Origin: Lentimicrobiaceae bacterium | GTDB lineage: Bacteria; Bacteroidota; Bacteroidia; Bacteroidales; UBA4417 | NCBI GenBank assembly: GCA_041660125.1 | Contig: JBAZWY010000004.1 | Span: forward strand, 165,630 to 229,629 | Length of the DNA: 64,000 nt | Direction: 5' to 3' | In this document: one piece after another, positions 1 to 64,000 of the stretch | How the letters are laid out: every line of letters begins with the position of its first letter | How positions within the stretch are numbered: position 1 is the stretch's first letter | Position numbers and translations under genes: made by a program | The notes under the pieces: model-generated | Told to the model about the DNA's origin: nothing | The model's input: only the letters and a program-made list of their open reading frames with translations | The model's database searches: none

Positions 1-559
1 TCTAAACTGTATTATTCGTGCAGAAGATAAAAGATAAAAGTAAAAAGATAAAAGTCAGGCAGTTGCAAACCATTTTCATAATTTATTTTGTAAAGATGAT
101 TTTTATGATTGCCTTCATAATGTTTTGATACTTTTGTCTTTATCCTTTTATCTTTTGTCTTTTTTGAAGTTTATGAATTATTCAAGCTAAAAAGCCTAAA
201 GTGATTTTCAAACATATTTTTAATTTAATTAGCTAAACATCAATCGATTGTTCATTGACTAGTAAATTTCTTAACCTTTTTTATCCTAAAGCAACTCTTG
301 GATCGTGATTATGTGATATCAAGGTTGAAAAACTAAGGCCTACCTTCAGGCATTTTAGGCACTCAAAACTTTAGGCACTGATCGGATAACAAATGAATTA
401 CAATAATTACTAAGGAAAACCGAAACTTAGTTCTTGCTGTTGCATGAGAAAAAAGAGCTATTTGCATCTATAAACCAGCACATTACAAATAGCAAATATT
501 GATTTCAGAAAATTTTCTGGTTTTTTTTATGCCCCTATTGCCCGAATAAAAAAAAGTAT

Positions 560-567
560 TACCTTTG
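560..567 (+). promoter_or_regulatory. Bacteroidota-type -7 promoter box TACCTTTG (consensus TAnnTTTG) upstream of tRNA-Glu/rpsT
   Basis: Exact match to TAnnTTTG about 20 nt upstream of the tRNA 5' end. Confidence 0.5.
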
Positions 568-586
568 CAGCCTTAAAAAAAGATAT

Positions 587-658
587 GGTCCGTTCGTCTA
601 GGGGTTAGGACGTCAGGTTTTCATCCTGGTAACAGGGGTTCGATTCCCCTACGGACTA
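587..658 (+). tRNA. tRNA-Glu (anticodon UUC)
   Basis: 72-nt cloverleaf. Acceptor stem GGTCCGT/ACGGACT, anticodon stem TCAGG/CCTGG with loop TTTTCAT (anticodon TTC), T-arm AGGGG-TTCGATT-CCCCT. CCA is not encoded. Confidence 0.93.
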
Positions 659-682
659 CAAACAACACTTTAAAGTTCAACA

Positions 683-934
683 ATGGCAAATCACAAGTCA
701 TCCTTAAAAAGGATCAGGGCAAACGACAAGAAAAGGCTTCGCAACCGCTATTATGCAAAAACAATGCGTAATTCAATTAAGACCTTTCGTGAATTAGAGG
801 ACAAAACTGTAGCTACAGAAAAACTTCCTTCACTTGTTTCTCTAATTGACAAACTTGCTAAGAAAAGCATCATTCACAAGAACAAAGCTGCGAACCTGAA
901 ATCGAAGCTTGCTAAAAAAGTGAATGCGCTTTAA
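683..934 (+). CDS. rpsT: 30S ribosomal protein S20
   Basis: 83 aa, N-terminus [22 protein letters not shown] typical of S20, basic and helical. Confidence 0.95.
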
Positions 935-957
935 GTAACAATCTTTTCCAGGATAAC

Positions 958-981
958 GCCTCTGTATTCAGGGGCTTTTTT
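958..981 (+). terminator. Rho-independent terminator after rpsT
   Basis: Stem GCCTCTG/CAGGGGC (one G-U pair), loop TATT, followed by TTTTTT. Confidence 0.7.
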
Positions 982-1042
982 GTTTTATTTACTTTTGTAT
1001 TTTAGCATTTTCTATTTATTCTGCTTTTAATGCCATTTCCTC

Positions 1043-1738
1043 ATGGATAAAATTCTAAAAACATCAATTAAAGACTGGGCTGAGGATGATCAACCACGAG
1101 AGAAACTCCTTTATAAAGGTCCATCAGCACTCAGCAATGCAGAACTGATTGCCATACTTATCGGATCGGGAAACAATGAGGAATCGGCGGTTGCTTTATC
1201 GAAAAGAATAATGAACGAAGTGAGCGACAATTTCGCCGAATTAGCGCGGTTAACGATTTCGGATTTACAGAAATATAAAGGCATAGGCGAGGCAAAAGCA
1301 ATTACTATTGCCGCCGCGCTCGAGCTTGGCCGCAGAAGGGGCGCTTCCGTTCTGAACGAAAAACCCCAGGTAAAAGACAGCAAAACAGCCTTTATACTGC
1401 TCCAGAAAGAGCTTGGCGACCTGAATTATGAGAACTTCTGCATATTGTTGCTCAACAGGGCAAATAAAGTTCTGAAAACAGTCAGGATCAGCGATGGTGG
1501 TATAACTGGTACCGTGGTGGATCAGCGCAAAGTATTTAAAATCGCATTGGACAACAATGCAACCTCCATTATTTTAGGACACAATCATCCTTCAGGCCAA
1601 CTTATACCAAGTGATGCCGATATCCAATTAACCAAAAAGATGAAAGAAGCCGGCGTAGTGCTCGATCTGCCCGTTCTCGATCATATTATTGTCGGCGACG
1701 GGAATTATTATAGTTTTGCAGATGAAGGAATCATGTAG
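1043..1738 (+). CDS. radC: RadC-family JAMM protein (UPF0758)
   Basis: 231 aa. HhH-like N-terminal half (NAELIAILIGSG) and the C-terminal JAMM motif ILGHNHPSG. Confidence 0.92.
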   Translation: MDKILKTSIKDWAEDDQPREKLLYKGPSALSNAELIAILIGSGNNEESAVALSKRIMNEVSDNFAELARLTISDLQKYKGIGEAKAITIAAALELGRRRGASVLNEKPQVKDSKTAFILLQKELGDLNYENFCILLLNRANKVLKTVRISDGGITGTVVDQRKVFKIALDNNATSIILGHNHPSGQLIPSDADIQLTKKMKEAGVVLDLPVLDHIIVGDGNYYSFADEGIM

Positions 1739-1798
1739 AGACGCGATGCTCGCGTCTCTACATCCCGGAAATTAGAGACGCGAGCATCGCGTCTCTAC
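1735..1798. repeat. REPIN-like doublet: two copies of a 26-27-nt palindromic element in inverted orientation
   Basis: GTAGAGACGCGA-TGC-TCGCGTCTCTAC at 1735-1761 and its reverse complement TAGAGACGCGA-GCA-TCGCGTCTCTA(C) at 1773-1798, separated by 11 nt. The first copy overlaps the radC stop codon. Confidence 0.8.
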
Positions 1799-1870
1799 AA
1801 TCCGGATTTAATTTTCATTAAAAGAATAAAATTGCCTTTTAAAAAAAAATAATATAATAAGAAGAATTAA

Positions 1871-3028
1871 ATGCTAAAAATAGTTACCGTAGTTGGCGCA
1901 AGACCCCAGATTATTAAAGCTGCTGCGCTCAGCCGTGCCATCCGTAATTCCTTTGCCGATAAGATTACTGAAATAATAATTCATACGGGGCAACATTATG
2001 ATGCCAATATGTCGCAGGTCTTCTTTGAAGAATTAGGAATACCCAACCCGCACATTAACCTCAATATTGGCTCAGCTTCACATGGCAGGCAAACGGCTGA
2101 AATGCTACAAGGAATCGAAAATATATTGCTCGATGAAAATCCCGATTACCTGGTCCTTTATGGTGACACTAATTCAACTTTAGCCGGAACCATAGCTGCA
2201 AGCAAAATTCATATACCGGTCGTGCATATCGAAGCTGGATTGCGATCGTTCAATAAAAGCATGCCGGAGGAAATTAACCGCATCATGTGCGACCACGCTT
2301 CTACCCTATTGTTTGTTCCAACTAAAACCGGTATCAAAAACCTGGAGCGGGAAGGCTTTTCCACCAGAACTTCTGCTCCTTTCAGCGCTGATCACCCGGG
2401 AGTTTTTCATTGTGGCGATATTATGTTTGACAACCTGGTTCATTTTGCCGGAATGGCTGAACAGAAAACGGACATCATGCAGAAACTCGATCTGAAAAAA
2501 AACGAGTTTGTACTTTGCACCATTCACCGCGACAACAACACCGACTCGCCAGAGCGATTATATGAAATTATCAGCGCCATGTGTTATATAGCCGAAAATA
2601 TGCACCTGAAAATTGTTATTCCTCTGCACCCGCGTACTTCAAAAATTATTGAAAGTAAACTTTCCAAAGATTTATTTAAAAGATTAACCGGCAATAAAAA
2701 TATCCACCTAATCCCACCGGTTTCGTATCTCGAAATGATTATGCTGGAAAAAAATTCAAACCTTATCCTTACCGATTCGGGCGGCGTGCAGAAAGAAGCT
2801 TATTTCTTTAAAAAGCCTTTGGTAGTGGCACGCCCCGAAACCGAATGGACCGAAATTATTGAAAACGGTGCCGGAATTATAGCTGATGCTAATGAAATAA
2901 AGATCATTGAAGCAGTGAAGCATTTTCATAAGAATTCCTCACTGAATTTCCCGAATGTATTCGGTGACGGGCATGCTGCTGAATTTATTTGCAGAACAAT
3001 GCTGGAGCAGATGACTTGTTCGGCCTAA
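1871..3028 (+). CDS. wecB: UDP-N-acetylglucosamine 2-epimerase (non-hydrolysing)
   Basis: 385 aa. N-terminus KIVTVVGARPQIIKAA, HTGQHYD, DSGGVQKEA motifs typical of the WecB/MnaA family. Confidence 0.9.
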   Translation: MLKIVTVVGARPQIIKAAALSRAIRNSFADKITEIIIHTGQHYDANMSQVFFEELGIPNPHINLNIGSASHGRQTAEMLQGIENILLDENPDYLVLYGDTNSTLAGTIAASKIHIPVVHIEAGLRSFNKSMPEEINRIMCDHASTLLFVPTKTGIKNLEREGFSTRTSAPFSADHPGVFHCGDIMFDNLVHFAGMAEQKTDIMQKLDLKKNEFVLCTIHRDNNTDSPERLYEIISAMCYIAENMHLKIVIPLHPRTSKIIESKLSKDLFKRLTGNKNIHLIPPVSYLEMIMLEKNSNLILTDSGGVQKEAYFFKKPLVVARPETEWTEIIENGAGIIADANEIKIIEAVKHFHKNSSLNFPNVFGDGHAAEFICRTMLEQMTCSA

Positions 3029-3371
3029 ATTTATTTTCCACGGAAATGAATTATTCGAATGGTTCTAAACTCAATTTTATTGAAGATAGCCTGAATGATC
3101 GTATGGCGTTTACGAAATAAATCCCTTTCAGTGACATCAGCTTCTACAAATTGATTTGCAGACATCTTTCTCTAGTTTGAATCAGGTTCATTTTCTTAAA
3201 AAGCTGAGAAAATCAATAATAAACTACCTCAAAACATAGTACATTTGCAGACTTTTTTAGTCAGTTAAGGCGTTCAGAAAACAAGAATTACTTTTTATTA
3301 ATAATCGGTAATTATCTTACTGTATATCTGATCCTTATCCATTATTTTTCAACAGTAAATCCAAAAATAAG

Positions 3372-4004
3372 ATGCCATCAGTAACTGATAGTCATCTGAA
3401 AACTTTTGTTGAAGCAGCCCACCGTATAGGTACGCATCAATTGCTGCTTTGCAGTAGCGGTAACCTTTCGTGGCGACAGAATGATGAAATAGTGCTTATT
3501 TCACAAACAGGTTCATGGCTTCCATACTTAAGCAAGGACCAGGTTAGTATCAGCCGTCATTCGGACGGAGTGATCCTAAACAATGTTAACCCCTCCATGG
3601 ACAGCGGATTTCATTTTAGCATCATGCGCCAACGTAAAGATGTAAATGTAATACTTCATTTCCAGTCGTTGTACAGCACCACCCTTGCTTGTTTACCCGA
3701 TCCGCCCAAAGATTTTAATGTTATTAACGAAATCCCCCTATACGTAGGGAAAATTGATATGCTCCCGTATATCTGTCCCGGTTCACCTGAGTTAGGAATA
3801 AAAGTTACCGAATCAATGAAAACGCACAATCTGGTTGTGCTACAAAATCATGGGCAGGTGGTAGTCGGTAGTAGTTTTAACGATGTGATACAGAAAGCAC
3901 TTTTCTTTGAGCTCGCATGCGGGATTATAATACGAAGCAACAACCAGGCTTTACGCCTTACAGAAGATCAGATGACTGAAATGGGGAAATACTTGAACAG
4001 GTAA
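3372..4004 (+). CDS. Class II aldolase/adducin-domain protein
   Basis: 210 aa. GNLSWR, PSMD...ILHFQS and LQNHGQVVVG segments align by eye to the class II aldolase fold. The metal/acid-base residues appear partly substituted. Confidence 0.7.
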   Translation: MPSVTDSHLKTFVEAAHRIGTHQLLLCSSGNLSWRQNDEIVLISQTGSWLPYLSKDQVSISRHSDGVILNNVNPSMDSGFHFSIMRQRKDVNVILHFQSLYSTTLACLPDPPKDFNVINEIPLYVGKIDMLPYICPGSPELGIKVTESMKTHNLVVLQNHGQVVVGSSFNDVIQKALFFELACGIIIRSNNQALRLTEDQMTEMGKYLNR

Positions 4005-4163
4005 CCTGGGATGTCGAACTTTTTGAAAAAACATATTGAATTGGAAGAAGATCAAATCCCTTTCGGGAATAAATCTTGTTTCTATAAAAAAATCCCGGAA
4101 CTGTTCGCTAACAACCCCGGGATTTATATTTTTCCATCTTAGAAATTACCTAAGGCGAAGAGT

Positions 4164-4931
4164 TTATTTATTTTCTTTCTTTTCGAATTTCAGTAATTCT
4201 ACATCAAATATCAGGGTGGAACCTTCAGGAATTGGACCTGTTTTTTTATCGCCGTAGGCAAGTTTTGCAGGAATATACAGCATATACTGTGCACCTGGTT
4301 TCATCAGTTTGAGGGCTTCGGTCCATCCGGCAATAACTCCGTTAACGGGAAACTCAATAGGTTCGCCTCTTTCGCGTGACGAATCGAATACAGTGCCATC
4401 AAGTAGTGTGCCTGTATAATGAACCGTGACCATATCATTATCCTCAGGTGAATCGCCTTCACCTGCTTTCAGAATTTTGTACTGCAAGCCGCTTGGCAGT
4501 TCAACGACGCCTTCTTTGAGTTTGTTTGCAGCTAGAAAAGCCTCACCCAATTTTTCATTTTTAGCCATTTCCTGTTCGGCCAAAGCTGTCTTTTTTGCGT
4601 TCATATCCTGTTGCCATGCCATCATGATTGCTTCGATTTGTTCCTGAGAAAAAATAGTATCAGCTTTATCCTGGGCATCAGAAAATCCTTTAAAAACGAA
4701 ATCTTTGTTCAGGTCAAGGGCGTTTTTAGCAAAACTGCGGGCTATATCAGCTCCGATAATGTAACTTATTGTATCGTTATTATTTGCAAATAACGGCTTA
4801 GCTGCTACCGGCGCAGTTACAACCTCTTCTTTTGCACCCTTTTTCTTTTTTTCCTTCTTCTGAGCATAAGCTTGTGAGGAAACTGCTGTTATCAGCATTA
4901 CTATAACAGTAAGTAAAATGTATTTTTTCAT
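4164..4931 (-). CDS. FKBP-type peptidyl-prolyl cis-trans isomerase, periplasmic (FkpA-like)
   Basis: Signal peptide from MKKYILLTVIVMLITAVSSQAYA (start moved to the internal ATG at 4931). C-terminal FKBP domain LPSGLQYKILKAGEG...VHYTGTLLDGTVFDSS...LIFDVELL. Confidence 0.9.
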   Translation of the reverse strand: MKKYILLTVIVMLITAVSSQAYAQKKEKKKKGAKEEVVTAPVAAKPLFANNNDTISYIIGADIARSFAKNALDLNKDFVFKGFSDAQDKADTIFSQEQIEAIMMAWQQDMNAKKTALAEQEMAKNEKLGEAFLAANKLKEGVVELPSGLQYKILKAGEGDSPEDNDMVTVHYTGTLLDGTVFDSSRERGEPIEFPVNGVIAGWTEALKLMKPGAQYMLYIPAKLAYGDKKTGPIPEGSTLIFDVELLKFEKKENK

Positions 4932-5015
4932 ATAGATTTTAATTGTTTTCGCAAAAGTATGGAAATAATGCAATTGTAAACATTAAAAGATGTTAAATAG
5001 GAATTGGGGGTTAAA

Positions 5016-5370
5016 GGGTTTCGGGTTTCGGGTTTCGGGTTTCGGGTTTCGGGGTTACAGAGTTACAGAGTTACAGGGTTTCAGAGTTTCAGGGTTTCAG
5101 GGTTTCAGAGTTTCAGAGTTTCAGAGTTTCAGAGTTTCAGAGTTTCAGAGTTTCAGAGTTACCGGGTTACAGAGTTACAGAGTTACAGAGTTACAGAGTT
5201 ACAGAGTTACAGAGTTACAGAGTTACAGAGTTACAGAGTTTCAGAGTTTCAGAGTTTCAGAGTTTCAGAGTTACCGGGTTACAGAGTTACAGAGTTACAG
5301 AGTTACAGGGTTTCAGAGTTACAGAGTTTCAGGGTTTCAGAGTTTCAGAGTTTCAGAGTTTCAGAGTTTC
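5016..5370. repeat. Tandem array of 7/8-nt units (GGGTTTC, AGAGTTTC, AGAGTTAC, AGGGTTTC)
   Basis: Uninterrupted short-period repeats seen directly. Homogeneous sub-blocks of each variant. Confidence 0.95.
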
Positions 5371-5380
5371 TGGTTTTGAT

Positions 5381-5429
5381 ATCCAACATCCGACATCCAA
5401 CATCCGACATTCAACATCCGACATTCAAC
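5381..5429. repeat. Heptamer array ATCCRAC/ATTCAAC x7
   Basis: atccaac atccgac atccaac atccgac attcaac atccgac attcaac. The same unit family recurs at 9372-9399 (inverted) and 52497-52551. Confidence 0.9.
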
Positions 5430-5459
5430 ATTACCATTCCATTGTCACCCTTCGCCTTT

Positions 5460-6182
5460 CTACACTATAACAACCGAACTTTCTTCGATCAACGCTTCTC
5501 CCCGATAACGGCGAAAAATCTGGGCTACCGTCAGCACATCTTTTGTACAATAATGAACAATACGCTGTAAATTGTTCTCTTTATAATATACTTCGGCAAC
5601 CTGGCTACCATCAATATCATCTTTAGGTGTGGGAATGTCCAAAATGGCAGCAAGCAGATCCAGCGATGTGAAATTTTTATAGTCTCCAAATTTCCATAGT
5701 TCCATGGTATCCAGATGATTTACTTCCCAGGGTTTCTTGCCCGATAAATCCAGGATTTGAGGAATGGCAATACCAAGTACAATCATCCGGCGGGCCATAT
5801 AAGGAAAATCGAACTCTTTGCCATTATGGGCACAAAGCAAATGTTCAGGCCGGTTGTAACGTTTGTTCAGAAGGTCAGCAAATTCGGTGAGCAGCAACTT
5901 TTCATCATGTCCCGAAAATGATTTTATCCTTAATTCGCCCTTTAAAAATGCTCCCACCGAGATACATATGATCTTTCCAAATTCCGCATAAATCCCTGCC
6001 CTGCCATACAAATGTTCAGGCGAAATAGCTTCATCAGGGGTATTGCTGTAGGATGAAAGACGCTCGGCTTTTTTATTCCATAGCTTCTGCAAGCGCTCGC
6101 TCATCTGATTATACTCAGGAAAAGCCGGAACCGTTTCAATATCAAGAAATAACACATTTTCAATATCAATTTTCTCTAGCAT
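5460..6182 (-). CDS. DEDD-type 3'-5' exonuclease (PolB-exonuclease-like, RNase H fold)
   Basis: 240 aa. Exo motifs LFLDIETVP, HNGKEFDFPYM, HYCTKDV. Confidence 0.8.
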   Translation of the reverse strand: MLEKIDIENVLFLDIETVPAFPEYNQMSERLQKLWNKKAERLSSYSNTPDEAISPEHLYGRAGIYAEFGKIICISVGAFLKGELRIKSFSGHDEKLLLTEFADLLNKRYNRPEHLLCAHNGKEFDFPYMARRMIVLGIAIPQILDLSGKKPWEVNHLDTMELWKFGDYKNFTSLDLLAAILDIPTPKDDIDGSQVAEVYYKENNLQRIVHYCTKDVLTVAQIFRRYRGEALIEESSVVIV

Positions 6183-6419
6183 AGATTTCAGTTTTAAATT
6201 TGATTAAATATACACTGCTACAATAGTTGGTGCTGATTGAAAAACTGCCTGATCAGGGAAATAAAAGCTTAGCAGAAATCATATTTTCTTTCTTTTCATT
6301 CTTGTTGTTACTTGTTGATATAAAATTACAAAGATTTTAATTCCCTTTCACAGCAATTCATGTAATTTTAAGGCCTGAAATATAATTCTCGCTAACCCTT
6401 TTTCAAAATACCGAATAAA

Positions 6420-7100
6420 TTGCAAAAAATAATTCTTCAAACCACAACCGACGGGTCTCATACCTTGTTTGTCCCCGAATTGAATGAGCATTATCATTCA
6501 ACAAACGGGGCATTGCAGGAATCAGAACTGGTGTTTATTCAAAACGGATTGCATCATATACCCTTATGCATCAAAGAAATTAACATTCTGGAAGTAGGTC
6601 TTGGGACAGGTCTCAATGCTTTGCTTACAGTTCTCGAAGCTAAAAAACAACGCCGGAAGATTAATTATGTTGCCATTGAACCTGAACCTCTTGCCAAAGA
6701 TTTACTCGAACAATTAAATTATGCATCTCTAATTGGCGGCACTGAAGCAACAGGTTATTTTAAAAAACTACATGAATCGAGCTGGACATACCCTGCATTC
6801 CTGAGCGACTATTTCATTATCAGCAAGATGCAAGCCAGATTAGAGGATGTTACGCTTCGTGATGAACAATTCCACCTGGTATATTTCGATGCTTTCGGCC
6901 CGGATGTACAACCCGAATTATGGACCGAACAAGTATTTGCGCAGTTATTCAAATGCCTGAAACCGGATGGAATTCTTGTAACATACAGTTGTAAAGGCAC
7001 CGTGAAGCGAGCATTGAAAGCTGCAGGATTTACTATCGAGAAACTAGCGGGACCGGCAGGAAAGCGGGAAGTACTCAGGGCAATGAAAAGAAGGGTTTAA
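6420..7100 (+). CDS. mnmD: tRNA (mnm5s2U34) methyltransferase, MnmD/MnmC2-like (DUF752)
   Basis: 226 aa, TTG start. SAM motif ILEVGLGTGLN and VYFDAFGPDVQPELW typical of stand-alone MnmC methyltransferase domains. Confidence 0.75.
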   Translation: MQKIILQTTTDGSHTLFVPELNEHYHSTNGALQESELVFIQNGLHHIPLCIKEINILEVGLGTGLNALLTVLEAKKQRRKINYVAIEPEPLAKDLLEQLNYASLIGGTEATGYFKKLHESSWTYPAFLSDYFIISKMQARLEDVTLRDEQFHLVYFDAFGPDVQPELWTEQVFAQLFKCLKPDGILVTYSCKGTVKRALKAAGFTIEKLAGPAGKREVLRAMKRRV

Positions 7101-7120
7101 GGATTTGGAGTTAGGTTGTA

Positions 7121-7268
7121 GGGTTTCATGTTTCAGGGTTTCAGGGTTTCAGAGATTCAGAGATTCAGAGTTTCAGGGTTTCAGGGTTTCAGAGTTTCAA
7201 GGTTTCAGAGTTTCAGGATTTCAGAGTTTAAGAGTTTCAGAGTTTCATGTTTCAGAGTTTCGTGTTTC
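7121..7268. repeat. Tandem 8-nt array (AGGGTTTC/AGAGTTTC/AGAGATTC variants)
   Basis: Same unit family as 5016-5370. Lies between the mnmD stop and the cupin gene. Confidence 0.9.
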
Positions 7269-7366
7269 CTAATTGCCGATCCAGTCATTTTTAATTTTCA
7301 ATTCTATTTACTCAAACTGCAAAACAGTAATAATCAACATAAATCAGTAATAAATACAAGAACTAT

Positions 7367-7729
7367 ATGATAAAACACATCAAAACTCCGGCTCTGATAA
7401 TGGGTGCAGGAAATAAGGAGAAAAAAATTGAAGAATTTTTCGGACGTGTAAACTCCGACACTTCAGAAGTAAGCATTGCCCGGATGACAAGTCCTGAGGG
7501 TTGGGTTGAACCCGGTCAGTGCCCTGAATTTAATGAATACACATTGGTTCTGAAAGGAACGCTGAAAGTAGCCAGCAGTGATGGAGAAATACTTGTATCC
7601 GAAGGGCAGGCAATCCTTACAGGAAAGGGCGAATGGGTACAGTACAGCAGTCCCTTTGCAGGTGGTGCCGAATATGTTGCCGTATGTTTGCCTGCTTTTG
7701 CAATGGACCTGGTGAAAAGGGACGAGTAA
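7367..7729 (+). CDS. Cupin-domain protein
   Basis: 120 aa. Small beta-barrel-like sequence (EYTLVLKGTLKV...GQAILTGKGEWVQY). Family call made by eye only. Confidence 0.6.
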   Translation: MIKHIKTPALIMGAGNKEKKIEEFFGRVNSDTSEVSIARMTSPEGWVEPGQCPEFNEYTLVLKGTLKVASSDGEILVSEGQAILTGKGEWVQYSSPFAGGAEYVAVCLPAFAMDLVKRDE

Positions 7730-8000
7730 TCGCTGATTTAAATAATGTTCTTTCCGGAATTCAAACTACAGAAATGAAGAGTGAACATGGATTACTCACT
7801 CTTTGCTTATATTTATAGGTGTTTCCCGCTGAGCGGGACAGGCTGTGAGGTCGCTTCGCCAGGTTAACAATTCCGGGATTTAGAAGTAATCAGTAATTCA
7901 GTTTACTATTTTTGCTTCATAAATAGCTAATCGTTAATCCTTGTTTTTGAAATTGAAGAATTTCAGCTTTAATGGCAGGTTCTGATTAGCGAAACGGATA

Positions 8001-8903
8001 TTACATTTCAACAAACGAATTGGAAGCGCTGTCGTATTTCTTGTTAAAGATTCCAGCTTTAAGCAAACTATTAATTGTATTGCGTACAGTAGTTATACGC
8101 TGGTTGTAATTTGCAGACCCGATTGAACATAGATTTGTAAATGCGATGTCATAATTTCCGTTGGTATTCAGTGCATTAGCAATCCTGTCGTTCATGCCAC
8201 GCCCCTGGTGGCGGATATCACAGATCATCTGGCATACTTTTGCCGGAACCCCGTTCAAATTAAAGCGTTTGTCGTATTCAACCATATTGTTTTTAAAATG
8301 TTGAATAGCGGTTTCGACCTGGATTTTACGATGGGCCGTATCGTTGCTTGCCCAATGCACCATACGGGCCGAACATATCAGTTCCTGGTTTTCGACTTCC
8401 AGCAAGGAAGGGTTCAGGTAGTCCATCAATGCCTGTGTTGTTATATCGTTTTCCAACTGTGAAAGAGTACCGGTTCCGTTTCTATAAAAAATACGGGAAT
8501 CTTTCAACACCAGCTTTGGAAAATAATCAGTGGCATTTGGCAAAGCGAGCAACTTGCGGAAAAACTTTACAAAATCGCCATTCGGCACATGGGCAGCATA
8601 TTGCATAAAACTGAAAGTGAATTTTGCCCTATCGTAGGTATTCAGGCACAAGTAGGATCCCCTGCTTTCGGCCTGGGCTGTAGGATTAATATAATATGCC
8701 CAAAAACCGAAATCGGAACCATAATCAGCCGGATTGTAAACCAGTCCTGGCGTAACAGTTGTATTGAACAATCCAAAATTTCCGGCATATACTGTTCGGC
8801 TACCAATTACAAATTTTGGTTCCGAACTACCGTTTAACTTTGCATAATGAACTGTACGGCCGGTAGCCGTAACTCCGCTCGAAAGTGAAAAATCATGTGG
8901 CAT
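8001..8903 (-). CDS. Hypothetical protein (300 aa, no signal peptide, no recognised motif)
   Basis: Long uninterrupted ORF with ordinary composition. Function not recognised. Confidence 0.6.
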   Translation of the reverse strand: MPHDFSLSSGVTATGRTVHYAKLNGSSEPKFVIGSRTVYAGNFGLFNTTVTPGLVYNPADYGSDFGFWAYYINPTAQAESRGSYLCLNTYDRAKFTFSFMQYAAHVPNGDFVKFFRKLLALPNATDYFPKLVLKDSRIFYRNGTGTLSQLENDITTQALMDYLNPSLLEVENQELICSARMVHWASNDTAHRKIQVETAIQHFKNNMVEYDKRFNLNGVPAKVCQMICDIRHQGRGMNDRIANALNTNGNYDIAFTNLCSIGSANYNQRITTVRNTINSLLKAGIFNKKYDSASNSFVEM

Positions 8904-9089
8904 AGCTTGAATATTAAGAGTTTATGGAACTAAAGATACTCATTAATTCCTATTAATGCTATTTTTAAAAATAGATTAATGAATGGAATCAACAAAATAA
9001 CAAACGAAAATCTGTTTTGCTTTTACCCTTTTCAATTAATTACCAATCAAGCCATTAACTCTGTTTGTATTCTAAAAATCAGTAGCCGT

Positions 9090-9359
9090 TTATTTCCTGA
9101 CAAATCCATGAAAATCCTGCACCGGGCAATGTTGAATATCAACTTTTTCGACCCATGCATGTGAAGGCCCCTGCTGACATGCGTGTATAAACAGTTCTAA
9201 TTTTTCCGGCTCGCCTTCGGCTTCAATATAAACATTCCCATTCGACAGGTTTTTAACAAAGCCGCTTATCTCCAGATATTCAGCCTTTTGTATCACAAAA
9301 TACCTGAACCCGACACCTTGCACATGACCGTATATGGTTAGAATTACGGCTTGTTTCAT
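9090..9359 (-). CDS. acyP: Acylphosphatase
   Basis: 89 aa. Motif YGHVQGVGFRYF plus GFVKNLSNGNVYIEAEG. Confidence 0.92.
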   Translation of the reverse strand: MKQAVILTIYGHVQGVGFRYFVIQKAEYLEISGFVKNLSNGNVYIEAEGEPEKLELFIHACQQGPSHAWVEKVDIQHCPVQDFHGFVRK

Positions 9360-9371
9360 AATTTAAATATT

Positions 9372-9473
9372 TCGGATGTTGGATGTTAGATGTCGGAAAT
9401 CAAAATCATTGATTTATCCTAGTTTATTCACTAATCACTATTTGTTATTCACTATTCGTTATTCACTATTCGT
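9372..9473. repeat. Composite repeat: GATGTYGG-type heptamers (reverse complement of ATCCRAC) followed by TTATTCACTATTCG x2-3
   Basis: tcggatg ttggatg ttagatg tcggaaa at 9372-9399. ttattcactaatcac / ttattcactattcg x2 at 9424-9473. Confidence 0.8.
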
Positions 9474-9499
9474 CTCTTGCCTTTTCACCTTTAATCATA

Positions 9500-10069
9500 T
9501 TACATATTCAATCTACGTGTAATCAATTGTTCGACGATAAAAAACAGTTTCTGGGGTGATGCAGTACGCCAGGGCAGGTTATCAAAGTTGCCGCCCATTG
9601 CCAAATAATAATCAAGGTGGCCGGCTTCGAATTCTTGTTTTACGTGGCCACGGAAATTGAGGCATACTATCCAGCCATCTTCCAGTTCATCGAACCATTC
9701 CTGGTAATAATCGTCATCGGAGTAATGAAAATTGAGTACATTTTCGCCAATCAGTATATATTTGGTTATTCTGTTTTCGAGCAGCGTCTCAATTACATTA
9801 CGGTAAAGGAACATAATATCGTTATACAGGCAATCGTTCCATTCGCCAATTAGTTCAATGATACAAAATCCCTGTTCATAATCTGCATAAAGCAACTTCA
9901 CATAAAGTGTTTCGGAACCAATATAATCCCACTGCGGGTGAAGCAAATAATTATAGACTTTTCCGGTGCATTCAAATTCGCTGTATTCGCGCCCATAAAA
10001 AGGTGAGCGTTCATCTTCAGAAGCCTGGTAAAGGTCAAGCCAGCTATAATATGGTTCAATATCGTGCAT
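9500..10069 (-). CDS. Hypothetical protein (189 aa, acidic, Trp/Tyr-rich)
   Basis: Clean ORF. No motif I can name. Confidence 0.6.
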   Translation of the reverse strand: MHDIEPYYSWLDLYQASEDERSPFYGREYSEFECTGKVYNYLLHPQWDYIGSETLYVKLLYADYEQGFCIIELIGEWNDCLYNDIMFLYRNVIETLLENRITKYILIGENVLNFHYSDDDYYQEWFDELEDGWIVCLNFRGHVKQEFEAGHLDYYLAMGGNFDNLPWRTASPQKLFFIVEQLITRRLNM

Positions 10070-10340
10070 ATATTATTAACAACTATGTTTTGTAAAAGAC
10101 AGGGAACTAGTGGTTTTTTTCTTTGATACCAGGTTTCAAATGTCAGATGTCGGCAGTGTATGGAAAGCAGTCTATTATGTGGCACTTCACTATTCAGTTA
10201 CAAAAAACATAAAACGTATTACAAACCCATAAATTACTTCAAGCCCGCCATTTTTTTATGTTTTTTTGTTAACGACTTTGCCGGGCTTATCACGAAAGCT
10301 TGCCGGTTAAAATTAGTTACCAGGTTTGCCAGAACAGGGG

Positions 10341-11831
10341 TCATTTTCGCAGTAGTGCTTTATGAACTTTTCGCCCTTCCCGTACTATGATTTCAACAAC
10401 CTCTTGAATGTCTTTTCTTGAAGTCCTGAAATTTACAATACAAGCTCTTAAACAATATTTGTCCGAAATTACAGCATTCGATAAAAACACTTCACCTCCT
10501 TTTTGTAATTCATTCAATAAACTTTCATTTAACGTGTTCAAATAAGTTTCGCCGTCTTTTCCGTCATGCATATAATCGGAAGGAACATATCTCAAAGTTG
10601 TAATGCTCAGATTTTGTGTTACTGCTTCAAGCTCAGAATGTTTTTTGGCTTCTTCGAATAACATTTGTGAGAGCGCTATGTTTTCGCCAATCATTTCTAT
10701 GTATCCATTCTTTCCTACCTGCTGCAAAGCCATCCAAACCTTTAATGCCCTGAATCCTCTTGAATTCTGAAGGCCGTATTCGTAATAATTGAGAGTGGGT
10801 TCTTCGTCGTTACTACTGAAATTATAATAAACGGGATGCGCACTGTATGTGTCAATCAGATGTTGTGGATTTTTCACTAAGGTGCAACCTGCTTCAAGCG
10901 GTGCATAAAGCCATTTATGAGGATCGAGTGCAATGGAATCAGCTTCCTCAATTCCATTAAACAATTCTTTGTATTGCGGAATTACTGCGGCAGGAATTCC
11001 ATAAGCACCGTCAACATGAAACCATAAATCATTCGCCTTACATATTGTCGCTATTGCAGAAAGATTATCTACCACGCCAGTGCTCACATCTCCGGCATTT
11101 CCAATTACAAGAAATGGTTTTTTGCCATTCTTTAAATCATCATAAATTGTTTGCGACAAAATTTCTGTGTTCATTTTATTGTCAGCATTGGTTGGTATCC
11201 ATCGGATTGCTTTTAAGCCATGTCCGAATAAAACAGCCGCCTTTTCAATCCAGGTGTGAGTTGCTTTTGAGCAATAAAAAACCATTTCACTTTCAATGTT
11301 TCCTAAGCCGTCTTCCTTCAAACTCTTTGGTGCTTTGGCTGTTCTCGCTGCTAAAAAAGCTGTAAGGTTTGCCATGTTTCCGCCGCTCACTAATATTCCC
11401 CCAGATGAAGGCGCTATGCCAATAAATTCTGCCAGCCATTTCACTGTCTGCTTTTCAATAGCGGTTGCCATTGGGCTCAAGATATTGGCGCCCACATTGG
11501 GGTTAACAACAGAAGCTAATAAATCTGCCAATGCGCCAATTGGAGTTGGAGATGAAGTAATATATCCAAAAAATTTCGGATGCCCGTTTAACAATGAATG
11601 ATTGAGTAACAAATCCGAAGTCTTGGAGAATAATTCCGAAACCGAGGTGCCTTGTTCGGGCAATGAATCATTTCCCAATATCTTTTGTATTTGCCTGGGA
11701 GTTTCACCTGTAGTAACAGGTTTTTCATCAATTGTATCCATGAAATTGGAGATAGTATCTACTAATTGATAACCAATTTTCCTGAATTCATCTTTATTGA
11801 TTTTTAGTGGTGATTCCCGATTGTCTGCCAT
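10341..11831 (-). CDS. Pyridoxal-phosphate-dependent group II (aromatic/glutamate-type) amino-acid decarboxylase
   Basis: 496 aa. PLP-lysine region SIALDPHKWLYAP and WFHVDGAYG. Confidence 0.85.
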   Translation of the reverse strand: MADNRESPLKINKDEFRKIGYQLVDTISNFMDTIDEKPVTTGETPRQIQKILGNDSLPEQGTSVSELFSKTSDLLLNHSLLNGHPKFFGYITSSPTPIGALADLLASVVNPNVGANILSPMATAIEKQTVKWLAEFIGIAPSSGGILVSGGNMANLTAFLAARTAKAPKSLKEDGLGNIESEMVFYCSKATHTWIEKAAVLFGHGLKAIRWIPTNADNKMNTEILSQTIYDDLKNGKKPFLVIGNAGDVSTGVVDNLSAIATICKANDLWFHVDGAYGIPAAVIPQYKELFNGIEEADSIALDPHKWLYAPLEAGCTLVKNPQHLIDTYSAHPVYYNFSSNDEEPTLNYYEYGLQNSRGFRALKVWMALQQVGKNGYIEMIGENIALSQMLFEEAKKHSELEAVTQNLSITTLRYVPSDYMHDGKDGETYLNTLNESLLNELQKGGEVFLSNAVISDKYCLRACIVNFRTSRKDIQEVVEIIVREGRKVHKALLRK

Positions 11832-11943
11832 AATAATTCTTATTGGTTTTATTTAGACAAAGTTAATTCCTTATTACAGAGTTTCAAGATTGAACCTCAC
11901 CGATTCATGATCGCAAACGGGCAGATTTGCTAATTTTTATTTC

Positions 11944-12825
11944 CTATTTCCCAAATTCACTGAATTCAGGCACAATGGCAGAGGAGCGTGTTGCTGAATA
12001 AGCTGCAAAAAAACCTATAGCTCCGTTATTGATGTTTCCGGTAACATTGGACGGAGGCCCGCTGAACAGTGGATTTGAACCACGCAGTTCTGCCTGGGCT
12101 TCCATTATGAAAGTATAATATTCCTTGCTAATACTGTTTACTTCAACTGTTACAGTGTCACCCTGAATCAATCCTTCATCCGGTTTACCCTGTTGAAGAT
12201 AAGCAACCGTTGCCCCATTTGTATAATTCCCATTAAAAAATTTATCATCGGTTGCAAACCATTCGTTCAGGCTATCGGTTAGCAATTGACGATTTCGAAA
12301 AATTAAAAACCTGTAAAAATCAACACTGGGTGGTTCCTGTACATAACATTTCACTTCCCAGATTCCATTTTTAGACCATTCGGGATGGAGGAGTAATCCA
12401 ACCGAATCAAGCGGATTAATCGGATTTAGGATTGAAACAGCGGAATAATCAGCGTGCCCGCCAATTGCATTGGCAAGCTTAATATTTAATGTATAAGTCC
12501 GGCCACTGATACCAAATACAGAAGGATCCGTGCGATATACTCCGGCTGTATCTTCATTCAGAATGAATGTTTGTGTTCCATCGGTAATACTCACATTTGC
12601 TCCGGTTACCCTTGGCGCAGGCTGATCATAGAAATAACTGGATGTTGTTCGGAGTATAACTGTTTGAGCCGTTGTATCTGTAGTAATGGCACCGTCAACT
12701 ACCAGACGGACATAACTGTCATCAAGCTGAATATCTATTTTTTCGGTACAGGAAACAGCCAGGATCGAAAACAGGGAAATAATAAATAGTGCTTTGATGT
12801 ATTTCATTTTATTCAAATTATTCAA
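11944..12825 (-). CDS. DUF4249-like lipoprotein partner of the adjacent TonB-dependent receptor
   Basis: Lipobox FSILAVSC, N-terminal pattern LVVDGAITTD, and position immediately downstream of a CarboxypepD_reg-type receptor. The real start may be the internal MKYIKAL. Confidence 0.7.
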   Translation of the reverse strand: MNNLNKMKYIKALFIISLFSILAVSCTEKIDIQLDDSYVRLVVDGAITTDTTAQTVILRTTSSYFYDQPAPRVTGANVSITDGTQTFILNEDTAGVYRTDPSVFGISGRTYTLNIKLANAIGGHADYSAVSILNPINPLDSVGLLLHPEWSKNGIWEVKCYVQEPPSVDFYRFLIFRNRQLLTDSLNEWFATDDKFFNGNYTNGATVAYLQQGKPDEGLIQGDTVTVEVNSISKEYYTFIMEAQAELRGSNPLFSGPPSNVTGNINNGAIGFFAAYSATRSSAIVPEFSEFGK

Positions 12826-12984
12826 AAGTATAAAGGCTTCGCGTGCTATGTTTACACTTCAAAGTTCAAAGATCACTGCTTGCTCCAGGCAAAAAATGCT
12901 TCGCATTCAAAGTTCTCAATACGGAACCTGGCACCTTAATCCTATTGATTTGAAAACACGTTAATGTTTTATCTGCCATCTCGA

Positions 12985-15339
12985 TTAAAACTTAAAGTTA
13001 TACGTCAACGCCGGAATGATGGCAAAAAGGTACGTCTTTTCGGCATAAGTTACATTTGGATTATTTGAATCCTCCGTAAAGTTAATCGACCATGCATTGT
13101 GCCTGTTGTATGCATTATAAACAGATAAGTTCCATTCGCCGTGCCATTTTTTCCCTGGTTTTTCTTTACCCTTGAGTGAAACCGATACATCAAGGCGGTG
13201 ATAATCAGGCATACGATATGCATTACGGTTCGAATATATCGGAATAATTGCATTGCCAACAACCGCGCGTCCGGTCGGGAAAGTTACCGGGAGACCGGTT
13301 GCATAAACCCAGGTTGCTGACGCCGAAACCCGCTTTGAGAAATCATAATTGGCTACCGCATTCACTGAATGCGGTTTATCATAAGGCGCATTATAAAGAT
13401 TGCCTCCGTTAATTTCCGGGATTATCCGGAAAGATCTTGAGTACGTGTAACTTATCCACCCTGTTAGATGCCCTTCGTTTTTGCGAATCATGGTTTCAAC
13501 TCCATACGAATATCCTTTCCCAATGCGTAACTCACCTTCGATATAAGGATTAAGCAGGAGCTGGGCATGATCGCGGAAATCAATGACATTCCTGAATTTT
13601 TTATAATACGTCTCAAACGAGACCTCGTACATATTCTGTTTTAAATTCCTGAAATACCCTATTGCAAACTGGTCGCATAATTGTGGTTTTACGTTTGGTG
13701 TAGCCGGGAACCAGATATCAAGAGGGGTTCCGGCAGTTGAGTTTTGCGCAAGGGTCAGAAACTGTGCGGCATGCGAATAGCTCCCTTTTATGGATGATAC
13801 ATCATTTACCAGGTAGGTAAATGCCAGGCGGGGTTCCAGACTTGAATAGGAATTAAATAAATCGCTTTTCCCATATACTGTGCTGTCAACAGGGTTATAA
13901 TTTGCATCAAAATGGTAATACGTTCCCGGGCCGATATTTTGAAACAGGGCGTACCTTAAACCATATTTAAGGGTCAATTTTTGCGAAATTTTATATTCAT
14001 CAGAGGCATACAGGCTATGTTCCAACGCGTACTCAGCTGGAAGTATAAATTCAGTTACGGCGCTTTCGTTCCCTAGCCCGCTGGCTGTTCCGGGGAAAAA
14101 TATATGATACATCGTAGTAGCTCCGAACCTGAGCGTATGTTTATTGGATACGTAATGTGTAAAATCGAAGCGGGCTGAATAATCGCGCATTTTTGAAGTC
14201 CATCTAAACGAATTCGCATCACCTTCGGGGGTTCCGAGTTCATAATTGTAGTTCGAATAAATCAGGCTGAGGTTGAAGAAGAGTTTTTTTGAAAAAAGAT
14301 GGTTCCAGCGCAGCGAACCAGTCTGGTTGCCAAATCCCATGGAGGCAAACTGATTTTTAAATGTATCGCGACCGGCGTAACCCGAAAAATAGACACGGTT
14401 ATTTTCGTCGATCACGTGGGTTACTTTCAGGTTTAAGTCATAAAAGTAGAGTTTATTGTCGCGAACCTCTTTATCCTTTGCAAAAGGCAGGAACAAATCG
14501 GCATACGTCCTGCGTGCGGAAACCAGGAAAGTTGTACGATCCTTAATAATCGGGCCTTCCAATGTAAGCTTGCTCGACACGGTGCCAACACTTCCTGTTA
14601 CAACGAACTTTTTAGCATTTCCATCCCTCATATGAACTTCAAGCAACGAGGAAAGTCTTCCTCCGTATGCAGCCGGGATATCACCCTTGTAAAGAATGAC
14701 ATCTTTTACAGCATCATTGTTAAATACTGAAAAGAATCCTAACAGATGCGAGGCATTATGAATGGTGGCTTCATCGAGGATAATAAGATTCTGATCGGAG
14801 TTGCCGCCACGCACACTAAACCCGGTTGATCCTTCGCTGGTTGACTGCACACCAGGAAGAAGCTGCAATACTTTCACCACATCAATTTCACCAAGCAGAG
14901 CAGGCACTTTTTGTATGGTTTTAATATCCATTTTCACCAGGCTCATTTCGGGGGCACGTATATTTTCATCAGTTCGCTTGCCGGTAATCACTACTTCACC
15001 TAAAACAGCCTGAAAAAGTTGCAAACTGATGTCAATAGTCAGATTTCTATCCAGCTGTATTTGTTTCTCCTGAGTATCATAGCCAACGTAGGAATACTTG
15101 ATTTTGTATTTTCCGGGTGCAAGACTCAGCGAATAAAACCCATACACATTTGTTACTGTTCCAACTTTCAGGTCAGCACAATACACGCTAACACCAATCA
15201 GCATCTCTCCGTTTGACTGATCACGCACATATCCGCTCAGGGTCACTTTACCCTGATCGTTTTCGTAAAAACCCGCTCTGCTGATAAAGGGACGAAGAAG
15301 AAATGGAATGAAAACAAAAAAAAGGAGAAGTTTTCGCAT
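12985..15339 (-). CDS. TonB-dependent receptor with N-terminal carboxypeptidase-regulatory-like domain
   Basis: Start moved to MRKLLLFFVF (ATG at 15339). SGYVRDQSNGEMLIGVSVY (CarboxypepD_reg), plug region, C-terminal beta-barrel ending ...LTYNFKF. Confidence 0.88.
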   Translation of the reverse strand: MRKLLLFFVFIPFLLRPFISRAGFYENDQGKVTLSGYVRDQSNGEMLIGVSVYCADLKVGTVTNVYGFYSLSLAPGKYKIKYSYVGYDTQEKQIQLDRNLTIDISLQLFQAVLGEVVITGKRTDENIRAPEMSLVKMDIKTIQKVPALLGEIDVVKVLQLLPGVQSTSEGSTGFSVRGGNSDQNLIILDEATIHNASHLLGFFSVFNNDAVKDVILYKGDIPAAYGGRLSSLLEVHMRDGNAKKFVVTGSVGTVSSKLTLEGPIIKDRTTFLVSARRTYADLFLPFAKDKEVRDNKLYFYDLNLKVTHVIDENNRVYFSGYAGRDTFKNQFASMGFGNQTGSLRWNHLFSKKLFFNLSLIYSNYNYELGTPEGDANSFRWTSKMRDYSARFDFTHYVSNKHTLRFGATTMYHIFFPGTASGLGNESAVTEFILPAEYALEHSLYASDEYKISQKLTLKYGLRYALFQNIGPGTYYHFDANYNPVDSTVYGKSDLFNSYSSLEPRLAFTYLVNDVSSIKGSYSHAAQFLTLAQNSTAGTPLDIWFPATPNVKPQLCDQFAIGYFRNLKQNMYEVSFETYYKKFRNVIDFRDHAQLLLNPYIEGELRIGKGYSYGVETMIRKNEGHLTGWISYTYSRSFRIIPEINGGNLYNAPYDKPHSVNAVANYDFSKRVSASATWVYATGLPVTFPTGRAVVGNAIIPIYSNRNAYRMPDYHRLDVSVSLKGKEKPGKKWHGEWNLSVYNAYNRHNAWSINFTEDSNNPNVTYAEKTYLFAIIPALTYNFKF

Positions 15340-15407
15340 GAATAAAATCAAATTCCGGTAAAAGATCGGTAAAACAAAATAAGATTTAATTATGTTCACA
15401 AATGAAA

Positions 15408-16625
15408 TTACCTGAAAGCAGCCATCAGGAGATTTATATCCTGGAAAGGAAGGCGAAACGAATCGCTGAGAAATTTATTGGTCGATATCCCATTGTATAA
15501 GTACACACCCTGGCGGACCCCGTAATCGGAATGCAATACCTTTTCGACTCCGCCTTCTTCACCAATTCGCAACAAAATTGGCGACAGGAAATTGCTTAAA
15601 GCATAGGAAGCTGTATGAGGCACTTTTGAGGCTATATTAGGCACACAATAATGAGTTACTCCGTATTGTTTAAAAACAGGGTTGCGGTGGTCGGTTAACC
15701 TGGATGTTTCGAAACAGCCGCCCTGATCGATGCTTACATCAATAATTACAGCTCCCGTTTTCATTTGTTGCACCATTTCCTCGGTTACAACAATAGGAGT
15801 ACGTCCATAAGCAGTGTGAATTGCACCGATAACAACATCAGCTGAGCGCAGTGCATTCATAAGCACCCTGGGCTGTATCATGGAAGTATAAACCCTTGTG
15901 TTCAGGTTATTTTGCAGCCGGCGTAATTTATATACCGAATTATCGAATATCTTTACGAAAGCTCCCATGCCTAACGCAGCTCTTGTAGCATATTCGCCAA
16001 CTGTCCCTGCACCGAGAATAACGACTTCGGTGGGCGAAATTCCCGAAAAACCGCCAAGCATCTTTCCCCGTCCATAATCAGGGTTACTCATGTATTCAGC
16101 AGCTACCAGCATCGAAGTATTGCCGGCGATTTCGCTCATTGCCCGAATTACGGGAAATGTTCCTGCTTTATCCTGAACGTACTCGAAAGCCAATGCTGTA
16201 ATGCGTTTCAGCAGCAAGCGTCTGAAATATTCCTCGTTTATGGCTGAAGTATGAATGGAAGAAATAATGGTTTGTTTATTCCCCATCATTTCAATTTCCT
16301 CCAGGGTAGGAGGAGCAATTTTAAGCAAGATGTCAGCTCCAAATATTTTTTTAGTATCGTGAATGATCTCACCACCCATCTCGGCATATTCGGCATCGGG
16401 GAAGTGGGCTGCCTTACCGGCATCAGCTTCTATCAGTACCTGGTGACCGTGATGAACGAGTAAACCCACAGCATCAGGATCCAGTGGTATCCGATTCTCC
16501 GAAAATGCACATTCCTTCGGAACGCCAATAACTAGATTTTTCTGACTACTCTTTACTTCCAGCCGCTCTTCCTGGGGCATCAATTGTTCCGAATGAAGTA
16601 TTCCGGAGTAGTTATTTTGTGCCAT
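15408..16625 (-). CDS. ald: Alanine dehydrogenase/PNT-family NAD(H)-dependent dehydrogenase
   Basis: 405 aa. Rossmann motif VVILGAGTVGEYA and AlaDH/PNT N- and C-domains recognised by eye. Confidence 0.75.
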   Translation of the reverse strand: MAQNNYSGILHSEQLMPQEERLEVKSSQKNLVIGVPKECAFSENRIPLDPDAVGLLVHHGHQVLIEADAGKAAHFPDAEYAEMGGEIIHDTKKIFGADILLKIAPPTLEEIEMMGNKQTIISSIHTSAINEEYFRRLLLKRITALAFEYVQDKAGTFPVIRAMSEIAGNTSMLVAAEYMSNPDYGRGKMLGGFSGISPTEVVILGAGTVGEYATRAALGMGAFVKIFDNSVYKLRRLQNNLNTRVYTSMIQPRVLMNALRSADVVIGAIHTAYGRTPIVVTEEMVQQMKTGAVIIDVSIDQGGCFETSRLTDHRNPVFKQYGVTHYCVPNIASKVPHTASYALSNFLSPILLRIGEEGGVEKVLHSDYGVRQGVYLYNGISTNKFLSDSFRLPFQDINLLMAAFR

Positions 16626-16644
16626 AACTCTATTATTTCAAAAA

Positions 16645-17064
16645 TCAGAATGTAATGGTACGCATGGTGCCATCCGGCGAAACCAGGATATGTACATGTA
16701 CCGTTTCTTCGGGTAACAAATTTACGATTTTTTCGGGCCATTCCAGCAAACAGTAATTCCCGCTGTAAAAGTAATCTTCATAACCGATTTCCAGCATTTC
16801 GGTCCAGGATTTAATCCTGTAAAGATCAAAATGATAAATACTTGTTAAATTTTCTGTAAAATATTCATTCACAATAGCGAATGTAGGACTGCTTACCGTG
16901 TCAGTAACTTTTAAATGTTCACAGATTGTCTTGATAAAGGTTGTTTTACCGGCTCCCATTTCGCCATGAAAAGCAAAGATTCTTTTATCTTTATGAAATT
17001 CAATCAATCTGGCGGCTATTGGTTGAAGTTCATCAGGAGACTGACATGTATAAATTTGAGCCAT
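16645..17064 (-). CDS. tsaE: tRNA t6A37 biosynthesis ATPase TsaE
   Basis: 139 aa. P-loop GEMGAGKTTF, SPTFAIVNEY, HFDLYR. Confidence 0.92.
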   Translation of the reverse strand: MAQIYTCQSPDELQPIAARLIEFHKDKRIFAFHGEMGAGKTTFIKTICEHLKVTDTVSSPTFAIVNEYFTENLTSIYHFDLYRIKSWTEMLEIGYEDYFYSGNYCLLEWPEKIVNLLPEETVHVHILVSPDGTMRTITF

Positions 17065-17279
17065 GCGTGAAGGTTAGTATTTCAATGAATGGTTCATGTT
17101 ATTGCAGGTAGAGAATTTCTGTTTTTTGTTGTGCCGAAGTGCAGGGTGCCGAAGTACCGGGTACCGATGTACAGGGTTTCGTTTGTCGGAGTGTTGGGAT
17201 TGGTAGATTGTAACCAGAAACTTGATATCTGAAACCATTTCCCTATTTCCCTTTTTTCTATTTTCTATTTTTCCCACCC

Positions 17280-18833
17280 CTACTTTGCTTTCATATAAAT
17301 GAACGGGATCATGATTTCCTCCATCGAAATGCCTCCGTGCTGGATGGTATCGCGGTAATACTGAACATAGTGATTGTAGTTGTTGGGATAAGCAAAGAAA
17401 TCGACGCCCCGACAAAACAGATAGGTTGAACTCACATTGGTACGCGGAAGAAAAGCTTCAGCCGGATTTTTAACCTCAAATACTTCATTTTTATTATAAT
17501 TAAGGCTTTTCCCGTTTTTATAACGGAGATTGGTATTGGTAGCACGGTCGCCAATCACTTTAACCGGGTTGCTAACTCTTACCGAGCCGTGATCGGTAGT
17601 TATAATGAGAGGTATCTTTTTTGCAGCCAGGAATTTAATAATATCGAGCAGCGGTGAATGTTCGAACCAACTTACCGTTAACGAACGGTACGCCGCTTCG
17701 TCGTCGGCCAGTTCGCGTATCACTTCCATTTCGGTTCGGGCGTGTGAGAGCATATCCACGAAATTGTAAACAATGACATTAAAACGGTTGTCCATCAGGT
17801 TGGGAAGCGTATCAACCAGTTTACGGCCTGCAGTAAGATTCAGGATTTTCGTATAGGAATATTTCACATCGTGCCCGAACCGTTTCATATTTTCACGAAG
17901 CAATTCTCCTTCATACATGTTCTTACTGCCGTCTTCATCTTCTTCGACCCAGTATTTTGGATATTTTTTAATTATTTCGGTTGGCATAAGACCTGAGAAC
18001 AAAGCATTGCGGGCATACTGCGTTGTTGAAGGCAATATGCTGTAATACAATTCATCGCTCTCAACGCGGTAATATTCCTCAAAAATAGGCTGAAGCATTT
18101 TCCACTGGTCGTACCGCAGGTTATCGATTAAGATCAGGAACATCGAGCTGTTCTCTTTTATCAAAGGGAAAACTTTCTCACGCAAAAGTGTATGAGATTG
18201 GATAGGCTTATCGTCACTTCGGCCATTCAGCCAATCGAGGTAATTCCGTTCGACGTATTTACAAAAAACCTGGTTGGCTTCATCTTTCTGCGAACGCATT
18301 ATATCAATAATTCCCTGGTCCTGGGCTTTTTCGAGTTCGAGTTCCCAGTAAACCAATTTTTTATAAACTTCGACCCATTCATTAAAATCAAGCCTGTTGC
18401 TGATTTCCATTCCTATGTTACGAAATTGCTGTTGATAGGCATGAGTCGTTTTTTCACTGACCAGCCGCTTGTTTTCCAGGTTTTTCTTTACACTCAGCAA
18501 TATCTGTTTCGGGTTAACAGGCTTAATCAGGTAATCCGATATGCTTGCCCCGATTGCATCTTCCATGATATGTTCTTCTTCACTTTTGGTGATCATCACA
18601 ACGGGTAAGTTTGGGTAACTCGCTTTAATGATTGAAAGGGTTTCGATGCCCGACAATCCAGGCATGTTTTCGTCAAGAAAAACGATATCCACTGTTTTGG
18701 ACTTCAGCAAATCAATAGCTTCGTCACCATTATTCGTTGTAAATACTTCATACCCCTTGTCCTTAAGAAACATGATATGCGGTTTCAAAAGATCAATTTC
18801 ATCGTCGGCCCACAATATTACTCCGTTTTCCAT
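17280..18833 (-). CDS. porX: PorX-type response regulator with PglZ/alkaline-phosphatase-like domain (T9SS regulator)
   Basis: 517 aa. Receiver domain ILWADDEIDLLKPHIMFL...VFLDENMPGLSG...ITKSEEE...DYLIKPVNP followed by a PglZ domain. Collinear with the PorX proteins I recall, and adjacent to tsaE. Confidence 0.88.
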   Translation of the reverse strand: MENGVILWADDEIDLLKPHIMFLKDKGYEVFTTNNGDEAIDLLKSKTVDIVFLDENMPGLSGIETLSIIKASYPNLPVVMITKSEEEHIMEDAIGASISDYLIKPVNPKQILLSVKKNLENKRLVSEKTTHAYQQQFRNIGMEISNRLDFNEWVEVYKKLVYWELELEKAQDQGIIDIMRSQKDEANQVFCKYVERNYLDWLNGRSDDKPIQSHTLLREKVFPLIKENSSMFLILIDNLRYDQWKMLQPIFEEYYRVESDELYYSILPSTTQYARNALFSGLMPTEIIKKYPKYWVEEDEDGSKNMYEGELLRENMKRFGHDVKYSYTKILNLTAGRKLVDTLPNLMDNRFNVIVYNFVDMLSHARTEMEVIRELADDEAAYRSLTVSWFEHSPLLDIIKFLAAKKIPLIITTDHGSVRVSNPVKVIGDRATNTNLRYKNGKSLNYNKNEVFEVKNPAEAFLPRTNVSSTYLFCRGVDFFAYPNNYNHYVQYYRDTIQHGGISMEEIMIPFIYMKAK

Positions 18834-18879
18834 TTTTTTGAATTAGCTTTACTATATAACAATCAATAAGCGCATTTGT

Positions 18880-18887
18880 TATCTTTG
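18880..18887 (+). promoter_or_regulatory. Candidate -7 box TATCTTTG
   Basis: TAnnTTTG match 135 nt upstream of the HD-domain gene (long leader, so uncertain). Confidence 0.35.
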
Positions 18888-19021
18888 CATACCTGGACTA
18901 AAAGAGTGAGGTCGAAGATTTTTTAATACCATCTGATACTAACATACTAAGTCATCCTTTAATGGTTTATTGTGTTTGTAAACGAATTAACGTTACTTTT
19001 ATACAAATTTAACAAAATAGA

Positions 19022-20266
19022 GTGTCAACTGAACCTGCCTTTAAACGAAAAATAATAAACGACCCGCTTTATGGTTTTATTACCATTGCCGATAAATTGG
19101 TTTTTGATGTAATTGAGCACCCGTTTTTCCAACGCCTCCGGAGGATAGAACAGTTAGGATACGCATCAATGGTGTATCCGGGTGCGTTACATACTCGGTT
19201 TCAACATGCTATTGGCGCCATGCACCTTATGGGCCTGGCCATTGAAACACTACGATCGAAGGGATTTGAAATTTCGCAGCAGGAATCACAGGGAGCAACA
19301 CTGGCTATTCTGCTGCACGATATCGGGCACGGACCTTTTTCGCATGCACTTGAACATCATATTGTTCACAATATTTCGCATGAGGAAATTACCCTCATGT
19401 TTTTGAAACAATTGAATACCGAATTCGAAAACAAATTGGAAACCGCCATTGCCATTTTCGAAAACACTTATCCCCGTAAGTTTTTACACCAATTAGTATC
19501 AGGGCAACTTGATGTTGACAGGCTCGATTACCTGATGCGTGATAGTTTCTACACCGGTGTCAACGAAGGCGTGATTAGTACCGACCGGATACTGAAAATG
19601 CTGACTGTTGTGGATGATGATCTGGCTGTTGAACTGAAAGGCATTTATTCAATTGAAAAGTTTATTGTTGCCCGCCGGTTGATGTACTGGCAGGTATATT
19701 ATCATAAAACTGTGCTGGCCGTAGAATATATGCAGATCAGCATACTGAACAGGGCCAGGGTACTTGCAAGTGAGGGAAAAGATTTGCCTGCTTCATCAGC
19801 CTTACAGTTTTTCCTGAGTCATCAGATCGGGAAGGAACAATTTGAAACATCACCTGCCATACTTTCAACCTTTGCTGCGCTTGACGATTACGACATTCAT
19901 TCTGCAATAAAGCAATGGTCGTCACATACTGATCCGATTCTGAGTTCCTTATGCACATCACTTCTTAACAGGAATCTCTTCAGGGTTATAATCACCCCAA
20001 CTCCTTTCGCAGAAGAAAAAATTACCGAAATACGGAACAGGATAACAGAAAAACTAAAACTGAAAGGAGAAGAGTACCATTATTTTACCGGCCAGGGAGA
20101 AATCTCAAACAGTGCCTACGATCCCAACAACGATCGAATAACTATTGTAGATAAAGACGGTGAACGATGGGATATTTCCGGTCTGTCCGAACAGCTGAAT
20201 ATTGCAATTTACAATAAAACTGTTTCAAAGTACTTCACCTGGTTTCCTAAATGGGCCGACAAATGA
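19022..20266 (+). CDS. HD-domain phosphohydrolase (dNTPase/SAMHD-like)
   Basis: 414 aa, GTG start. RFQHAIG...LLHDIGHGPFSH...DVDRLDYLMRD motifs. Conserved position upstream of lpxD. Confidence 0.88.
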   Translation: MSTEPAFKRKIINDPLYGFITIADKLVFDVIEHPFFQRLRRIEQLGYASMVYPGALHTRFQHAIGAMHLMGLAIETLRSKGFEISQQESQGATLAILLHDIGHGPFSHALEHHIVHNISHEEITLMFLKQLNTEFENKLETAIAIFENTYPRKFLHQLVSGQLDVDRLDYLMRDSFYTGVNEGVISTDRILKMLTVVDDDLAVELKGIYSIEKFIVARRLMYWQVYYHKTVLAVEYMQISILNRARVLASEGKDLPASSALQFFLSHQIGKEQFETSPAILSTFAALDDYDIHSAIKQWSSHTDPILSSLCTSLLNRNLFRVIITPTPFAEEKITEIRNRITEKLKLKGEEYHYFTGQGEISNSAYDPNNDRITIVDKDGERWDISGLSEQLNIAIYNKTVSKYFTWFPKWADK

Positions 20267-20322
20267 CAACACTTATTAAATAGATGTTATAAACATGTGA
20301 TGCCCATGTGAATAATAATAGC

Positions 20323-20330
20323 TATATTTG
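20323..20330 (+). promoter_or_regulatory. -7 promoter box TATATTTG upstream of the lpxD operon
   Basis: Exact TAnnTTTG about 40 nt upstream of the lpxD ATG. Confidence 0.5.
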
Positions 20331-20371
20331 CAAACTTTTAAACCAACTGGAATTTAACTTATTTGATCCTG

Positions 20372-21433
20372 ATGGAATTTACTGCAAAAGACATCGCCGA
20401 CCTTGTAGGTGGCACTATTGACGGAAACCCTGACGTAAAAGTGAACCGATTAGCAAGGATTGAAGATGGTGAACCTGAGGCGCTCAGTTTCCTGGCCAAT
20501 CCAAAATACTATTCATATATCTATACCACCCGATCGTCTATCGTATTAGTTCAGAGTGATTTCGAGGCTGAACAGGCACTTTTCTGCACTTTAATCCGTG
20601 TTGACGATCCTTATACTGCTTTTGCAAACCTGCTTGAGATTTATGATAAAATGCGAAAAGGCAAAACTGGAACCTCGTCATTATCTTCGATTGCTTCATC
20701 GGCTAAAATTGGGAGCAATGCCTATATTGGTGATTTTGTTGTTATCAGTGATAATGTAGTTATTGGTGATGATGTTAAAATTTTCCCGCACAGTTATATT
20801 GGTGAAAATGTTAAAATAGGCTCGGGAACAACTATCAATCCCGGGGTAATCATATATTACGACTGCACTGTTGGAGCCAAATGCACCATACACGGAGGTT
20901 CCGTTATTGGCGCCGATGGATTTGGCTTTGCCCCGCAGAGTGACAATAATTATAAAAAAGTAGCTCAGATCGGGAATGTTATTATTGAAGACAACGTTGA
21001 AATAGGAGCAAATACAACGATTGACCGCGCTACCCTTGGTTCTACTATTATCCGTCGTGGTGTTAAACTCGATAACCTGATACAGGTCGGCCACAACGTT
21101 GAAATCGGAGAAAATACAGTTATAGCCGCCCAATCAGGAATTGCAGGATCGACCAAAGTAGGGAAAAACTGTATGTTAGGTGGCCAGGTAGGACTTGCAG
21201 GCCACATTGTTATTGCCGACGATGTTAAAATCGGGGCACAGGCAGGTTTAGCCAGTAGTGTAAATAAACCTGGTAGTGTGCTTCTTGGTGCACCCGCCAT
21301 TGATATCAGCAGATTCCGAAGGATTATAGCCATTTTTAATAACCTTGATAAATTATATTACCGGATAGGGGATCTGGAAAAAACAATAAAACAATTACAA
21401 GCCGAAAGAATCGTCGACGAAAAAAACAGCTAA
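20372..21433 (+). CDS. lpxD: UDP-3-O-acylglucosamine N-acyltransferase
   Basis: Left-handed beta-helix hexapeptide repeats and an N-terminal LpxD domain ([12 protein letters not shown]...). Start taken at ATG 20372 rather than the TTG at 20363. Confidence 0.93.
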
Positions 21434-21464
21434 ATACTACAGTTTAGTTTACTTATATTTTAAT

Positions 21465-22862
21465 ATGTTTGATAAACAACGTACCATAAAAGAGCCAGTT
21501 ACCATTAAAGGCTCCGGATTACATACAGGCAAACAGGTTACCCTAACTTTCAAACCGGCCCCTGCCGACCACGGAATCAAATTTTGCCGTGTTGACCTGG
21601 AGGAAAAACCGGTGATTGATGCCATTGCAGATTACGTGGTAGATACATCGCGCGGAACAACAATCGAATTTCAAGGTGTAAGGCTTGTAACTATCGAACA
21701 CGTTTTGGCTTCGGTCGCAGGATTAGGCATCGATAATATACTGGTGGAAGTTGACAGCGAAGAAATGCCGATTATGGACGGCAGCGCCCGTTTTTTTGTT
21801 GCAGCCCTTGATACCGCAGGAATAATTGAACTGGATGCTATACGCGAATATTTCGAGTTCCGGAGTACTCTTACTCTTACAGACGCAAAACGGAAAAGTG
21901 AAATGGTACTTGTTCCTGACGACAACTTCCGGCTTTCGGTAATGATTGATTTTGAAACACGGATACTGGGTACTCAATATGCCTCAATCGCCGATATCGA
22001 AGACTTCAGGAAAGAAATTGCCGATTGCCGCACCTTTGTATTTCTGCATGACCTGGAATTCCTTATCAATAACAACCTGATTAAAGGTGGCGATGTGAGC
22101 AATGCAATCGTTTTTGTTGAACGCCTGCTCAGTGAAGCCGAACTTGATAGCCTGGCCAAGCATTTCAACAAGCCCAAAATTACCGTTCTGAAAGAAGGTA
22201 TCTTAAATAACCTTGAACTTCGATTCCATAATGAACCTGCCAGGCATAAACTCCTGGATGTGATTGGCGACCTTGCTCTCGTCGGGATGCCATTGAAAGG
22301 ACATATTATTGCTACACGTCCCGGACACCTGGTGAATACCAATTTTGCAAAACTCATACGTGAGCATATTAAAAATGCACCAAAAGGGCCTAAAATTGAC
22401 CTCAACAAGAAACCAGTTTACGATATTAACGATATTAAAAAAATATTACCTCACCGTCCGCCATTTCTCTTAATTGATAAAATAATGGAAATTAGCGACA
22501 AGCAGGTTATTGGCGTAAAGAATGTCACTATGAATGAGGCTTTTTTTGTCGGCCACTTTCCCGAAGAACCGGTCATGCCCGGAGTACTCCAGGTTGAGGC
22601 TATGGCGCAGACCGGCGGGGTATTTGTGCTGCATTCAGTGCCTGATCCTGAAAATTACATCACCTATTTCCTTAAAATGGAATCCGTTAAATTCAGGCAA
22701 AAGGTTGTTCCCGGCGACACTCTGGTATTTGTGCTCGAAATGATATCGCCTGTCCGCAGAGGTATATGCCATATGCGCGGAATAGCCTGGGTAGGCGATA
22801 AAATTGTTACCGAAGCCGAACTGATGGCACAAATTGTGAGAAAGAAAGATACTTCAGAATAA
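21465..22862 (+). CDS. lpxC-fabZ: Bifunctional UDP-3-O-acyl-GlcNAc deacetylase / 3-hydroxyacyl-ACP dehydratase
   Basis: 465 aa. LpxC N-terminal part (TIEHVLASVAGLGIDN, HKLLDVIGDL) fused to FabZ (LPHRPPFLLIDK...FFVGHFP...PVMPGVL). The fusion is typical of Bacteroidota. Confidence 0.95.
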   Translation: MFDKQRTIKEPVTIKGSGLHTGKQVTLTFKPAPADHGIKFCRVDLEEKPVIDAIADYVVDTSRGTTIEFQGVRLVTIEHVLASVAGLGIDNILVEVDSEEMPIMDGSARFFVAALDTAGIIELDAIREYFEFRSTLTLTDAKRKSEMVLVPDDNFRLSVMIDFETRILGTQYASIADIEDFRKEIADCRTFVFLHDLEFLINNNLIKGGDVSNAIVFVERLLSEAELDSLAKHFNKPKITVLKEGILNNLELRFHNEPARHKLLDVIGDLALVGMPLKGHIIATRPGHLVNTNFAKLIREHIKNAPKGPKIDLNKKPVYDINDIKKILPHRPPFLLIDKIMEISDKQVIGVKNVTMNEAFFVGHFPEEPVMPGVLQVEAMAQTGGVFVLHSVPDPENYITYFLKMESVKFRQKVVPGDTLVFVLEMISPVRRGICHMRGIAWVGDKIVTEAELMAQIVRKKDTSE

Positions 22863-22972
22863 AAATGCAAGGTGCCGTTTGCCAGGTACAGGGTTCCATT
22901 TTTAAGAACTTTGAACCCAAAGCCCTTGAACTCCTGAATCCCAAAACCAACAACTTCAATTAAGTTACTGCA

Positions 22973-23761
22973 ATGAACCAGCCCTTAGCATACGTACACC
23001 CACAGGCAAATATTGCCAAAAATGTAGTAATTGAGCCTTTTGTAAACATCGAAAAAAATGTTGAAATCGGCGAAGGCACCTGGATCGGGTCAAGCGTTAC
23101 TATTATGGAAGGAGCCCGTATCGGCAAAAACTGCCGGATTTTTCCCGGAGCAGTTATTGCTGCCGTTCCTCAGGATTTAAAATATGCCGGCGAAGACTCA
23201 ATAGTACGAATTGGCGATAATACCACCATCAGGGAGTTTGTCACAGTTAACAGGGGAACAAAAGCAATGATGGAAACTGTTATTGGCAACAACTGCCTTA
23301 TAATGGCTTACGCTCATATAGCTCACGATTGTATCGTCGGAAACAATTGCATCCTGGCTAATGCCGCCACACTTGCCGGCCATATTACGGTTGACGATTA
23401 TGCCATTATTGGCGGGTTGACTGCTGTACACCAGTTTGTTACCATTGGCCAGCACACCATGATCTCAGGAGGTTCGCTGGTTCGTAAAGATGTGCCACCT
23501 TTTACCAAGGCTGCGCGTGAACCGGTTTCATATGTTGGGATTAACTCAGTAGGCTTACGCCGAAGAGGATTTTCGAACGAAAAAATCAACGAGATACAGG
23601 ATATTTACCGCATCATTTTCCTTAGCGGTTACAATGTAAGCCGTGCCGTCGAAATCGTGGAAACAACCATGCATCCTACGGTTGAACGTGATGAAATTCT
23701 TTCGTTTATCAGCCGCTCCACACGAGGGATAATGAAAGGCTACTCGAAGTCGAGGGAGTAA
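22973..23761 (+). CDS. lpxA: Acyl-ACP--UDP-N-acetylglucosamine O-acyltransferase
   Basis: 262 aa. Hexapeptide repeats plus an LpxA C-terminal helical domain (GINSVGLRRRGFS). Confidence 0.94.
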   Translation: MNQPLAYVHPQANIAKNVVIEPFVNIEKNVEIGEGTWIGSSVTIMEGARIGKNCRIFPGAVIAAVPQDLKYAGEDSIVRIGDNTTIREFVTVNRGTKAMMETVIGNNCLIMAYAHIAHDCIVGNNCILANAATLAGHITVDDYAIIGGLTAVHQFVTIGQHTMISGGSLVRKDVPPFTKAAREPVSYVGINSVGLRRRGFSNEKINEIQDIYRIIFLSGYNVSRAVEIVETTMHPTVERDEILSFISRSTRGIMKGYSKSRE

Positions 23762-23944
23762 TATTTAAACTAAATATCGGCCACAGAGAGTGATAATACG
23801 GGTTAATCAAACAATTCATTCCTTCACGATAGTATTAAAAATCATTGATTGATCATTTGATCATAAAATAAATACAACTTTTTCCTAAAGTTCAGCGAAA
23901 AATCTTCCACTCCAAAAAATCTTACATCCAGAACTGAAAAATCA

Positions 23945-24577
23945 ATGCAGATTATCCTGAGCAAAATAAGCAGAAAGTTTAATTACGAATGGATTTTCCG
24001 GGATGTGGATTTTGAATTTGAACAAGGAAATGCGTATGCAATCCTGGGCTCGAACGGTTCGGGGAAATCAACACTGCTTCAGATTATTTCGGGCCACTTG
24101 CATCCCTCCGGCGGAACAGTAACTTACTTTCATAATAACCAGGAAATCCCGGTTGATGACTTTTTCAGGCATGTAACTTTCAGCGGCCCGTATCTCGAAC
24201 TCATAGAAGAATTCACCCTGGAGGAAATGATCACGTTCCACAGCCGGTTCCGTAAATTCCGCCACAACATGGATGTAAATGCGGTAATGGAAGCCACCGG
24301 CCTGATGCGCAACCGCAATAAGCCGATAAAATATTTCTCTTCCGGCATGAAACAAAGGGTGCGGCTGGCAATTGCCCTGCTTACCGAATCGGAGGTAGTG
24401 CTTCTCGACGAACCTGCTGCCAACCTCGACCGCAAAGCCATCGAATGGTACCGTAGCCTGGTTGCCGAAAATCATAAAGACAGGATTATTATTGTCTGTT
24501 CCAATTCGCAAAGCGAAGAACATGATTTTTGTACGCAATCCATTGTGATTGATGACTATAAGAAGATTGGGAAATAG
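23945..24577 (+). CDS. ABC transporter ATP-binding protein (stand-alone ATPase)
   Basis: 210 aa. Walker A GSNGSGKST, signature FSSGMKQR, Walker B VVLLDEP. Confidence 0.9.
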   Translation: MQIILSKISRKFNYEWIFRDVDFEFEQGNAYAILGSNGSGKSTLLQIISGHLHPSGGTVTYFHNNQEIPVDDFFRHVTFSGPYLELIEEFTLEEMITFHSRFRKFRHNMDVNAVMEATGLMRNRNKPIKYFSSGMKQRVRLAIALLTESEVVLLDEPAANLDRKAIEWYRSLVAENHKDRIIIVCSNSQSEEHDFCTQSIVIDDYKKIGK

Positions 24578-24615
24578 GTAATCGAAAATCATTATTGGTT
24601 TAAGTTTATTAGGGC
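24487..24615 (+). repeat. att-like direct repeat, copy A (functional 3' end of the ABC-ATPase gene plus about 35 nt downstream)
   Basis: TATTATTGTCTGTTCCAATTCGCAAAGCGAAGAACATGATTTTTGTACGCAATCCATTGTGATTGATGACTATAAGAAGATTGGGAAATAG... recurs at 27317 and, from AGAACA onward, at 28484. Confidence 0.9.
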
Positions 24616-24700
24616 ATATTTGTTTAAAATTTTTTATATACTAACCGGCACCAAACCATTTAAATATACTTATCTTTGTTTAAAGTAATATTTGAATTAA

Positions 24701-25042
24701 GTATTCCAAGGTAAATTCAAATCAATTCATGTTGAAAAAGATTCACATTTGATGTATTTAACTATGTATATTCATTTAAATCCGCTTGATTATGATTTTA
24801 AAGAATGGAGAATAAAGAAAATTACAAATACAAAACAAGCCTTTGATTATCTGAGTAATTATAGGTGGAGTAGCCTGTTGGATTATATTGGTAAGAAAAA
24901 TTTTCCATCAATTATACAAAAAGATTTTTTATTAAGTAGATTAGGGAATGAAGAAAAACAAAAGAAGGAAATAACCGGTTGGATAGAATCATTTGATCAA
25001 ATTAATAAAGAAAATTTAAACAGAAATGTTACTTTTGAATAA
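24701..25042 (+). pseudogene. 5'-truncated HUH/Y1 (COG1943, RayT/IS200-like) transposase remnant
   Basis: The frame reads VFQGKFKSIHVEKDSH-LMYLTMYIHLNPL...YRWSSLLDYIGKK. This matches the C-terminal block (LFQGRYK...YIHLNPV...Y.WSS..YIG) of the family as I recall it. The upstream HUH domain is missing and an in-frame stop lies at 24698. Confidence 0.65.
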
Positions 25043-25057
25043 AATACTTTATTTTAG

Positions 25058-25088
25058 ATTGTTGGAAGTCGGACTTCCAACAATCTAT
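25058..25088. repeat. REP-like palindrome AGATTGTTGGAAGT-CGG-ACTTCCAACAATCT
   Basis: 14-bp perfect stem immediately 3' of the transposase remnant. Second copy at 25224-25250. Confidence 0.85.
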
Positions 25089-25223
25089 TTTGGGAATAAA
25101 AAGGTGGATAAGTAATTTGACAAAAGCCTAAATTACTTAGATAATAAAAATAAATAACATTGTTTGGATTTGTTTAAATTTATCTTGATAAATTAAGTCA
25201 TTTTGTAGAAAAACGTAAGAAGT

Positions 25224-25250
25224 GTTGGAAGTCGGACTTCCAACAATTTT
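25224..25250. repeat. REP-like palindrome, second copy (TGTTGGAAGT-CGG-ACTTCCAACA)
   Basis: Same core and same loop orientation as 25058-25088. Confidence 0.85.
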
Positions 25251-25340
25251 CAACAAGAAGATTTGTCGGGATAAATTTAAACAAATCCTATCATAAAAAA
25301 ATAATCCAAATAAATATAAACCCTCTAAAGCCGAGAAACG

Positions 25341-26021
25341 ATGAAAAATTTTCTGAGAATGCTTGCTGTACTTTTGTTACTGGCTTTAGTTTTTGCTATG
25401 GCCGGTTGCGGAGAAGACCCCATAATTCCAAAAAAGTTATGGTACACAATCACACCCATGTCTGACACTGTGGTGTTGGGCACTAGTTTACAATTTAAAA
25501 TTGTATCTAACGCTGATTCAATGACTTCGGATATTCCTGAAGCTAAAATGCTTCAGGCGCCAATCAGCAAAATAGTTGAAACTGGCCTTATTACCGAAAC
25601 AACCATTTACCATGTAGTTTTTTACTTAAATGGTAAGGGGGTTGATATTGCCAACCCAACTTTTTTTGTTCGTGACCCGACCATGGAAGAACTCCTCTGC
25701 CTGTACGGCCCATGGAGTATGGTGAAACTTGAATTCCAGGATGCTCCCGGTTTACCCTGGTATGAGGCTGATATATGGGATTGTAACAAAGATAATTTAT
25801 TATACTTCTATCTGACTCCGACAAAAAAAGAGGTTAGTGATAGAGGAGAAATTCTCTGTAGCAATGAACCTAAAACCTCAGAAGGACCATGGACTTTGTC
25901 TGGGAATATCCTTAATACGGGTGGGGAAGAAGAAATTATTACTCTTAATCAAGATACCTTGATTTGGGTGTATCGCCCAGGTACCCTAGATTCAACAAGG
26001 GAAACCTTCATTCACCCCTAA
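25341..26021 (+). CDS. Lipoprotein of unknown function
   Basis: Signal peptide with lipobox LVFAMAGC. 226 aa. Confidence 0.7.
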   Translation: MKNFLRMLAVLLLLALVFAMAGCGEDPIIPKKLWYTITPMSDTVVLGTSLQFKIVSNADSMTSDIPEAKMLQAPISKIVETGLITETTIYHVVFYLNGKGVDIANPTFFVRDPTMEELLCLYGPWSMVKLEFQDAPGLPWYEADIWDCNKDNLLYFYLTPTKKEVSDRGEILCSNEPKTSEGPWTLSGNILNTGGEEEIITLNQDTLIWVYRPGTLDSTRETFIHP

Positions 26022-26049
26022 AACCATTTATTTGGATTAATATAAAATC

Positions 26050-26079
26050 GACTGCTTCTTATGGATGCAGTCTTTTTTT
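26050..26079 (+). terminator. Rho-independent terminator
   Basis: GACTGC-N11-GCAGTC followed by TTTTTTT. Confidence 0.6.
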
Positions 26080-26247
26080 GTTTTTGAGGATAAGTTCTCA
26101 CGCTTATATTTTCGTATAAAATGGGTATGGGGATAAATGATTCTTTACATTTTTAATATATGGTAGAATATATGTAATTAAGAATTAAGAATTAGGTTAA
26201 TAATTCTTAAAAAAATTCACAAATATTATTATTAACTTTTTATTACT

Positions 26248-27378
26248 ATGAATCTATTTAAAAAATCGTTTGTTGGAGGTTTGTTTTTATTTATTTTATT
26301 AGGAGTATATAGTCAAACAAATATTGTTAATGCAGATTATTGTACATATGACCATTTTATTCCAGGAACAACTACATTACAAAATTCGACATGTACCTCA
26401 CGAACATTCGCGACTTGTACTGCTGACCCTTATTACCATTTAAATAGGATAATGATATGTAAATGGGTTACATCTGCTTCTACTCCTCCTCCCCCTGTTG
26501 TTATTCTTGAAAAAGACCCAAATAGAGTTAAAAATAAAGTTATGAAAAGTGTGGGGACAGGGGCAGGTTCGGTATATTTAAATATATTTGTAGATAAACT
26601 TACTTCGGGAGGTTGTACTTTACAAAACAATGGAGTGAATGTTGATAATTATGTATATAAGAGTGATTTTAATATAAAAAGTAAAACAGTCTCAAGTCTA
26701 ACAGCCGATGAGAATAATTTTCAGCTTAATTGTGCGGGCTCTTCTTCTCCTTCATTAACAAGTGTAATTCAAAATGTGAAAGCACAAACGGGAGTACTGA
26801 CAATACCGGCTACTTGTACGATTCCACTTGGAGGAAGTAGTTGTCCGAGTAATACCACCCTCTTTTCTTGGTCAACCACAAATCCATATTCAACTTCGAA
26901 TATGTCGTATTATACTCAAGTTAAGAATGAAGCAACTGGGTCAGCTGTCTCATCGCCAACGAATACTATGAGTTCAGTGGGAGTGGCTGTTCCTTATACA
27001 TCAGGGGGAGCAAAATATAAAATGTGGAACTATGTAGATGGAGAAAATAATACGGTCAGTATTCCAACGAATCAGCCAAGTGATTATAGTCTTAAAACAA
27101 TCATCACTAATTGTGCTTCAGGTAGTTGGAATGGAAGTATTTGTGCAGCGGCTCCTACCGTCACTTCTCCAACTTGTACAAATATTACAGCAACTAGTAT
27201 GACAGCCGGAGCAACTGTTACGTCATTAGGATATCCGACATCAATAACCCGTGGAACTTGTGTGGGAGGATATTCCCCAACAAACTGTGCAGCAGAAGGT
27301 GGAACAACGACGGGAGTATTATTGTTTGTTCCAATTCGCAAAGCGAGGAACATGATTTTTGTACGCAATCCATTGTGA
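26248..27378 (+). CDS. Secreted Cys/Ser/Thr-rich protein of unknown function; 3' end runs out of frame into att-like copy B
   Basis: N-terminal signal peptide (FVGGLFLFILLGVYSQ), many Cys, a PPPP linker, AT-rich codons. The last ~20 aa (LLFVPIRKARNMIFVRNPL) are read from the duplicated ABC 3' segment in another frame. Confidence 0.6.
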   Translation: MNLFKKSFVGGLFLFILLGVYSQTNIVNADYCTYDHFIPGTTTLQNSTCTSRTFATCTADPYYHLNRIMICKWVTSASTPPPPVVILEKDPNRVKNKVMKSVGTGAGSVYLNIFVDKLTSGGCTLQNNGVNVDNYVYKSDFNIKSKTVSSLTADENNFQLNCAGSSSPSLTSVIQNVKAQTGVLTIPATCTIPLGGSSCPSNTTLFSWSTTNPYSTSNMSYYTQVKNEATGSAVSSPTNTMSSVGVAVPYTSGGAKYKMWNYVDGENNTVSIPTNQPSDYSLKTIITNCASGSWNGSICAAAPTVTSPTCTNITATSMTAGATVTSLGYPTSITRGTCVGGYSPTNCAAEGGTTTGVLLFVPIRKARNMIFVRNPL

Positions 27379-27418
27379 TTGATGACTATAAGAAGAGTGG
27401 GAAAAAGTAAAAATAGTT
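27317..27418 (+). repeat. att-like direct repeat, copy B (continues at 27511-27535 after a GC-rich insert)
   Basis: About 95 nt nearly identical to 24487-24580. In the ABC frame it still encodes IIVCSNSQSEEHDFCTQSIVIDDYKKSGKK*. Confidence 0.9.
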
Positions 27419-27510
27419 CCCTTCGGCTGGCTTCGGCTGGCTTCGGCTTCCACCGCCGCTGGCGGGGCAGGCTGCTCTGCCACCGTCGCTCAGCCACCGT
27501 CGCTAAGGGT
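27419..27510. repeat. GC-rich mini-element inserted in att-like copy B
   Basis: CTTCGGCTGG x2.5, hairpins CCGCC-GCT-GGCGG and GGCAG-N6-CTGCC, CCACCGTCGCT x2. Its core CCGCTGGCGGGGCAGGCTG resembles CCGCTGAGCGGGACAGGCTG at 7826-7845. Confidence 0.7.
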
Positions 27511-27607
27511 GAAAATGGTTAATAGTTATTAGGGCTTCCCGCGTTTTGTACAGATTGTTTGAATAACTAATTATTTGAATCAATTTAAATAGTAACTTTT
27601 TGTTTCG

Positions 27608-27615
27608 TATTTTTG
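27608..27615 (+). promoter_or_regulatory. -7 promoter box TATTTTTG for the toxin-antitoxin operon
   Basis: TAnnTTTG match 35 nt upstream of the antitoxin ATG. Confidence 0.45.
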
Positions 27616-27649
27616 TTCTGATATTGATTCACTTTTCAAAAACACCCGG

Positions 27650-27883
27650 ATGAACATACAAACGCAAAAAGCAATTATAATTGAGCAGTTTAAGCAGGTG
27701 AATGACGTTAACCTGATTAATGCGATTAAGAGTATGCTCGATTACGCAATAAAGAAGGAAAAGGAAGTTTATGATGTACCTGAAGCCCATCAGCAAATGG
27801 TAATGGAGCGTTTCGAAAAAGTACGTAAAAAACCAGAAAGGCTTTTAGATTGGGATGAAGCCCAAAATACACTTAAAGCCTGA
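27650..27883 (+). CDS. Antitoxin ('addiction module component'-like) of a type II TA pair
   Basis: 77 aa, helical and acidic. The stop overlaps the toxin start (TGATG). Position is upstream of a ParE/RelE-like gene. Confidence 0.7.
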   Translation: MNIQTQKAIIIEQFKQVNDVNLINAIKSMLDYAIKKEKEVYDVPEAHQQMVMERFEKVRKKPERLLDWDEAQNTLKA

Positions 27884-28200
27884 TGAAGAAGTATAAAATA
27901 AAAATTGAGCCGGAAGCGCTTGGCGATATTCAGGACATTACCAATTGGTATAATGAAGCGCAGGCAAAGCTCGGCAAAAAGTTTCAGGATACCACTATCG
28001 CAAAAATTAACCGGCTTAGTAAAGACCCCCAAATTTTCGCTATTAGATATCAGGAAATCAGGTGCATGCAGGTACCGAAATACCCATACATGGTTCATTT
28101 CTATATTAACGAAGAGACCAATATAGTTGAAGTATTGGCAGTGATCAGCACCAATCGGAACCCGAAGATTTGGGAAGAAAAAACGGATAAACATACATGA
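27883..28200 (+). CDS. ParE/RelE-family type II toxin
   Basis: 105 aa. Pattern ...EALGDIQDITNWY...YPYMVHFYINEETNIVEVLAVISTNRNP typical of ParE-like toxins. Confidence 0.75.
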   Translation: MKKYKIKIEPEALGDIQDITNWYNEAQAKLGKKFQDTTIAKINRLSKDPQIFAIRYQEIRCMQVPKYPYMVHFYINEETNIVEVLAVISTNRNPKIWEEKTDKHT

Positions 28201-28483
28201 CCATTTAAAGCTGCTGATCTTATTTCGGACAATTACAAGCAATAAAACATACTGATTGATGCCTGCAATGGCATATATAAACAGAATGCAATTTAAAGCA
28301 GCAAAGACAGGAGAATGAAGCGCTTTGCAGACTAATTATTTTCTGTTATTTTCATCCGGCACGGATTATTCGTCCCGCTTCCCACAAAAATGCGGAACAA
28401 GCTATGATATCTCTGCGATAAGTAATCAGCCTTTGGCTGATGAGATCACTTCGTTATGTTACAAATCCACGCCAGCGGGAACA

Positions 28484-28579
28484 GAGAACACGATTTTTGC
28501 ACGCAATCCATTGTGATTGATGACTATAAGAAGAGTGGGAAATAGTTAATGGAAAATAGTCAATAGAAAATAGTTTGGG
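28484..28579 (+). repeat. att-like direct repeat, copy C (last ~60 nt of the ABC gene plus downstream tail)
   Basis: AGAACACGATTTTTGCACGCAATCCATTGTGATTGATGACTATAAGAAGAGTGGGAAATAG plus a GAAAATAGT... tail. Shares the AGAGTGGG variant with copy B. Confidence 0.88.
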
Positions 28580-28695
28580 TTTCTGATATTAACTCTCTTA
28601 TAACTGATTTGTATATCCTGAAGATATTTTGAGTACTCCTTATGTGTTTTTCAAATTACCAGAATTCAAATTCATCGAATTCTCGGGAAAAAGTG

Positions 28696-28703
28696 TACTT
28701 TTG
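28696..28703 (+). promoter_or_regulatory. -7 promoter box TACTTTTG upstream of efp
   Basis: TAnnTTTG match about 45 nt upstream of the efp ATG. Confidence 0.5.
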
Positions 28704-28746
28704 CACCCATTTTAAAAAAGTGTAAACATCATTCTAATACCAATTT

Positions 28747-29310
28747 ATGGCAACAACTTCTGAATTCCGCAATGGACTTTGCATAGAATTCAACAACGAT
28801 CTCTATAAAATTGTAGAGTTTCAGCATGTTAAACCAGGTAAAGGCCCAGCTTTTGTCCGTACAAAACTCAAAAACCTAAAAACCGGAAAGGTTATCCCAA
28901 ATACATTTACAGCAGGCGCGCCTATTGATATAGCCCGTGTTGAGCGCCGTCCATACCAGTTTTTATACAAAGACGAGAATGGATACAATTTCATGAACAC
29001 CGAGACATTTGACCAGATTTCAATCGAGGAAGAAATGGTTGATAATTATCAGTTTATGAAAGAAGGCCAGGGAGTTGAAATAATGGTGCATGCTGATACC
29101 GAAACACCTTTAACCTGCGAGCTTCCAGCTTTTGTTGAGTTGGAAATCACTTACACCGAGCCTGGTTTCCGCGGTGATACAGCTTCAAACACATTGAAGA
29201 AAGCTACTCTCGAAACCGGAGCAATTGTTCAGGTTCCATTGTTTATTGATGAAGGCACAAAAATACGCATCGACACACGTACCGGCACTTATTTCGAAAG
29301 GGTAAAATAA
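28747..29310 (+). CDS. efp: Elongation factor P
   Basis: 187 aa. [43 protein letters not shown]. Confidence 0.96.
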
Positions 29311-29363
29311 GGCTGTAAAGCAAATCGTTGGGTTTGCATTAAAATAAACATACAGCTATTATT

Positions 29364-30293
29364 ATGAAATTCCTTTCACCAATAGCACTCAGTGAAATTG
29401 CAGGCTTTATAGGCGCAACCTATTGTGGTGATGCCATGTTCCCGGTTTCGGGAATCAATGAAATACATATGGTTTCACCAGGTGATTTGACTTTTGTCGA
29501 TCACCCGAAATACTATAGCAAAGCACTATCATCCAAAGCCAGCATTATTATAATCAAACAGGAGGTGGATTGTCCCGAAGGCAAAGCACTCCTTATCCAC
29601 AACGACCCTTTTGCCGCATACACTTCGCTGGTGCAAAGGTTCAGACCTTTCATCGCATCAACATCTGCAATAAGCCTAACTGCCATTATCGGAGAAGGCA
29701 CGGTTATTCAACCAGGTGTTTTTGTTGGCAACCATGTTGAAATCGGTAAAAACTGCCTCATTCATTCTAATGTAAGCATCAACGATTACACCGTTATCGG
29801 CAACAATGTTGTTATTCATGCCAACAGCGTTTTAGGGGCCGATGCATATTACTTTCAGCGCAATCCCGAAGGTTACCGTAAACTTGAATCATGTGGAAGA
29901 GTCGTTATTCAGGATAATGTTGAAATTGGCGCTCTCTGTTCGATCGACAGGGGCGTATCGGGTGATACCGTTGTCGGTAAAGGGACAAAATTCGATAACC
30001 ACGTTCAGGTAGGCCACGACACACAAATCGGCAAAAACTGTCTTATTGGAGCTCATACGGCCATTGCCGGTGTAACACGTATTGAGGATGATGTTATAAT
30101 TTGGGCAAAAGTTGCTATAAACAAAGATCTCGTAATTGGCAAAGGTGCCGTTATTCTTGCCACATCCGCTGTAGATAAATCACTGGCACCCGGAGGTACT
30201 TATTTTGGAATACCGGCCATCGAAGCCCGAAAAAAATGGAAAGAACTGGTAATGCTTCGCAAATTACCTGGGCTTTATTCAAAGCTGAAATAG
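29364..30293 (+). CDS. lpxD: Second, shorter LpxD-family UDP-3-O-acylglucosamine N-acyltransferase paralogue
   Basis: 309 aa. LpxD-type N-domain and hexapeptide beta-helix (GKGTKFDNHVQVGHDTQIGKNCLI). Confidence 0.8.
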   Translation: MKFLSPIALSEIAGFIGATYCGDAMFPVSGINEIHMVSPGDLTFVDHPKYYSKALSSKASIIIIKQEVDCPEGKALLIHNDPFAAYTSLVQRFRPFIASTSAISLTAIIGEGTVIQPGVFVGNHVEIGKNCLIHSNVSINDYTVIGNNVVIHANSVLGADAYYFQRNPEGYRKLESCGRVVIQDNVEIGALCSIDRGVSGDTVVGKGTKFDNHVQVGHDTQIGKNCLIGAHTAIAGVTRIEDDVIIWAKVAINKDLVIGKGAVILATSAVDKSLAPGGTYFGIPAIEARKKWKELVMLRKLPGLYSKLK

Positions 30294-30429
30294 CCATTGC
30301 ATGCTTAAAATCAACCCAATCAACTCAACCAACTCATTTACTTCCTGTTACCAAGGGGATTTTTTATGTTTAAAGTTGGGACGTGGTTTTAAGTTGCACT
30401 CCGAATAAAGCGTACAATAAGCACAAGGA

Positions 30430-31869
30430 TTATAATCCGGATTTAGTCACTTCCTCTGATGAACTGTAATATAAATCCAACGCTACAACAATAGAAACCA
30501 ACCCCCAGAATGGAACACTCGCCTTATCTGTATTGAGGAAGTTGTTCATAAGACCATGCACGAAATAAGTTATTAAACCCAATGTTGCCGACAAAGCAAT
30601 CAATTTTGTCTGTTTATCAGTAGCTCTTTTGTAAACATTGAGACCAGTATAAATTACCGTTATCAAAATAAGCAGCACGGTAATCAAACCTGGAATTCCT
30701 GATTCGGCAAGCGGGCCAATATATTCACTATGTGCATTGCCCCTATCCCCCAGATCGGTGCTGATAATGGTTTTTTCACTGGCGCGCTGAAAAGGTGCAT
30801 ATTCGAACTGGTAGGTACCCGGCCCCCACCCTACTAATGGTCTTTCGGAAAACATGCGCAATGCGGCCTGCCACCGGTTAATTCGCTCAAGGTTGGAAGC
30901 ATCGGAAGAAATATTTGAGATAGATTCGATATGCTTCATAACATCGCCAGATGTGTCCTGCTTGTTTTTTTCAAGTTTATCAAGAATCTCAAATTTAAAG
31001 GCAAAGAAAACCACAAATAAGGCAACAGATGAAATTGCTATCCATTTAAACCTGATGTGTAACTTAACCAAAACAAGAACGCCAATGGCAAATCCAACAC
31101 CAACCCAGGCAGCACGACTGTACGAAAGGAAAAGAGCAACCAGCAAAATAAGTTCAGCTACTGCTGCCAGGATACGCAGTTTCCCCGAACTTGATTTATC
31201 GAATGAAAGGCCTAACATAACCGGAACAAACAAGGCTAAAATAGCGCCATAGGCAGTATGATCGTTATAAAAAGGAGCCATAACCCAGTGCCCGGCTTTC
31301 TCACTGAAACCATAGCCCATGTGTACCCAGGTTGTATAAAATACCACGATGATCAGTGACGAAACATAGGCCCAGACAAAGAGCCTGATATTGGTTTTGG
31401 TACGAAAAAGCATTAACCCGCCAAAATACACCGGAATAATAAACCACAACCTTGATATAAGATATTTGAATGAAACAACCGGCATATCGGAAGTAATTGA
31501 GGTTATCAGCATCCACGAAAGGTTGAAAAGTATGGCTATAGTGACCGGGTGCCTCACAATTCTGCGTTCCATACCCCCTTCGAGAAGGATTTTCAGAATA
31601 AAGAAAAACATTATCCCGATCAGGAGTGGCTCGCTAGGGACTGAGATATTTATACCCAGGTCGTAATCGCCAAGATCAATCGCTAATGGGGTAACAAATA
31701 CAGCAAGCAATAATATTTTTTCTAAACTAAAAATATACATGATCAATAAGATGCATGCAATGGGAATAAGTATTCCCACGTATAGTTCCTTGTAAACCAA
31801 ATACGTATTTACCAATACGAAAATTGCTGTAACAAGATAGACTATTGCTATTTTAAGTTTTTCAGACAA
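30430..31869 (-). CDS. O-antigen ligase/polymerase-family (Wzy_C) integral membrane protein
   Basis: 479 aa, about 10-12 TM segments, with the characteristic loop SYSRAAWVG. Confidence 0.8.
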   Translation of the reverse strand: MSEKLKIAIVYLVTAIFVLVNTYLVYKELYVGILIPIACILLIMYIFSLEKILLLAVFVTPLAIDLGDYDLGINISVPSEPLLIGIMFFFILKILLEGGMERRIVRHPVTIAILFNLSWMLITSITSDMPVVSFKYLISRLWFIIPVYFGGLMLFRTKTNIRLFVWAYVSSLIIVVFYTTWVHMGYGFSEKAGHWVMAPFYNDHTAYGAILALFVPVMLGLSFDKSSSGKLRILAAVAELILLVALFLSYSRAAWVGVGFAIGVLVLVKLHIRFKWIAISSVALFVVFFAFKFEILDKLEKNKQDTSGDVMKHIESISNISSDASNLERINRWQAALRMFSERPLVGWGPGTYQFEYAPFQRASEKTIISTDLGDRGNAHSEYIGPLAESGIPGLITVLLILITVIYTGLNVYKRATDKQTKLIALSATLGLITYFVHGLMNNFLNTDKASVPFWGLVSIVVALDLYYSSSEEVTKSGL

Positions 31870-31884
31870 AATACGTTACCTTTT

Positions 31885-32850
31885 TCAATTGTTTAAACCG
31901 GATGAATGGATTTTGCGCTGTTCCAAAAAAGCAATAGCCAACAGGCTGAACATCAGTGTTCCGGCAACAAAATAAAACATCACGAAGAGCCTTTTCGGAT
32001 AGGATTTTTTATCGGCTACCTGCGGAGGCGTTACAATATTTATAAAGGTGAATTTCTTACCAACATCAAACCTGGCTACATCATATCGAAGCATAATCTC
32101 GCTGTATTCATCAGCTAAGGCCTGGATGCGGCTACCCAGGTATAAAAGGTCACCGCTTTTTTCCATCATACCTTGTTTAAGTTTCTGTACGTCTTTTGAA
32201 TTGATGTTGCCACCGCCTCCGGCAACAGTCCGCAATTCGCCGCGGGTTATTTCCTGGCTTTGACCAGGCACGTCATAAATACCGTATGTTGTTGCAATTT
32301 CACGATAAAGATTTTTCACCGAGTCAATTTCAGCATTTTTTATTTTTAATAGTTTTTCCGTTCCAACAACAACTTCCTCGTATTTCACTCTGTTCTCAGC
32401 CCTGATTTTCTCATTTGTATAAAAAAGTATCGCGTTTGCAATATCTTTTGCCATGAAAGGATCAATATCGGTTACACTTACTTCAATGCTTTCGTATTGG
32501 GTTTTGGAAATTTTTACATTTTTATTATACATATACCCGAGGGTAGATTCATAGTATTTCTCGGTGGGTAAAATACCGTAATGCTTTGGCAAATCGAACT
32601 TCTTCATAACACTGTCGCGGACTTCGGTTGAACTGATCCATTGCAGCATTTGCTCGGTCTGGCTTTCGTCAGAATAAGGTAAAATATTCGATGGATAAAT
32701 GCAGGCAACCGATTTAAACAGAGGTTTCATAAATAAGGAACTGGAAACAACCATTGATACAAGAGCTGCAATAATGGCAAGAATAACCAGGTGCCATTTC
32801 CACTTTAAAATAATTTGCAGTAAGTTGGTGTTATTAAAGAAGTTTTCCAT
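31885..32850 (-). CDS. Wzz-like polysaccharide chain-length determinant protein
   Basis: 321 aa. N- and C-terminal TM helices flank a coiled-coil periplasmic region. Confidence 0.7.
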   Translation of the reverse strand: MENFFNNTNLLQIILKWKWHLVILAIIAALVSMVVSSSLFMKPLFKSVACIYPSNILPYSDESQTEQMLQWISSTEVRDSVMKKFDLPKHYGILPTEKYYESTLGYMYNKNVKISKTQYESIEVSVTDIDPFMAKDIANAILFYTNEKIRAENRVKYEEVVVGTEKLLKIKNAEIDSVKNLYREIATTYGIYDVPGQSQEITRGELRTVAGGGGNINSKDVQKLKQGMMEKSGDLLYLGSRIQALADEYSEIMLRYDVARFDVGKKFTFINIVTPPQVADKKSYPKRLFVMFYFVAGTLMFSLLAIAFLEQRKIHSSGLNN

Positions 32851-32930
32851 CAGCTTAAATTGATTAGTATTAGTATTTATCTTGATGTTACGATTTTAAG
32901 TCAGTCTGTAATTAATGCGTACTGAATGAT

Positions 32931-33968
32931 TTAACTCTCTGTTTGCCTGATTTTCAATAAAAACGCGGGGCTTCTTTCAACTATATAAATAACAAGCATC
33001 CCGGCAAGTAAAGTGCCCAATGAAGAAAGCACCACGATAATCCATATAATAGGGTATGCTTTCCGCTCGGCTTTGTACGCATTTTCAACAATAAACTTTT
33101 GAGGAATCTCCTCGTATGCGTCCATTTTTGCTTCCTCGTACCTGGCTTTGATGTAGCTCAATTGTTTCTTCTCATTTACAAGTGCATCGCGGATTGAAAC
33201 ATAAGGTCCTCCATATATTGCCAATACTTTTAACTTCTCTTCCAGCGCATGAATTCCCCGCGTATTCCCTTTGGCAATCTCCATGGCAAGCTGTCGGTTC
33301 ATCATTTCGGCCTGCGACTCATAATCCTGAACTCCCAGTTTCCTGAGCCGGGTTAATGAATCTTCCATTACCGCTATCTGCTGCTGTTGCGAAAGATACT
33401 CAGCCTCTACAATTTTAAACCCTTTCATGGCACGCTCTTTTTGCATGTCGTTTTTTACCGAATCGAGCAAAACAGCAATTTCATCGGCCATATCTGCAGC
33501 CATTTGAGGGTCTTTATCTAGTACCGATATTTCTACGGCCATAAATTCAGTCCGTTTAAAAGTAATATTCGAATTGAATTGAGTGTAAAGACGAGTTTGA
33601 TAATAGCGTTCTCCAGGGCGAATCCCATAATGGTCGGCTAATTTAAACTTACTTATAACCTTGTCCCTGATCCTGTTCGAGTTTAATATCTGCAACATCT
33701 GCTCAGTTTGTTCATCTACGCCATATTCGAGAATATCCTGTTTTGCACTTGTATTTTCATTGAGCAGCGACTTTGAAACGGAGTTACTCGAAGCCGGATA
33801 CAGTATTACTGTTGACCTGTACAAGGGAGCAATAAAAATTGGCGATGAAAATAAAGCTGAAAGTATAGCAGCCGATAAGCCTAAAACAAGCAAGGTTTTA
33901 CGCCACTTATAAAGAAATATAGCAACTTTAAATGAATCAGTATAGCTGTTCGTGGAGTTATTCAACAT
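32931..33968 (-). CDS. Wzz-like polysaccharide chain-length determinant protein (paralogue)
   Basis: Same topology as the neighbour. Start set at the internal MLNNSTNSY (33968) by analogy with the paralogue; the ORF is open to 34130. Confidence 0.68.
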   Translation of the reverse strand: MLNNSTNSYTDSFKVAIFLYKWRKTLLVLGLSAAILSALFSSPIFIAPLYRSTVILYPASSNSVSKSLLNENTSAKQDILEYGVDEQTEQMLQILNSNRIRDKVISKFKLADHYGIRPGERYYQTRLYTQFNSNITFKRTEFMAVEISVLDKDPQMAADMADEIAVLLDSVKNDMQKERAMKGFKIVEAEYLSQQQQIAVMEDSLTRLRKLGVQDYESQAEMMNRQLAMEIAKGNTRGIHALEEKLKVLAIYGGPYVSIRDALVNEKKQLSYIKARYEEAKMDAYEEIPQKFIVENAYKAERKAYPIIWIIVVLSSLGTLLAGMLVIYIVERSPAFLLKIRQTES

Positions 33969-34148
33969 GGGATCAACCTCGGTATTATAGCTGGCAAAGG
34001 TAGGAAAATCTGTATAAAAAGCAATTGGTGAAAGAAACCGTAGCTCAATAATATCGTATGCGTATGCAGATTCATTTTCTTTTCTGATCGTTTCTCTGTT
34101 CGCGGAACTTTGTAACGCGTGCGGGTACATTTGTTACTACCGAAGGAA

Positions 34149-34757
34149 CATTGACTGAAGCAGGATTTACAGGATTTAAGGATTTACAAAATTAGGATTT
34201 GGGTGGTATTTGGGATTAAAGAGCAACTTGTATTGGAGACTTTGACTTCCAAAATTGATTAATAAACCCAAAGGGAAATCATAAGCCACAGTATAATTTT
34301 TTGCCTGGGCAATATTCACATCTTCAAGATTAACAAGGGCTTTCAATTCAACTACTACTTTTTCTTCAACCACAAAATCTGCCCTGCGAGAACCAACTTC
34401 TATATCCTCGTAATAAACGGTTTGTTCCTTCTCCCTTTGAAAAGCCAGGCCAGCTCTCGCAAATTCGATAGCCAGGCACCTCTGATAAATCACTTCCTGA
34501 AAACCCGGACCCATCGTGTTGTGAACCTTTATTGCGCAACCAATTATTTTATATGTCAGATCATCCTTCTCCATACCGCTAATTTACAGTTTCCCTTTAA
34601 CTCTTCTTAATTCTTCTACACTTTTTTAAAAAATCCTGTAAATCTATAAATCCTGTAAATCCTGATTCTGACAATTTAGTAATTGTTTTTCAAAGAACGT
34701 GAAGCAAAACTATTTTTTTTATTTGTACCGGTGCTGATTGCAAATTAGCGCCAGCGG
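34149..34757 (-). repeat. GxxExxY module, direct-repeat copy 1 (~600 bp: gene plus flanking inverted 8-mer arrays)
   Basis: Near-identical to 36138-36748. GGATTTAC units at 34155-34200 and inverted GTAAATCC units at 34631-34668 flank the gene. Confidence 0.9.
34176..34574 (-). CDS. GxxExxY protein (PD-(D/E)XK-like, PDDEXK_3 family)
   Basis: 132 aa. Motif GPGFQEVIY (GxxExxY) and the core RADFVVEEKVVVELK. Confidence 0.85.
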   Translation of the reverse strand: MEKDDLTYKIIGCAIKVHNTMGPGFQEVIYQRCLAIEFARAGLAFQREKEQTVYYEDIEVGSRRADFVVEEKVVVELKALVNLEDVNIAQAKNYTVAYDFPLGLLINFGSQSLQYKLLFNPKYHPNPNFVNP

Positions 34758-34807
34758 GGTAAAACCCTTTTTGTGGAGCATTACCAAAAGACAAATATAA
34801 CACCACC

Positions 34808-35113
34808 TTAACTTGAAAAGAAAATTTCAGGAAAAAATAAAATGATTAGAGACCATGATATAAATGATAAATAGAATATAAGGATAAAGATAAAGGACCA
34901 AATTATAAGATTTTTCTCCACCGTATCAAGTGAATTGTATAATTTGAACATTCCTACTACTCTTCTAAGGGGTATGTTCGATTTTTTTTTGTTTACATAT
35001 TTTGCATCATATTTCGTGAAGATTATATCTAATTTATTTTTATTTATATTTAAGAATGTAACAGAAATGACTGGTGGTAAAATTGCTATAAAAAATTGCA
35101 GAACAATGTTCAT
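34808..35113 (-). CDS. Small membrane protein, candidate immunity protein for the orphan Rhs tip
   Basis: 101 aa, very AT-rich, with N- and C-terminal hydrophobic segments. Starts 19 nt after the orphan toxin stop. Confidence 0.55.
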   Translation of the reverse strand: MNIVLQFFIAILPPVISVTFLNINKNKLDIIFTKYDAKYVNKKKSNIPLRRVVGMFKLYNSLDTVEKNLIIWSFIFILIFYLSFISWSLIILFFPEIFFSS

Positions 35114-35132
35114 GATTTTAATTATTTAATTG

Positions 35133-36140
35133 TTAACGTCTACCTGGTCTTATCCAGAAATCTGGTGAAGGGCTTTCAAAGAGTAAAGTATAAGAGTAAT
35201 AATAACCATAAATAGCAGTACCTGGAATTCCAATATTTGCACCAACACCAGAATATTTATCTCCTATACCACCCATACCACCAGTTTCAGAAGAATTTCC
35301 AAAAACTTCCCAACCAAGTCCTAATTGCCACATTAAGCCTTGAGAAGCCCCGCCAAAGTCTGCAAGATGAAAATTATTAGATAAACGAGACACACCCATT
35401 CCTGCTGTTGCACCACCTCCAACAACTCCTCCAAAAGTTAAATATAAGCTTGTATTACCATAACTATCAGAGACAGCACCAATATCTATCATGATTCCTA
35501 AGAGCCCAAATGCAGCTGCAGCATTGAAAGCAGAAACAGCAAGCCCATACTTGCCAGGTGGGTCGCCGTCTCCTAAATCACCTCCCAAATCGCCTTCAAA
35601 CATTAAACCATACCCTATATTACTGGCTGCGGCTAAAGCTTTATTATCTTCATAAGCTTTTTGCTGATTATAATTAACTCTCCATTGGTCAAGAAGAGCT
35701 TGTGCATTATAGGAATTAGGCAAGATATAATTGTTATATACAGTCGCATAAGGTACAACATCCCCTGTAGCGATATCAATGTAAGTTCCATTATTACTTA
35801 CACAGGTATATCCCTGAGAGCCCGGTGTTGGGTCATAATGTAATGGTGTTGCTCCAGCGGACCAACCACCATTACCACCCGAAAAGCTTGGTGAATAAGA
35901 TACCCAACTACTTCCGGTATTTTTCATATAACTTCCACGATACCAAAAACCTCCACCATCATAGTCATATATGCCTTCCATTTTTGCAAGAAATGTATTC
36001 CCACTCGGATCCGTGTACTTCAGCGGGTTATTCATACAATAGCTATATCTGTTGTAGCTTTGAGTATAACCGGGTGCTTGTACAAAAGCATCCGGGCTTA
36101 GTACACGGCCAATTACCGGGTCGTACATACGGCCATTCAT
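35133..36140 (-). CDS. Orphan Rhs C-terminal toxin cassette (core-end stub plus divergent Gly-rich tip)
   Basis: Starts MNGRMYDPVIGRVLSPDAF...NRYSYCMNNPLKYTDPSGN, the last 47 aa of an RHS core. Includes a 35-nt stretch (36094-36128) identical to 38345-38379 of the full-length gene. A 288-aa unrelated Gly-rich tip follows. Confidence 0.8.
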   Translation of the reverse strand: MNGRMYDPVIGRVLSPDAFVQAPGYTQSYNRYSYCMNNPLKYTDPSGNTFLAKMEGIYDYDGGGFWYRGSYMKNTGSSWVSYSPSFSGGNGGWSAGATPLHYDPTPGSQGYTCVSNNGTYIDIATGDVVPYATVYNNYILPNSYNAQALLDQWRVNYNQQKAYEDNKALAAASNIGYGLMFEGDLGGDLGDGDPPGKYGLAVSAFNAAAAFGLLGIMIDIGAVSDSYGNTSLYLTFGGVVGGGATAGMGVSRLSNNFHLADFGGASQGLMWQLGLGWEVFGNSSETGGMGGIGDKYSGVGANIGIPGTAIYGYYYSYTLLFESPSPDFWIRPGRR

Positions 36141-36748
36141 TGTCTGAAGCAGGATTTACAGGATTTTAGGATTTACAGAATTAGGATTGGGGTGGTATTT
36201 GGGATTAAAGAGCAACTTGTATTGGAGACTTTGACTTCCAAAATTGATTAATAAACCCAAAGGGAAATCATAAGCCACAGTATAATTTTTTGCCTGGGCA
36301 ATATTCACATCTTCAAGATTAACAAGGGCTTTCAATTCAACTACTACTTTTTCTTCAACCACAAAATCTGCCCTGCGAGAACCAACTTCTATATCCTCGT
36401 AATAAACGGTTTGTTCCTTCTCCCTTTGAAAAGCCAGGCCAGCTCTCGCAAATTCGATAGCCAGGCACCTCTGATAAATCACTTCCTGAAAACCCGGACC
36501 CATCGTGTTGTGAACCTTTATTGCGCAACCAATTATTTTATATGTCAGATCATCCTTTTCCATTATGCTAATATATAGTTTCCCTTTAATTCTTCTTAAT
36601 TCTTCTACACTTTTTAAAAAAATCCTGTAAATCCATAAATCCTGTAAATCCTGATTCTGACAATTAAGCAATTGTTTTTTCAAAGAACGTGAAGCAAAGC
36701 TAAACATTTTTTATTTGTATATGCAGGGATTGCAAATCAGCGCCTGCG
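36138..36748 (-). repeat. GxxExxY module, direct-repeat copy 2
   Basis: See copy 1. Its low-coordinate edge abuts, and overlaps by 3 nt, the ATG of the orphan Rhs stub. Confidence 0.9.
36156..36563 (-). CDS. GxxExxY protein (second copy)
   Basis: Identical to the 34176-34574 product except for the extreme C-terminus (NPNSVNPKIL versus NPNFVNP). Start set at MEKDD. Confidence 0.85.
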   Translation of the reverse strand: MEKDDLTYKIIGCAIKVHNTMGPGFQEVIYQRCLAIEFARAGLAFQREKEQTVYYEDIEVGSRRADFVVEEKVVVELKALVNLEDVNIAQAKNYTVAYDFPLGLLINFGSQSLQYKLLFNPKYHPNPNSVNPKIL

Positions 36749-36788
36749 ATGGGACTTCTTTCAAAAAAAATGTAGTTGCTTTGTAAGC

Positions 36789-36815
36789 AAAAAGCCCGGT
36801 CTTGCCGGGCTTTTT
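36789..36815 (-). terminator. Bidirectional Rho-independent terminator after the Rhs-immunity pair
   Basis: AAAAA-GCCCGG-TCTTG-CCGGGC-TTTTT. Confidence 0.75.
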
Positions 36816-36822
36816 GATTATG

Positions 36823-37329
36823 CTATACTCTGTGATTCATAAATACAAAGCTACCAATTACAAAAAAGAAAAAGAACAAAATCACCCCTAAGCTTATCCA
36901 AGCCCATAGTTTCTTATCTGCTTTCTCCATCTTTTCAAAGTCCCTGAAATAACTAAGATATTTATTATGCCTAAATAATAGAAAGTAGTTAAATAACAAA
37001 GTTATAGGCAATACAAGAATAAATATATTAGCGTTAAAATAACTAATCCTTAACAAACCGATGTAAATAAAGCCTATTCCAAAACAAAATAGAACTATCA
37101 GTAAAATCATCAATCCCCCAGCCCTAAAGCTACTAATTCCAGTATCAGACTTTTCAAATGATTTATTTAGTTCTTCGACAGGATTATCAACACCTATTTT
37201 TGCAAACCTTCTTTTAGAAAGATTGAGCTTATATAATAGTAATGCCGGATTGATTTTATTAAATAATAAGTGAAGTTTATAATCACCTTTGTACGCGAAA
37301 TAATAAATTAAATTCCAAAATCTTTCCAT
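36823..37329 (-). CDS. Polytopic membrane protein, candidate cognate immunity protein of the Rhs toxin
   Basis: 168 aa with 3-4 TM segments (GGLMILLIVLFCFGIGFIYIGLL, IFILVLPITLLFNYFLLF, LWAWISLGVILFFFFFVIGSFVF). Starts 6 nt after the Rhs stop. Confidence 0.6.
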   Translation of the reverse strand: MERFWNLIYYFAYKGDYKLHLLFNKINPALLLYKLNLSKRRFAKIGVDNPVEELNKSFEKSDTGISSFRAGGLMILLIVLFCFGIGFIYIGLLRISYFNANIFILVLPITLLFNYFLLFRHNKYLSYFRDFEKMEKADKKLWAWISLGVILFFFFFVIGSFVFMNHRV

Positions 37330-37335
37330 AAAATT

Positions 37336-40300
37336 CTAATATGAAGAAAAATTATTTACAACTGTTTCACCAAGTTTTGAGCCTCCCCAGCCTCCAACTA
37401 CTCCACCAATCACACCTCCAATTACTGCCCCTGGTATAGCTCCAACGCCTCCAAACCATACACCAATAGCAGCTCCAATTTCTGCTCCTGTCCATGCTCC
37501 GGTAATTCCAAGAGATGATTGGGCTAAAGCCATTTGAGTATTAGCTCCATAAGTATGTCCATCTTGCTGCCATCCATTAGTCACATTAATTCCGCCAATC
37601 ACAAAGCTTACTCCAAGAGACCCATATCCTATTCCTTTTCCCCAATTTGTGGTATTGTATGTTTTAATTCCAAAACCACCATTAAATATTTTTCCTGCGG
37701 CATTGGGTTTTGTATAAAACTTAGGACTAAATCCATTGGAATTATTCATTCTAAAATTACCTCCAAGATTACTCATTCCTGCCCCAAAACCTCCTATTCC
37801 ATTGTTTGTATGGTCAGTTGCTGTTAACCAACCCCCTCCACCTTGGGCTCCACTCACAGCAACCCATTGCATTATTGTAGATGGGCCACCTAGCAGTATT
37901 GCTTTACCCTCGGGAGTATCAATCCAGGTTTTAGCAGAGTTATTATATTGGGTCGCAACTGGAACATAATAGCCCCCATTCTCCCTTATTTTTTCAATAC
38001 TAATCAACCCCTGCCGCCACTGACTTATAAAATCTGAATTACTGGCTAAACTTTGGGCAATACTATATGCCCCGGGCCCATACATATTGTTAAAAGAACT
38101 CGCACTCCCAATCATAAAGTTACCATATTCGTCCCGTAGAGCATCACTCCAGTGGTTTCCTGAGCCAGGTCCAATTGATCCGCCATACCCTGGTCCAAAG
38201 CTACCCTGATAATATGTGTGAGTCATCCCCCAGGAAGGACGCTCGTAATAGCCACTCGGATCCGTATATCTAAGTGGATTATTAAGGCAATAACTATACC
38301 GGTTGTAGCCCTGTGTAAAGTTGGGTGATGATACAAATGGATCAGGGCTTAGTACACGGCCAATTACCGGGTCGTACATCCTTCCGTTCATATTTATTAA
38401 GCCAAAGCCATCCAAATGCTCATGGCCGGTATAGCCACGGGCTATTAGGCGCGGGGCTTTTACATTATAATCAGTCCAATCGGTGGGGTTTCTTCTTCTT
38501 CCCCAGGCATCGTAGCTGTAACGCTCGGCTAATTTGCGGTCCTGTTTAAATAAAGCGGTAATTGAGCCCTGGCGGTCGGTACATACATAATACAGGGTGT
38601 CTTTGGTAACAGTACCTGTTTTCCATATAATATAAACAGCAACCAGGCCTGTGCCACCCATTATATAATGTATTTTCTTGGTGGTTGCCGAAGTTGAGTC
38701 TTTTTCGTAGCTACCCGCATAAAAATTTGTGGTAGTATTATTCAGCGTATCCGTACAAACGGTTTTTACACGTTGTTCGTCGGGGCCGTAAGTAATGGAA
38801 TAAAGTACAGGTTTCTTGTACTGTTGTATTGTATTAACCTTGTTAAACTTGGTGTAGGTTATATTCTGCAAGGGCGGGGTTACGCTGCCAGTGATTTTAG
38901 TAACTGTTGTAAAAGCGTGCACTTTGGCGGGGTCGTATGAATATGTACCACCATCGTATTTAGAAGTAATGTTTCCATTGCCTGAATAGGCAATATTTTG
39001 TGCTGTCAATGTTTTATATTTAGTACTGGTAATCCTGTCGAGGTTATCGTAGGTAAAGTTTTCGTACTGGTGGGTAATGCTGTCCTTGCGGAACATTACA
39101 TTGCCGACATTAGGATGGTTAACGGTATAGGTTTCGAATTGCATGCCTCCGTCAGTTATTACCTGCGACAGCTGATCCATATCATAAGTGTAATTTGTGA
39201 AAAGCCCGTTGCCAAATACAGTTCGTAACGGCATACCATGCGAGGATATATCATAGAGTTGCCATAATGTATAATTATCGCTAGTACGGTTTACTTTAAC
39301 TAACGTACCCTTGTCGAATACGTTGGTAACGGCAAACCCGGTTTCAGGATAAGTAATTTTGGTATTATTACCAAATATATCGTAGGTGTAGGAGGTAGTA
39401 AATTTAGACGCCTGGCCGGGAATTGTTTGCACTACGGTTGCAGGCCATCCATAAGCCGCATCGTAGGTAAACTCCTGCTTTGCGCCATTGGCACCCGTAA
39501 TTGAAGCTAGTTGCCCTATTGCCCTGCCGGAAGTATTATATACATAGGTGGTTAAATCGCCGCCTAGTGTTTTCTGCGTTACCCTGCCAATGGCATCATA
39601 AAGCAAAGTATCTTTATTGCCGTTGGCATCGGTTTGCGAGGCAAGTTCGCCAAAAGCATTGTACGTATAGCGGGTGGTGCCTGCATCGGGGTCGGCAAGG
39701 GTTAGCTGGCGGCCATAGGCATCGTAGGTTATGGTGGTTACCGCGCCTGCAGCGGTAATCTGCCAGGGTTGGCCGCTGCTGTGGTACAGGTAGGCAATGC
39801 TGCCCCCATTATCGATAGCCGCTGTAACGTTGCCAAGGGCATTCACGGTTTTGGTTGATGTACGGTTGGCCACATCGGTGTTGGTAACTGTTTTACCGCT
39901 ATAGCTTGATTTGTTGGTCATAGCGCGGTCGTCTATTTCGGTGTTACGGCCATAAGCGTCGTACTTATACTTTACCGGTTGAGGCGTTTCACCTGTATAG
40001 TAAGGCAAGGATTGTGAGGTTAACATGCCTGCTTTTCCATAGGGAGTAGCCGGTACATAGTTAACATCGGTATATATCGTTTTGTTGGCAAAACCGGTGG
40101 ATTCGGAACGGATGGCGCGCCCGAGTATATCGTAATAAGCTTTGGTTGTTGGCTTGCCTGGCACAAAAATAGTACTGCTATAAAAGGTTCCTGTTGGATC
40201 GCCGGTTTTGGACCAGGCCAGGCGTTGGGTAATGGCGTATCCCTCGGGCATCAGGGTTGTATCCATACGACCGAATTCATCATAACGGTAAGTAGTAATC

Positions 40301-43300
40301 AACCCGTTTGCCGCGCTGTCGCTAAGTACTACTCCATATTTATAATCATATGTCCGTGATGACTTATAGCCCACCGGGTTAATGGTACGGACAGGCATAC
40401 GGTATTTGGGGTCGTAATCCGTCCTGCTGATACGAGAGGTGATACCGATAGCTGAAATGGTAATACTAACCGGCAAACCATAACTATTAAAAGCATAAGT
40501 ACTGGTTATTGGTTTAGCCTGGTCAGCAAAATCAATAGTAGAGGTGCAATTACCCTTTGTGTCGTAGGTAAATGATTTTTTTGTTGCAAAAGCCGGCTGC
40601 CCGGTATAAACCGAGGATACGATGCTGCTGTTTAGCCTATTCTTATAAATATATCCTCCCTTGAATATATAATCATTGGTAGTAGTTACCACGGCATCGG
40701 ACCCAAATGTAGCTTTGTCGGTTAACATATTGCCCGCATTATCAAACGTATAATCGTGTGTAACAGTGGTATTGGTTACCAGGTCGTTGCTGATATCCTG
40801 AAGCGGATAACTGTAATACCTTTTCGTACCTGTTGACAGCGTTGTAAAAGTAAATGTTTTTTTATTAGCTGCTACATTTGCCACATATGAATTTACGGCA
40901 AGAGGATACCTGAAAAAATAGGTGCTGTTGATGCCGTAGCATGATTCGGTTTTTATATTCGAAAGGTTATTTACGCTTACCAAGGTGTCGAAACCCAGGT
41001 ATCCTTTGCCCTGCAAATGGCTGCGAGCGCCTTTGTAACTGAAATCGGTAACGGAATATACATAATTACCGCCGTTCATGTAACCCGCGTGGGTAGTTAA
41101 GGTGGAAACTACAAATTGGGCTGGTTGAATGTTGATTACAGGAAAGATAGCTATTTTCCCTTTGGTGTATTTGCCGGTACCTGCCGCTGCCAGCGAAATA
41201 TAGGAGAATCCTGCCGCCTGGTTTAGCCCGTTGCTGATGGTTTGGACCCGGTATTTCTGCAATCGGGCATAATTTTTATAAAGTATTCCGTTAAAATTAG
41301 CAGTAACCGGCCAAGAGTTGGGGTACAACATTAGCGCGGCATCTTTAATGCCATCTCCGTCAATATCCGCAACATCAATTGATACCGGCTTATTGGTAAG
41401 TCCATCATCAATTTTTTGAAATCCATATAAACTTAATTCGCCATCAAACTTTGAATAATATTTTACAAAACCAGGACTTTCGTTCAATACGCCATTTCCA
41501 TCGTTAACAATACCAGGAGGACATGTAGCTAGTTGAGAGTAATAGTCAAGAATATCATCCCTGCCATCACCATTGAGGTCCGAAATATAAAAATCGCTTT
41601 CTATATTAGCCACAGTGCCGTCCAGTTCTACATCAGTTCGTGTGTTTTTGGGGCCAACCAGCCCAATTCCGGTACTTAAATAGACCGAAAATTTAAAATC
41701 ATTTGCATTACGTATAATTATATCAGTTTTACCATCCCCGTTAAAATCACCGGTTTTGAGGTTCGCTGAATTGGCCCCTGATAAAGTCCCATTCACAAGG
41801 ATGGTAAATGACAAATTGGATTCGTTTAATTTGAATACTGTATAGGTACTGTCCTTCAATACAAAAATTTCATCAAGGCCATCCCCGTCGAAATCAATTA
41901 TTTCAACTCTCTGAGGGGTATCAAAATTGGGGTTCGCGCTTAACGAAAAACCTGTTACTATACTGAAGTTATTATCCGGATTAATAATCAGCAAATCGGT
42001 TTTGCCATCGCTATTGAATTGACCTGGTATGATTTTAACGCTGGTGGTGGGTAAATAAATATCATCGGTAACATTTCCCCTTACCAGGGTATTATTGATA
42101 ATTGAAAAATTGAAAGCCCAATAATAGGTATAATAATAGGTGTTACAACATTGGCCAGGATTGACAGATTGTATCACATTAAGCACAGTGCTATCAGCTG
42201 TTTTCAAATTCATACTGTTTAATTCCAAAGCCGCATTAACAACATTTCCGATAGCAGTAGTGTCTGTTTGCTGTATTGCACCCACAGGTGTTTCGCATGG
42301 ATAGCATTCAGTTACAGTAGTGGTTTCTGTTGTTTTAAGTAGAATTTCGTTTTTACCATCATTGTTTATATCGGCGATATACGCCCCATCGCAATTTTTA
42401 ACACCAATATTTCCTGATGAAGTGTTTGTTATGGTTGTTCCGTTTGATTGATAATAGTACCACTGCGTATAATACGTAGCTGAGGATAACTTACGTAAAA
42501 CAAACTGATCCGTAAGCCCGTCGCCATTAAGATCACTAAAATAGGATTTTGTAACATAACCCGGATAACTACCGGTGATAGAAATTTCAGAAACCGTATT
42601 ATTATCCGGACCCCAATTTATCACAGTAGGATTTATCGCTTTGCTAACACCATTTAAAGTTCCGGTTTCCTGTATTTGCGCAAGCCTGCTTTTTTCAAAA
42701 TCCAAATTAGGAGTTGCAACAGGCAGATAGGTGAAGGAATAGTGCCTTACAGGTACCGTCTCGCTGATCATATCGATACCTGTCAACCGTTTGGTTTGAC
42801 TGATGCTTATGCCACCCACGTAATACATGATCTTATCGGGCCTGTCCTCGTAAGTAAACTTCAGCACATTGTAAGGCGCCAGGGCAGGATTTGTTGTGTT
42901 ATTCCCGGTATATTCAATCCTGTCGATATAAGAGTCGCCATTAATTTCGGTATAGTAATATTTGATATAGTTGCCATTAATATCTGTCATTTGGTTAAGC
43001 CTCCAAATTAACGCTTTTGAAGAGCCTGGAGCTTCGATTCTTGAATCAGCAGTTTCACCATAGGCAAGCTTCATTCCATCTTTTGTAGTAATATTAAAAG
43101 AGTTTGGCCCAATGCTTGAATTAGGGTTAAGCGAAACAATATAAGCAAATCTTGCTGATTCGGTAGCATATTCGGCTCCATTACTGCCACCGGTATAAGC
43201 CGTTATACGGTTTCCATCCCATTCTAACTGGTCATCGTTTTGCAGGTCAACTCCTTTGATTATACCATCGTGATAATAATCCTTTGGCGCGCGCGTAATA

Positions 43301-43581
43301 GCAGATAAGCCGGCTATATTCCACCCAACACCCAGAACGCCATTTGATACCTGACTATTGTACTCGATTGAAATATTGGGTTGCAACCCCGCCGTACCGG
43401 GCGAAACAAATATGGGTATGGAGTAGGTTGCCGCCCCGTTTCCGTTAACACTGGCACCGCCGGGAGTTGCGCCTACCATAAGGGTAGTATCGAGTTGACG
43501 AATCGGCAATGTAACCTGGGCTGATAAAGAGATAAAGGAAGAAACTGCGATGATAAATAAAAGGTTATAACGGGCTCTCAT
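37336..43581 (-). CDS. SpvB/TcB-N - FG-GAP/VCBS - YD-repeat - RHS-core polymorphic toxin (fused BC-type cocoon) with Gly-zipper C-terminal tip
   Basis: 2081 aa. Signal peptide. SpvB-type N-terminus (YSIPIFVSPGTAGLQPNISIEYNSQ...GVGWNIAGLS). At least 7 DxNGDGxxD loops. Many YD repeats. Core end GYTGHEHLD...MNGRMYDPVIGRVLSPDPF...RYTDPSGY at aa 1731-1778. 303-aa tip encoded by nt 37339-38247. Confidence 0.92.
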   Translation of the reverse strand: MRARYNLLFIIAVSSFISLSAQVTLPIRQLDTTLMVGATPGGASVNGNGAATYSIPIFVSPGTAGLQPNISIEYNSQVSNGVLGVGWNIAGLSAITRAPKDYYHDGIIKGVDLQNDDQLEWDGNRITAYTGGSNGAEYATESARFAYIVSLNPNSSIGPNSFNITTKDGMKLAYGETADSRIEAPGSSKALIWRLNQMTDINGNYIKYYYTEINGDSYIDRIEYTGNNTTNPALAPYNVLKFTYEDRPDKIMYYVGGISISQTKRLTGIDMISETVPVRHYSFTYLPVATPNLDFEKSRLAQIQETGTLNGVSKAINPTVINWGPDNNTVSEISITGSYPGYVTKSYFSDLNGDGLTDQFVLRKLSSATYYTQWYYYQSNGTTITNTSSGNIGVKNCDGAYIADINNDGKNEILLKTTETTTVTECYPCETPVGAIQQTDTTAIGNVVNAALELNSMNLKTADSTVLNVIQSVNPGQCCNTYYYTYYWAFNFSIINNTLVRGNVTDDIYLPTTSVKIIPGQFNSDGKTDLLIINPDNNFSIVTGFSLSANPNFDTPQRVEIIDFDGDGLDEIFVLKDSTYTVFKLNESNLSFTILVNGTLSGANSANLKTGDFNGDGKTDIIIRNANDFKFSVYLSTGIGLVGPKNTRTDVELDGTVANIESDFYISDLNGDGRDDILDYYSQLATCPPGIVNDGNGVLNESPGFVKYYSKFDGELSLYGFQKIDDGLTNKPVSIDVADIDGDGIKDAALMLYPNSWPVTANFNGILYKNYARLQKYRVQTISNGLNQAAGFSYISLAAAGTGKYTKGKIAIFPVINIQPAQFVVSTLTTHAGYMNGGNYVYSVTDFSYKGARSHLQGKGYLGFDTLVSVNNLSNIKTESCYGINSTYFFRYPLAVNSYVANVAANKKTFTFTTLSTGTKRYYSYPLQDISNDLVTNTTVTHDYTFDNAGNMLTDKATFGSDAVVTTTNDYIFKGGYIYKNRLNSSIVSSVYTGQPAFATKKSFTYDTKGNCTSTIDFADQAKPITSTYAFNSYGLPVSITISAIGITSRISRTDYDPKYRMPVRTINPVGYKSSRTYDYKYGVVLSDSAANGLITTYRYDEFGRMDTTLMPEGYAITQRLAWSKTGDPTGTFYSSTIFVPGKPTTKAYYDILGRAIRSESTGFANKTIYTDVNYVPATPYGKAGMLTSQSLPYYTGETPQPVKYKYDAYGRNTEIDDRAMTNKSSYSGKTVTNTDVANRTSTKTVNALGNVTAAIDNGGSIAYLYHSSGQPWQITAAGAVTTITYDAYGRQLTLADPDAGTTRYTYNAFGELASQTDANGNKDTLLYDAIGRVTQKTLGGDLTTYVYNTSGRAIGQLASITGANGAKQEFTYDAAYGWPATVVQTIPGQASKFTTSYTYDIFGNNTKITYPETGFAVTNVFDKGTLVKVNRTSDNYTLWQLYDISSHGMPLRTVFGNGLFTNYTYDMDQLSQVITDGGMQFETYTVNHPNVGNVMFRKDSITHQYENFTYDNLDRITSTKYKTLTAQNIAYSGNGNITSKYDGGTYSYDPAKVHAFTTVTKITGSVTPPLQNITYTKFNKVNTIQQYKKPVLYSITYGPDEQRVKTVCTDTLNNTTTNFYAGSYEKDSTSATTKKIHYIMGGTGLVAVYIIWKTGTVTKDTLYYVCTDRQGSITALFKQDRKLAERYSYDAWGRRRNPTDWTDYNVKAPRLIARGYTGHEHLDGFGLINMNGRMYDPVIGRVLSPDPFVSSPNFTQGYNRYSYCLNNPLRYTDPSGYYERPSWGMTHTYYQGSFGPGYGGSIGPGSGNHWSDALRDEYGNFMIGSASSFNNMYGPGAYSIAQSLASNSDFISQWRQGLISIEKIRENGGYYVPVATQYNNSAKTWIDTPEGKAILLGGPSTIMQWVAVSGAQGGGGWLTATDHTNNGIGGFGAGMSNLGGNFRMNNSNGFSPKFYTKPNAAGKIFNGGFGIKTYNTTNWGKGIGYGSLGVSFVIGGINVTNGWQQDGHTYGANTQMALAQSSLGITGAWTGAEIGAAIGVWFGGVGAIPGAVIGGVIGGVVGGWGGSKLGETVVNNFSSY

Positions 43582-43620
43582 AAAGTAAATATTTATTGTT
43601 TATAATAGGGATTACAATAA

Positions 43621-43691
43621 GGTTTAGGTTTAGGTTTAGGTTGAGGTTGAGGTTGAGGTTGAGGTTGAGGTTGAGGTTGAGGTTGAGGTTA
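43621..43691. repeat. Heptamer tandem array (GGTTTAG x3, GGTTGAG x7)
   Basis: Direct observation. Followed by a partially complementary segment CTCAACC...CTTAACCTCAA at 43694-43730. Confidence 0.9.
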
Positions 43692-43745
43692 AGCGCATAT
43701 ATACTCAACCTATACCTTAATCTTAACCTCAATAAAATAGTAGAA

Positions 43746-44174
43746 TTACTCCTTTAATACTTTTAACACATGTTGCGTGTCCGGTAATTTGATTTGCAGT
43801 ATATATAATCCATTAGGCACATTGCTCAGGTCGCATTTAATAGTTTGCTGGCCGGTATAAACGGCATTGGAAATAAACCTGCCGCTGGCATCGTGAATAG
43901 TACATGTAACTTTTGAATCCTCTGTTAAGCCGGGGCATTCGATGGTTACCAGCCCTTTGGTAGGATTTGGATAGAGTTTAAACTCGCGGCCTTCGTCGGT
44001 AACAACCACAGCTTCTTTTGATTCAATGTTTGCCGGATCAACCTGGCTGCTTTTTAGCAGGGTTACCTTTGTACGATTACCGGCAGCGTCATATACATAG
44101 GTATATTGCTGGGCCAAAAGTTGGGATAATGAAATCAGAAGAAGGCATGCACTGAGAAGTAAATGTTTTATCAT
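43746..44174 (-). CDS. Small secreted protein: signal peptide, a single YD repeat, and a T9SS type-A C-terminal sorting domain
   Basis: 142 aa. LLAQQYTYVYDAAGNRTKV (YD motif directly after the predicted signal cleavage site). C-terminal LYPNPTKGLVTIE...GLYILQIKL...VLKVLKE (Por_Secre_tail pattern). Confidence 0.8.
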   Translation of the reverse strand: MIKHLLLSACLLLISLSQLLAQQYTYVYDAAGNRTKVTLLKSSQVDPANIESKEAVVVTDEGREFKLYPNPTKGLVTIECPGLTEDSKVTCTIHDASGRFISNAVYTGQQTIKCDLSNVPNGLYILQIKLPDTQHVLKVLKE

Positions 44175-44407
44175 AGCAATATTTTTTAAGGTTAAAATGC
44201 AGGACCCAGGTTAAAATAGTTTTATTATAGGCCTTAATCCAGATAAATAGAAAAGGTAATACGGTTTTTAGCCTGAGTTATTAATAAATTATTAAAAATT
44301 ATGACTTATTCAAACCCAGCCCTATTGTCCCCATTGATTTTTAAGCATAAAACATTTTCAACAAATAAAAAATTAACCCTTTTAAATAATCAATTAATAA
44401 CTTTTGC

Positions 44408-44415
44408 TATATTTG
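44408..44415 (+). promoter_or_regulatory. Candidate -7 box TATATTTG
   Basis: TAnnTTTG match about 105 nt upstream of the 44520 ORF. Confidence 0.35.
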
Positions 44416-44519
44416 TAAAACTTATTCATGCACCTTTACTCTATTGTAGAATTTTCATTGTTAAAATTGAATTGTAAAAACATCTAACCTATTTTTATCA
44501 CTTAAAAAATCTTATAACT

Positions 44520-44990
44520 ATGACTGACAATCGCATTAATTTTTCGATTCCCGATGCCGATCAGACTAGAATTGATGAGGCATTTACAACAATTAACGAT
44601 ATCCTGAAACCTTTCATGGTAGTACTTTCGGATACAGATCGCAAAACGCTCCCCAAAATGGCTGATGCCACCCTTCCTTTTGTTGAAAAAGTTGCATCTT
44701 ATGCTGTTACACATCCCCAGTTTAAACCCGACTATGTAAATGCTGAAGAACTGGCTACAGATGTGAACGGATTTAAAACAAGCAACCGTATTCTTGCATC
44801 TGCATCCCAACTTGTCCGCTTGCTCGAAGATATTTCGATTTTGTCCGGCTCCGAGGCATATTCGTCGGCTTTAAGTTATTACCGTAACGTTAAGGTTCAG
44901 TCGCGTGATGGCCGCCCCGGCGCTAAAACTGTTTGCGATGATTTACAACAACGCTTTGAGGGGCAGGGAAAACGAGCACCTGCCAAATAA
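44520..44990 (+). CDS. Hypothetical protein (156 aa, helical, no recognised motif)
   Basis: Clean ORF followed by a strong terminator. Function unknown. Confidence 0.6.
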   Translation: MTDNRINFSIPDADQTRIDEAFTTINDILKPFMVVLSDTDRKTLPKMADATLPFVEKVASYAVTHPQFKPDYVNAEELATDVNGFKTSNRILASASQLVRLLEDISILSGSEAYSSALSYYRNVKVQSRDGRPGAKTVCDDLQQRFEGQGKRAPAK

Positions 44991-45026
44991 TCAATCGCTT
45001 ACAACATGTATTAAGGTGCATTTATT

Positions 45027-45064
45027 AGCGGAGGGGGGCTTGATTAGAGCCCCTCCTGCTTTTT
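45027..45064 (+). terminator. Rho-independent terminator
   Basis: AGCGGAGGGGGGC-TTGATTAGA-GCCCCTCCTGCT followed by TTTT. Confidence 0.7.
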
Positions 45065-45108
45065 ATATAAACTTACTGCGTAAAAAAATAAACTGGTACA
45101 GCTATAAG

Positions 45109-45240
45109 ATGAATTAGTTTGAGTAAAAAATGAACTAATTCGAGTTAAAATTGAATTAGTTCAGGTAAAAGATAAATTAGTACTGATAAAAGACGAATTA
45201 GTGCTGATAAAAGACGAATTAGTTCTGATAAAAAATGAAC
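45109..45240. repeat. Six tandem 21-bp units (consensus AYGAATTAGTTCTGATAAAAR), iteron-like
   Basis: atgaattagtttgagtaaaaa / atgaactaattcgagttaaaa / ttgaattagttcaggtaaaag / ataaattagtactgataaaag / acgaattagtgctgataaaag / acgaattagttctgataaaaa / atgaac. Confidence 0.9.
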
Positions 45241-45339
45241 CTCCTATCGCACGTTTGTAGCATTTGCGGCACTGGAACAGAGGTTCCATTTAAAAGCAAA
45301 ATCTCGTTTCCATTTCCCTGAATAAAATTTAATATAGCA

Positions 45340-46785
45340 TTATTCACTCTTCATCAACCTGATAAACCCTCCAATGCTTATTAATCTCAATATAAAAGCC
45401 CAGATTACTGAAGCGAAACCTGCCGCCAATAAAGCAATGCGCCAATCCCACGCCAAATTCCTTGCAAAAAGATTTATTAAGACTACTCCTGCCGCAAAAA
45501 ACACCAATGTAAAAATATACCTCCAGTTGATGGTAAATTTAAATATTCGCTGGGCAATGGCTACCTGTATAATGGCTGTAGCAAATTGAGTGACCAGGCT
45601 TGCATACGCTGAACCGACAGCCATCAAACGAGGAATGAGGATAAAATTAAGGCTGATATTTATAATCATGCCGGTAAGAGCCATAATATTAAGTGCTTTT
45701 AAACTTCCGTTGGCTGTGAGCAATGTGCCAAAAATATACGTTGCCGAAATCGGGATAAACCCGATGATCAGGAACACGAATACCTTTTGCGCTTCATGAA
45801 CCTGCCCAACATACAGCAATTCCATGATCTGGTTGCTAAAGAAGGAGGAAGTGGTGGCAATGATCATCGAGATCGTAAAAATAATTGTAAACGACAATTT
45901 AACCATCCCTTCCACAGGGGATTTATCTTTAATAAGCCTGGCAAAAATCGGGATAAGAATAACTGAAAAGAGATACGCAATCATATTAACTGCATCCAGC
46001 AACCTGAATGCCTTTGCATAAATATCAACTTGCCCGGTACCAATACCTTTGGGCAGCAAACGTTCGAGCATAACCGAATCGATACGGTTGTAAAACGACA
46101 TGAGCAGCACCAGCAAAGCAAAAGGGAAACTCTGCTTTATAATATGAATAAAAAATTTCGGATCCCATTGCAGGCGTTTAAAAGCTGCTTTTTTCATCAC
46201 GATTAACATGGCGACTAAAGCCGTGAGCAGGTATGCAAGCGTTTGTGCATACACAAACCAAATAATCTGGAAATGCTCGCTGGTTATATGTCCCCATAGC
46301 AACACACTGCATATCAGTATCATTAAAACCCTGTCGAGCACCGAAATAGTGCTGTCGATGGCAAATAATAACAAGCCCGAAATATTGGAGCGCAGGTAGA
46401 GTATAAACGATATAAGAAACTGATTAATTCCAAGGAAAACAAGAAAATAGAAATGCCGTGAATCATAACCGATGATAGCAGCGACACTAAAAATGACTAC
46501 AAAATAAATAACTGCCAAAACCAGGCGAAGTACGGCAATACCCGAGAAATGTTTGTTTAACAGGTGATTGTTTTGGGCTATGTTCCTGTTATTGTAGTTG
46601 GTAATCCCAAAATCGAGAAGAATATTAAAAAGAAATGTGAAATTTAAAATCGTAAAATAGAAACCATATTCACCCGGAGCTGTTATATTCTGTACTGTCC
46701 GGTCGATGCCAAAAATCCAGAAGGGCTTAACCAGGAGATTAAGAAAAAGCAGGAAACCAAGGTTAGTTATAAATTTACGCTTCAT
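45340..46785 (-). CDS. wzx: Wzx-type oligosaccharide/polysaccharide flippase (MOP superfamily)
   Basis: 481 aa, about 12-14 TM helices, typical N-terminus KFITNLGFLLFLNLLVKP. Confidence 0.8.
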   Translation of the reverse strand: MKRKFITNLGFLLFLNLLVKPFWIFGIDRTVQNITAPGEYGFYFTILNFTFLFNILLDFGITNYNNRNIAQNNHLLNKHFSGIAVLRLVLAVIYFVVIFSVAAIIGYDSRHFYFLVFLGINQFLISFILYLRSNISGLLLFAIDSTISVLDRVLMILICSVLLWGHITSEHFQIIWFVYAQTLAYLLTALVAMLIVMKKAAFKRLQWDPKFFIHIIKQSFPFALLVLLMSFYNRIDSVMLERLLPKGIGTGQVDIYAKAFRLLDAVNMIAYLFSVILIPIFARLIKDKSPVEGMVKLSFTIIFTISMIIATTSSFFSNQIMELLYVGQVHEAQKVFVFLIIGFIPISATYIFGTLLTANGSLKALNIMALTGMIINISLNFILIPRLMAVGSAYASLVTQFATAIIQVAIAQRIFKFTINWRYIFTLVFFAAGVVLINLFARNLAWDWRIALLAAGFASVIWAFILRLISIGGFIRLMKSE

Positions 46786-47304
46786 GTTTTAGGCCTGTAA
46801 TGCTGGCAATATTTGAAAAATAAATTTCGTTTGTTCGATTTCCTGATTTATTGTTCACTAAAACTCCATTTCCGTATCCGAATATAGTCTTTGTATTAAG
46901 GGCTGCTGCTATTCCAACTGTACTTCACTGTACTTCATTTTTCTATGACTTTAAACAATTGAATTAAACTTAACCTATAAATCTTCATCTGGTTCTAAAA
47001 CATTCAATCGGTAATTATTCGATATAATTTCACTGCATAAAACAGATTTTATTGGAGAATAAAATTCGGAACTTAAAACAGCCAGATCACTTTAGCATCT
47101 TATAAAGTCGTAGTCTTTATAACTTTCAAAACCCGTATTTGTTGTCCTGAGACTGATTTTTTTATGAATATACTTAGCACATATTATTGTTTGTTTTTAA
47201 AAGATATTCTCCAGAAGGAACTTTAAGTAATGGGAATTAAATAATGTCGTATAATCAGAACATTGCACCCAACCAGTCCCTCTCCGCAGAGAGGGATATA
47301 GGGC

Positions 47305-47459
47305 AATGTCATTTAGTTAAGCATTAACTGATTTAAGAACAAGGATTAACGATTTAAGATTTTAGATGTACATCATTGATTTAGCGAAACTTCGAAAATC
47401 AAAAATCGATGTTCCTTGTTCGATATTCAAAAGAAATATCCTTAACTAAATGACATTGG
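47305..47459. mobile_element. 155-bp MITE-like foldback element with 18-bp perfect terminal inverted repeats and a 10-bp target-site duplication
   Basis: TIRs CAATGTCATTTAGTTAAG (47305-47322) and CTTAACTAAATGACATTG (47442-47459). Flanking direct repeat GGATATAGGG at 47295-47304 and 47460-47469. Internal arms GAACAAGGA / TCCTTGTTC. No ORF. Confidence 0.7.
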
Positions 47460-47659
47460 GATATAGGGAGCGGTCTTAGATCGAAAATAGTACATTTAAT
47501 TGTTCTTTTAACTTAAGGTACAAAGTGAAATTGTAAGTATCGGATCCAGTAGATTTTCTGGTTCAATTTCTCCTCCTGATTGCGACACGGAGGTAGGATT
47601 ATTTTTGAGTCACACATTAAAATACGTATAAATTTAGGTTGATTTCACAATTATTTCAT

Positions 47660-47667
47660 TAGGTTTG
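47660..47667 (+). promoter_or_regulatory. -7 promoter box TAGGTTTG upstream of the glycosyltransferase gene
   Basis: TAnnTTTG match about 36 nt upstream of the TTG start at 47703. Confidence 0.45.
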
Positions 47668-47702
47668 CGTAACTATATTTACACTCACTGAATTCTGCTA
47701 AG

Positions 47703-48827
47703 TTGAAAATTGCTGTAAATACTCGACTTCTATTGACCAGGCGAATGGATGGCATTGGCAGGTTTGCCGATGAAACGTTGCGTATTCTCACGACTCAACA
47801 TCCTGAACATCAGTTTTATTTTTACTTCGACAGAAAATACGACCAGCAGTTTATTTATAATTCGAATGTAAACCCGGTTATAATTTACCCGCAGGCACGA
47901 CATCCTTTTTTGTTCCTTGCCTGGTTCGAAGCATCACTTCCCCTGCATTTTACTCTGACAAAACCCGATATTTTCCTTTCACCCGATGGTTTTCTTTCGC
48001 TGGCATCTGGTGTTAAATCAGTAAATGTTATCCATGACCTAAATTTCGAGCATTACCCGGAAGATATTCCGTTCCTGATGCGCAAATACTATTCTGTCAT
48101 GATGCCGAAATTTGCTCAAAAAGCTTCGCGGATAGCTACTGTTTCCGAATATTCAAAATCCGATATTAGTAGCATGTACCATGTTGATACATCCAAAATT
48201 GACGTGGTGTACAATGGGGCAGGTAGTATCTTCAAACCATTACCCGAAGCAGACCAACAAAAAACCAGGGAAACCTTTTCGCAGGGACATGCATATTTTT
48301 TCTTTATCGGAACGCTGCATCCACGCAAAAACCTGGTGAATCTTTTCAACGCATTCGATCTGTTTAAAAAAGGCGATTCCAAAGGGATAAAACTCGTGCT
48401 TGCCGGTGCACGGATGTGGTGGACCGATGAAATAAGGTTAGCGTATGAAGGAATGGAATACCGTGAAGACGTGATATTTACAGGCCGGATTACCGATCCG
48501 GAACTGGCTTCTTTGATGGCTTCCGCCCTGGCGCTCACCTATGTTTCGTATTTCGAAGGCTTTGGAATTCCAATTCTTGAGGCATTTCATTGCGACACAC
48601 CGGTGATTACTTCAAACATAACTTCCATGCCCGAAATTGCAGGCAATGCTGCCATTTTAACAGACCCGTTTTCCATAAATTCCATTGCTGATGCCATGCA
48701 AAAAATAGCATCGGATACCGGTTTAAGGAAGAAACTGATCGTTGCAGGCCGTGAACAGAGAAAGATGTTTTCGTGGGAACAAACAGCACAGAAATTGTGG
48801 GGATGTATTGAAAAAGCGATGGAATAG
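47703..48827 (+). CDS. Glycosyltransferase family 4 (GT-B, GT1-type C-domain)
   Basis: 374 aa, TTG start. MKIAVNTRLL N-terminus and the EGFGIPILEA motif. Confidence 0.85.
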   Translation: MKIAVNTRLLLTRRMDGIGRFADETLRILTTQHPEHQFYFYFDRKYDQQFIYNSNVNPVIIYPQARHPFLFLAWFEASLPLHFTLTKPDIFLSPDGFLSLASGVKSVNVIHDLNFEHYPEDIPFLMRKYYSVMMPKFAQKASRIATVSEYSKSDISSMYHVDTSKIDVVYNGAGSIFKPLPEADQQKTRETFSQGHAYFFFIGTLHPRKNLVNLFNAFDLFKKGDSKGIKLVLAGARMWWTDEIRLAYEGMEYREDVIFTGRITDPELASLMASALALTYVSYFEGFGIPILEAFHCDTPVITSNITSMPEIAGNAAILTDPFSINSIADAMQKIASDTGLRKKLIVAGREQRKMFSWEQTAQKLWGCIEKAME

Positions 48828-48914
48828 TTGATTTTACAACCAGTTACAAGTTACCAGTGACCAGGAACTTTGAGAATCAATTAATTAATAACGGTAATTC
48901 AAAGATCACAAATC

Positions 48915-49943
48915 TCAGATCACATTCACTTCCATCTCCAATTTTACCCCGAATCGCTCATATACTGAATTCTGAACTCTATGGGCCAGGGTAAGAATAT
49001 TGCTCCCGGTCGCATTTCCATAATTTACAAGAACCAACGCCTGGCTTTGATGTACACCTGCATCGCCTTCGCGGAAACCTTTCCATCCGCATTGCTCTAT
49101 TAACCAGCCGGCTGCAAGTTTAACATTCCCGTCAGCCAGTGGATACGAAACCATTTTGGGAAATGCATCAGCCAGTTTAGAAGCAAATTCCATTTCAACA
49201 GCAGGGTTTTTAAAGAAACTTCCTGCATTCCCGAGCATCTTAGGATCTGGTAATTTACTTTGCCTTATATTACAAACAGCTTTGCTGACATCGGCTATAC
49301 CCGGATTTTCGACTCCCATGGCTGCCAACTCCTGCATAATGGCACCATATTCAATGTGTACAACAGGGTTGAGTTTCAGTGTAAATGTTACCGACCAGAT
49401 CGCCACTTTACCTTTCAGATCATTTTTAAAAATGCTGTCCCTATAACCGAAACGGCAATCTTCCCTTGTAAAAACTTTCAGTTCACCCGTTTGCAAATCA
49501 ATTGCCTCCAGTGAATGAAAACTATCTTTCACTTCAACTCCGTAAGCGCCAATATTCTGAATAGGACAACTCCCGACATTACCGGGAATAAGTGACAGGT
49601 TTTCGAGCCCTCCATAACCCTGGTTCACGCAATGCATGACAAATTCATGCCAGTTTTCACCAGATGAAGCTTTTACCATTAAGGAATCTTCCGTACGGTT
49701 TACTATTTCAATGCCCTTGTTATTTATATGAACAACAATTCCTTTAAAGTTACCCGTGAAAAGCAGGTTACTTCCGCCGCCAAGCAATAACGAAAGATTT
49801 TCGTTTAACTTACCAGAAGCTATCAGATCTCTTAAACTCCCAATACTGCTGACTTCGGTGAAATAGCGGGCTATCGATTCTATATGAAAAGTGTTGAATG
49901 AGTGAAGAGAAACATTTTCTCGTATATCCGGGTATTGTGACAT
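48915..49943 (-). CDS. murB: UDP-N-acetylenolpyruvoylglucosamine reductase
   Basis: 342 aa. FAD-binding region LLLGGGSNLLF and the C-terminal MurB domain GNAGSFFKNP...AGWLIEQCGWKG. Confidence 0.93.
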   Translation of the reverse strand: MSQYPDIRENVSLHSFNTFHIESIARYFTEVSSIGSLRDLIASGKLNENLSLLLGGGSNLLFTGNFKGIVVHINNKGIEIVNRTEDSLMVKASSGENWHEFVMHCVNQGYGGLENLSLIPGNVGSCPIQNIGAYGVEVKDSFHSLEAIDLQTGELKVFTREDCRFGYRDSIFKNDLKGKVAIWSVTFTLKLNPVVHIEYGAIMQELAAMGVENPGIADVSKAVCNIRQSKLPDPKMLGNAGSFFKNPAVEMEFASKLADAFPKMVSYPLADGNVKLAAGWLIEQCGWKGFREGDAGVHQSQALVLVNYGNATGSNILTLAHRVQNSVYERFGVKLEMEVNVI

Positions 49944-50122
49944 AATAAGTTCAGGTAGAATTACTTAATAAAATTATATGAGTTATTGTTCCTATAATTT
50001 CTGTTTTCTCAGAGTACTACAGTTCTCCAATTTTTTGGTAAAAATAATTTATCCATTTCAATATCGGGTATGTTTATTAAAAATTCGTTCGAAAACTTTA
50101 CTTTCGCACTTCAATAGCAGCC

Positions 50123-51244
50123 ATGAAAAAGAAAAGGGCTATCATTTCGGTGATTAACGACCTGGTAACAGACCAGCGTGTGGGCAGAACCGCAAGCGTG
50201 CTGGCTGACCTGGGATTTGAAGTGTTGATGGTCGGACGACGCAAATTCGATAGTCCGCACATGCCTGATAGGGCATACGAAACTTTACGGATGCGGTTGT
50301 TGTGGGAAAAAGGGCCGTTATTTTATGCTGAATTCAACATCAGGCTGTTCTTCCTGCTTCTTTCACGACCTGCTGAGTTGCTGGTGAGTAATGACCTGGA
50401 TACGCTTTTACCTAATTACCTTGTTCATAAATTGAAACGCATTCCTGTTGTGTACGACAGCCACGAGTATTTTACAGCCACACCCGAACTGGTCAACAGG
50501 CCAAAAGTGCAGCGGATATGGAAGTGGATAGAAAAAACAATTGTTCCGAAACTTACCAGTTGTATCACAATAAATGCCAGTATAGCAAATCTTTTTGAAC
50601 AGGAATACCATGTAAAATTCAGGATTGTCAGAAATATTCCACTCAAACGTGACCTTCGGGAAATCCCTTCGCGTAAAGCACTCGGATTGCCTGAAGATAA
50701 AAAAATCATTTTGATGCAAGGCTCAGGAATCAACATTCAACGCGGTGCCGAGGAAGCTGTTGAGGCGATGCAATATATTGATAATGCATTACTTCTGATT
50801 GTTGGCGGAGGCGATGTGCTTCCTTTACTGCAAAACATGGTGAATGAGTTGTCGTTATTCCAAAAGGTAAAGTTCGTTTCCCGGCAATCGCCCGAAAACC
50901 TGGCCGGCTACACTGCCAATGCTGATATCGGGCTTGCCATTGATAAAGACACCAACATAAATTACAGGTATAGCCTTCCTAACAAGCTGTTCGATTATAT
51001 TTATGCCGGGGTGCCGGTGCTTGCAACACCTTTGGTCGAATTGAAAAATATTATTCAGCAATACCATATCGGAGAATTTATTGATAATCATGACCCAAAA
51101 CATATTGCAGCAAAATTAGAAAATATGTTGCAGGATGAATCCCGGTTAGCGTTCTATAAAAGCAACACCCAACTAGCAGCCACTGAATTGAATTGGGAGA
51201 ACGAAAAAAACACCCTTATCGAAATATTCGCTCCTTATGCCTGA
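50123..51244 (+). CDS. Glycosyltransferase family 4
   Basis: 373 aa, GT-B fold pattern. The C-terminal region lacks a clear E(x7)E but has the family-typical LPNKLFDYIYAGVPVL. Confidence 0.75.
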   Translation: MKKKRAIISVINDLVTDQRVGRTASVLADLGFEVLMVGRRKFDSPHMPDRAYETLRMRLLWEKGPLFYAEFNIRLFFLLLSRPAELLVSNDLDTLLPNYLVHKLKRIPVVYDSHEYFTATPELVNRPKVQRIWKWIEKTIVPKLTSCITINASIANLFEQEYHVKFRIVRNIPLKRDLREIPSRKALGLPEDKKIILMQGSGINIQRGAEEAVEAMQYIDNALLLIVGGGDVLPLLQNMVNELSLFQKVKFVSRQSPENLAGYTANADIGLAIDKDTNINYRYSLPNKLFDYIYAGVPVLATPLVELKNIIQQYHIGEFIDNHDPKHIAAKLENMLQDESRLAFYKSNTQLAATELNWENEKNTLIEIFAPYA

Positions 51245-52367
51245 ATATCATTTACATATCGTTTCGTTCAGCATTCCGTTTCCTGCAAACTATGGAGGTG
51301 CGATTGATGTCTTTTACCAATTGAAAGCGTTGCACAAAGCAGGAATAAAAATACACCTGCATTGCTTTCAATACGACAGGCGGGAAGCCCCGGAACTCAA
51401 TTTGTATTGCTCCTCCGTGAATTATTATCCGCGAAAAACCGGATTTATTTCCCATCTTTCGCTTAAACCGTATATTGTTCAAAGCCGGCAGTCGGATATG
51501 CTTTTAAAGAACCTGCTTGCCGATAATTACCCTATACTCTTCGAGGGACTTCACAGCTGTTATTATCTCAATCATAAATCCATACAAGGTCGGACGCTTA
51601 TTTATCGCGAAAGCAACATTGAACATGATTATTATTTCAATTTATATAAATCAGAGAAAAACCTGGGACGAAAAGGCTTTTTCCTGGTTGAAAGTTTAAA
51701 ACTACGTCTTTATCAGAAACAATTAAAACATGCAACTATGATGTTGGTTGTTTCCCAAACTGACCGCGATTACCTTTCAAAGCAATTTCCTGGAAAAGAC
51801 GTTGTGTATTTGCCCTGTTTTCACGGAAACAGCCAGGTGAGATGCAAACCTGGGAAAGGCGAATATGTGCTGTATCACGGTAATTTATCGGTAAGTGAAA
51901 ATCTTCAGGCAGCGGAATACCTGGTTAAAGATATCTTTAATGATTTGAGCGTTCCGCTGAAGATTGCTGGAATGAACCCTCCGGAAACGCTTAAAAAGCT
52001 GATTGCCCGGAATAAGAACATCGAACTTGTCCCGAACCCACCCCAGGCTGAAATGGAAGCATTAATCGCGAATGCCCAGGTTAATATTCTGGTAACCTTC
52101 CAGGAAACCGGGTTAAAGCTTAAGCTACTCAATACGCTTTACAATGGCCGATGGATGCTGGTAAACAGCAAAATGCTGGCTGGCACAGGTCTCGAAAGCC
52201 TTTGTGAAATTACAGATAATGCGGTTGAAATGAAGAAAAAAATAATTTCCCTCTTTAAAACCGGATTTGATCAAAACCAACTAGCTGGAAGAGCCGAATT
52301 ACTTATGCAGCAGTTTTCGGATGATGTGAATGCAAAGAAGGTTATTGGGAAGGTTTTTGGGAGGTAG
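51237..52367 (+). CDS. Glycosyltransferase (GT-B, family 1/4-like)
   Basis: 376 aa. Overlaps the upstream GT by 8 nt (ATGCCTGA), which suggests translational coupling. Confidence 0.7.
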   Translation: MPEYHLHIVSFSIPFPANYGGAIDVFYQLKALHKAGIKIHLHCFQYDRREAPELNLYCSSVNYYPRKTGFISHLSLKPYIVQSRQSDMLLKNLLADNYPILFEGLHSCYYLNHKSIQGRTLIYRESNIEHDYYFNLYKSEKNLGRKGFFLVESLKLRLYQKQLKHATMMLVVSQTDRDYLSKQFPGKDVVYLPCFHGNSQVRCKPGKGEYVLYHGNLSVSENLQAAEYLVKDIFNDLSVPLKIAGMNPPETLKKLIARNKNIELVPNPPQAEMEALIANAQVNILVTFQETGLKLKLLNTLYNGRWMLVNSKMLAGTGLESLCEITDNAVEMKKKIISLFKTGFDQNQLAGRAELLMQQFSDDVNAKKVIGKVFGR

Positions 52368-52370
52368 GTG

Positions 52371-52473
52371 TGGTTACTGGATACTGGTTACTGGCTGCTG
52401 GTTGCTGGTTGCTGGTTACTGGTTATTGGTTATTGGTTATTGGTCACTGGTTACTGGTTACTGGTTACTGGTT
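52371..52473. repeat. Heptamer tandem array TGGTTAC (variants TGGTTGC/TGGTTAT/TGGTCAC), about 14 units
   Basis: Direct observation immediately after the GT stop codon. Confidence 0.92.
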
Positions 52474-52496
52474 TCAACATTAGTTATTATACATTG

Positions 52497-52551
52497 AACA
52501 TCCGAAATCCAACATCCGAAATCCGAAATCCGACATCCAACATCCGACATC
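52497..52551. repeat. Heptamer array ATCCRAM (ATCCGAA/ATCCAAC/ATCCGAC), about 8 units
   Basis: Same unit family as 5381-5429 and 9372-9399. Confidence 0.9.
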
Positions 52552-52559
52552 ATAAAACC

Positions 52560-53261
52560 CTACTCCTCTCCTATTCCGATTAATCCTTCACCAACTTCGA
52601 TCAGTTTTCCTTTTTCACATTTTATGATACGCGAAGGATATTTGCGCAGTAATGCATAATTATGGGTTGCCATAAATACTGCTCTGCCCGATTTTTGGAT
52701 ATCAAAAAGCAATTGCATAATGCCATCCGATGTTTCGGGATCAAGATTGCCTGTAGGCTCATCGGCAAGTAATAATGCCGGGTCATTTATTAATGCGCGT
52801 GCAATGGAAACGCGTTGTTGCTCACCACCCGAAAGCTGATGAGGCATTTTAAATCCTTTAGTGATCAGGCCAACCTTGTCGAGGACTTCGTTCATACGGT
52901 GGCGCATGGCATCCGGATCCTTCCATCCGGTAGCTTTCATTACAAATATCAGGTTGTCGTTTATACTTCTGTCGTTCAAAAGCTGGAAATCCTGGAAAAC
53001 AATCCCAATTTTGCGACGAAGGAACGGAATCTCTTTGTGTTTTAAATCAGGGATACTAAAACCGGCAACTTCAGCTTTTCCTTCGCGCAAAGGTAAATCG
53101 GCGTATAATGTTTTCAACAGGCTGCTTTTACCGGTACCGGTTTTACCTACCAGGTAAACAAACTCACTTTTATGAATACTAAGTGAAACATCCACTAAAA
53201 TGAGGTTATCACGCTGGAAAATAGAAACGCCTTCGAGTGAAATGATGGAATCAATAGCCAT
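52560..53261 (-). CDS. ftsE: Cell-division ABC ATPase FtsE
   Basis: 233 aa. Walker A GKTGTGKSS, signature LSGGEQQR, Walker B LLLADEPTGNLD. FtsE-type length and N-terminus. Confidence 0.85.
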   Translation of the reverse strand: MAIDSIISLEGVSIFQRDNLILVDVSLSIHKSEFVYLVGKTGTGKSSLLKTLYADLPLREGKAEVAGFSIPDLKHKEIPFLRRKIGIVFQDFQLLNDRSINDNLIFVMKATGWKDPDAMRHRMNEVLDKVGLITKGFKMPHQLSGGEQQRVSIARALINDPALLLADEPTGNLDPETSDGIMQLLFDIQKSGRAVFMATHNYALLRKYPSRIIKCEKGKLIEVGEGLIGIGEE

Positions 53262-53756
53262 ATTTAATTTTTAAGTAACTAACTTCATGCAAAATTAACT
53301 TTTTTAGCGACTTAAAGGGAAGTTCAGGCTCTGAAATATCAGAAATGAACTCATCAGTTCAGAAAAAAAAGAATAATCTGAATATAGACTCACTTTGCAA
53401 AAAGTAAATTCAAAAGTGCCATTCTGCAGCAAGCCTCTCTTATTCACTATTCAGTGAAAATCCTGGATTAAAATGATTTCGACACTTTAAGAAAAAATCC
53501 TGCAGAATTATAATATAGATCACCGACATCAAATGCACTCACAAGACCAATATTCAGGTTTTAAAAGTTCCTTATTAGCTTTAACAGGCTAAGTTCTAAA
53601 TAAAACTATTTTGCTGATATATTTAAAATACAGCCTTTTCTTCATAGTTCAAAGCTAAAATTTTACTTTTATCGGTTTCGCTCGTGCGCCTTACTAGTCC
53701 TTCAAAGGATATTTCTTTGTATTTCCTATATCATTAATGGCAAATTCAATTCCTCC

Positions 53757-55010
53757 CTACAAATAATCAGCCTTCTCACCACCACTGTTTAAAAATGGTT
53801 TTATCGCCCGGTTGTAAATTCCATGTACATAGGCAATTGCCATTCCATAATTAGTAACGGGAATACCCGCATCAATCGCGGGTTTCAGGCGGTTCACCAG
53901 TTGGCGGCGTGTAATCATACATCCTCCGCATTGAACCACTAAGGCATAATCATGAATATCGCGGGGAATCTGGTTCAGGCCTGCAACTACTTCATATTCC
54001 AGTTTTTTACCGGTAAAATTGCTTAGCCAGCGAGGGATTTTCACCCTTCCGATATCGTCGCACGAAACATGATGACTGCACGATTCAAGGATCAGGATAC
54101 GGTCGTCGTCTTTCAATTCGCCAATTTTGGGAGTTCCTTTTAAATAATGCTGAAAATCGCCTTTCTGCCGGGCAAGTATAATACTGAAACTTGTTAAAGG
54201 AATTTCGGGAGGAATGGATGCATCCGCTTTCAGAAAAACCTGGCTATCCGTAATTACCAGTTTGGGTTTAGGTTCCATCCGCTTAAAATAGGCATCTACT
54301 TCGCGCTCTTTGCAGATAACAACAACTCCATCATGATCCAGCACATCACGTATAACCTGTACCTGTGGGAGTATCAGCCGACCTTCGGGTGCTTCAATAT
54401 CGATGGGTGTGATAAGCAGAACTGTATCACCATAGGAAATCAGGTCACCAACCAAAGTGCCGGGTTTCCAGGCCGTTTCGGGCAGGAAAATACGCATTTG
54501 ATCCACCAGAGGCTCAATGCTTGACTTATTTAAAACACTGAATTCCAAAACTATAGTATGAAATTCATTTTCAACTTGAAATACCGTCTCAGTTGAAAGT
54601 TGGTTAAGGTCCGATTTGTTGTGGACAACAAAATAAGGAACATCAAATTTGTTGAATTCGCCAATAAGTCCGTTTTCAAATTCTCCTATGGTATTTTCAG
54701 TAATGAGCAGGATCGCCAAATCGATGTTTTTTATCATTTCGCGGCTTCGTGCAATGCGCTTTTCGCCTAACAAGCCTTCATCGTCGATACCAGCTGTATC
54801 AATAAGCACAACAGCGCCGAGGCCACCAATTTCCATATTTTTTGAAACCGGGTCAGTTGTGGTTCCAGGCACATCCGAAACAATGGCTACTTCTTGTCCT
54901 GCCAATACATTGATAAGTGAACTTTTACCAATGTTTCGTTTACCAAAAATCCCGATATGCGGACGGATTTCTTTACCTTTTTTCACTTTTAGAATTGTTA
55001 AATTGAGCAT
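53757..55010 (-). CDS. hydF: [FeFe]-hydrogenase H-cluster maturation GTPase HydF
   Basis: 417 aa. GTPase motifs GKRNIGKSSLIN, DVPGTTTDP, DTAG, NKSD. Collinear with Thermotoga HydF as recalled, including PEGRLILPQVQVIRD, KPKLVITDSQ, the cluster ligands ESCSHH...QCGGC, and IGRVKIPRW. Confidence 0.92.
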   Translation of the reverse strand: MLNLTILKVKKGKEIRPHIGIFGKRNIGKSSLINVLAGQEVAIVSDVPGTTTDPVSKNMEIGGLGAVVLIDTAGIDDEGLLGEKRIARSREMIKNIDLAILLITENTIGEFENGLIGEFNKFDVPYFVVHNKSDLNQLSTETVFQVENEFHTIVLEFSVLNKSSIEPLVDQMRIFLPETAWKPGTLVGDLISYGDTVLLITPIDIEAPEGRLILPQVQVIRDVLDHDGVVVICKEREVDAYFKRMEPKPKLVITDSQVFLKADASIPPEIPLTSFSIILARQKGDFQHYLKGTPKIGELKDDDRILILESCSHHVSCDDIGRVKIPRWLSNFTGKKLEYEVVAGLNQIPRDIHDYALVVQCGGCMITRRQLVNRLKPAIDAGIPVTNYGMAIAYVHGIYNRAIKPFLNSGGEKADYL

Positions 55011-55132
55011 TAAGACTGTATAACAATCTCAAACATAAATGACCTATTCAAAAACCACAGTCTTATTATCTGATTTATTCTATTTATCTAAATAATGACT
55101 ATAAAACCCTCATCCTTCCGGAAAATCAATTA

Positions 55133-56605
55133 TCAAATCAGATCATTAAGTGTAAACCCGGTTTTTAACAGATTCTCAGGTTTGAGAACATTTCGAAGCT
55201 TATCTTCATCAATCAGGTTTAGTTTTTTATTTGCATCAAACACATCACACCCCGAGGCCTTCATCTCCTTCGACAACAATACTGCCTTTTGATATCCTAT
55301 CAAAGGACTCAAAGCAGTAGTGATTGCCGGACTTTTGAACAGCCGGGCAGCACTAGTACCTGAATCGATAGTAAGGCCTGTTATCAGGTTATCAGCAATT
55401 GTTTTATCGGCTGCAATTAACAGCTTTAAACTTTCGAGTAATGCATGTCCGATTGCTGGAAGATAAGCGTTCAGATCAAGGCAACCCTGTGCGCTTAACG
55501 AACTGATAAGCATATCATTGCTATATATTTTATGCGCCGCGCTGATCACAAATTCAGGGATCACCGGATTTACCTTACCCGGCATTATGGAACTTCCGAC
55601 CTGCCGCTGAGGTATTTTTACATCATGCATTCCGGCAACATCCGAAGCCAGCAAGCGAATATCCGAAACCATTTTTTCGAGGTTTACAGCATGTGCTTTA
55701 AGTATGGCATGCACTTCAACAAACGAATCCAGGTTATTGGTTGCATCCGAAAGATTTTCGCTCCGGGTAACCGGAAGCCCGGTAAGTTTCTGTAAAACAG
55801 GCACAACTTCCATTATAAAAAACTTAGGAACAGCCAAACCCGTTCCGACGGCACTGCCACCAAGATTTACAATTTTAATCCTTTCAAAGCATTTTGAAAC
55901 CCGCCACCAGTCGCGCGATAATGCTTCGCTGTATGTACTCAATAACATGCCATACGACGAAGGCACGGCTTCCTGCATCTGTGTGTAAGCAATACGAAGA
56001 TCATTGCGGTATTTACCTTCGGTTATTTCAATCTGCTGACGTACTATATTTATTGAGGATTCAAGATCGCCAAGCAATAGCATGATGGCTATTTTGAGTG
56101 AAGTTGGAACAACATCATTGGTGGACTGATAAATATTTGCAGCTTCTATAGGATCAATCTGATCATAGGTTCCCGGCACAAGTCCCATTTTTTGGAGCGC
56201 AACATTAGCAATGATCTCATTTACATTCATATTGATACTGGTGCCAGCTCCCCCGCTGATGGCAGGAACAATAAACGAATTAAAATGCAGCCCTTGTGAA
56301 ACATCTGTAGCTGCGCTTTCGAGTGCTTCCAGGACATGTTTGTCTAATAATTTAAAAGGGAGATCTGTTTCAGGTTTTCTATCAGCAACAGCCTTCCCAA
56401 AGCTCTGATATGCCTGGTAACAAGCCAGTTTTACCAATCCCATGGATTTATACCATTCCAGGTGAAAGGGTGTATGATCAGGAAAGTTTTCCTGAGCACG
56501 CAAGGAATGAATACCATATAAATCATTCGCCGGAACCTGCATAGATCCCAGCGAATCATTCTCCGTCCGGTAAGTATTTGATGACATTTGCCTGGTTTTT
56601 TTCAA
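55133..56605 (-). CDS. Aspartate ammonia-lyase/fumarase class II-family lyase
   Basis: 490 aa. Lyase_1 signature GSSIMPGKVNP, AISGGAGTSINMNVNE, TNDV. Substrate not assignable from sequence alone. Confidence 0.85.
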   Translation of the reverse strand: MKKTRQMSSNTYRTENDSLGSMQVPANDLYGIHSLRAQENFPDHTPFHLEWYKSMGLVKLACYQAYQSFGKAVADRKPETDLPFKLLDKHVLEALESAATDVSQGLHFNSFIVPAISGGAGTSINMNVNEIIANVALQKMGLVPGTYDQIDPIEAANIYQSTNDVVPTSLKIAIMLLLGDLESSINIVRQQIEITEGKYRNDLRIAYTQMQEAVPSSYGMLLSTYSEALSRDWWRVSKCFERIKIVNLGGSAVGTGLAVPKFFIMEVVPVLQKLTGLPVTRSENLSDATNNLDSFVEVHAILKAHAVNLEKMVSDIRLLASDVAGMHDVKIPQRQVGSSIMPGKVNPVIPEFVISAAHKIYSNDMLISSLSAQGCLDLNAYLPAIGHALLESLKLLIAADKTIADNLITGLTIDSGTSAARLFKSPAITTALSPLIGYQKAVLLSKEMKASGCDVFDANKKLNLIDEDKLRNVLKPENLLKTGFTLNDLI

Positions 56606-56614
56606 AACCCAAAC

Positions 56615-57328
56615 TTACTGCTTTTTCCGTTTTAAAGCACTATTTTGTCGATTATTCAACGGTTCATACGCCAGCAGGCGCTCATTCAACTGCTTGTTAT
56701 TAGTTACCATTATCGTTAACCTCCCCGAAGGTGCTACTTGAACCGAGATCAGGAAATCCTGGTCAGCGTTTTCAAGGTTATAATTTAAATAACTCACACC
56801 TGGATTATCGGATAAATTATGGTTAACAGGGCTGCCTTTTGCTTTGAAATTTCCGCCTGCAAAAAGCTTTGCATTCGATGCAATTTTAGCAGCCTCCTCC
56901 ATAGCTTTAGTATATTCACCGGCATAAACTAACGTTACTGAATTGAATCCTTCGGACGGATCATCCTCAAAGGTATAGCTTGAAAACACAGGGTCAAGTT
57001 TCATCCCAATGGGCTCATTGATTCCAAGCCGGGTAACCCACCCGGGCATTTTAACTGTGTGTGGAGAATCATATTGAAGCACTGCCTGGCGTTGTATCTG
57101 AATGTGCAGTATCTCTGTCAGGCTATCATAATCGTATTTGGTAATTTTACCTGAAGCCATGTCGTCTTCCAGTTGTTGAAGACGTTTTTCGAAATTAATT
57201 TCAGTTTTCGAAACTGAAGCAGGCGATCCTGCTTTTATTACAATATTTCCGCCTAATCCGACGAAAAAAGCAACAATTAATCCAATAAAAGAAATTATTA
57301 TAGTTTTTTCAATTTTTACCTTCGTCAT
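56615..57328 (-). CDS. Single-pass membrane-anchored hypothetical protein
   Basis: Start moved to ATG at 57328 (MTKVKIEKTIIISFIGLIVAFFVGLGG). Ends 10 nt before the lyase start, so probably co-transcribed. Confidence 0.6.
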   Translation of the reverse strand: MTKVKIEKTIIISFIGLIVAFFVGLGGNIVIKAGSPASVSKTEINFEKRLQQLEDDMASGKITKYDYDSLTEILHIQIQRQAVLQYDSPHTVKMPGWVTRLGINEPIGMKLDPVFSSYTFEDDPSEGFNSVTLVYAGEYTKAMEEAAKIASNAKLFAGGNFKAKGSPVNHNLSDNPGVSYLNYNLENADQDFLISVQVAPSGRLTIMVTNNKQLNERLLAYEPLNNRQNSALKRKKQ

Positions 57329-57611
57329 GCATTGATTTTTAGTTAATACTGAAGACAACAAAATATGTGTCTAAAAAGTTCATTTTATGCGGATGCAAAA
57401 GTAAACAATTATTGTATAACAGCAACATAACGTTTATAGTTGTGATTAAACAATAAGTCAAACTACTATTAATAAATGTGTGATTTCATATATTTTTGAA
57501 CATAATTGTATGTTTTTCAGTTATTACAGACGTTATTGCGAATTTGATTTTCTCTAATTTAGTGCCAATAAATTCCCTGTTAAAGTTCGTTAAATTTAAA
57601 AAGGAGCACTT

Positions 57612-58628
57612 ATGAAATACAGATATTTAGGCAATTCAGGACTTAAAGTTTCAGAAATATGCCTGGGAGTGATGACCTTTGGTGGTGATTCGGCTCAAAA
57701 CGAACTGGCAACTGTAGCTCAGAAAGAGGCAGATCTTATAACCTCCACTGCCATTGATCTGGGGGTAAATTTCTTTGATACTGCCGATGTGTATTCAGGG
57801 GGTGTTTCCGAGTCTGTCCTGGGCAAAGCTCTTGGCAATACCAGGAAAGATGTTGTGGTTTCAACAAAAGTTCGCTTTGCCATGAGCAATAAACCTAATG
57901 ACACTGGTCTCTCCCGGTCGCATATTATTAAAAGTTGTGAAAACAGCCTGCGCCGCCTGGGCACTGATTATATCGACTTGTACCAGATTCACAGCTATGA
58001 CCCGGGAACACCCATGGAAGAAACATTGCGCGCACTTGACCATCTGGTAAAAAGCGGTAAAGTACGCTATATTGGATGTTCCAACCTTACAGCCTGGCAA
58101 ACTATGAAAGCACTTGCCATTTCAGAAAAGCTGAACCTGGAAAAATTCATTACAACTCAACTCTATTATTCGATAGGATCCCGGGATATAGAACAGGAAC
58201 TGGTTCCGCTTTGTATAGATCAGCAATTGGGAATTCTTTGCTGGAGCCCACTTTCAGGAGGATTTTTCACAGGTAAATTCAGGATAAATTCAACACTTCC
58301 TGCTGATTCCCGTCGCAGCAACCGACAATCCTCAAGCCTTAAATATTGGCCAGTTGACGAAGAAAAGGGATTTGAAATCGTTGAACAACTCGAACGAATC
58401 GGTAATAATTACGATAAAACTATTGCTCAAACTGCGCTAAACTGGTTATTACGCCGTTCAAATGTTGCAAGCGTCATTATTGGCGCCCGAAACATTCAGC
58501 AACTTACTGAAAATATTGGAGCCACTGATTGGCAGCTTGTTTCTGATGATGTTGAATTTCTGGATACTATAAGCAAGCCGGCAATTCTTTATCCCAAATG
58601 GCATCAAATGTATTCAGATGAAAGGTAA
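57612..58628 (+). CDS. Aldo/keto reductase
   Basis: 338 aa. GLKVSEICLGVMTFG, FFDTADVYSGG, IDLYQIH, RYIGCSN. Confidence 0.92.
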   Translation: MKYRYLGNSGLKVSEICLGVMTFGGDSAQNELATVAQKEADLITSTAIDLGVNFFDTADVYSGGVSESVLGKALGNTRKDVVVSTKVRFAMSNKPNDTGLSRSHIIKSCENSLRRLGTDYIDLYQIHSYDPGTPMEETLRALDHLVKSGKVRYIGCSNLTAWQTMKALAISEKLNLEKFITTQLYYSIGSRDIEQELVPLCIDQQLGILCWSPLSGGFFTGKFRINSTLPADSRRSNRQSSSLKYWPVDEEKGFEIVEQLERIGNNYDKTIAQTALNWLLRRSNVASVIIGARNIQQLTENIGATDWQLVSDDVEFLDTISKPAILYPKWHQMYSDER

Positions 58629-58848
58629 ATTAACTTATTTATTTTAAACATCAGAACTTTTCTCGCTGGAAATCACAATCATTCATCTGCGAAATTTCAA
58701 CATTTCAACTTCTCTTCACATAGAGTCATAAGCATATTGATTTTTTTTTTTAATATAAGGATTTGCAATCCCCATTTTTATATAAATATAAGGAATATAA
58801 ACTACTATATTTATTTAAATATAAATACTATAATTCCCTATAATGTTA

Positions 58849-58856
58849 TAGCTTTG
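58849..58856 (+). promoter_or_regulatory. -7 promoter box TAGCTTTG
   Basis: TAnnTTTG match 21 nt upstream of the ATPase ATG, inside a very AT-rich spacer. Confidence 0.45.
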
Positions 58857-58876
58857 TGCTATAAAAAAAAGACACG

Positions 58877-60046
58877 ATGTATTTACCGAGAGCATATGAC
58901 AATCTGGATAGTCTCTGGAAACAAGGGAAAGCACTGATTGTGTCGGGTCCCCGACGTATAGGCAAAACAACCCTGGTAAAACAATACCTTAGTCAATCAA
59001 AGCTACGGTGTCGTTTCGATACAGGTGATGACTTCCGTACACGGCAGGTTTTCGAATCGCAGGATTTGCAACTTATACGCGATTATGTTAGCGGAATAGA
59101 TATCCTAGTTGTTGACGAAGCGCAACGGATTAAAGATGTTGGCTATGGAATTAAACTAATAACAGATCATATTCCTGATCTGAAAGTGCTTTTAACAGGT
59201 TCAGCTTCCTTTGCACTTGCCGGTCAGGTAGGCGAACCACTTACCGGACGCAAGACCACGCTAAACATGTTTCCTGTTTCGATACTTGAACTTTCGGACG
59301 TTTATTCACAACACGATCTGCAGCTAAGGCTACATGAATTCCTAATCTATGGCATGTATCCTGAAATTCTTATAACAGATAACAAAGCCGAAAAAATAGC
59401 GATACTGAAAGAAATAACCGGTTCCTATCTACTCAAAGACATCCTTGAAATGGATAAGATAAAGAGCCATAAAACAGTTGTTAACCTTCTGAAAATGCTT
59501 GCCTTACAGGTTGGAAACGAAGTATCTTTCTCTGAAATAGGCCGGCAATTGCAGATTGATAATAAAACAGTTGCCCGCTACATCGATCTTTTCGAAAAAT
59601 CCTTCATTATTTATTCCTTGTCAGCTTTCAACCGTAACTTACGGAATGAATTATCAGGGAAAAACAAGTATTATTTTTATGATAATGGTATCCGGAATGC
59701 ATTGATTTCCAATTTCAATTCATCTGATATGCGAAACGACACCGGAGGATTATGGGAAAACTTTATGGTGCTTGAACGCATAAAAAGGAATGCTTACAAA
59801 GGATACAGCCCAAATTTGTATTTCTGGAGAACCTATGACCAAAAAGAGATTGATATGATCGAAGAACGGGATGGAGGACTTTTCGGATATGAATTTAAAT
59901 GGGGTAAAAAAATGCCCAAACCTCCGAAACTTTGGACTGAAACTTATAACGAAGCATCTTACACGATTTATAATCCGGATAACTACCTGAATTTCGTTGT
60001 GGAAGAATCAAATCCTCCATATTGCCCGCCTCCGGTCAAAGAATAA
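58877..60046 (+). CDS. AAA+ ATPase with C-terminal DUF4143-like (PD-(D/E)XK-like) domain (COG1373 type)
   Basis: 389 aa. Walker A SGPRRIGKTT, Walker B ILVVDEAQ. C-terminal part YFYDNGIRN...FENFMV...YFWRT...EIDMI typical of this family. Confidence 0.85.
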   Translation: MYLPRAYDNLDSLWKQGKALIVSGPRRIGKTTLVKQYLSQSKLRCRFDTGDDFRTRQVFESQDLQLIRDYVSGIDILVVDEAQRIKDVGYGIKLITDHIPDLKVLLTGSASFALAGQVGEPLTGRKTTLNMFPVSILELSDVYSQHDLQLRLHEFLIYGMYPEILITDNKAEKIAILKEITGSYLLKDILEMDKIKSHKTVVNLLKMLALQVGNEVSFSEIGRQLQIDNKTVARYIDLFEKSFIIYSLSAFNRNLRNELSGKNKYYFYDNGIRNALISNFNSSDMRNDTGGLWENFMVLERIKRNAYKGYSPNLYFWRTYDQKEIDMIEERDGGLFGYEFKWGKKMPKPPKLWTETYNEASYTIYNPDNYLNFVVEESNPPYCPPPVKE

Positions 60047-60160
60047 TCCGAAGATATGGAAGGCTGTCCCAAATTCACAAAAACGGTTATAAATTTACTT
60101 CAGGTATATTTTATACCCCGATTCAACTTTTCGGACAGCCTTTTATATTTTGTTTGAAAA

Positions 60161-61855
60161 TTATGAAATCTTCGAATTTACAATTACAAGGATTTCCGAC
60201 TCCAGTGCCATTGTTCTTTCCTGTATCACGTTTCCCTCAGTGAGTACTTTTTCAACGAAAGTTTTGTCGTGCAAGCCCGAAGCATTTATTTTCACATTCA
60301 GAAAAGCTCCCATTACAGCAGAACGGGCAGCCAATGCACCGACGCCTGCATCGGTTACGGAATTGGGATTCCCTGTTTCAACCATTGCTCTTATTATTTC
60401 CATGGAGTCGAATGAGCGTTGCATCACCCTGAAAGGCACTTCAATAGCAAAACGCGTCGCGTCCTGAATGGCAGCGGTTCGGGTAGCTTTTTCAACATCA
60501 TTGCCTTTGGGCAAACCAAATGCATCCATAATAAGATTGAAGGCACGCGTATCTTCATCAACAAGCATTAGTAATTCATCTTTCAACGCCTGGCCTTTTT
60601 CGGCCCAAAGACTAAATTCCTCCCAGCGGTCATCCCAGCCCGGTTTGTGCGACGAAAGATTGGCAACCATTGTCGCCAGTGAAATGCCCAGCGCCCCCAT
60701 TGCCGCTGAAATGGAACCTCCGCCCGGAGCCGGCGATTCCGAAGCAGTTTCATTTGCAAAATCTTCAACGGTCATACGTACCAGCCTTTTATCATCATCG
60801 CTTGCCAACAGGTATTCAATAATCTTTTCTTTTGGATTGAAGGGTTTCAAATCATCAAGACCAAGAGATTTTACTGCTATCTTTATCAGTTCTGCTTCCG
60901 AAACTCCAATTGATCGCTGTTGCCTGCGTAAAAAATATTTTCCTGCATCTGTCATTGCTTTTAGCGGTATCAATCCAACCAGTTCCGAACCGGTTACACG
61001 CATTCCACGCTCCTGGGCTTTCAGGCAGGCTTCTTCAAAAGCAATATGAACAGGAGTAATACTTATATTAGTCAAGTTTATAGAGACCTGAGCAATACCG
61101 TACTCTTCAATAAACCACCCAATGGCTTTGCAAGCTTTAAGTGTTCCTGGTGTCCATATTTCTTTTCCGTTTCCGTCCTTTTTGATTTTTCCGGTAACCA
61201 GATTGCCTTCACGGACAGGACGACCTTTTTCACGTATATCAAAAGCAATCGCATTTGCCCTGCGAACTGAAGTGGTATTAAGATTTACATTATATGCGAC
61301 CAGGAAATCGCGGGCACCAACAGCTATTGCACCAGAAAGAGCAATTTTCTCGTTAAATTCTGCCGGCCCGAAATCGGGTTTCCAATGTGGATCAACAAGT
61401 TTTTTAGGCAAACCTTCATATTCCCCCGACCTGTTGTTAGCCAGGTTGCGGCGTTCGTCAGTAAAAGCAGCATTTTCGTAACAATAAACCGGAATTCCCA
61501 ACTCTCTACCGATCCGATCAGCCAATGTGCGGGCATATACGACAACTTCCTCCATAGTTATTCCGGCAATTGGAATTAGTGGACAAACATCTGTAGCTCC
61601 AAAACGGGGATGTTCGCCTTTGTGTGTGCGCATATCAATAATTTCGGAAGCTTTTTTGACTGCCTGAAAAGCAGCTTCTATCACTTCGTCTGGTGCTCCA
61701 ACAAAAGTTACTACAGTGCGGTTAGTGGCCTTACCCGGATCTACATCAAGCAGGCGGACACCTTCCACTGCTTCGATACAATCGGTGATCTGTTTGATAA
61801 TAGCCATGTTGCCACCTTCACTGAAATTTGGAACACACTCAATTAATTGCTTCAT
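60161..61855 (-). CDS. ftcD: Bifunctional glutamate formimidoyltransferase / formimidoyltetrahydrofolate cyclodeaminase
   Basis: 564 aa. N-terminus LIECVPNFSEG, transferase domains, then the cyclodeaminase helical domain (SESPAPGGGSISA). Confidence 0.9.
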   Translation of the reverse strand: MKQLIECVPNFSEGGNMAIIKQITDCIEAVEGVRLLDVDPGKATNRTVVTFVGAPDEVIEAAFQAVKKASEIIDMRTHKGEHPRFGATDVCPLIPIAGITMEEVVVYARTLADRIGRELGIPVYCYENAAFTDERRNLANNRSGEYEGLPKKLVDPHWKPDFGPAEFNEKIALSGAIAVGARDFLVAYNVNLNTTSVRRANAIAFDIREKGRPVREGNLVTGKIKKDGNGKEIWTPGTLKACKAIGWFIEEYGIAQVSINLTNISITPVHIAFEEACLKAQERGMRVTGSELVGLIPLKAMTDAGKYFLRRQQRSIGVSEAELIKIAVKSLGLDDLKPFNPKEKIIEYLLASDDDKRLVRMTVEDFANETASESPAPGGGSISAAMGALGISLATMVANLSSHKPGWDDRWEEFSLWAEKGQALKDELLMLVDEDTRAFNLIMDAFGLPKGNDVEKATRTAAIQDATRFAIEVPFRVMQRSFDSMEIIRAMVETGNPNSVTDAGVGALAARSAVMGAFLNVKINASGLHDKTFVEKVLTEGNVIQERTMALESEILVIVNSKIS

Positions 61856-62041
61856 ATATTTTTGTTTTTCAATGTTTTAGCAGAATATTACACATGTAAA
61901 GTTGCGCAAAATTAATAAATTACTGATGAAGGGACTCATTTGAAGAATATTAAATCTCCATTTGCAAATGAATGATAGATCCTGCCAAATTGGAACACGA
62001 TAGTGAAATTTCTAAAAGCTTTCTCAGATGATGAAATATGT

Positions 62042-62049
62042 TAATTTTG
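62042..62049 (+). promoter_or_regulatory. -7 promoter box TAATTTTG upstream of cutC
   Basis: TAnnTTTG match 20 nt upstream of the cutC ATG. Confidence 0.45.
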
Positions 62050-62068
62050 ATGTTCAAAATCGTTCGGT

Positions 62069-62803
62069 ATGATCATTGAAATTGCAGCATTTAACCTTGA
62101 ATCAGCTATAATGGCTTATAATGCAGGCGCTCATCGCATTGAACTTTGCTCAGCGCCTGCCGAAGGCGGTATTACACCTTCGGCTGCCACTATGCGATTA
62201 GCAAGGAAGTACGTTAAAATACCGATATACGTTATGATCCGCCCGCGCGAAGGGGATTTTTGTTACTCTGAAAGAGAATTTGAGACTATGTTGCTGGATA
62301 TAGCTGCGGCTAAAATTGTCGGGATGGAAGGTGTTGTTGCTGGTATTCTTAATCCTGACGGTTCGGTGGACGAAAAACGAACATCCATCCTGGTTGATAC
62401 CGCGGCTCCTATGAATGTTACTTTTCACCGGGCTTTTGATATGACTAAAGATCAGGATGAAGCAATGGAAACTATTATTTATACAGGATGTGCAAGAATA
62501 CTGACTTCAGGCGGACAACCAACGGCTTACCAGGGAATTGAGAAACTGGCTCATTTGGTTAAAAAAGCTGGAGACCGGATTTCAATTATGCCAGGAAGCG
62601 GCGTAAACATTAACAATGTAAAACAAATTGCTGAATTGACTGGTGCCAAGGAATTACATCTATCTGCACGTTCCACTATCCCCGGCAAAATGCACTTTAA
62701 ACATCCTTTAGTAACAATGAGCAGTTCTATTGCTGTTGCCGATTATGAGTTGCAAGTTCCTGATGAAAAAAGAATACGGGCAATACTGGAAATGTTTGTT
62801 TGA
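62069..62803 (+). CDS. cutC: Copper homeostasis protein CutC
   Basis: 244 aa. IEIAAFNLESAIMAYNAGAHRIELCS, TFHRAFD, RILTSGG. Confidence 0.92.
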   Translation: MIIEIAAFNLESAIMAYNAGAHRIELCSAPAEGGITPSAATMRLARKYVKIPIYVMIRPREGDFCYSEREFETMLLDIAAAKIVGMEGVVAGILNPDGSVDEKRTSILVDTAAPMNVTFHRAFDMTKDQDEAMETIIYTGCARILTSGGQPTAYQGIEKLAHLVKKAGDRISIMPGSGVNINNVKQIAELTGAKELHLSARSTIPGKMHFKHPLVTMSSSIAVADYELQVPDEKRIRAILEMFV

Positions 62804-62965
62804 TGTCACTTTGCAAAACTTCCCACTACTTTTCCTGATCTTGAAACGTAATTCACCTTGAGAATGAAACAATTCCTAAAGATTCTTTGATTCAAAAATC
62901 AAAGGTTTGCACCTTACCACTGAACTTTAAACCTTCGATACAGTTTATCTTTTCTATAAATCCAT

Positions 62966-63919
62966 ATGAATATGCTCCTTTCCGTTTTTTTTATTCTGTT
63001 ATCTGTCGTTTTATTTTATTCAGGTACTTCCTTGCTTGTTAAAGGCAGTTCGTCGCTGGCTCTAAAAACCGGGATTTCAGCACGGGTTTCCGGATTAACC
63101 GTAGTAGCTCTGGGAACTGCCTCCCCGGTATTATTTGTGAGTATGAATGCAGCCTTATTTGGTCATGGAAATATTGCCATAGCAAATGTTATCGGAAGCA
63201 ACATTTTCAATATCTGTATTATACTTGGCATTTCAGCTATAATTGCTCCATTAAGGCCTAAAATGAATTTGCTGAAAATCGGCATTCCTGTCCTCGCACT
63301 TGTTACTTTAGGGTTTATGCTTTTATTTGCCGACAGGCAAATCAGCCGTTTCGAAGGTGGTATTTTACTCGCAGGAACGGCACTCTATACTTCTCTAAAT
63401 ATCATACTTTCACATCGCGAAAAAAGCAATGAGGGAATAGACAAGTATAACCAGTCCTTAACGATCAGTAAAATGAAATGGTATTGGCAGGTGGGAATGA
63501 TTGTGCTTGGAATAGGTTTCCTGGTGGCAGGATCGGAAATACTACTAAGAGGAACTGTAACTATTGCCCGCTTGTCAGGAGCTGGTGAAACAATTATTGG
63601 TTTAACAATTGTTGCCGCCGCCACCAGTTTTCCATTATTGGTGTCAACCATTGTTACTGCCCGAAAAAAAGAATACAATATAGCCATTGGAAATGTGATC
63701 GGATCCAATATTATCAATATTCTGGGAATTATTGGAATTTCAAGTGCACTGAATCCACTTTCGGCGATAGCTATAAGCAATATTGATCTTTATGTAATGT
63801 TGGGAGTAACATTTCTGCTTCTGCCATTCTTCAGGACGAAATATACAATGAAACGCGACGATGGAATTTTTATGATCGGGTTATACCTTATATTCATCTA
63901 TTACCTGTGGCCGAAATGA
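62966..63919 (+). CDS. Ca2+/Na+ antiporter (CaCA family, YrbG-like)
   Basis: 317 aa, about 10 TM. Duplicated alpha-repeat motifs GTASPVLFVS and GSNIFNI / GSNIINI. Confidence 0.88.
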   Translation: MNMLLSVFFILLSVVLFYSGTSLLVKGSSSLALKTGISARVSGLTVVALGTASPVLFVSMNAALFGHGNIAIANVIGSNIFNICIILGISAIIAPLRPKMNLLKIGIPVLALVTLGFMLLFADRQISRFEGGILLAGTALYTSLNIILSHREKSNEGIDKYNQSLTISKMKWYWQVGMIVLGIGFLVAGSEILLRGTVTIARLSGAGETIIGLTIVAAATSFPLLVSTIVTARKKEYNIAIGNVIGSNIINILGIIGISSALNPLSAIAISNIDLYVMLGVTFLLLPFFRTKYTMKRDDGIFMIGLYLIFIYYLWPK

Positions 63920-64000
63920 AAAAGTGAACTGCTAATAGTTATTGGTCCAATGGCTGTAGGTTTAACCTGCCTAGGTTAGAAAGTGTTGAACTCTTCCGGC

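Follow-up and report, generated by a model that had tools for sequence, protein, structure and literature searches.

Three copies of the 3' end of an ABC-transporter ATPase gene in a Lentimicrobiaceae bacterium are probable scars of illegitimate recombination

How does the end of one gene come to stand three times on the same DNA strand, around two islets of other DNA? The question is raised by a stretch of 64 kb from a Lentimicrobiaceae bacterium, here called the window. Its main ABC-transporter ATPase gene (ABC) is intact and encodes 210 aa (positions 23945-24577, + strand; PF00005, E=4.9e-27); within the Lentimicrobiaceae the orthologues are 80-98% identical and RIIIVCSNSQSEEHDFCTQSIVIDDYKK is nearly invariant. 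A preliminary description had reported the ABC 3' end in triplicate around two islets, and this was confirmed by a core match, a repeat search, and BLAST. A 42-nt core (GATTTTTGYACGCAATCCATTGTGATTGATGACTATAAGAAG) was found on the + strand at 24524, 27354, and 28492 and nowhere else in the 64 kb; in 100 shuffles it never appeared (0 expected). The repeat search returned a family of 102 nt at 24476-24577, 27306-27407 (93%), and 28444-28545 (68% over the full length), the last value being low because homology is confined to the last 61 nt. BLAST bounded this third copy at 28485-28557, equivalent to 24517-24589.

Each copy is followed by a related tail. Copy A (24479-24615, +) comprises the final 99 nt of ABC with its stop codon and a 38-nt tail ending in TTATTAGGGC. 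Copy B (27309-27418, +; 93% identical to copy A) holds the terminal 99 nt of an ABC gene and the start of the tail; the remainder of its tail (27510-27535, +) also ends in TTATTAGGGC and is homologous to the tail in the related locus L010, which reads GTCATTATGGC followed by TTCCC. The two occurrences of TTATTAGGGC lie at 24606-24615 and 27526-27535. Copy C (28485-28579, +) consists of the last 61 nt including the stop (KKSGK-stop) and a tail. As described earlier, the tail of copy B is split by a GC-rich insert of 91 nt (27419-27509, +) with the ends CCCTT and AAGGG and internal short direct repeats; it gave no significant fold and is shared by the window and L087-L089, whereas neither the homologous tails in L010 and L095 nor any other locus has it. 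Copy B is still coding in the ABC frame (IIVCSNSQSEEHDFCTQSIVIDDYKKSGKK-stop, ORF 27258-27410) with its stop shifted (KKSGKK-stop). Likewise, copies B and C do share the variant AGAGTGGG, where copy A has AGATTGGG. The real gene end reads KKIGK-stop in the window (copy A) and KKSGK-stop in the closest strain, like copies B and C.

Islet 1 (24616-27308, +; 2.7 kb) is a fragment homologous to a locus downstream of ackA (L090/L091). BLAST against L090 aligned 24604-24691 with 1430-1515 (80%), 25092-25195 with 1522-1625 (95%), 25260-25353 with 1808-1891 (74%), and 27160-27320 with both 3586-3745 and 3876-4036 (85%). The ackA-side locus lies a short way upstream of the window (L090 4610-4792 matches window 2-191). 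GC content is 23-28% on the left side of islet 1 versus ~43% in the backbone. A segment of ~400 nt missing in L090 (24692-25091) contains the 3' relic of a Y1 (IS200-like/HUH) transposase gene (24749-25042, +). Profile searches gave no direct match for it; the label transposase relic given earlier holds by similarity to residues ~150-235 of ~235-aa proteins with Y1_Tnp (PF01797), that is, to their C-terminal ~85 residues, and the relic is therefore a 3' fragment without the catalytic domain. A palindrome (TGTTGGAAGTCGGACTTCCAACA) occurs twice (25060-25084 and 25223-25247), the second time within a 33-nt inverted repeat (25161-25193/25261-25293); beyond islet 1 its core GGAAGTCSGACTTCC was seen only in the L090/L091 spacer. 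The lipoprotein gene that follows (25341-26021, +; 226 aa, signal peptide with Cys in LVFAMAGCGED) matched no Pfam or NCBIfam family and showed no homology to the lipoprotein in the equivalent position of L090. No remnant of integration or transfer genes was found in islet 1, which these alignments identify as a piece of a paralogous chromosomal locus and not the remainder of an integrative element.

The last gene of islet 1 encodes a Cys/Thr-rich secreted protein (26248-27378, +) and is cut in the middle of a repeated domain, its last ~20 codons being copy B read out of frame. The full domain in P0122 and P0124 runs on with GGTTTGVFTHTRTGLTPNTLYW; the window gene reads GGTTTGV and then LLFVPIRKARNMIFVRNPL up to the stop. 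P0123, from strains L087-L089, carries the same truncation. The cut coincides exactly with a 12-nt microhomology to ABC (GACGGGAGTATT; 27309-27320, +), formed by GACAGGAGTATT in the secreted-protein gene and GACAGGATTATT at 24479 in ABC, and a three-way comparison gave GACAGGA[G/T]TATT as the joint sequence. Among 1.85 million 12-mer pairs between the two parents only 8, at 5 sites, agree in at least 11 of 12 positions, and the illegitimate joint falls on one of them.

Islet 2 (27536-28484, +) is a toxin-antitoxin (TA) module consisting of a promoter region, an antitoxin gene (27650-27883), a ParE toxin gene (27883-28200), and a right flank named Z (28201-28484). Its earlier assignment as a ParE-type pair is well founded for the toxin (PF05016, E=3.7e-8); for the antitoxin only a weak profile match was obtained (PF09720, E=0.008). 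The module is also present behind an intact ABC in L010 (84% nucleotide identity) and L095 (90%), and copy B, its tail, and the TA pair are colinear with these two loci, where an intact ABC is followed by the same tail and the same pair. In L010, no second copy of the ABC end was detectable to the right of the module. In L094 the module lies at an unrelated locus (79.5%), where it is flanked on either side by Z-like DNA in the form of a 110-nt direct repeat.

Comparison with related genomes revealed that the locus is polymorphic even inside one metagenome, presence and absence differing among strains. The empty sites suggested by the preliminary description were present in 12 related Lentimicrobiaceae, in which 103-390 nt separate the ABC stop from the efp start; in none of the 12 is the genome's own ABC end repeated. 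The copies did not turn out to be part of a larger segmental duplication. L095 carries both islet types in reversed order (ABC, TA, islet, stub, efp); its stub, an ABC copy from -81 (81 nt), is joined in frame to another truncated ORF, and this other position and other ORF indicate an independent event. The L095 islet equivalent to islet 1 ends elsewhere, in a different gene. Three independent assemblies (L087 from ENA; L088 and L089 from JGI) contain the end of islet 1, copy B, TA, and copy C at 97% identity, and since the backbone of these strains is 96-98% identical, copies B and C and their joints were inherited and not re-inserted. The left joint of copy C is identical in L001, L002, L087, and L088. 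Three spacer versions follow this same copy C, namely W (window, L095), Y (L001, L002, L086), and X (L087, L088). In the window, W (28580-28746, +) contains the conserved efp promoter region GGAAAAAGTGTACTTTTGCACCC, a block kept in close relatives. The backbone resumes with efp (28747-29310, +; PF08207, PF01132, PF09285; protein identical in L001-L003), which starts about 170-190 nt past the copy-C tail.

From these data we regard it as probable that the three ABC-end copies are scars of illegitimate recombination, by which alternative alleles of the interval behind ABC came to lie one after another. In the window lineage, DNA with a different allele of this interval would have recombined in on two or more occasions, on the left by ordinary homology within the conserved lpxA-ABC genes and on the right through an illegitimate joint at short microhomology in the final ~100 nt of the ABC gene already present. 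Such a process would be homology-facilitated illegitimate recombination (HFIR); a single crossover of a self-joined fragment could give the same product. The incoming piece would carry a complete ABC end of its own, displacing the resident one downstream as a stub, so that the array would read from newest to oldest: ABC, tail, and islet 1, cut inside a gene, would be the newest layer; the 99-nt stub, tail, TA, and Z the middle one; and the 61-nt stub, tail, original spacer, and efp the oldest. The homologies, the cut gene, the microhomology where islet 1 meets copy B, the colinearity with L010 and L095, the empty sites, and the independent L095 event are direct observations; from them we infer this direction of the anchor and order of events, as well as their dependence on homologous recombination and the delivery of the DNA. 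The earlier proposal of serial additions behind ABC in which incoming DNA restores the gene end is upheld, each addition having left a stub: the stubs end in KKSGK, as does the real gene of the closest strain, versus KKIGK in the window gene, and empty sites and polymorphism exist. Furthermore, the window and its sister strain differ by 4-6% in lpxA-ABC but by 0-2% across the preceding 5 kb, and replacement has given them different lpxA-ABC spacers, the pattern expected of a recombinant tract with its end at this locus.

Some observations count against illegitimate scars. The left edge of islet 1 lies on TTATTAGGGC-like sequence, which recurs at copies A and B of the window and, more weakly, in L090 and L095, and could hint at a preferred site. 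In addition, all three independent stubs begin within the last 61-99 nt of ABC, where random joints would be expected to scatter more widely; closeness to where the homologous anchor ends, together with instability of longer repeats, may explain this clustering. No clear microhomology was seen at the joint between Z and copy C or at the L095 joint, as no close parent sequence is available for either.

The preliminary description had instead read the copies as an attL, hybrid att, and attR pattern from serial site-specific integration into the gene 3' end, and the islets as CIME-like or as part of a cassette array served in trans. The ABC 3' end would then be an attB site, and the islets would be integrative elements in decay (CIMEs) or cassettes mobilized by a recombinase encoded elsewhere. 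Direct repeats in the same orientation around each islet, a gene end restored by incoming DNA, empty sites with polymorphism within a population, the opposite order of islet types in L095, three different spacers behind one copy C, and a TA module found also at unrelated loci would all suit such an origin. Yet several findings speak against att sites, CIME-like islets, and a cassette array served in trans alike: an islet end inside a gene on ABC microhomology, stubs of unequal length (99, 61, and 81 nt) together with homologous L095 islets that end differently, a real ABC-TA adjacency in L010 and L095 with no right-hand repeat in L010, and a chromosomal paralogue as islet 1. Both islets do lack a recombinase, as had been stated, and no integrase or recombinase was found in the nearby 11-kb strain-specific insert or downstream of ABC in L009 and L016. 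The core showed no hairpin potential in a fold test and no palindromic site structure, and exact-match searches of limited viral and metagenome collections found it in no other context and never beside a recombinase or mobile element. Site-specific integration is therefore very unlikely in our view.

A purely intragenomic origin, by template switching or by tandem duplication with deletions, would have copied ~2.7 kb from the ackA-side paralogue ~25 kb away and returned into ABC 137 nt upstream of where it had left, duplicating the gene end without incoming DNA. We consider it unlikely, at the following balance. The chromosome itself has a source-like locus a short way upstream of the window, the microhomology at the right joint is accompanied by similarity at the left joint of islet 1 (TTTATTAGGGCATAT vs TTTATCAGAGAATAT), and a duplication flanking the copied segment is a classic product of template switching. 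However, the non-coding DNA of islet 1 is just 75-95% identical to L090 and the lipoproteins are unrelated, so that islet 1 is no recent copy of the locus of the L090 strain; copy C and the ABC-TA adjacency in other species would be left unexplained, and the raised lpxA-ABC divergence points to imported DNA. Strain variants chimerically joined during assembly or binning are hardly credible as the source of the pattern. The organism is known only from metagenome-assembled genomes and metagenome contigs, and sister-strain contigs break exactly at the repeats; but the run from the islet-1 end through copy B, TA, and copy C to efp is contiguous in L087, L088, and L089 from different projects, L095 is analogous, and the copies differ by several substitutions and are thus distinct sequences. 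The joint between copy A and islet 1 is the only one resting on the window alone.

HFIR is known from natural transformation of Acinetobacter baylyi, Streptococcus pneumoniae, and Pseudomonas stutzeri, and in the cases treated there extended homology anchors one side, a few bases of microhomology seal the other, and foreign DNA contiguous with the anchor is imported without a dedicated recombinase (PMC6382021). At ABC, a tract on the anchor side can be seen, and one of the joints coincides with 12 nt of microhomology. The laboratory recipients described usually lose DNA (PMC6382021), whereas at ABC the gene end was doubled and retained, as expected for an illegitimate joint inside the anchor gene. 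The events at ABC are reconstructed from natural genomes of an uncultured family; delivery route and a role of RecA are hypothetical. CIMEs share direct repeats of a gene 3' end around tandem integrase-less islets and an intact target gene, but they derive from ICEs or IMEs and retain functional attL and attR, whereas the joints here are illegitimate, at variable positions, one within a truncated gene, and the cargo is chromosomal; neither the islets nor the core scans yielded a cognate integrase or element. A similar layout is seen in the orphan arrays of rhs-CT/rhsI and cdiA-CT/cdiI, in which displaced fragments lie behind a full-length main gene, open with a conserved coding piece, and carry older cargo, so that the newest module adjoins the main gene, and the common piece permits later recombination between main gene and fragment (PMC3967940). 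Unlike these fragments, the ABC stubs have no variable C-terminal domain and measure 61-99 nt versus hundreds of nt; the variable cargo lies in intergenic islets, and toxin delivery plays no part. Integron and CALIN arrays also have small promoter-poor cassettes including TA modules, with repeats of ~60-130 nt between them, but the repeats here are gene 3' ends without the attC imperfect palindrome, cassette and repeat boundaries do not coincide, and an integron integrase is lacking.

The ABC-efp interval is a strain-variable spot that is empty or holds a ParE TA module or a lipoprotein/secreted-protein islet. The mechanism we favor, stacking of alternative alleles by illegitimate recombination, would be an ordinary one, of which this locus would be an unusually legible natural example.

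The ABC-ATPase gene of the window (23945-24577, + strand, 210 aa) belongs to a conserved Bacteroidota cell-envelope gene cluster; its product is 100% identical to a protein annotated in a Lentimicrobiaceae metagenome-assembled genome. Upstream lie lpxD (20363-21433), lpxC-fabZ (21465-22862) and lpxA (22973-23761), and beyond a gap of 4.2 kb the cluster continues with efp (28747-29310, + strand) and a second lpxD (29364-30293). A 42-nt core from the ABC 3' end occurs at three sites on the + strand, where none is expected by chance; the triple direct repeat reported in the preliminary description is real. Copy A (24479-24615, + strand) is the true gene end with a 38-nt tail. Copy B (27309-27407, + strand) consists of the last 99 nt of ABC and is followed by a homologous tail, and copy C (28485 to about 28579, + strand) comprises the last 61 nt of ABC plus tail. 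ORF reading also bore out that copy B keeps the ABC frame, and the variant AGAGTGGG is indeed common to copies B and C. The tail of copy B is interrupted by a 91-nt insert (27419-27509) with a GC content of about 66%, the ends CCCTT/AAGGG and the short internal direct repeats CTTCGGCTGG and CCACCGTCGCT. This insert is present in all strains of the window species and missing from the homologous tails of the comparison loci L010 and L095; it has no copy in the other fetched loci, no significant fold (z = -0.94) and no Rfam match. No Rfam families were found in window 23700-29400 or in the corresponding spacer of sister strain L001.

Relatives were gathered by a profile-guided scan with one genome per species, which gave about 19 Lentimicrobiaceae-like loci. 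The gap between ABC and efp measured only 103-390 nt in 12 of them, and a repeat of the own ABC end was absent from all 12. An empty site, as envisaged in the preliminary description, is therefore the rule. The ABC-efp spacers of loci L005, L022 and L017 are mutually unrelated and rich in low-complexity tandem motifs (GTTGCAAT repeats in L005, CCCCTTGTCTCC-like repeats in L022); conservation of these spacers is limited to about 50 nt around the efp promoter, mainly among closer relatives. In loci L009 and L016, integrases downstream of ABC were considered and rejected: the scanned ORFs encode regulators and metabolic proteins only and efp is missing within 10 kb, and these loci therefore represent a different synteny and not islands. 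In L009, where no efp occurs within 10 kb of ABC, about 5 kb (14519-19546) contain no ORF of at least 80 aa and no Rfam match at the gathering threshold; this is possibly masked or low-quality MAG sequence.

Sister-strain contigs from three other metagenomes share the backbone with the window at 96.4% identity upstream and 98.1% downstream. Copy B with its GC-rich insert, the toxin-antitoxin (TA) pair and copy C are common to the window and sister strains L087-L089 at 97% identity; hence the two stubs, joints included, have been passed down within the species. The genes on the left side of copy B are different ones in the sister strains (a 180-aa ORF and protein P0123) yet stop at the identical joint. 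Three unrelated spacers follow the copy-C core on its right side: the window has W, L001/L002 have Y and L087/L088 have X, and the single sample JGI 3300027265 contains both X and Y. In sister strain L086 the real ABC gene runs directly into spacer Y, with the last 115 nt matching the sequence that follows copy C; this is most simply explained by an empty-site haplotype that exists alongside. Elsewhere in the window, an RHS toxin locus of about 11 kb (34073-45341) is missing from the L001 contig. It encodes a 2081-aa SpvB/FG-GAP/RHS-repeat polymorphic toxin (37336-43581, minus strand), two PD-(D/E)XK_3 proteins, a protein with a T9SS sorting tail and small ORFs, which may be immunity genes.

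Islet 2 (27536-28484), between copies B and C, is predicted to be a type II ParE/RelE module in which a ParE/RelE-fold toxin follows a small antitoxin in one operon. The predicted toxin matches PF05016 (E=3.7e-8), in agreement with the earlier ParE-type assignment. The predicted antitoxin is a 77-aa upstream ORF that shares 1 nt (ATGA) with the start of the toxin gene and shows a weak PF09720 match. In Bacteroidota, 174 homologues were obtained at E<=1e-15. L010 has an intact ABC gene with the same tail and the same TA pair behind it, the backbone being 75-79% and the TA region 84% identical to the window. The same succession of intact ABC, tail and TA is present in L095 with 90% identity in the TA region, and copy B, tail and TA of the window are colinear with both arrangements. 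No right-hand ABC copy is detectable in L010; a decayed copy C was rejected there, because the local alignment score was no better than that of shuffles.

The same ParE TA family also occurs (79.5% nucleotide identity) in locus L094, an unrelated site beside SCO1/cox genes, where it is flanked by a 110-nt direct repeat (193-302 and 1030-1139, 82% identical) with a terminator-like hairpin; the right flank of the TA module in the window (28290-28480) is homologous to this repeat. Locus L097 carries a 168-nt direct repeat (3379-3546 and 5541-5708, 98.8% identical), as does L098. It consists of a Bacteroidetes-type promoter and the first ~30 codons of a small ORF, and its copies stand before two TA pairs that differ in type, one RelE-type and one ParE-type, within an islet rich in toxins. 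It is another partial-gene duplication beside TA cassettes.

Islet 1 (24616-27308), between copies A and B, comprises a piece of a second, paralogous locus of the chromosome together with a Y1-transposase relic. The non-coding left portion of the islet and its final 160 nt find their counterparts downstream of ackA in sister strain L090/L091, where the order is spacer, lipoprotein, 182-aa ORF and the 254-aa protein P0122. The far end of L090 matches window 2-191, which places the paralogous locus on the same chromosome, about 25 kb upstream. The lipoprotein of islet 1 and the one at the same position in L090 showed no homology. The relic noticed earlier (ORF 24749-25042) proved to be the C-terminal tail of a Y1_Tnp family protein, a relationship seen only via full-length relatives, in which the ORF aligns solely to the part C-terminal of PF01797; no direct profile match was obtained in Pfam, NCBIfam, PHROGs or PDB. 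An IS200/IS605-type Y1 transposase was rejected: the Y1_Tnp (HUH) catalytic domain is absent, and the ORF is therefore a relic and not a functional transposase.

Within the non-coding part of islet 1 (window 25092-25293; L090 1522-1835), a stretch of 104 nt is 95% identical to the ackA-side locus, with flanks of just 75-80% identity. A 33-nt inverted repeat (25161-25193 / 25261-25293) surrounds the palindrome TGTTGGAAGTCGGACTTCCAACA, and the same inverted-repeat frame in L090 holds the first two of its three palindromes. This region may represent a regulatory or structured element conserved ahead of the lipoprotein genes. A genome-wide REP was rejected for the palindrome GGAAGTCSGACTTCC, which occurs only in islet 1 and in the paralogous L090/L091 spacer.

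The right-hand end of islet 1 lies inside a truncated gene. In P0122 and P0124, proteins compared with the 376-aa islet-1 secreted protein, a repeated domain reads ...AEGGTTTGVFTHTRTGLTPNTLYW...; in the window this domain breaks off at ...GGTTTGV and the ORF continues through copy B out of frame. The cut falls on a microhomology, GACAGGAGTATT in the secreted-protein gene and GACAGGATTATT in ABC. When ABC plus tail was compared with the L090 segment at a cut-off of 11/12, this microhomology, GACAGGA[G/T]TATT, was one of 5 sites (8 pairs) reaching at least 11/12 among 1.85 million 12-mer pairs. For the copy-C and L095 joints, which lack close parent sequences, no such microhomology could be assigned. 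The left joint between copy A and islet 1 was seen in the window alone, and a TTATTAGGGC-like sequence is found at the islet-1 left edge as well as in the tail preceding the TA module.

L095 has the same two islet types as the window in reversed order: ABC, TA, lipoprotein and secreted ORF, an 81-nt ABC stub, the W spacer and efp. Its stub is joined in frame to a different truncated ORF (...DIIAGG|CSNSQSEEHDFCTQSIVIDDYKKNGK*) and is a separate event at a different nucleotide.

All units of the array consist of an ABC end, the tail and an allele that, in at least one genome, immediately follows a complete ABC gene. For the TA module these genomes are L010 and L095, for a bare spacer L086 and the empty-site species, and for islet 1 the window itself. 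A donor allele with ABC, tail and full-length islet 1 was not found among the loci compared. We propose as the probable origin of the array that a new allele, still joined to its own ABC gene, would recombine in via the ABC/lpxA homologous anchor, and that its far end would be closed by illegitimate joining, at a microhomology situated a few dozen nucleotides ahead of the stop codon of the resident gene. The resident ABC end would be left as a stub, and the newest allele would adjoin the gene. The anchor presumably had this direction, and the TA module presumably came first and islet 1 second. Spacer swapping behind copy C and swapping of islet-1 content would reflect later homologous exchange via the stubs and flanking genes. 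Two further observations fit such an anchored import. Between the window and sister strain L085, lpxA and ABC (22900-24577) are 4-6% diverged, as compared to only 0-2% in 17800-22600; furthermore, the real ABC end of the window reads KKIGK, and both stubs as well as the real gene of the sister strain read KKSGK. The lpxA-ABC intergenic spacer (23743-23927) is non-homologous between the window and L085, and in this alignment lpxA-ABC has the appearance of a recombinant tract that stops at the variable locus.

The proposed process matches homology-facilitated illegitimate recombination (HFIR) as summarised in PMC6382021. Extended homology on one side is represented by inserted units that begin with ABC sequence and by the lpxA-ABC divergence tract, and a microhomology joint on the other side by the islet-1/copy-B joint. 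Contiguity of insert and anchor in the donor is seen as ABC end, tail and TA in L010 and L095, and as ABC end, tail and spacer in L086 and the empty-site genomes. Judged from these sequences, the locus would work most like HFIR. The same outcome would be expected from a single crossover involving a self-joined fragment or from template switching during replication.

The preliminary description had taken the copies for att sites of integrase-less, CIME-like islets. Indeed, CIME accretion (PMC5704250) resembles the window structure in outline, and copies A, B and C bound the islets as direct repeats containing the target-gene 3' end, as attL and attR would. Beyond this, the locus fails those defining CIME features that are open to test. 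Remnants of an ICE or IME are expected inside a CIME; islet 1 is instead a chromosomal paralogue fragment with a relic, islet 2 is a TA pair that elsewhere stands behind an intact ABC without repeats, and no relaxase, integrase or excisionase domains were found in the islets. Constant ends abutting an att core are not seen either: the stubs start at -99, -61 and -81 (L095), and one islet end falls within a truncated gene, on a microhomology, contrary to a constant CIME end. Recombinase domains were found neither in the two islets nor in the 11-kb strain-specific insert (34073-45341). The core was not detected beside a recombinase or in any other context; an exact-match metagenome scan with a 27-mer returned only L004, which is the same contig as L001, and a viral scan returned nothing, and these scans say little because the sister-strain copies differ by 1-2 bases within the 27-mer. 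The best argument for a site preference is that three independent stubs all begin in the last 61-99 nt of ABC; however, this clustering may be attributed to the nearness of the anchor end and the instability of longer repeats.

An integron or CALIN would show attC sites (imperfect palindromes, R''/R' sites, single-strand folding) and IntI with attI upstream. Here the repeat is ABC coding sequence, and the fold of ABC core plus tail does not exceed that of shuffled sequences (z = -0.36); the same holds for the right flank of the TA module in the window (z = -0.57). The L094 repeats fold at z = -2.0 and -2.6, as a terminator-like stem-loop only and not as an attC-type palindrome. Upstream of the array are lpxD, lpxC-fabZ, lpxA and ABC, and no recombinase domain was found in the ORFs scanned. 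The architecture parallels the orphan arrays behind rhs and cdiA, in which part of the conserved gene is retained by the displaced fragments (PMC3967940): copies B and C are likewise 3' ABC fragments in the same orientation downstream of the full gene and start with its conserved coding sequence. In contrast to these systems, the ABC stubs carry no variable toxic C-terminal domain with a cognate immunity gene; the C-terminal end of ABC hardly varies, the 20-33 residues encoded by the stubs are the same, and the cargo has no relationship to ABC.

The locus adds a new and well-resolved natural case to a known class of event; it is no new mobile element, mobile system or cassette system. When direct repeats of a gene 3' end surround integrase-less DNA, they are routinely interpreted as att sites that decayed mobile elements have left. 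Homology-anchored illegitimate recombination between strain alleles can produce such a pattern without a site-specific recombinase. A scar of this origin is indicated by joints in truncated genes, microhomology, variable stub lengths, and a stub and cargo colinear with a genuine allele elsewhere. The main value of the locus is thus a caution against taking gene-end direct repeats for att sites. It is, furthermore, a clean natural example, from an uncultured Bacteroidota family, of a process known mostly from laboratory transformation, and its stub stack keeps a record of acquisition order. The three independent ABC stubs in two lineages (window and L095), the 110-nt repeat of L094 and the 168-nt repeat of L097/L098 hint at a wider, rather doubtful generalisation: small islets, especially TA modules, might spread between Bacteroidota loci and genomes through a 'duplicative capture' that needs no recombinase and whose regular trace is a direct repeat of 60-170 nt from the adjoining gene end or terminator. 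A version of this idea in which an unrecognised trans-acting enzyme targets these sites is less likely. If duplicative capture were general, gene-end stub stacks would be a general readable record of past insertions and not a one-off.

Follow-up and report, generated by a model that had tools for sequence, protein, structure and literature searches.

REPIN-RAYT systems (PMC3116915, PMC5581495) are the closest described counterparts of the genetic element that we examine in this report. In these systems, a short repeat flanks a small nuclease-type gene on both sides in inverted orientation and also builds many gene-less, often clustered palindromic doublets in intergenic DNA, and the gene is largely vertically inherited under purifying selection. 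The module described herein exhibits each of these characteristics. However, RAYTs are transposases of the HUH/Y1 (IS200-like) type, whereas the module codes for a PF13366 protein of the predicted PD-(D/E)XK nuclease type. Moreover, its arms are 42 nt long, are built from 9-nt units and carry neither a GTAG nor a CGTC tag, their sequence is conserved from phylum to phylum instead of being species-specific, and the gene lies in the sense orientation inside operons.

Terminal inverted repeats are likewise found in MITEs and their parent IS, in Correia/NEMIS and ERIC sequences and in the Rickettsia palindromic elements. As with the module, gene-less palindromes of 70-250 bp outnumber the gene-bearing form, they occupy co-transcribed intergenic locations, and assemblies often break at these sites. 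In contrast to the MITE and IS systems, the module has no DDE, serine or HUH transposase and its only ORF is the PF13366 protein, a cargo of 130 aa with a nuclease fold and an activity that is predicted only; there is also no demonstrable target-site duplication or sign of recent copy bursts. The 23S rRNA intervening sequences that carry an ORF (PF05635) resemble the module in having a small ORF within inverted repeats that form a stem in the host transcript. However, their protein family is different, the sarcin-ricin loop motif of 23S rRNA was found at 0 of 80 module loci, and the conservation of the module arms is motif-like and not pairing-like.

The two modules that drew our attention bracket an orphan Rhs toxin cassette. 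The segment between them is typical of orphan Rhs/CDI cassettes, with a core stub, a divergent C-terminal toxin and a small ORF that follow a main rhs-immunity pair. Bracketing by GxxExxY modules is no known feature of such arrays, and we did not see it elsewhere among 80 module loci or in a related orphan array (L223/L224). The function of GxxExxY proteins is given as 'unknown' in PMC3424549, and the papers that we searched for GxxExxY, PF13366 and the arm sequences do not describe the arms.

A duplicated module in an Rhs island

The window analysed is a stretch of 64,000 nt from a Lentimicrobiaceae bacterium (assembly GCA_041660125.1, contig JBAZWY010000004.1, positions 165,630-229,629 of the forward strand). 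Its relevant features, in window coordinates, are as follows.

34074-45340, no strand: Rhs island of 11.3 kb with both modules inside, absent from contigs L221 and L222
37336-43581, minus strand: full-length SpvB / FG-GAP / RHS toxin gene, 2081 aa
38252-38402, minus strand: part of the full-length Rhs gene with homology to the orphan stub, starting at an internal ATGAAC (DNA homology)
36823-37329, minus strand: putative immunity gene 1, 168 aa, after the full-length Rhs gene (assigned by position only)
36784-36820, no strand: GC-rich, terminator-like hairpin with T/A runs, between immunity gene 1 and module 2
36138-36748, minus strand: direct repeat copy 2, with the layout of copy 1 (repeat alignment)
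36668-36748, minus strand: extension of ~80 bp outside the 5' arm, copy 2, common to both copies
36621-36667, minus strand: 5' arm, copy 2 (inverted-repeat pairing)
36156-36563, minus strand: GxxExxY / PDDEXK_3 gene copy 2, 135 aa (PF13366/TIGR04256 match)
36136-36182, minus strand: 3' arm, copy 2, whose terminus ...TTCAGACA abuts the orphan Rhs ATG (inverted-repeat pairing)
35133-36140, minus strand: orphan Rhs C-terminal toxin ORF, 335 aa, with an Rhs-core stub as its first ~50 codons (TIGR03696)
34808-35113, minus strand: putative immunity gene 2, 101 aa, after the orphan toxin (assigned by position only)
34149-34757, minus strand: direct repeat copy 1, comprising the 80-bp local extension, 5' arm, GxxExxY gene and 3' arm (repeat alignment)
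34676-34757, minus strand: extension of ~80 bp outside the 5' arm, copy 1 (~83% identity between copies)
34632-34675, minus strand: 5' arm, copy 1, reading ATTGTCAGAATCAGGATTTACAGGATTTATAGATTTACAGGATT on the gene strand (inverted-repeat pairing)
34176-34574, minus strand: GxxExxY / PDDEXK_3 gene copy 1, 132 aa, last codons and stop inside the 3' arm (PF13366/TIGR04256 match)
34150-34193, minus strand: 3' arm, copy 1, whose outer end is the low-coordinate end of the direct repeat (inverted-repeat pairing)

The direct repeats are 95.6% identical in an alignment over 609/611 bp (581 matches, 27 mismatches and 4 gapped columns). Mismatches are concentrated at both ends of this alignment, between which lies a core of 368 bp (34201-34568) with 100% identity; the flanks of the core have diverged by 8-17%. 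The GxxExxY proteins of copies 1 and 2 differ solely in their C-terminal tails (NPNFVNP versus NPNSVNPKIL). An initial annotation of this DNA had described both the repeats and the agreement of their coding parts at the protein level except for the last residues, and the alignment bears out these observations.

A comparison with other module loci revealed no counterpart of the ~80-bp extension. Given that this non-arm flank is common to both copies and is found nowhere else, the pair is the product of segmental duplication or recombination, and not of two insertions. Thus, the earlier proposal of a selfish mini-element that inserted twice is not supported with respect to the two insertions, although the module is indeed a discrete, arm-bounded unit that recurs across phyla. 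To judge from the sequence, the identical core between diverged flanks resembles the outcome of gene conversion or of a crossover between the copies. The extension may carry a promoter. Sigma-70 promoter sites were not enriched in a scan (16 found versus 12.7 expected) whose tool is not meant for organisms that use promoters of another type.

The whole island is absent from the close relatives L222 (98% DNA identity) and L221 (~95%), where it is replaced by 24 bp and 143 bp, respectively, between the Polysacc_synt gene and wzz. On the basis of these two related contigs, the island border lies at ~34074, which is 75 bp beyond the end of module copy 1, and therefore the edge of this copy is not the border that it had been taken to be. 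The wzz ORF listed from 34130 is over-extended, as most listed homologues are 345 aa long, including one (P0122) that is 97% identical. At the other module, the low-coordinate edge of copy 2 does coincide with the ATG of the orphan ORF as first reported, with ...TTCAGACA joined directly to ATGAATGG.

The region 34808-36140 has the layout of an orphan toxin-immunity cassette, wherein a stub of the Rhs core end is followed by a divergent C-terminal domain. The TIGR03696 match covers residues 2-47 of the orphan toxin ORF, and the stub shares ~150 bp of DNA homology with the main Rhs gene, as far as the DPSG motif. No family match was obtained for the 101-aa ORF (34808-35113). Another sequence considered as a second orphan (P0242) belongs to an Rhs gene that is truncated by a contig end, with only its tip remaining.

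Precisely one orphan toxin-immunity unit lies between the two copies, the Rhs stub is fused to the terminus of copy 2 without a gap, and the identical core shows that the copies have recombined. These characteristics would suit a portable homology block dedicated to the turnover of Rhs or other polymorphic-toxin cassettes, or a selfish insertion that drives such turnover. Nevertheless, we judge this explanation to be very improbable. An Rhs core is present within 5 kb at 0 of the 80 homologous loci, where the neighbours are instead type I restriction-modification (R-M) and housekeeping genes, and a family-level link between GxxExxY genes and toxin tips is not supported. In addition, the direct repeat in the related orphan Rhs array (L223/L224) is a different one, of 140 bp, and this array has no GxxExxY gene, any direct repeat would do equally well, and the common non-element flank means that the copies are not independent insertions. 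We found no strain with the predicted deletion of 34758-36137; the only comparators (L221 and L222) are without the entire island. Exact-protein look-ups with both GxxExxY copies, the immunity 2 ORF and the orphan toxin returned no contig on record.

A role for the 610-bp repeats as a homology block is plausible only locally, where ordinary homologous recombination between the copies can lead to loss or amplification of the 1,989-bp orphan unit. In this restricted form the earlier idea of a block for cassette turnover survives, given the recombined 368-bp core, but it does not extend to the family. The position of the module beside an Rhs toxin cassette looks incidental and not like a family trait.

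A predicted nuclease gene between inverted arms

That each module holds a GxxExxY gene of 132-135 aa, as originally noted, is confirmed by profile matches to PF13366 (E 1e-36, 125.8 bits versus a curated cut-off of 22) and to TIGR04256 (E 2e-38, 131.3 bits versus a curated cut-off of 35). For gene 2, the 183-aa ORF of the mechanical list is over-extended upstream, and the true gene spans 36156-36563. The family is large, with 14,274 clusters at 50% identity (E up to 0.001). Among 31 sequences, the motif G24-F-Q-E27-V-I-Y30 is invariant, as are the putative catalytic residues E27, D66, E76 and K78 (E76-x-K78). An AF2 model adopts a PD-(D/E)XK alpha-beta fold (pLDDT 74, pTM 0.72). The catalytic residues thus appear intact, a point that the initial annotation had left to be checked.

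A PDB sequence search with the protein gave no match. The best PDB structure matches are lambda exonuclease, Cas4 SSO0001, MGME1 and EcoRV (probability 0.96-0.99), and weak Foldseek matches include tRNA-splicing endonucleases. The fold and the catalytic E...D...ExK set are common to GxxExxY proteins, PD-(D/E)XK homing endonucleases and enzymes of the RecB, Cas4 and lambda-exonuclease type, and the homing endonucleases also resemble the module in being small nucleases encoded in a selfish-looking insertion. However, the module has no intron or intein host, no Fe-S cluster and no extra domains, and the structural similarity is weak (TM 0.37-0.49).

The arms in the window are 44-47 nt long, 84-87% complementary and made of 9-nt CAGGATTTA units. 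With up to 2 mismatches allowed, the 15-mer GGATTTACAGGATTT occurs seven times in the window versus 0.32 expected, and all seven occurrences fall within the four arms. Inverted arrays therefore do flank the gene as described previously, but their repeat period is 9 nt and not 8 nt. The 80 genome loci examined come from many phyla, and most of their close GxxExxY homologues carry arms of an identical type, ~42 nt long and reading (A)TTGTCTGAATCAGRATTTACAGRATT..., on both sides. The 16-mer arm end was found upstream in the forward orientation and downstream in the reverse orientation for 57 of 85 gene copies, and thus the arrays are present at modules elsewhere; their absence there, which the initial annotation had named as evidence against its proposal, is not observed. 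Arms occur at 2.04 per kb in the 300 bp around GxxExxY genes versus 0.088 per kb in the remainder of the same loci.

Each 42-nt arm has a conserved outer end, (A)TTGTCTGAATCAG, that contains the near-palindrome CTGAATCAG. Four 9-nt CAGRATTnn-type units come after this end, whose motif TGTCTGAATCAG hardly varies in either arm. The sequence outside the arms is usually AT or AATT, which is itself palindromic and may just as well belong to the inverted repeat. We found no clear case of target-site duplication and no longer direct repeat at the element flanks. Distant GxxExxY homologues share the same design, with inverted arrays of 9-10-nt units of other sequences, such as ACACGGATGA (L194), CACAGAGA (L230) and CACACGGATTCG (L229), and another locus (L231) has a CGCGGAT hairpin beside the gene.

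Whether the units carry G or A is uniform within an element. This state does not strictly follow the clade of the protein, the window being an exception, and co-specificity of protein and DNA within the subfamily is therefore less well supported. A lysine versus a leucine at alignment column 117, considered as a predictor of G-type or A-type arms, is a clade marker only, and the window breaks the rule. The GC content of the genomes does not explain the arm type.

Both arms keep one consensus, and positions that vary are mostly mismatched (361 transversions). On the sense strand, G:U pairs (70) are not commoner than A:C pairs (83) at these variable positions. Of 38 positions, 29.3 match between arms of the same element versus 28.2 between arms of different elements. 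The single consensus and the barely better pairing within elements argue for a recognised sequence motif, and not for a compensatory stem.

Operon context, inheritance and gene-less hairpins

Modules reside inside operons, and the upstream gene is co-directional with the module in 70 of 77 cases. The majority of loci are in housekeeping operons, among which ilv/leu genes recur as neighbours along with aconitase, acyl-CoA dehydrogenase and others. About one quarter of loci are inside type I R-M operons, where modules are enriched; HsdS is the upstream neighbour at 15 of 69 loci, and HsdR-type domains lie downstream at about 9 of 72. Further neighbours are HsdM, Eco57I/MmeI, Fic and XisH.

The divergence between modules at orthologous sites keeps pace with that of the flanking DNA, and we conclude that the modules are inherited vertically and persist for long periods under purifying selection. 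Two proteins that recur as identical sequences in many samples (P0053 and P0084) each occupy one stable context, which together with the old orthologous copies indicates that active transposition, if any, is rare. We found no filled-versus-empty site for a single module, and only the whole 11.3-kb island is polymorphic in our comparisons.

An unbiased metagenome scan by arm pattern, from which the first 80 loci found were examined, revealed that the GxxExxY gene is absent from 72 loci and present at 8. Hence, gene-less hairpins with module-type arms are in roughly ten-fold excess over the gene-bearing form. The 75 distinct gene-less hairpins have a median length of 109 bp and often form tandem arrays, as at L070. 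Only one of the 75 is inside an ORF, and none of 24 lies between divergent genes. Contrary to one expectation, the stems of solo hairpins are no more perfect than those of gene-bearing modules (76% versus 73-78%).

The neighbours described above raise the prospect that GxxExxY is a host defence or stress nuclease acting alongside type I R-M systems, and that the arrays are operator- or iteron-like sites or leftovers. The R-M loci and their HsdS, HsdR-type, HsdM, Eco57I/MmeI, Fic and XisH genes are consistent with such a role, as are the long vertical persistence under purifying selection and a weak similarity to Cas4. We nevertheless consider it improbable, since most loci are in housekeeping operons and since a defence role leaves the excess of gene-less hairpins and their tandem arrays unexplained. 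Furthermore, PADLOC gave no significant family match for GxxExxY (Cas4b only, E 0.008), and scans of IMG/VR viral contigs with the family alignment and with a distant homologue found no relatives.

The fit of modules between operon genes is often close. The stop codon of the upstream gene falls between -10 and +7 nt of the 5' arm start at 16 of 34 loci, 7 of which use the arm's own TGA. Similarly, the first ATG of the next gene falls between -3 and +15 nt of the 3' arm end at 15 of 24 loci, with exact abutment in 5, and the arm-to-ATG arrangement of copy 2 in the window is like that at other loci. This placement, the sense-orientation bias and the avoidance of divergent intergenic regions by gene-less hairpins would be expected if the arms form a long-range stem in polycistronic mRNA that loops out the ORF, such that insertion into an operon is tolerated. 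Once transcribed, the arms necessarily pair into a long-range RNA stem, which is indeed present in both the minimum-free-energy and the centroid folds. The stem could be cut by RNase III, as with the 23S rRNA intervening sequences and Correia elements, or by the GxxExxY protein itself, for which the weak matches to tRNA-splicing endonucleases can be cited. Alternatively, ribosomes that finish the upstream gene could melt the stem and expose the downstream start, and thereby keep translational coupling. We regard a primarily RNA-level cassette as unlikely, if less so than a defence nuclease. Variable arm positions are uncompensated, G:U pairs show no excess over A:C, and pairing within elements is barely above that between elements. 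The z-score for the fold of the whole module is only -1.6, and Rfam holds no family that matches the module or its arms, the sole match in the window being a tRNA. Finally, the placement of stops and starts could reflect selection against gene disruption in tight operons.

A candidate class of palindromic elements

With these alternatives in mind, we give roughly even chances to the reading in which the modules belong to a widespread and apparently undescribed family of small palindromic elements, similar to REPIN-RAYT and MITE-IS systems, that combine a predicted nuclease with its cognate hairpin repeats. The family is defined by two inverted arms of ~42 nt, most of its copies being gene-less hairpins of ~110 bp in transcribed intergenic DNA, with a minority holding a GxxExxY PD-(D/E)XK gene of 130-135 aa in the loop. 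With regard to mechanism, we infer that the repeat units are the recognition sites of the nuclease, which would cleave the arm terminus or DNA close to it, and that this cleavage keeps up or spreads the gene-less hairpins as well as the cassette of the nuclease. In most cases the cassette is too compact to include its own promoter and, lying in the sense orientation in host operons, would be expressed by read-through transcription.

The window module would then be a passenger of the 11.3-kb Rhs island. Its route of duplication is presumably one in which a unit of the 80-bp flank plus module was doubled by recombination or segmental duplication tied to the stacking of orphan cassettes. The junction between module 2 and the Rhs stub would represent an illegitimate join exactly at the element terminus, and the two copies appear to have exchanged sequence after the duplication.

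For Rhs biology, the message is mostly negative, in that the module is not a general toxin-cassette device. At this locus, however, it provides a 610-bp stretch of homology in which recombination has already taken place and which could delete or amplify the orphan cassette.

For the GxxExxY family, the association of the gene with a conserved, subfamily-specific pair of arms offers a concrete candidate substrate, namely the arm or the hairpin, and places PF13366/TIGR04256 beside the REPIN-RAYT and MITE systems. More tentatively, and with somewhat less than even confidence, we propose that GxxExxY genes and their cognate hairpins of 9-10-nt units constitute an unrecognised, cross-phylum class of nuclease-linked palindromic elements, the PD-(D/E)XK counterpart of REPIN-RAYT, whose arms also neutralise the cassette for the host operon. 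Such neutrality, if true, might be achieved through the stop-to-start placement, the RNA stem, or possibly the excision of the cassette from the transcript. Many of the points at which assemblies of Bacteroidota, Cyanobacteria and other groups break would be accounted for by the abundant hairpins of ~110 bp. If the novel-class reading is true, then the function of the whole orphan family would be to act on its own flanking repeats.

Two GxxExxY modules in an Rhs island

The initial annotation described two near-identical direct repeats, each carrying a GxxExxY gene between inverted arms and together bracketing an orphan Rhs toxin cassette, and both were found as described at 34149-34757 and 36138-36748. 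An alignment of the copies spans 609/611 bp and shows 581 matches, 27 mismatches and four gapped columns (95.6% identity). Both genes match PF13366 PDDEXK_3 (E 1e-36), a family listed as 'unknown' (PMC3424549), and TIGR04256 GxxExxY (E 2e-38), and their proteins differ only in the final residues.

Features of the two modules in the window
34176-34574, minus strand: GxxExxY gene 1, 132 aa, PF13366 and TIGR04256 matches
34150-34193 with 34632-34675: inverted arms of copy 1, flanking gene 1
36156-36563, minus strand: GxxExxY gene 2, 135 aa, PF13366 and TIGR04256 matches
36136-36182 with 36621-36667: inverted arms of copy 2, flanking gene 2

The arms are 44-47 nt long, 84-87% complementary and composed of CAGGATTTA-type units with a period of 9 nt. 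The 15-mer GGATTTACAGGATTT (up to two mismatches) occurs seven times in 64 kb versus 0.32 expected, in every case within one of the four arms. The low-coordinate end of the direct repeat coincides with the outer end of the 3' arm, and in copy 2 this arm end runs straight into the ATG with which the orphan Rhs ORF begins (...TTCAGACA|ATGAATGG).

Differences are spread unevenly along the copies: 34201-34568 has none, the 52 bp on its left have four and the 189 bp on its right have 23. Because the identical stretch lies between diverged ends, the pattern appears to indicate gene conversion or crossover between copies that were formerly more divergent. The copies also have in common about 80 bp beyond the 5' arm, an extension that falls within those 189 bp and is ~17% diverged between them. 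Since this extension matches no other locus, the repeat did not arise by two transpositions of the arm-bounded element, one of the proposals made initially.

A protein of one Lentimicrobiaceae MAG matches the orphan toxin at 100% identity. Two closely related contigs, L222 (98% DNA identity) and L221 (~95%), do not have any of the stretch ~34074-45340, which is replaced between the Polysacc_synt gene and wzz by 24 bp and 143 bp, respectively; what varies among relatives is thus the complete 11.3-kb island, comprising a T9SS-tail protein, an SpvB/FG-GAP/RHS toxin, immunity gene 1, module 2, the orphan, immunity gene 2 and module 1. The end of module 1 sits 75 bp inside the island border (~34074), so copy 1 does not mark that border as had been supposed. 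The ORF called wzz (399 aa) is over-extended (window 33968-34130), given that most listed homologues have 345 aa, including the 97%-identical P0122, and the island border falls within its supposed N-terminal extension.

The window layout is consistent with a two-step scenario that we infer as follows. A module terminus would first have been illegitimately joined to an ATG within the Rhs core, creating the stub junction, and homologous exchange, anchored on one side in the Rhs core and on the other in the extension plus module, would then have stacked or replaced toxin tips. The 610-bp repeats should obviously be able to delete the 1,989-bp unit; a strain carrying this deletion between the modules was looked for and none was found.

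Two other repeats were noted. A Bacteroidales MAG (L223/L224) has a related orphan array with no GxxExxY gene, in which two orphan ORFs for Rhs-type toxins (339 and 363 aa, L223) are each preceded by a copy of one ~140-bp direct repeat, GGCTAC[A/G]TTTTTTTGAAGAAGTTTTAA...GCCCGCATGGGAGTTT (L223:5870-6010 and L223:8310-8460; also in L224), that looks like a different inter-cassette repeat in the bracketing role. In the window, a ~75-bp repeat, GAACATGATTTTTGTACGCAATCCATTGTGATTGATGACTATAAGAAGAGTGGGAAATAG, has three intergenic copies near lpx/efp genes (24517-24604, 27330-27411 and 28486-28560), and it also matches L221 and L222.

Arms and neighbours across the gene family

Scanning a single genome for each species yielded 80 loci from Bacteroidota, Ignavibacteriota, Cyanobacteriota, Chloroflexota, Verrucomicrobiota, Proteobacteria and others, with encoded homologues 66-87% identical. 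The arm-end 16-mer TGTCTGAATCAGRATT (up to three mismatches) lies forward upstream and reverse downstream of 57 of the 85 gene copies, and only four copies have no such 16-mer at all. Arm motif density is 2.04 per kb within 300 bp of the genes versus 0.088 elsewhere in the same loci (23-fold).

Aligned arms give one consensus that fits both sides, (A)TTGTCTGAATCAGRATTTACAGRATTtnAGRATTnaCAGRATT, of ~42 nt and sharply bounded on the outside. Its four R positions switch between G and A in concert throughout the units of both arms (27 of 41 elements show a single state), a behaviour that is not explained by genome GC content and not strictly predicted by protein clade. Variable positions are mostly mismatched between the two arms, with 361 transversion mismatches, and sense-strand G:U-type pairs (70) are no commoner than A:C-type pairs (83). 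Given that arms of the same element match at 29.3 of 38 positions versus 28.2 for different elements, a marginal excess, the arms are conserved as sequence and not as pairing. Such a pattern is typical of sites that a trans-acting factor recognises, as at transposon ends, and not of an RNA helix kept through compensatory change. We rank second, as rather unlikely, an operon-neutral cassette acting at the RNA level.

The genomic setting is that of operons. The upstream gene is co-directional with GxxExxY in 70/77 cases, and both flanking genes share its strand in 53/71. An upstream stop codon lies -10 to +7 nt from the 5' arm start at 16 of 34 loci, seven of which use the arm's own TGA, and the next gene's first ATG lies -3 to +15 nt from the 3' arm end at 15 of 24. 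The exact placement of the copy 2 edge on an ATG is thus real, yet common in the family rather than peculiar to Rhs.

HsdS is the upstream neighbour at 15 of 69 loci and HsdM at four, HsdR-type domains occur downstream at ~9/72, and ilv/leu operon genes recur. In one type I R-M operon (hsdS-module-hsdR), present in ten samples, the hsdS 3' end contains the 5' arm and the 3' arm ends GACA|ATG, where the ATG starts hsdR. A defence gene with operator repeats is ranked third and considered improbable; a defence-family search gave no significant match (Cas4b, E 0.008).

No neighbour is Rhs-related, and tblastn with the Rhs core of the window matched 0 of 80 loci. A family-level link to toxin cassettes is not borne out, and a dedicated Rhs device, ranked last, is very improbable. 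What survives of the initial interpretation is the discrete nuclease-encoding mini-element and the use of its copies as homology; the two insertions, the border and the toxin link do not.

At orthologous sites (between leuC and leuD in three Sphingobacteriales loci, and after ilvC in three), module nucleotide identity is 76-81% versus 72-87% for the flanks. Because divergence keeps step with the flanking genes, these modules are of long standing, pass vertically and evolve under purifying selection. Identities above 75% between phyla imply that horizontal transfer occurred as well. A Bacteroidales chromosome (L046:4023-5414, OY781105.1) has three complete tandem GxxExxY genes spaced by 489 bp, each followed by a reverse arm, and a fourth copy 3 kb upstream.

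More distant homologues lie between other repeats. One (L194, 72 bits) has ATGGGACACGGATGAACACGGA on one side and the complementary sequence on the other (22 nt, 95% complementary). A copy of 38% identity on a Bernardetia plasmid is bracketed by arrays in which CACAGAGA is the unit (28 nt, 86% complementary) and a Treponema copy by CACACGGATTCG and its complement, and in Gemmatirosa a CGCGGAT-unit hairpin adjoins the gene. This change of repeat unit with protein subfamily, seen in a handful of cases, is the best available argument that protein and arms belong together. On a Fusobacteria plasmid (L228:1380-1950, CP102406.1), a distant GxxExxY gene lies between direct, not inverted, copies of CAGATTTAATCCGTGTACCTAT[T/C]AAAA, each followed after 0-25 nt by a Shine-Dalgarno-like AGGAGG, so the family does not share a single flank layout.

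Gene-less hairpins and other cargo

A metagenome scan with the arm pattern matched at least 120 stretches, and GxxExxY is also encoded in only eight of the first 80. The remainder are forward-reverse arm pairs, comprising 75 distinct hairpins with a median of 109 bp, often in tandem arrays and many at contig ends. Their location is intergenic, with 1 of 75 inside a long ORF and, among 24, no case between divergent genes; a comparison with Rfam gave no match. On a Caldilineaceae chromosome (L070, OZ241379.1), the 10 kb surrounding one GxxExxY gene hold 22 arm ends. There, tandem gene-less hairpins of 100-165 nt lie on either side of the single gene (L070:4139-7250), with units 93-97% identical and spacers of 8 nt.

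Cargo other than GxxExxY is rare, with one example of each of the following between a forward and a reverse arm.

Other cargo between arms
L203:2448-3546: XisH-like protein, 138 aa, replacing GxxExxY
L148:171-1345: DDE-type transposase ORF, 305 aa, probably an IS secondarily inserted into a hairpin

In two cases XisH (PF08814) is also the downstream neighbour of a GxxExxY gene.

The protein and its relation to the repeats

The catalytic residues predicted for a PD-(D/E)XK nuclease are intact, in that E27 (inside GxxExxY), D66, E76 and K78 are invariant in 31 sequences. An AF2 model (pLDDT 74, pTM 0.72) likewise contains the predicted PD-(D/E)XK core, and its best PDB structural matches are lambda exonuclease, Cas4 SSO0001, MGME1 and EcoRV, with high probability and low TM-score; a PDB sequence search gave no match. 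The family comprises 14,274 clusters at 50% identity (E up to 0.001). Several proteins (P0256, P0258, P0273, P0281 and others) of ~250-277 aa have two tandem GxxExxY domains each, and thus fused double versions exist.

The arms are not described in the literature searched, and we found no description of a GxxExxY gene within a hairpin there or in Rfam, with an earlier description elsewhere being possible. A reading akin to REPIN-RAYT systems or MITEs is ranked first, and we give it an even chance. The very large GxxExxY family is systematically embedded in conserved, subfamily-specific hairpin repeats that are mostly gene-less, and this is a more general outcome than the toxin-cassette idea.
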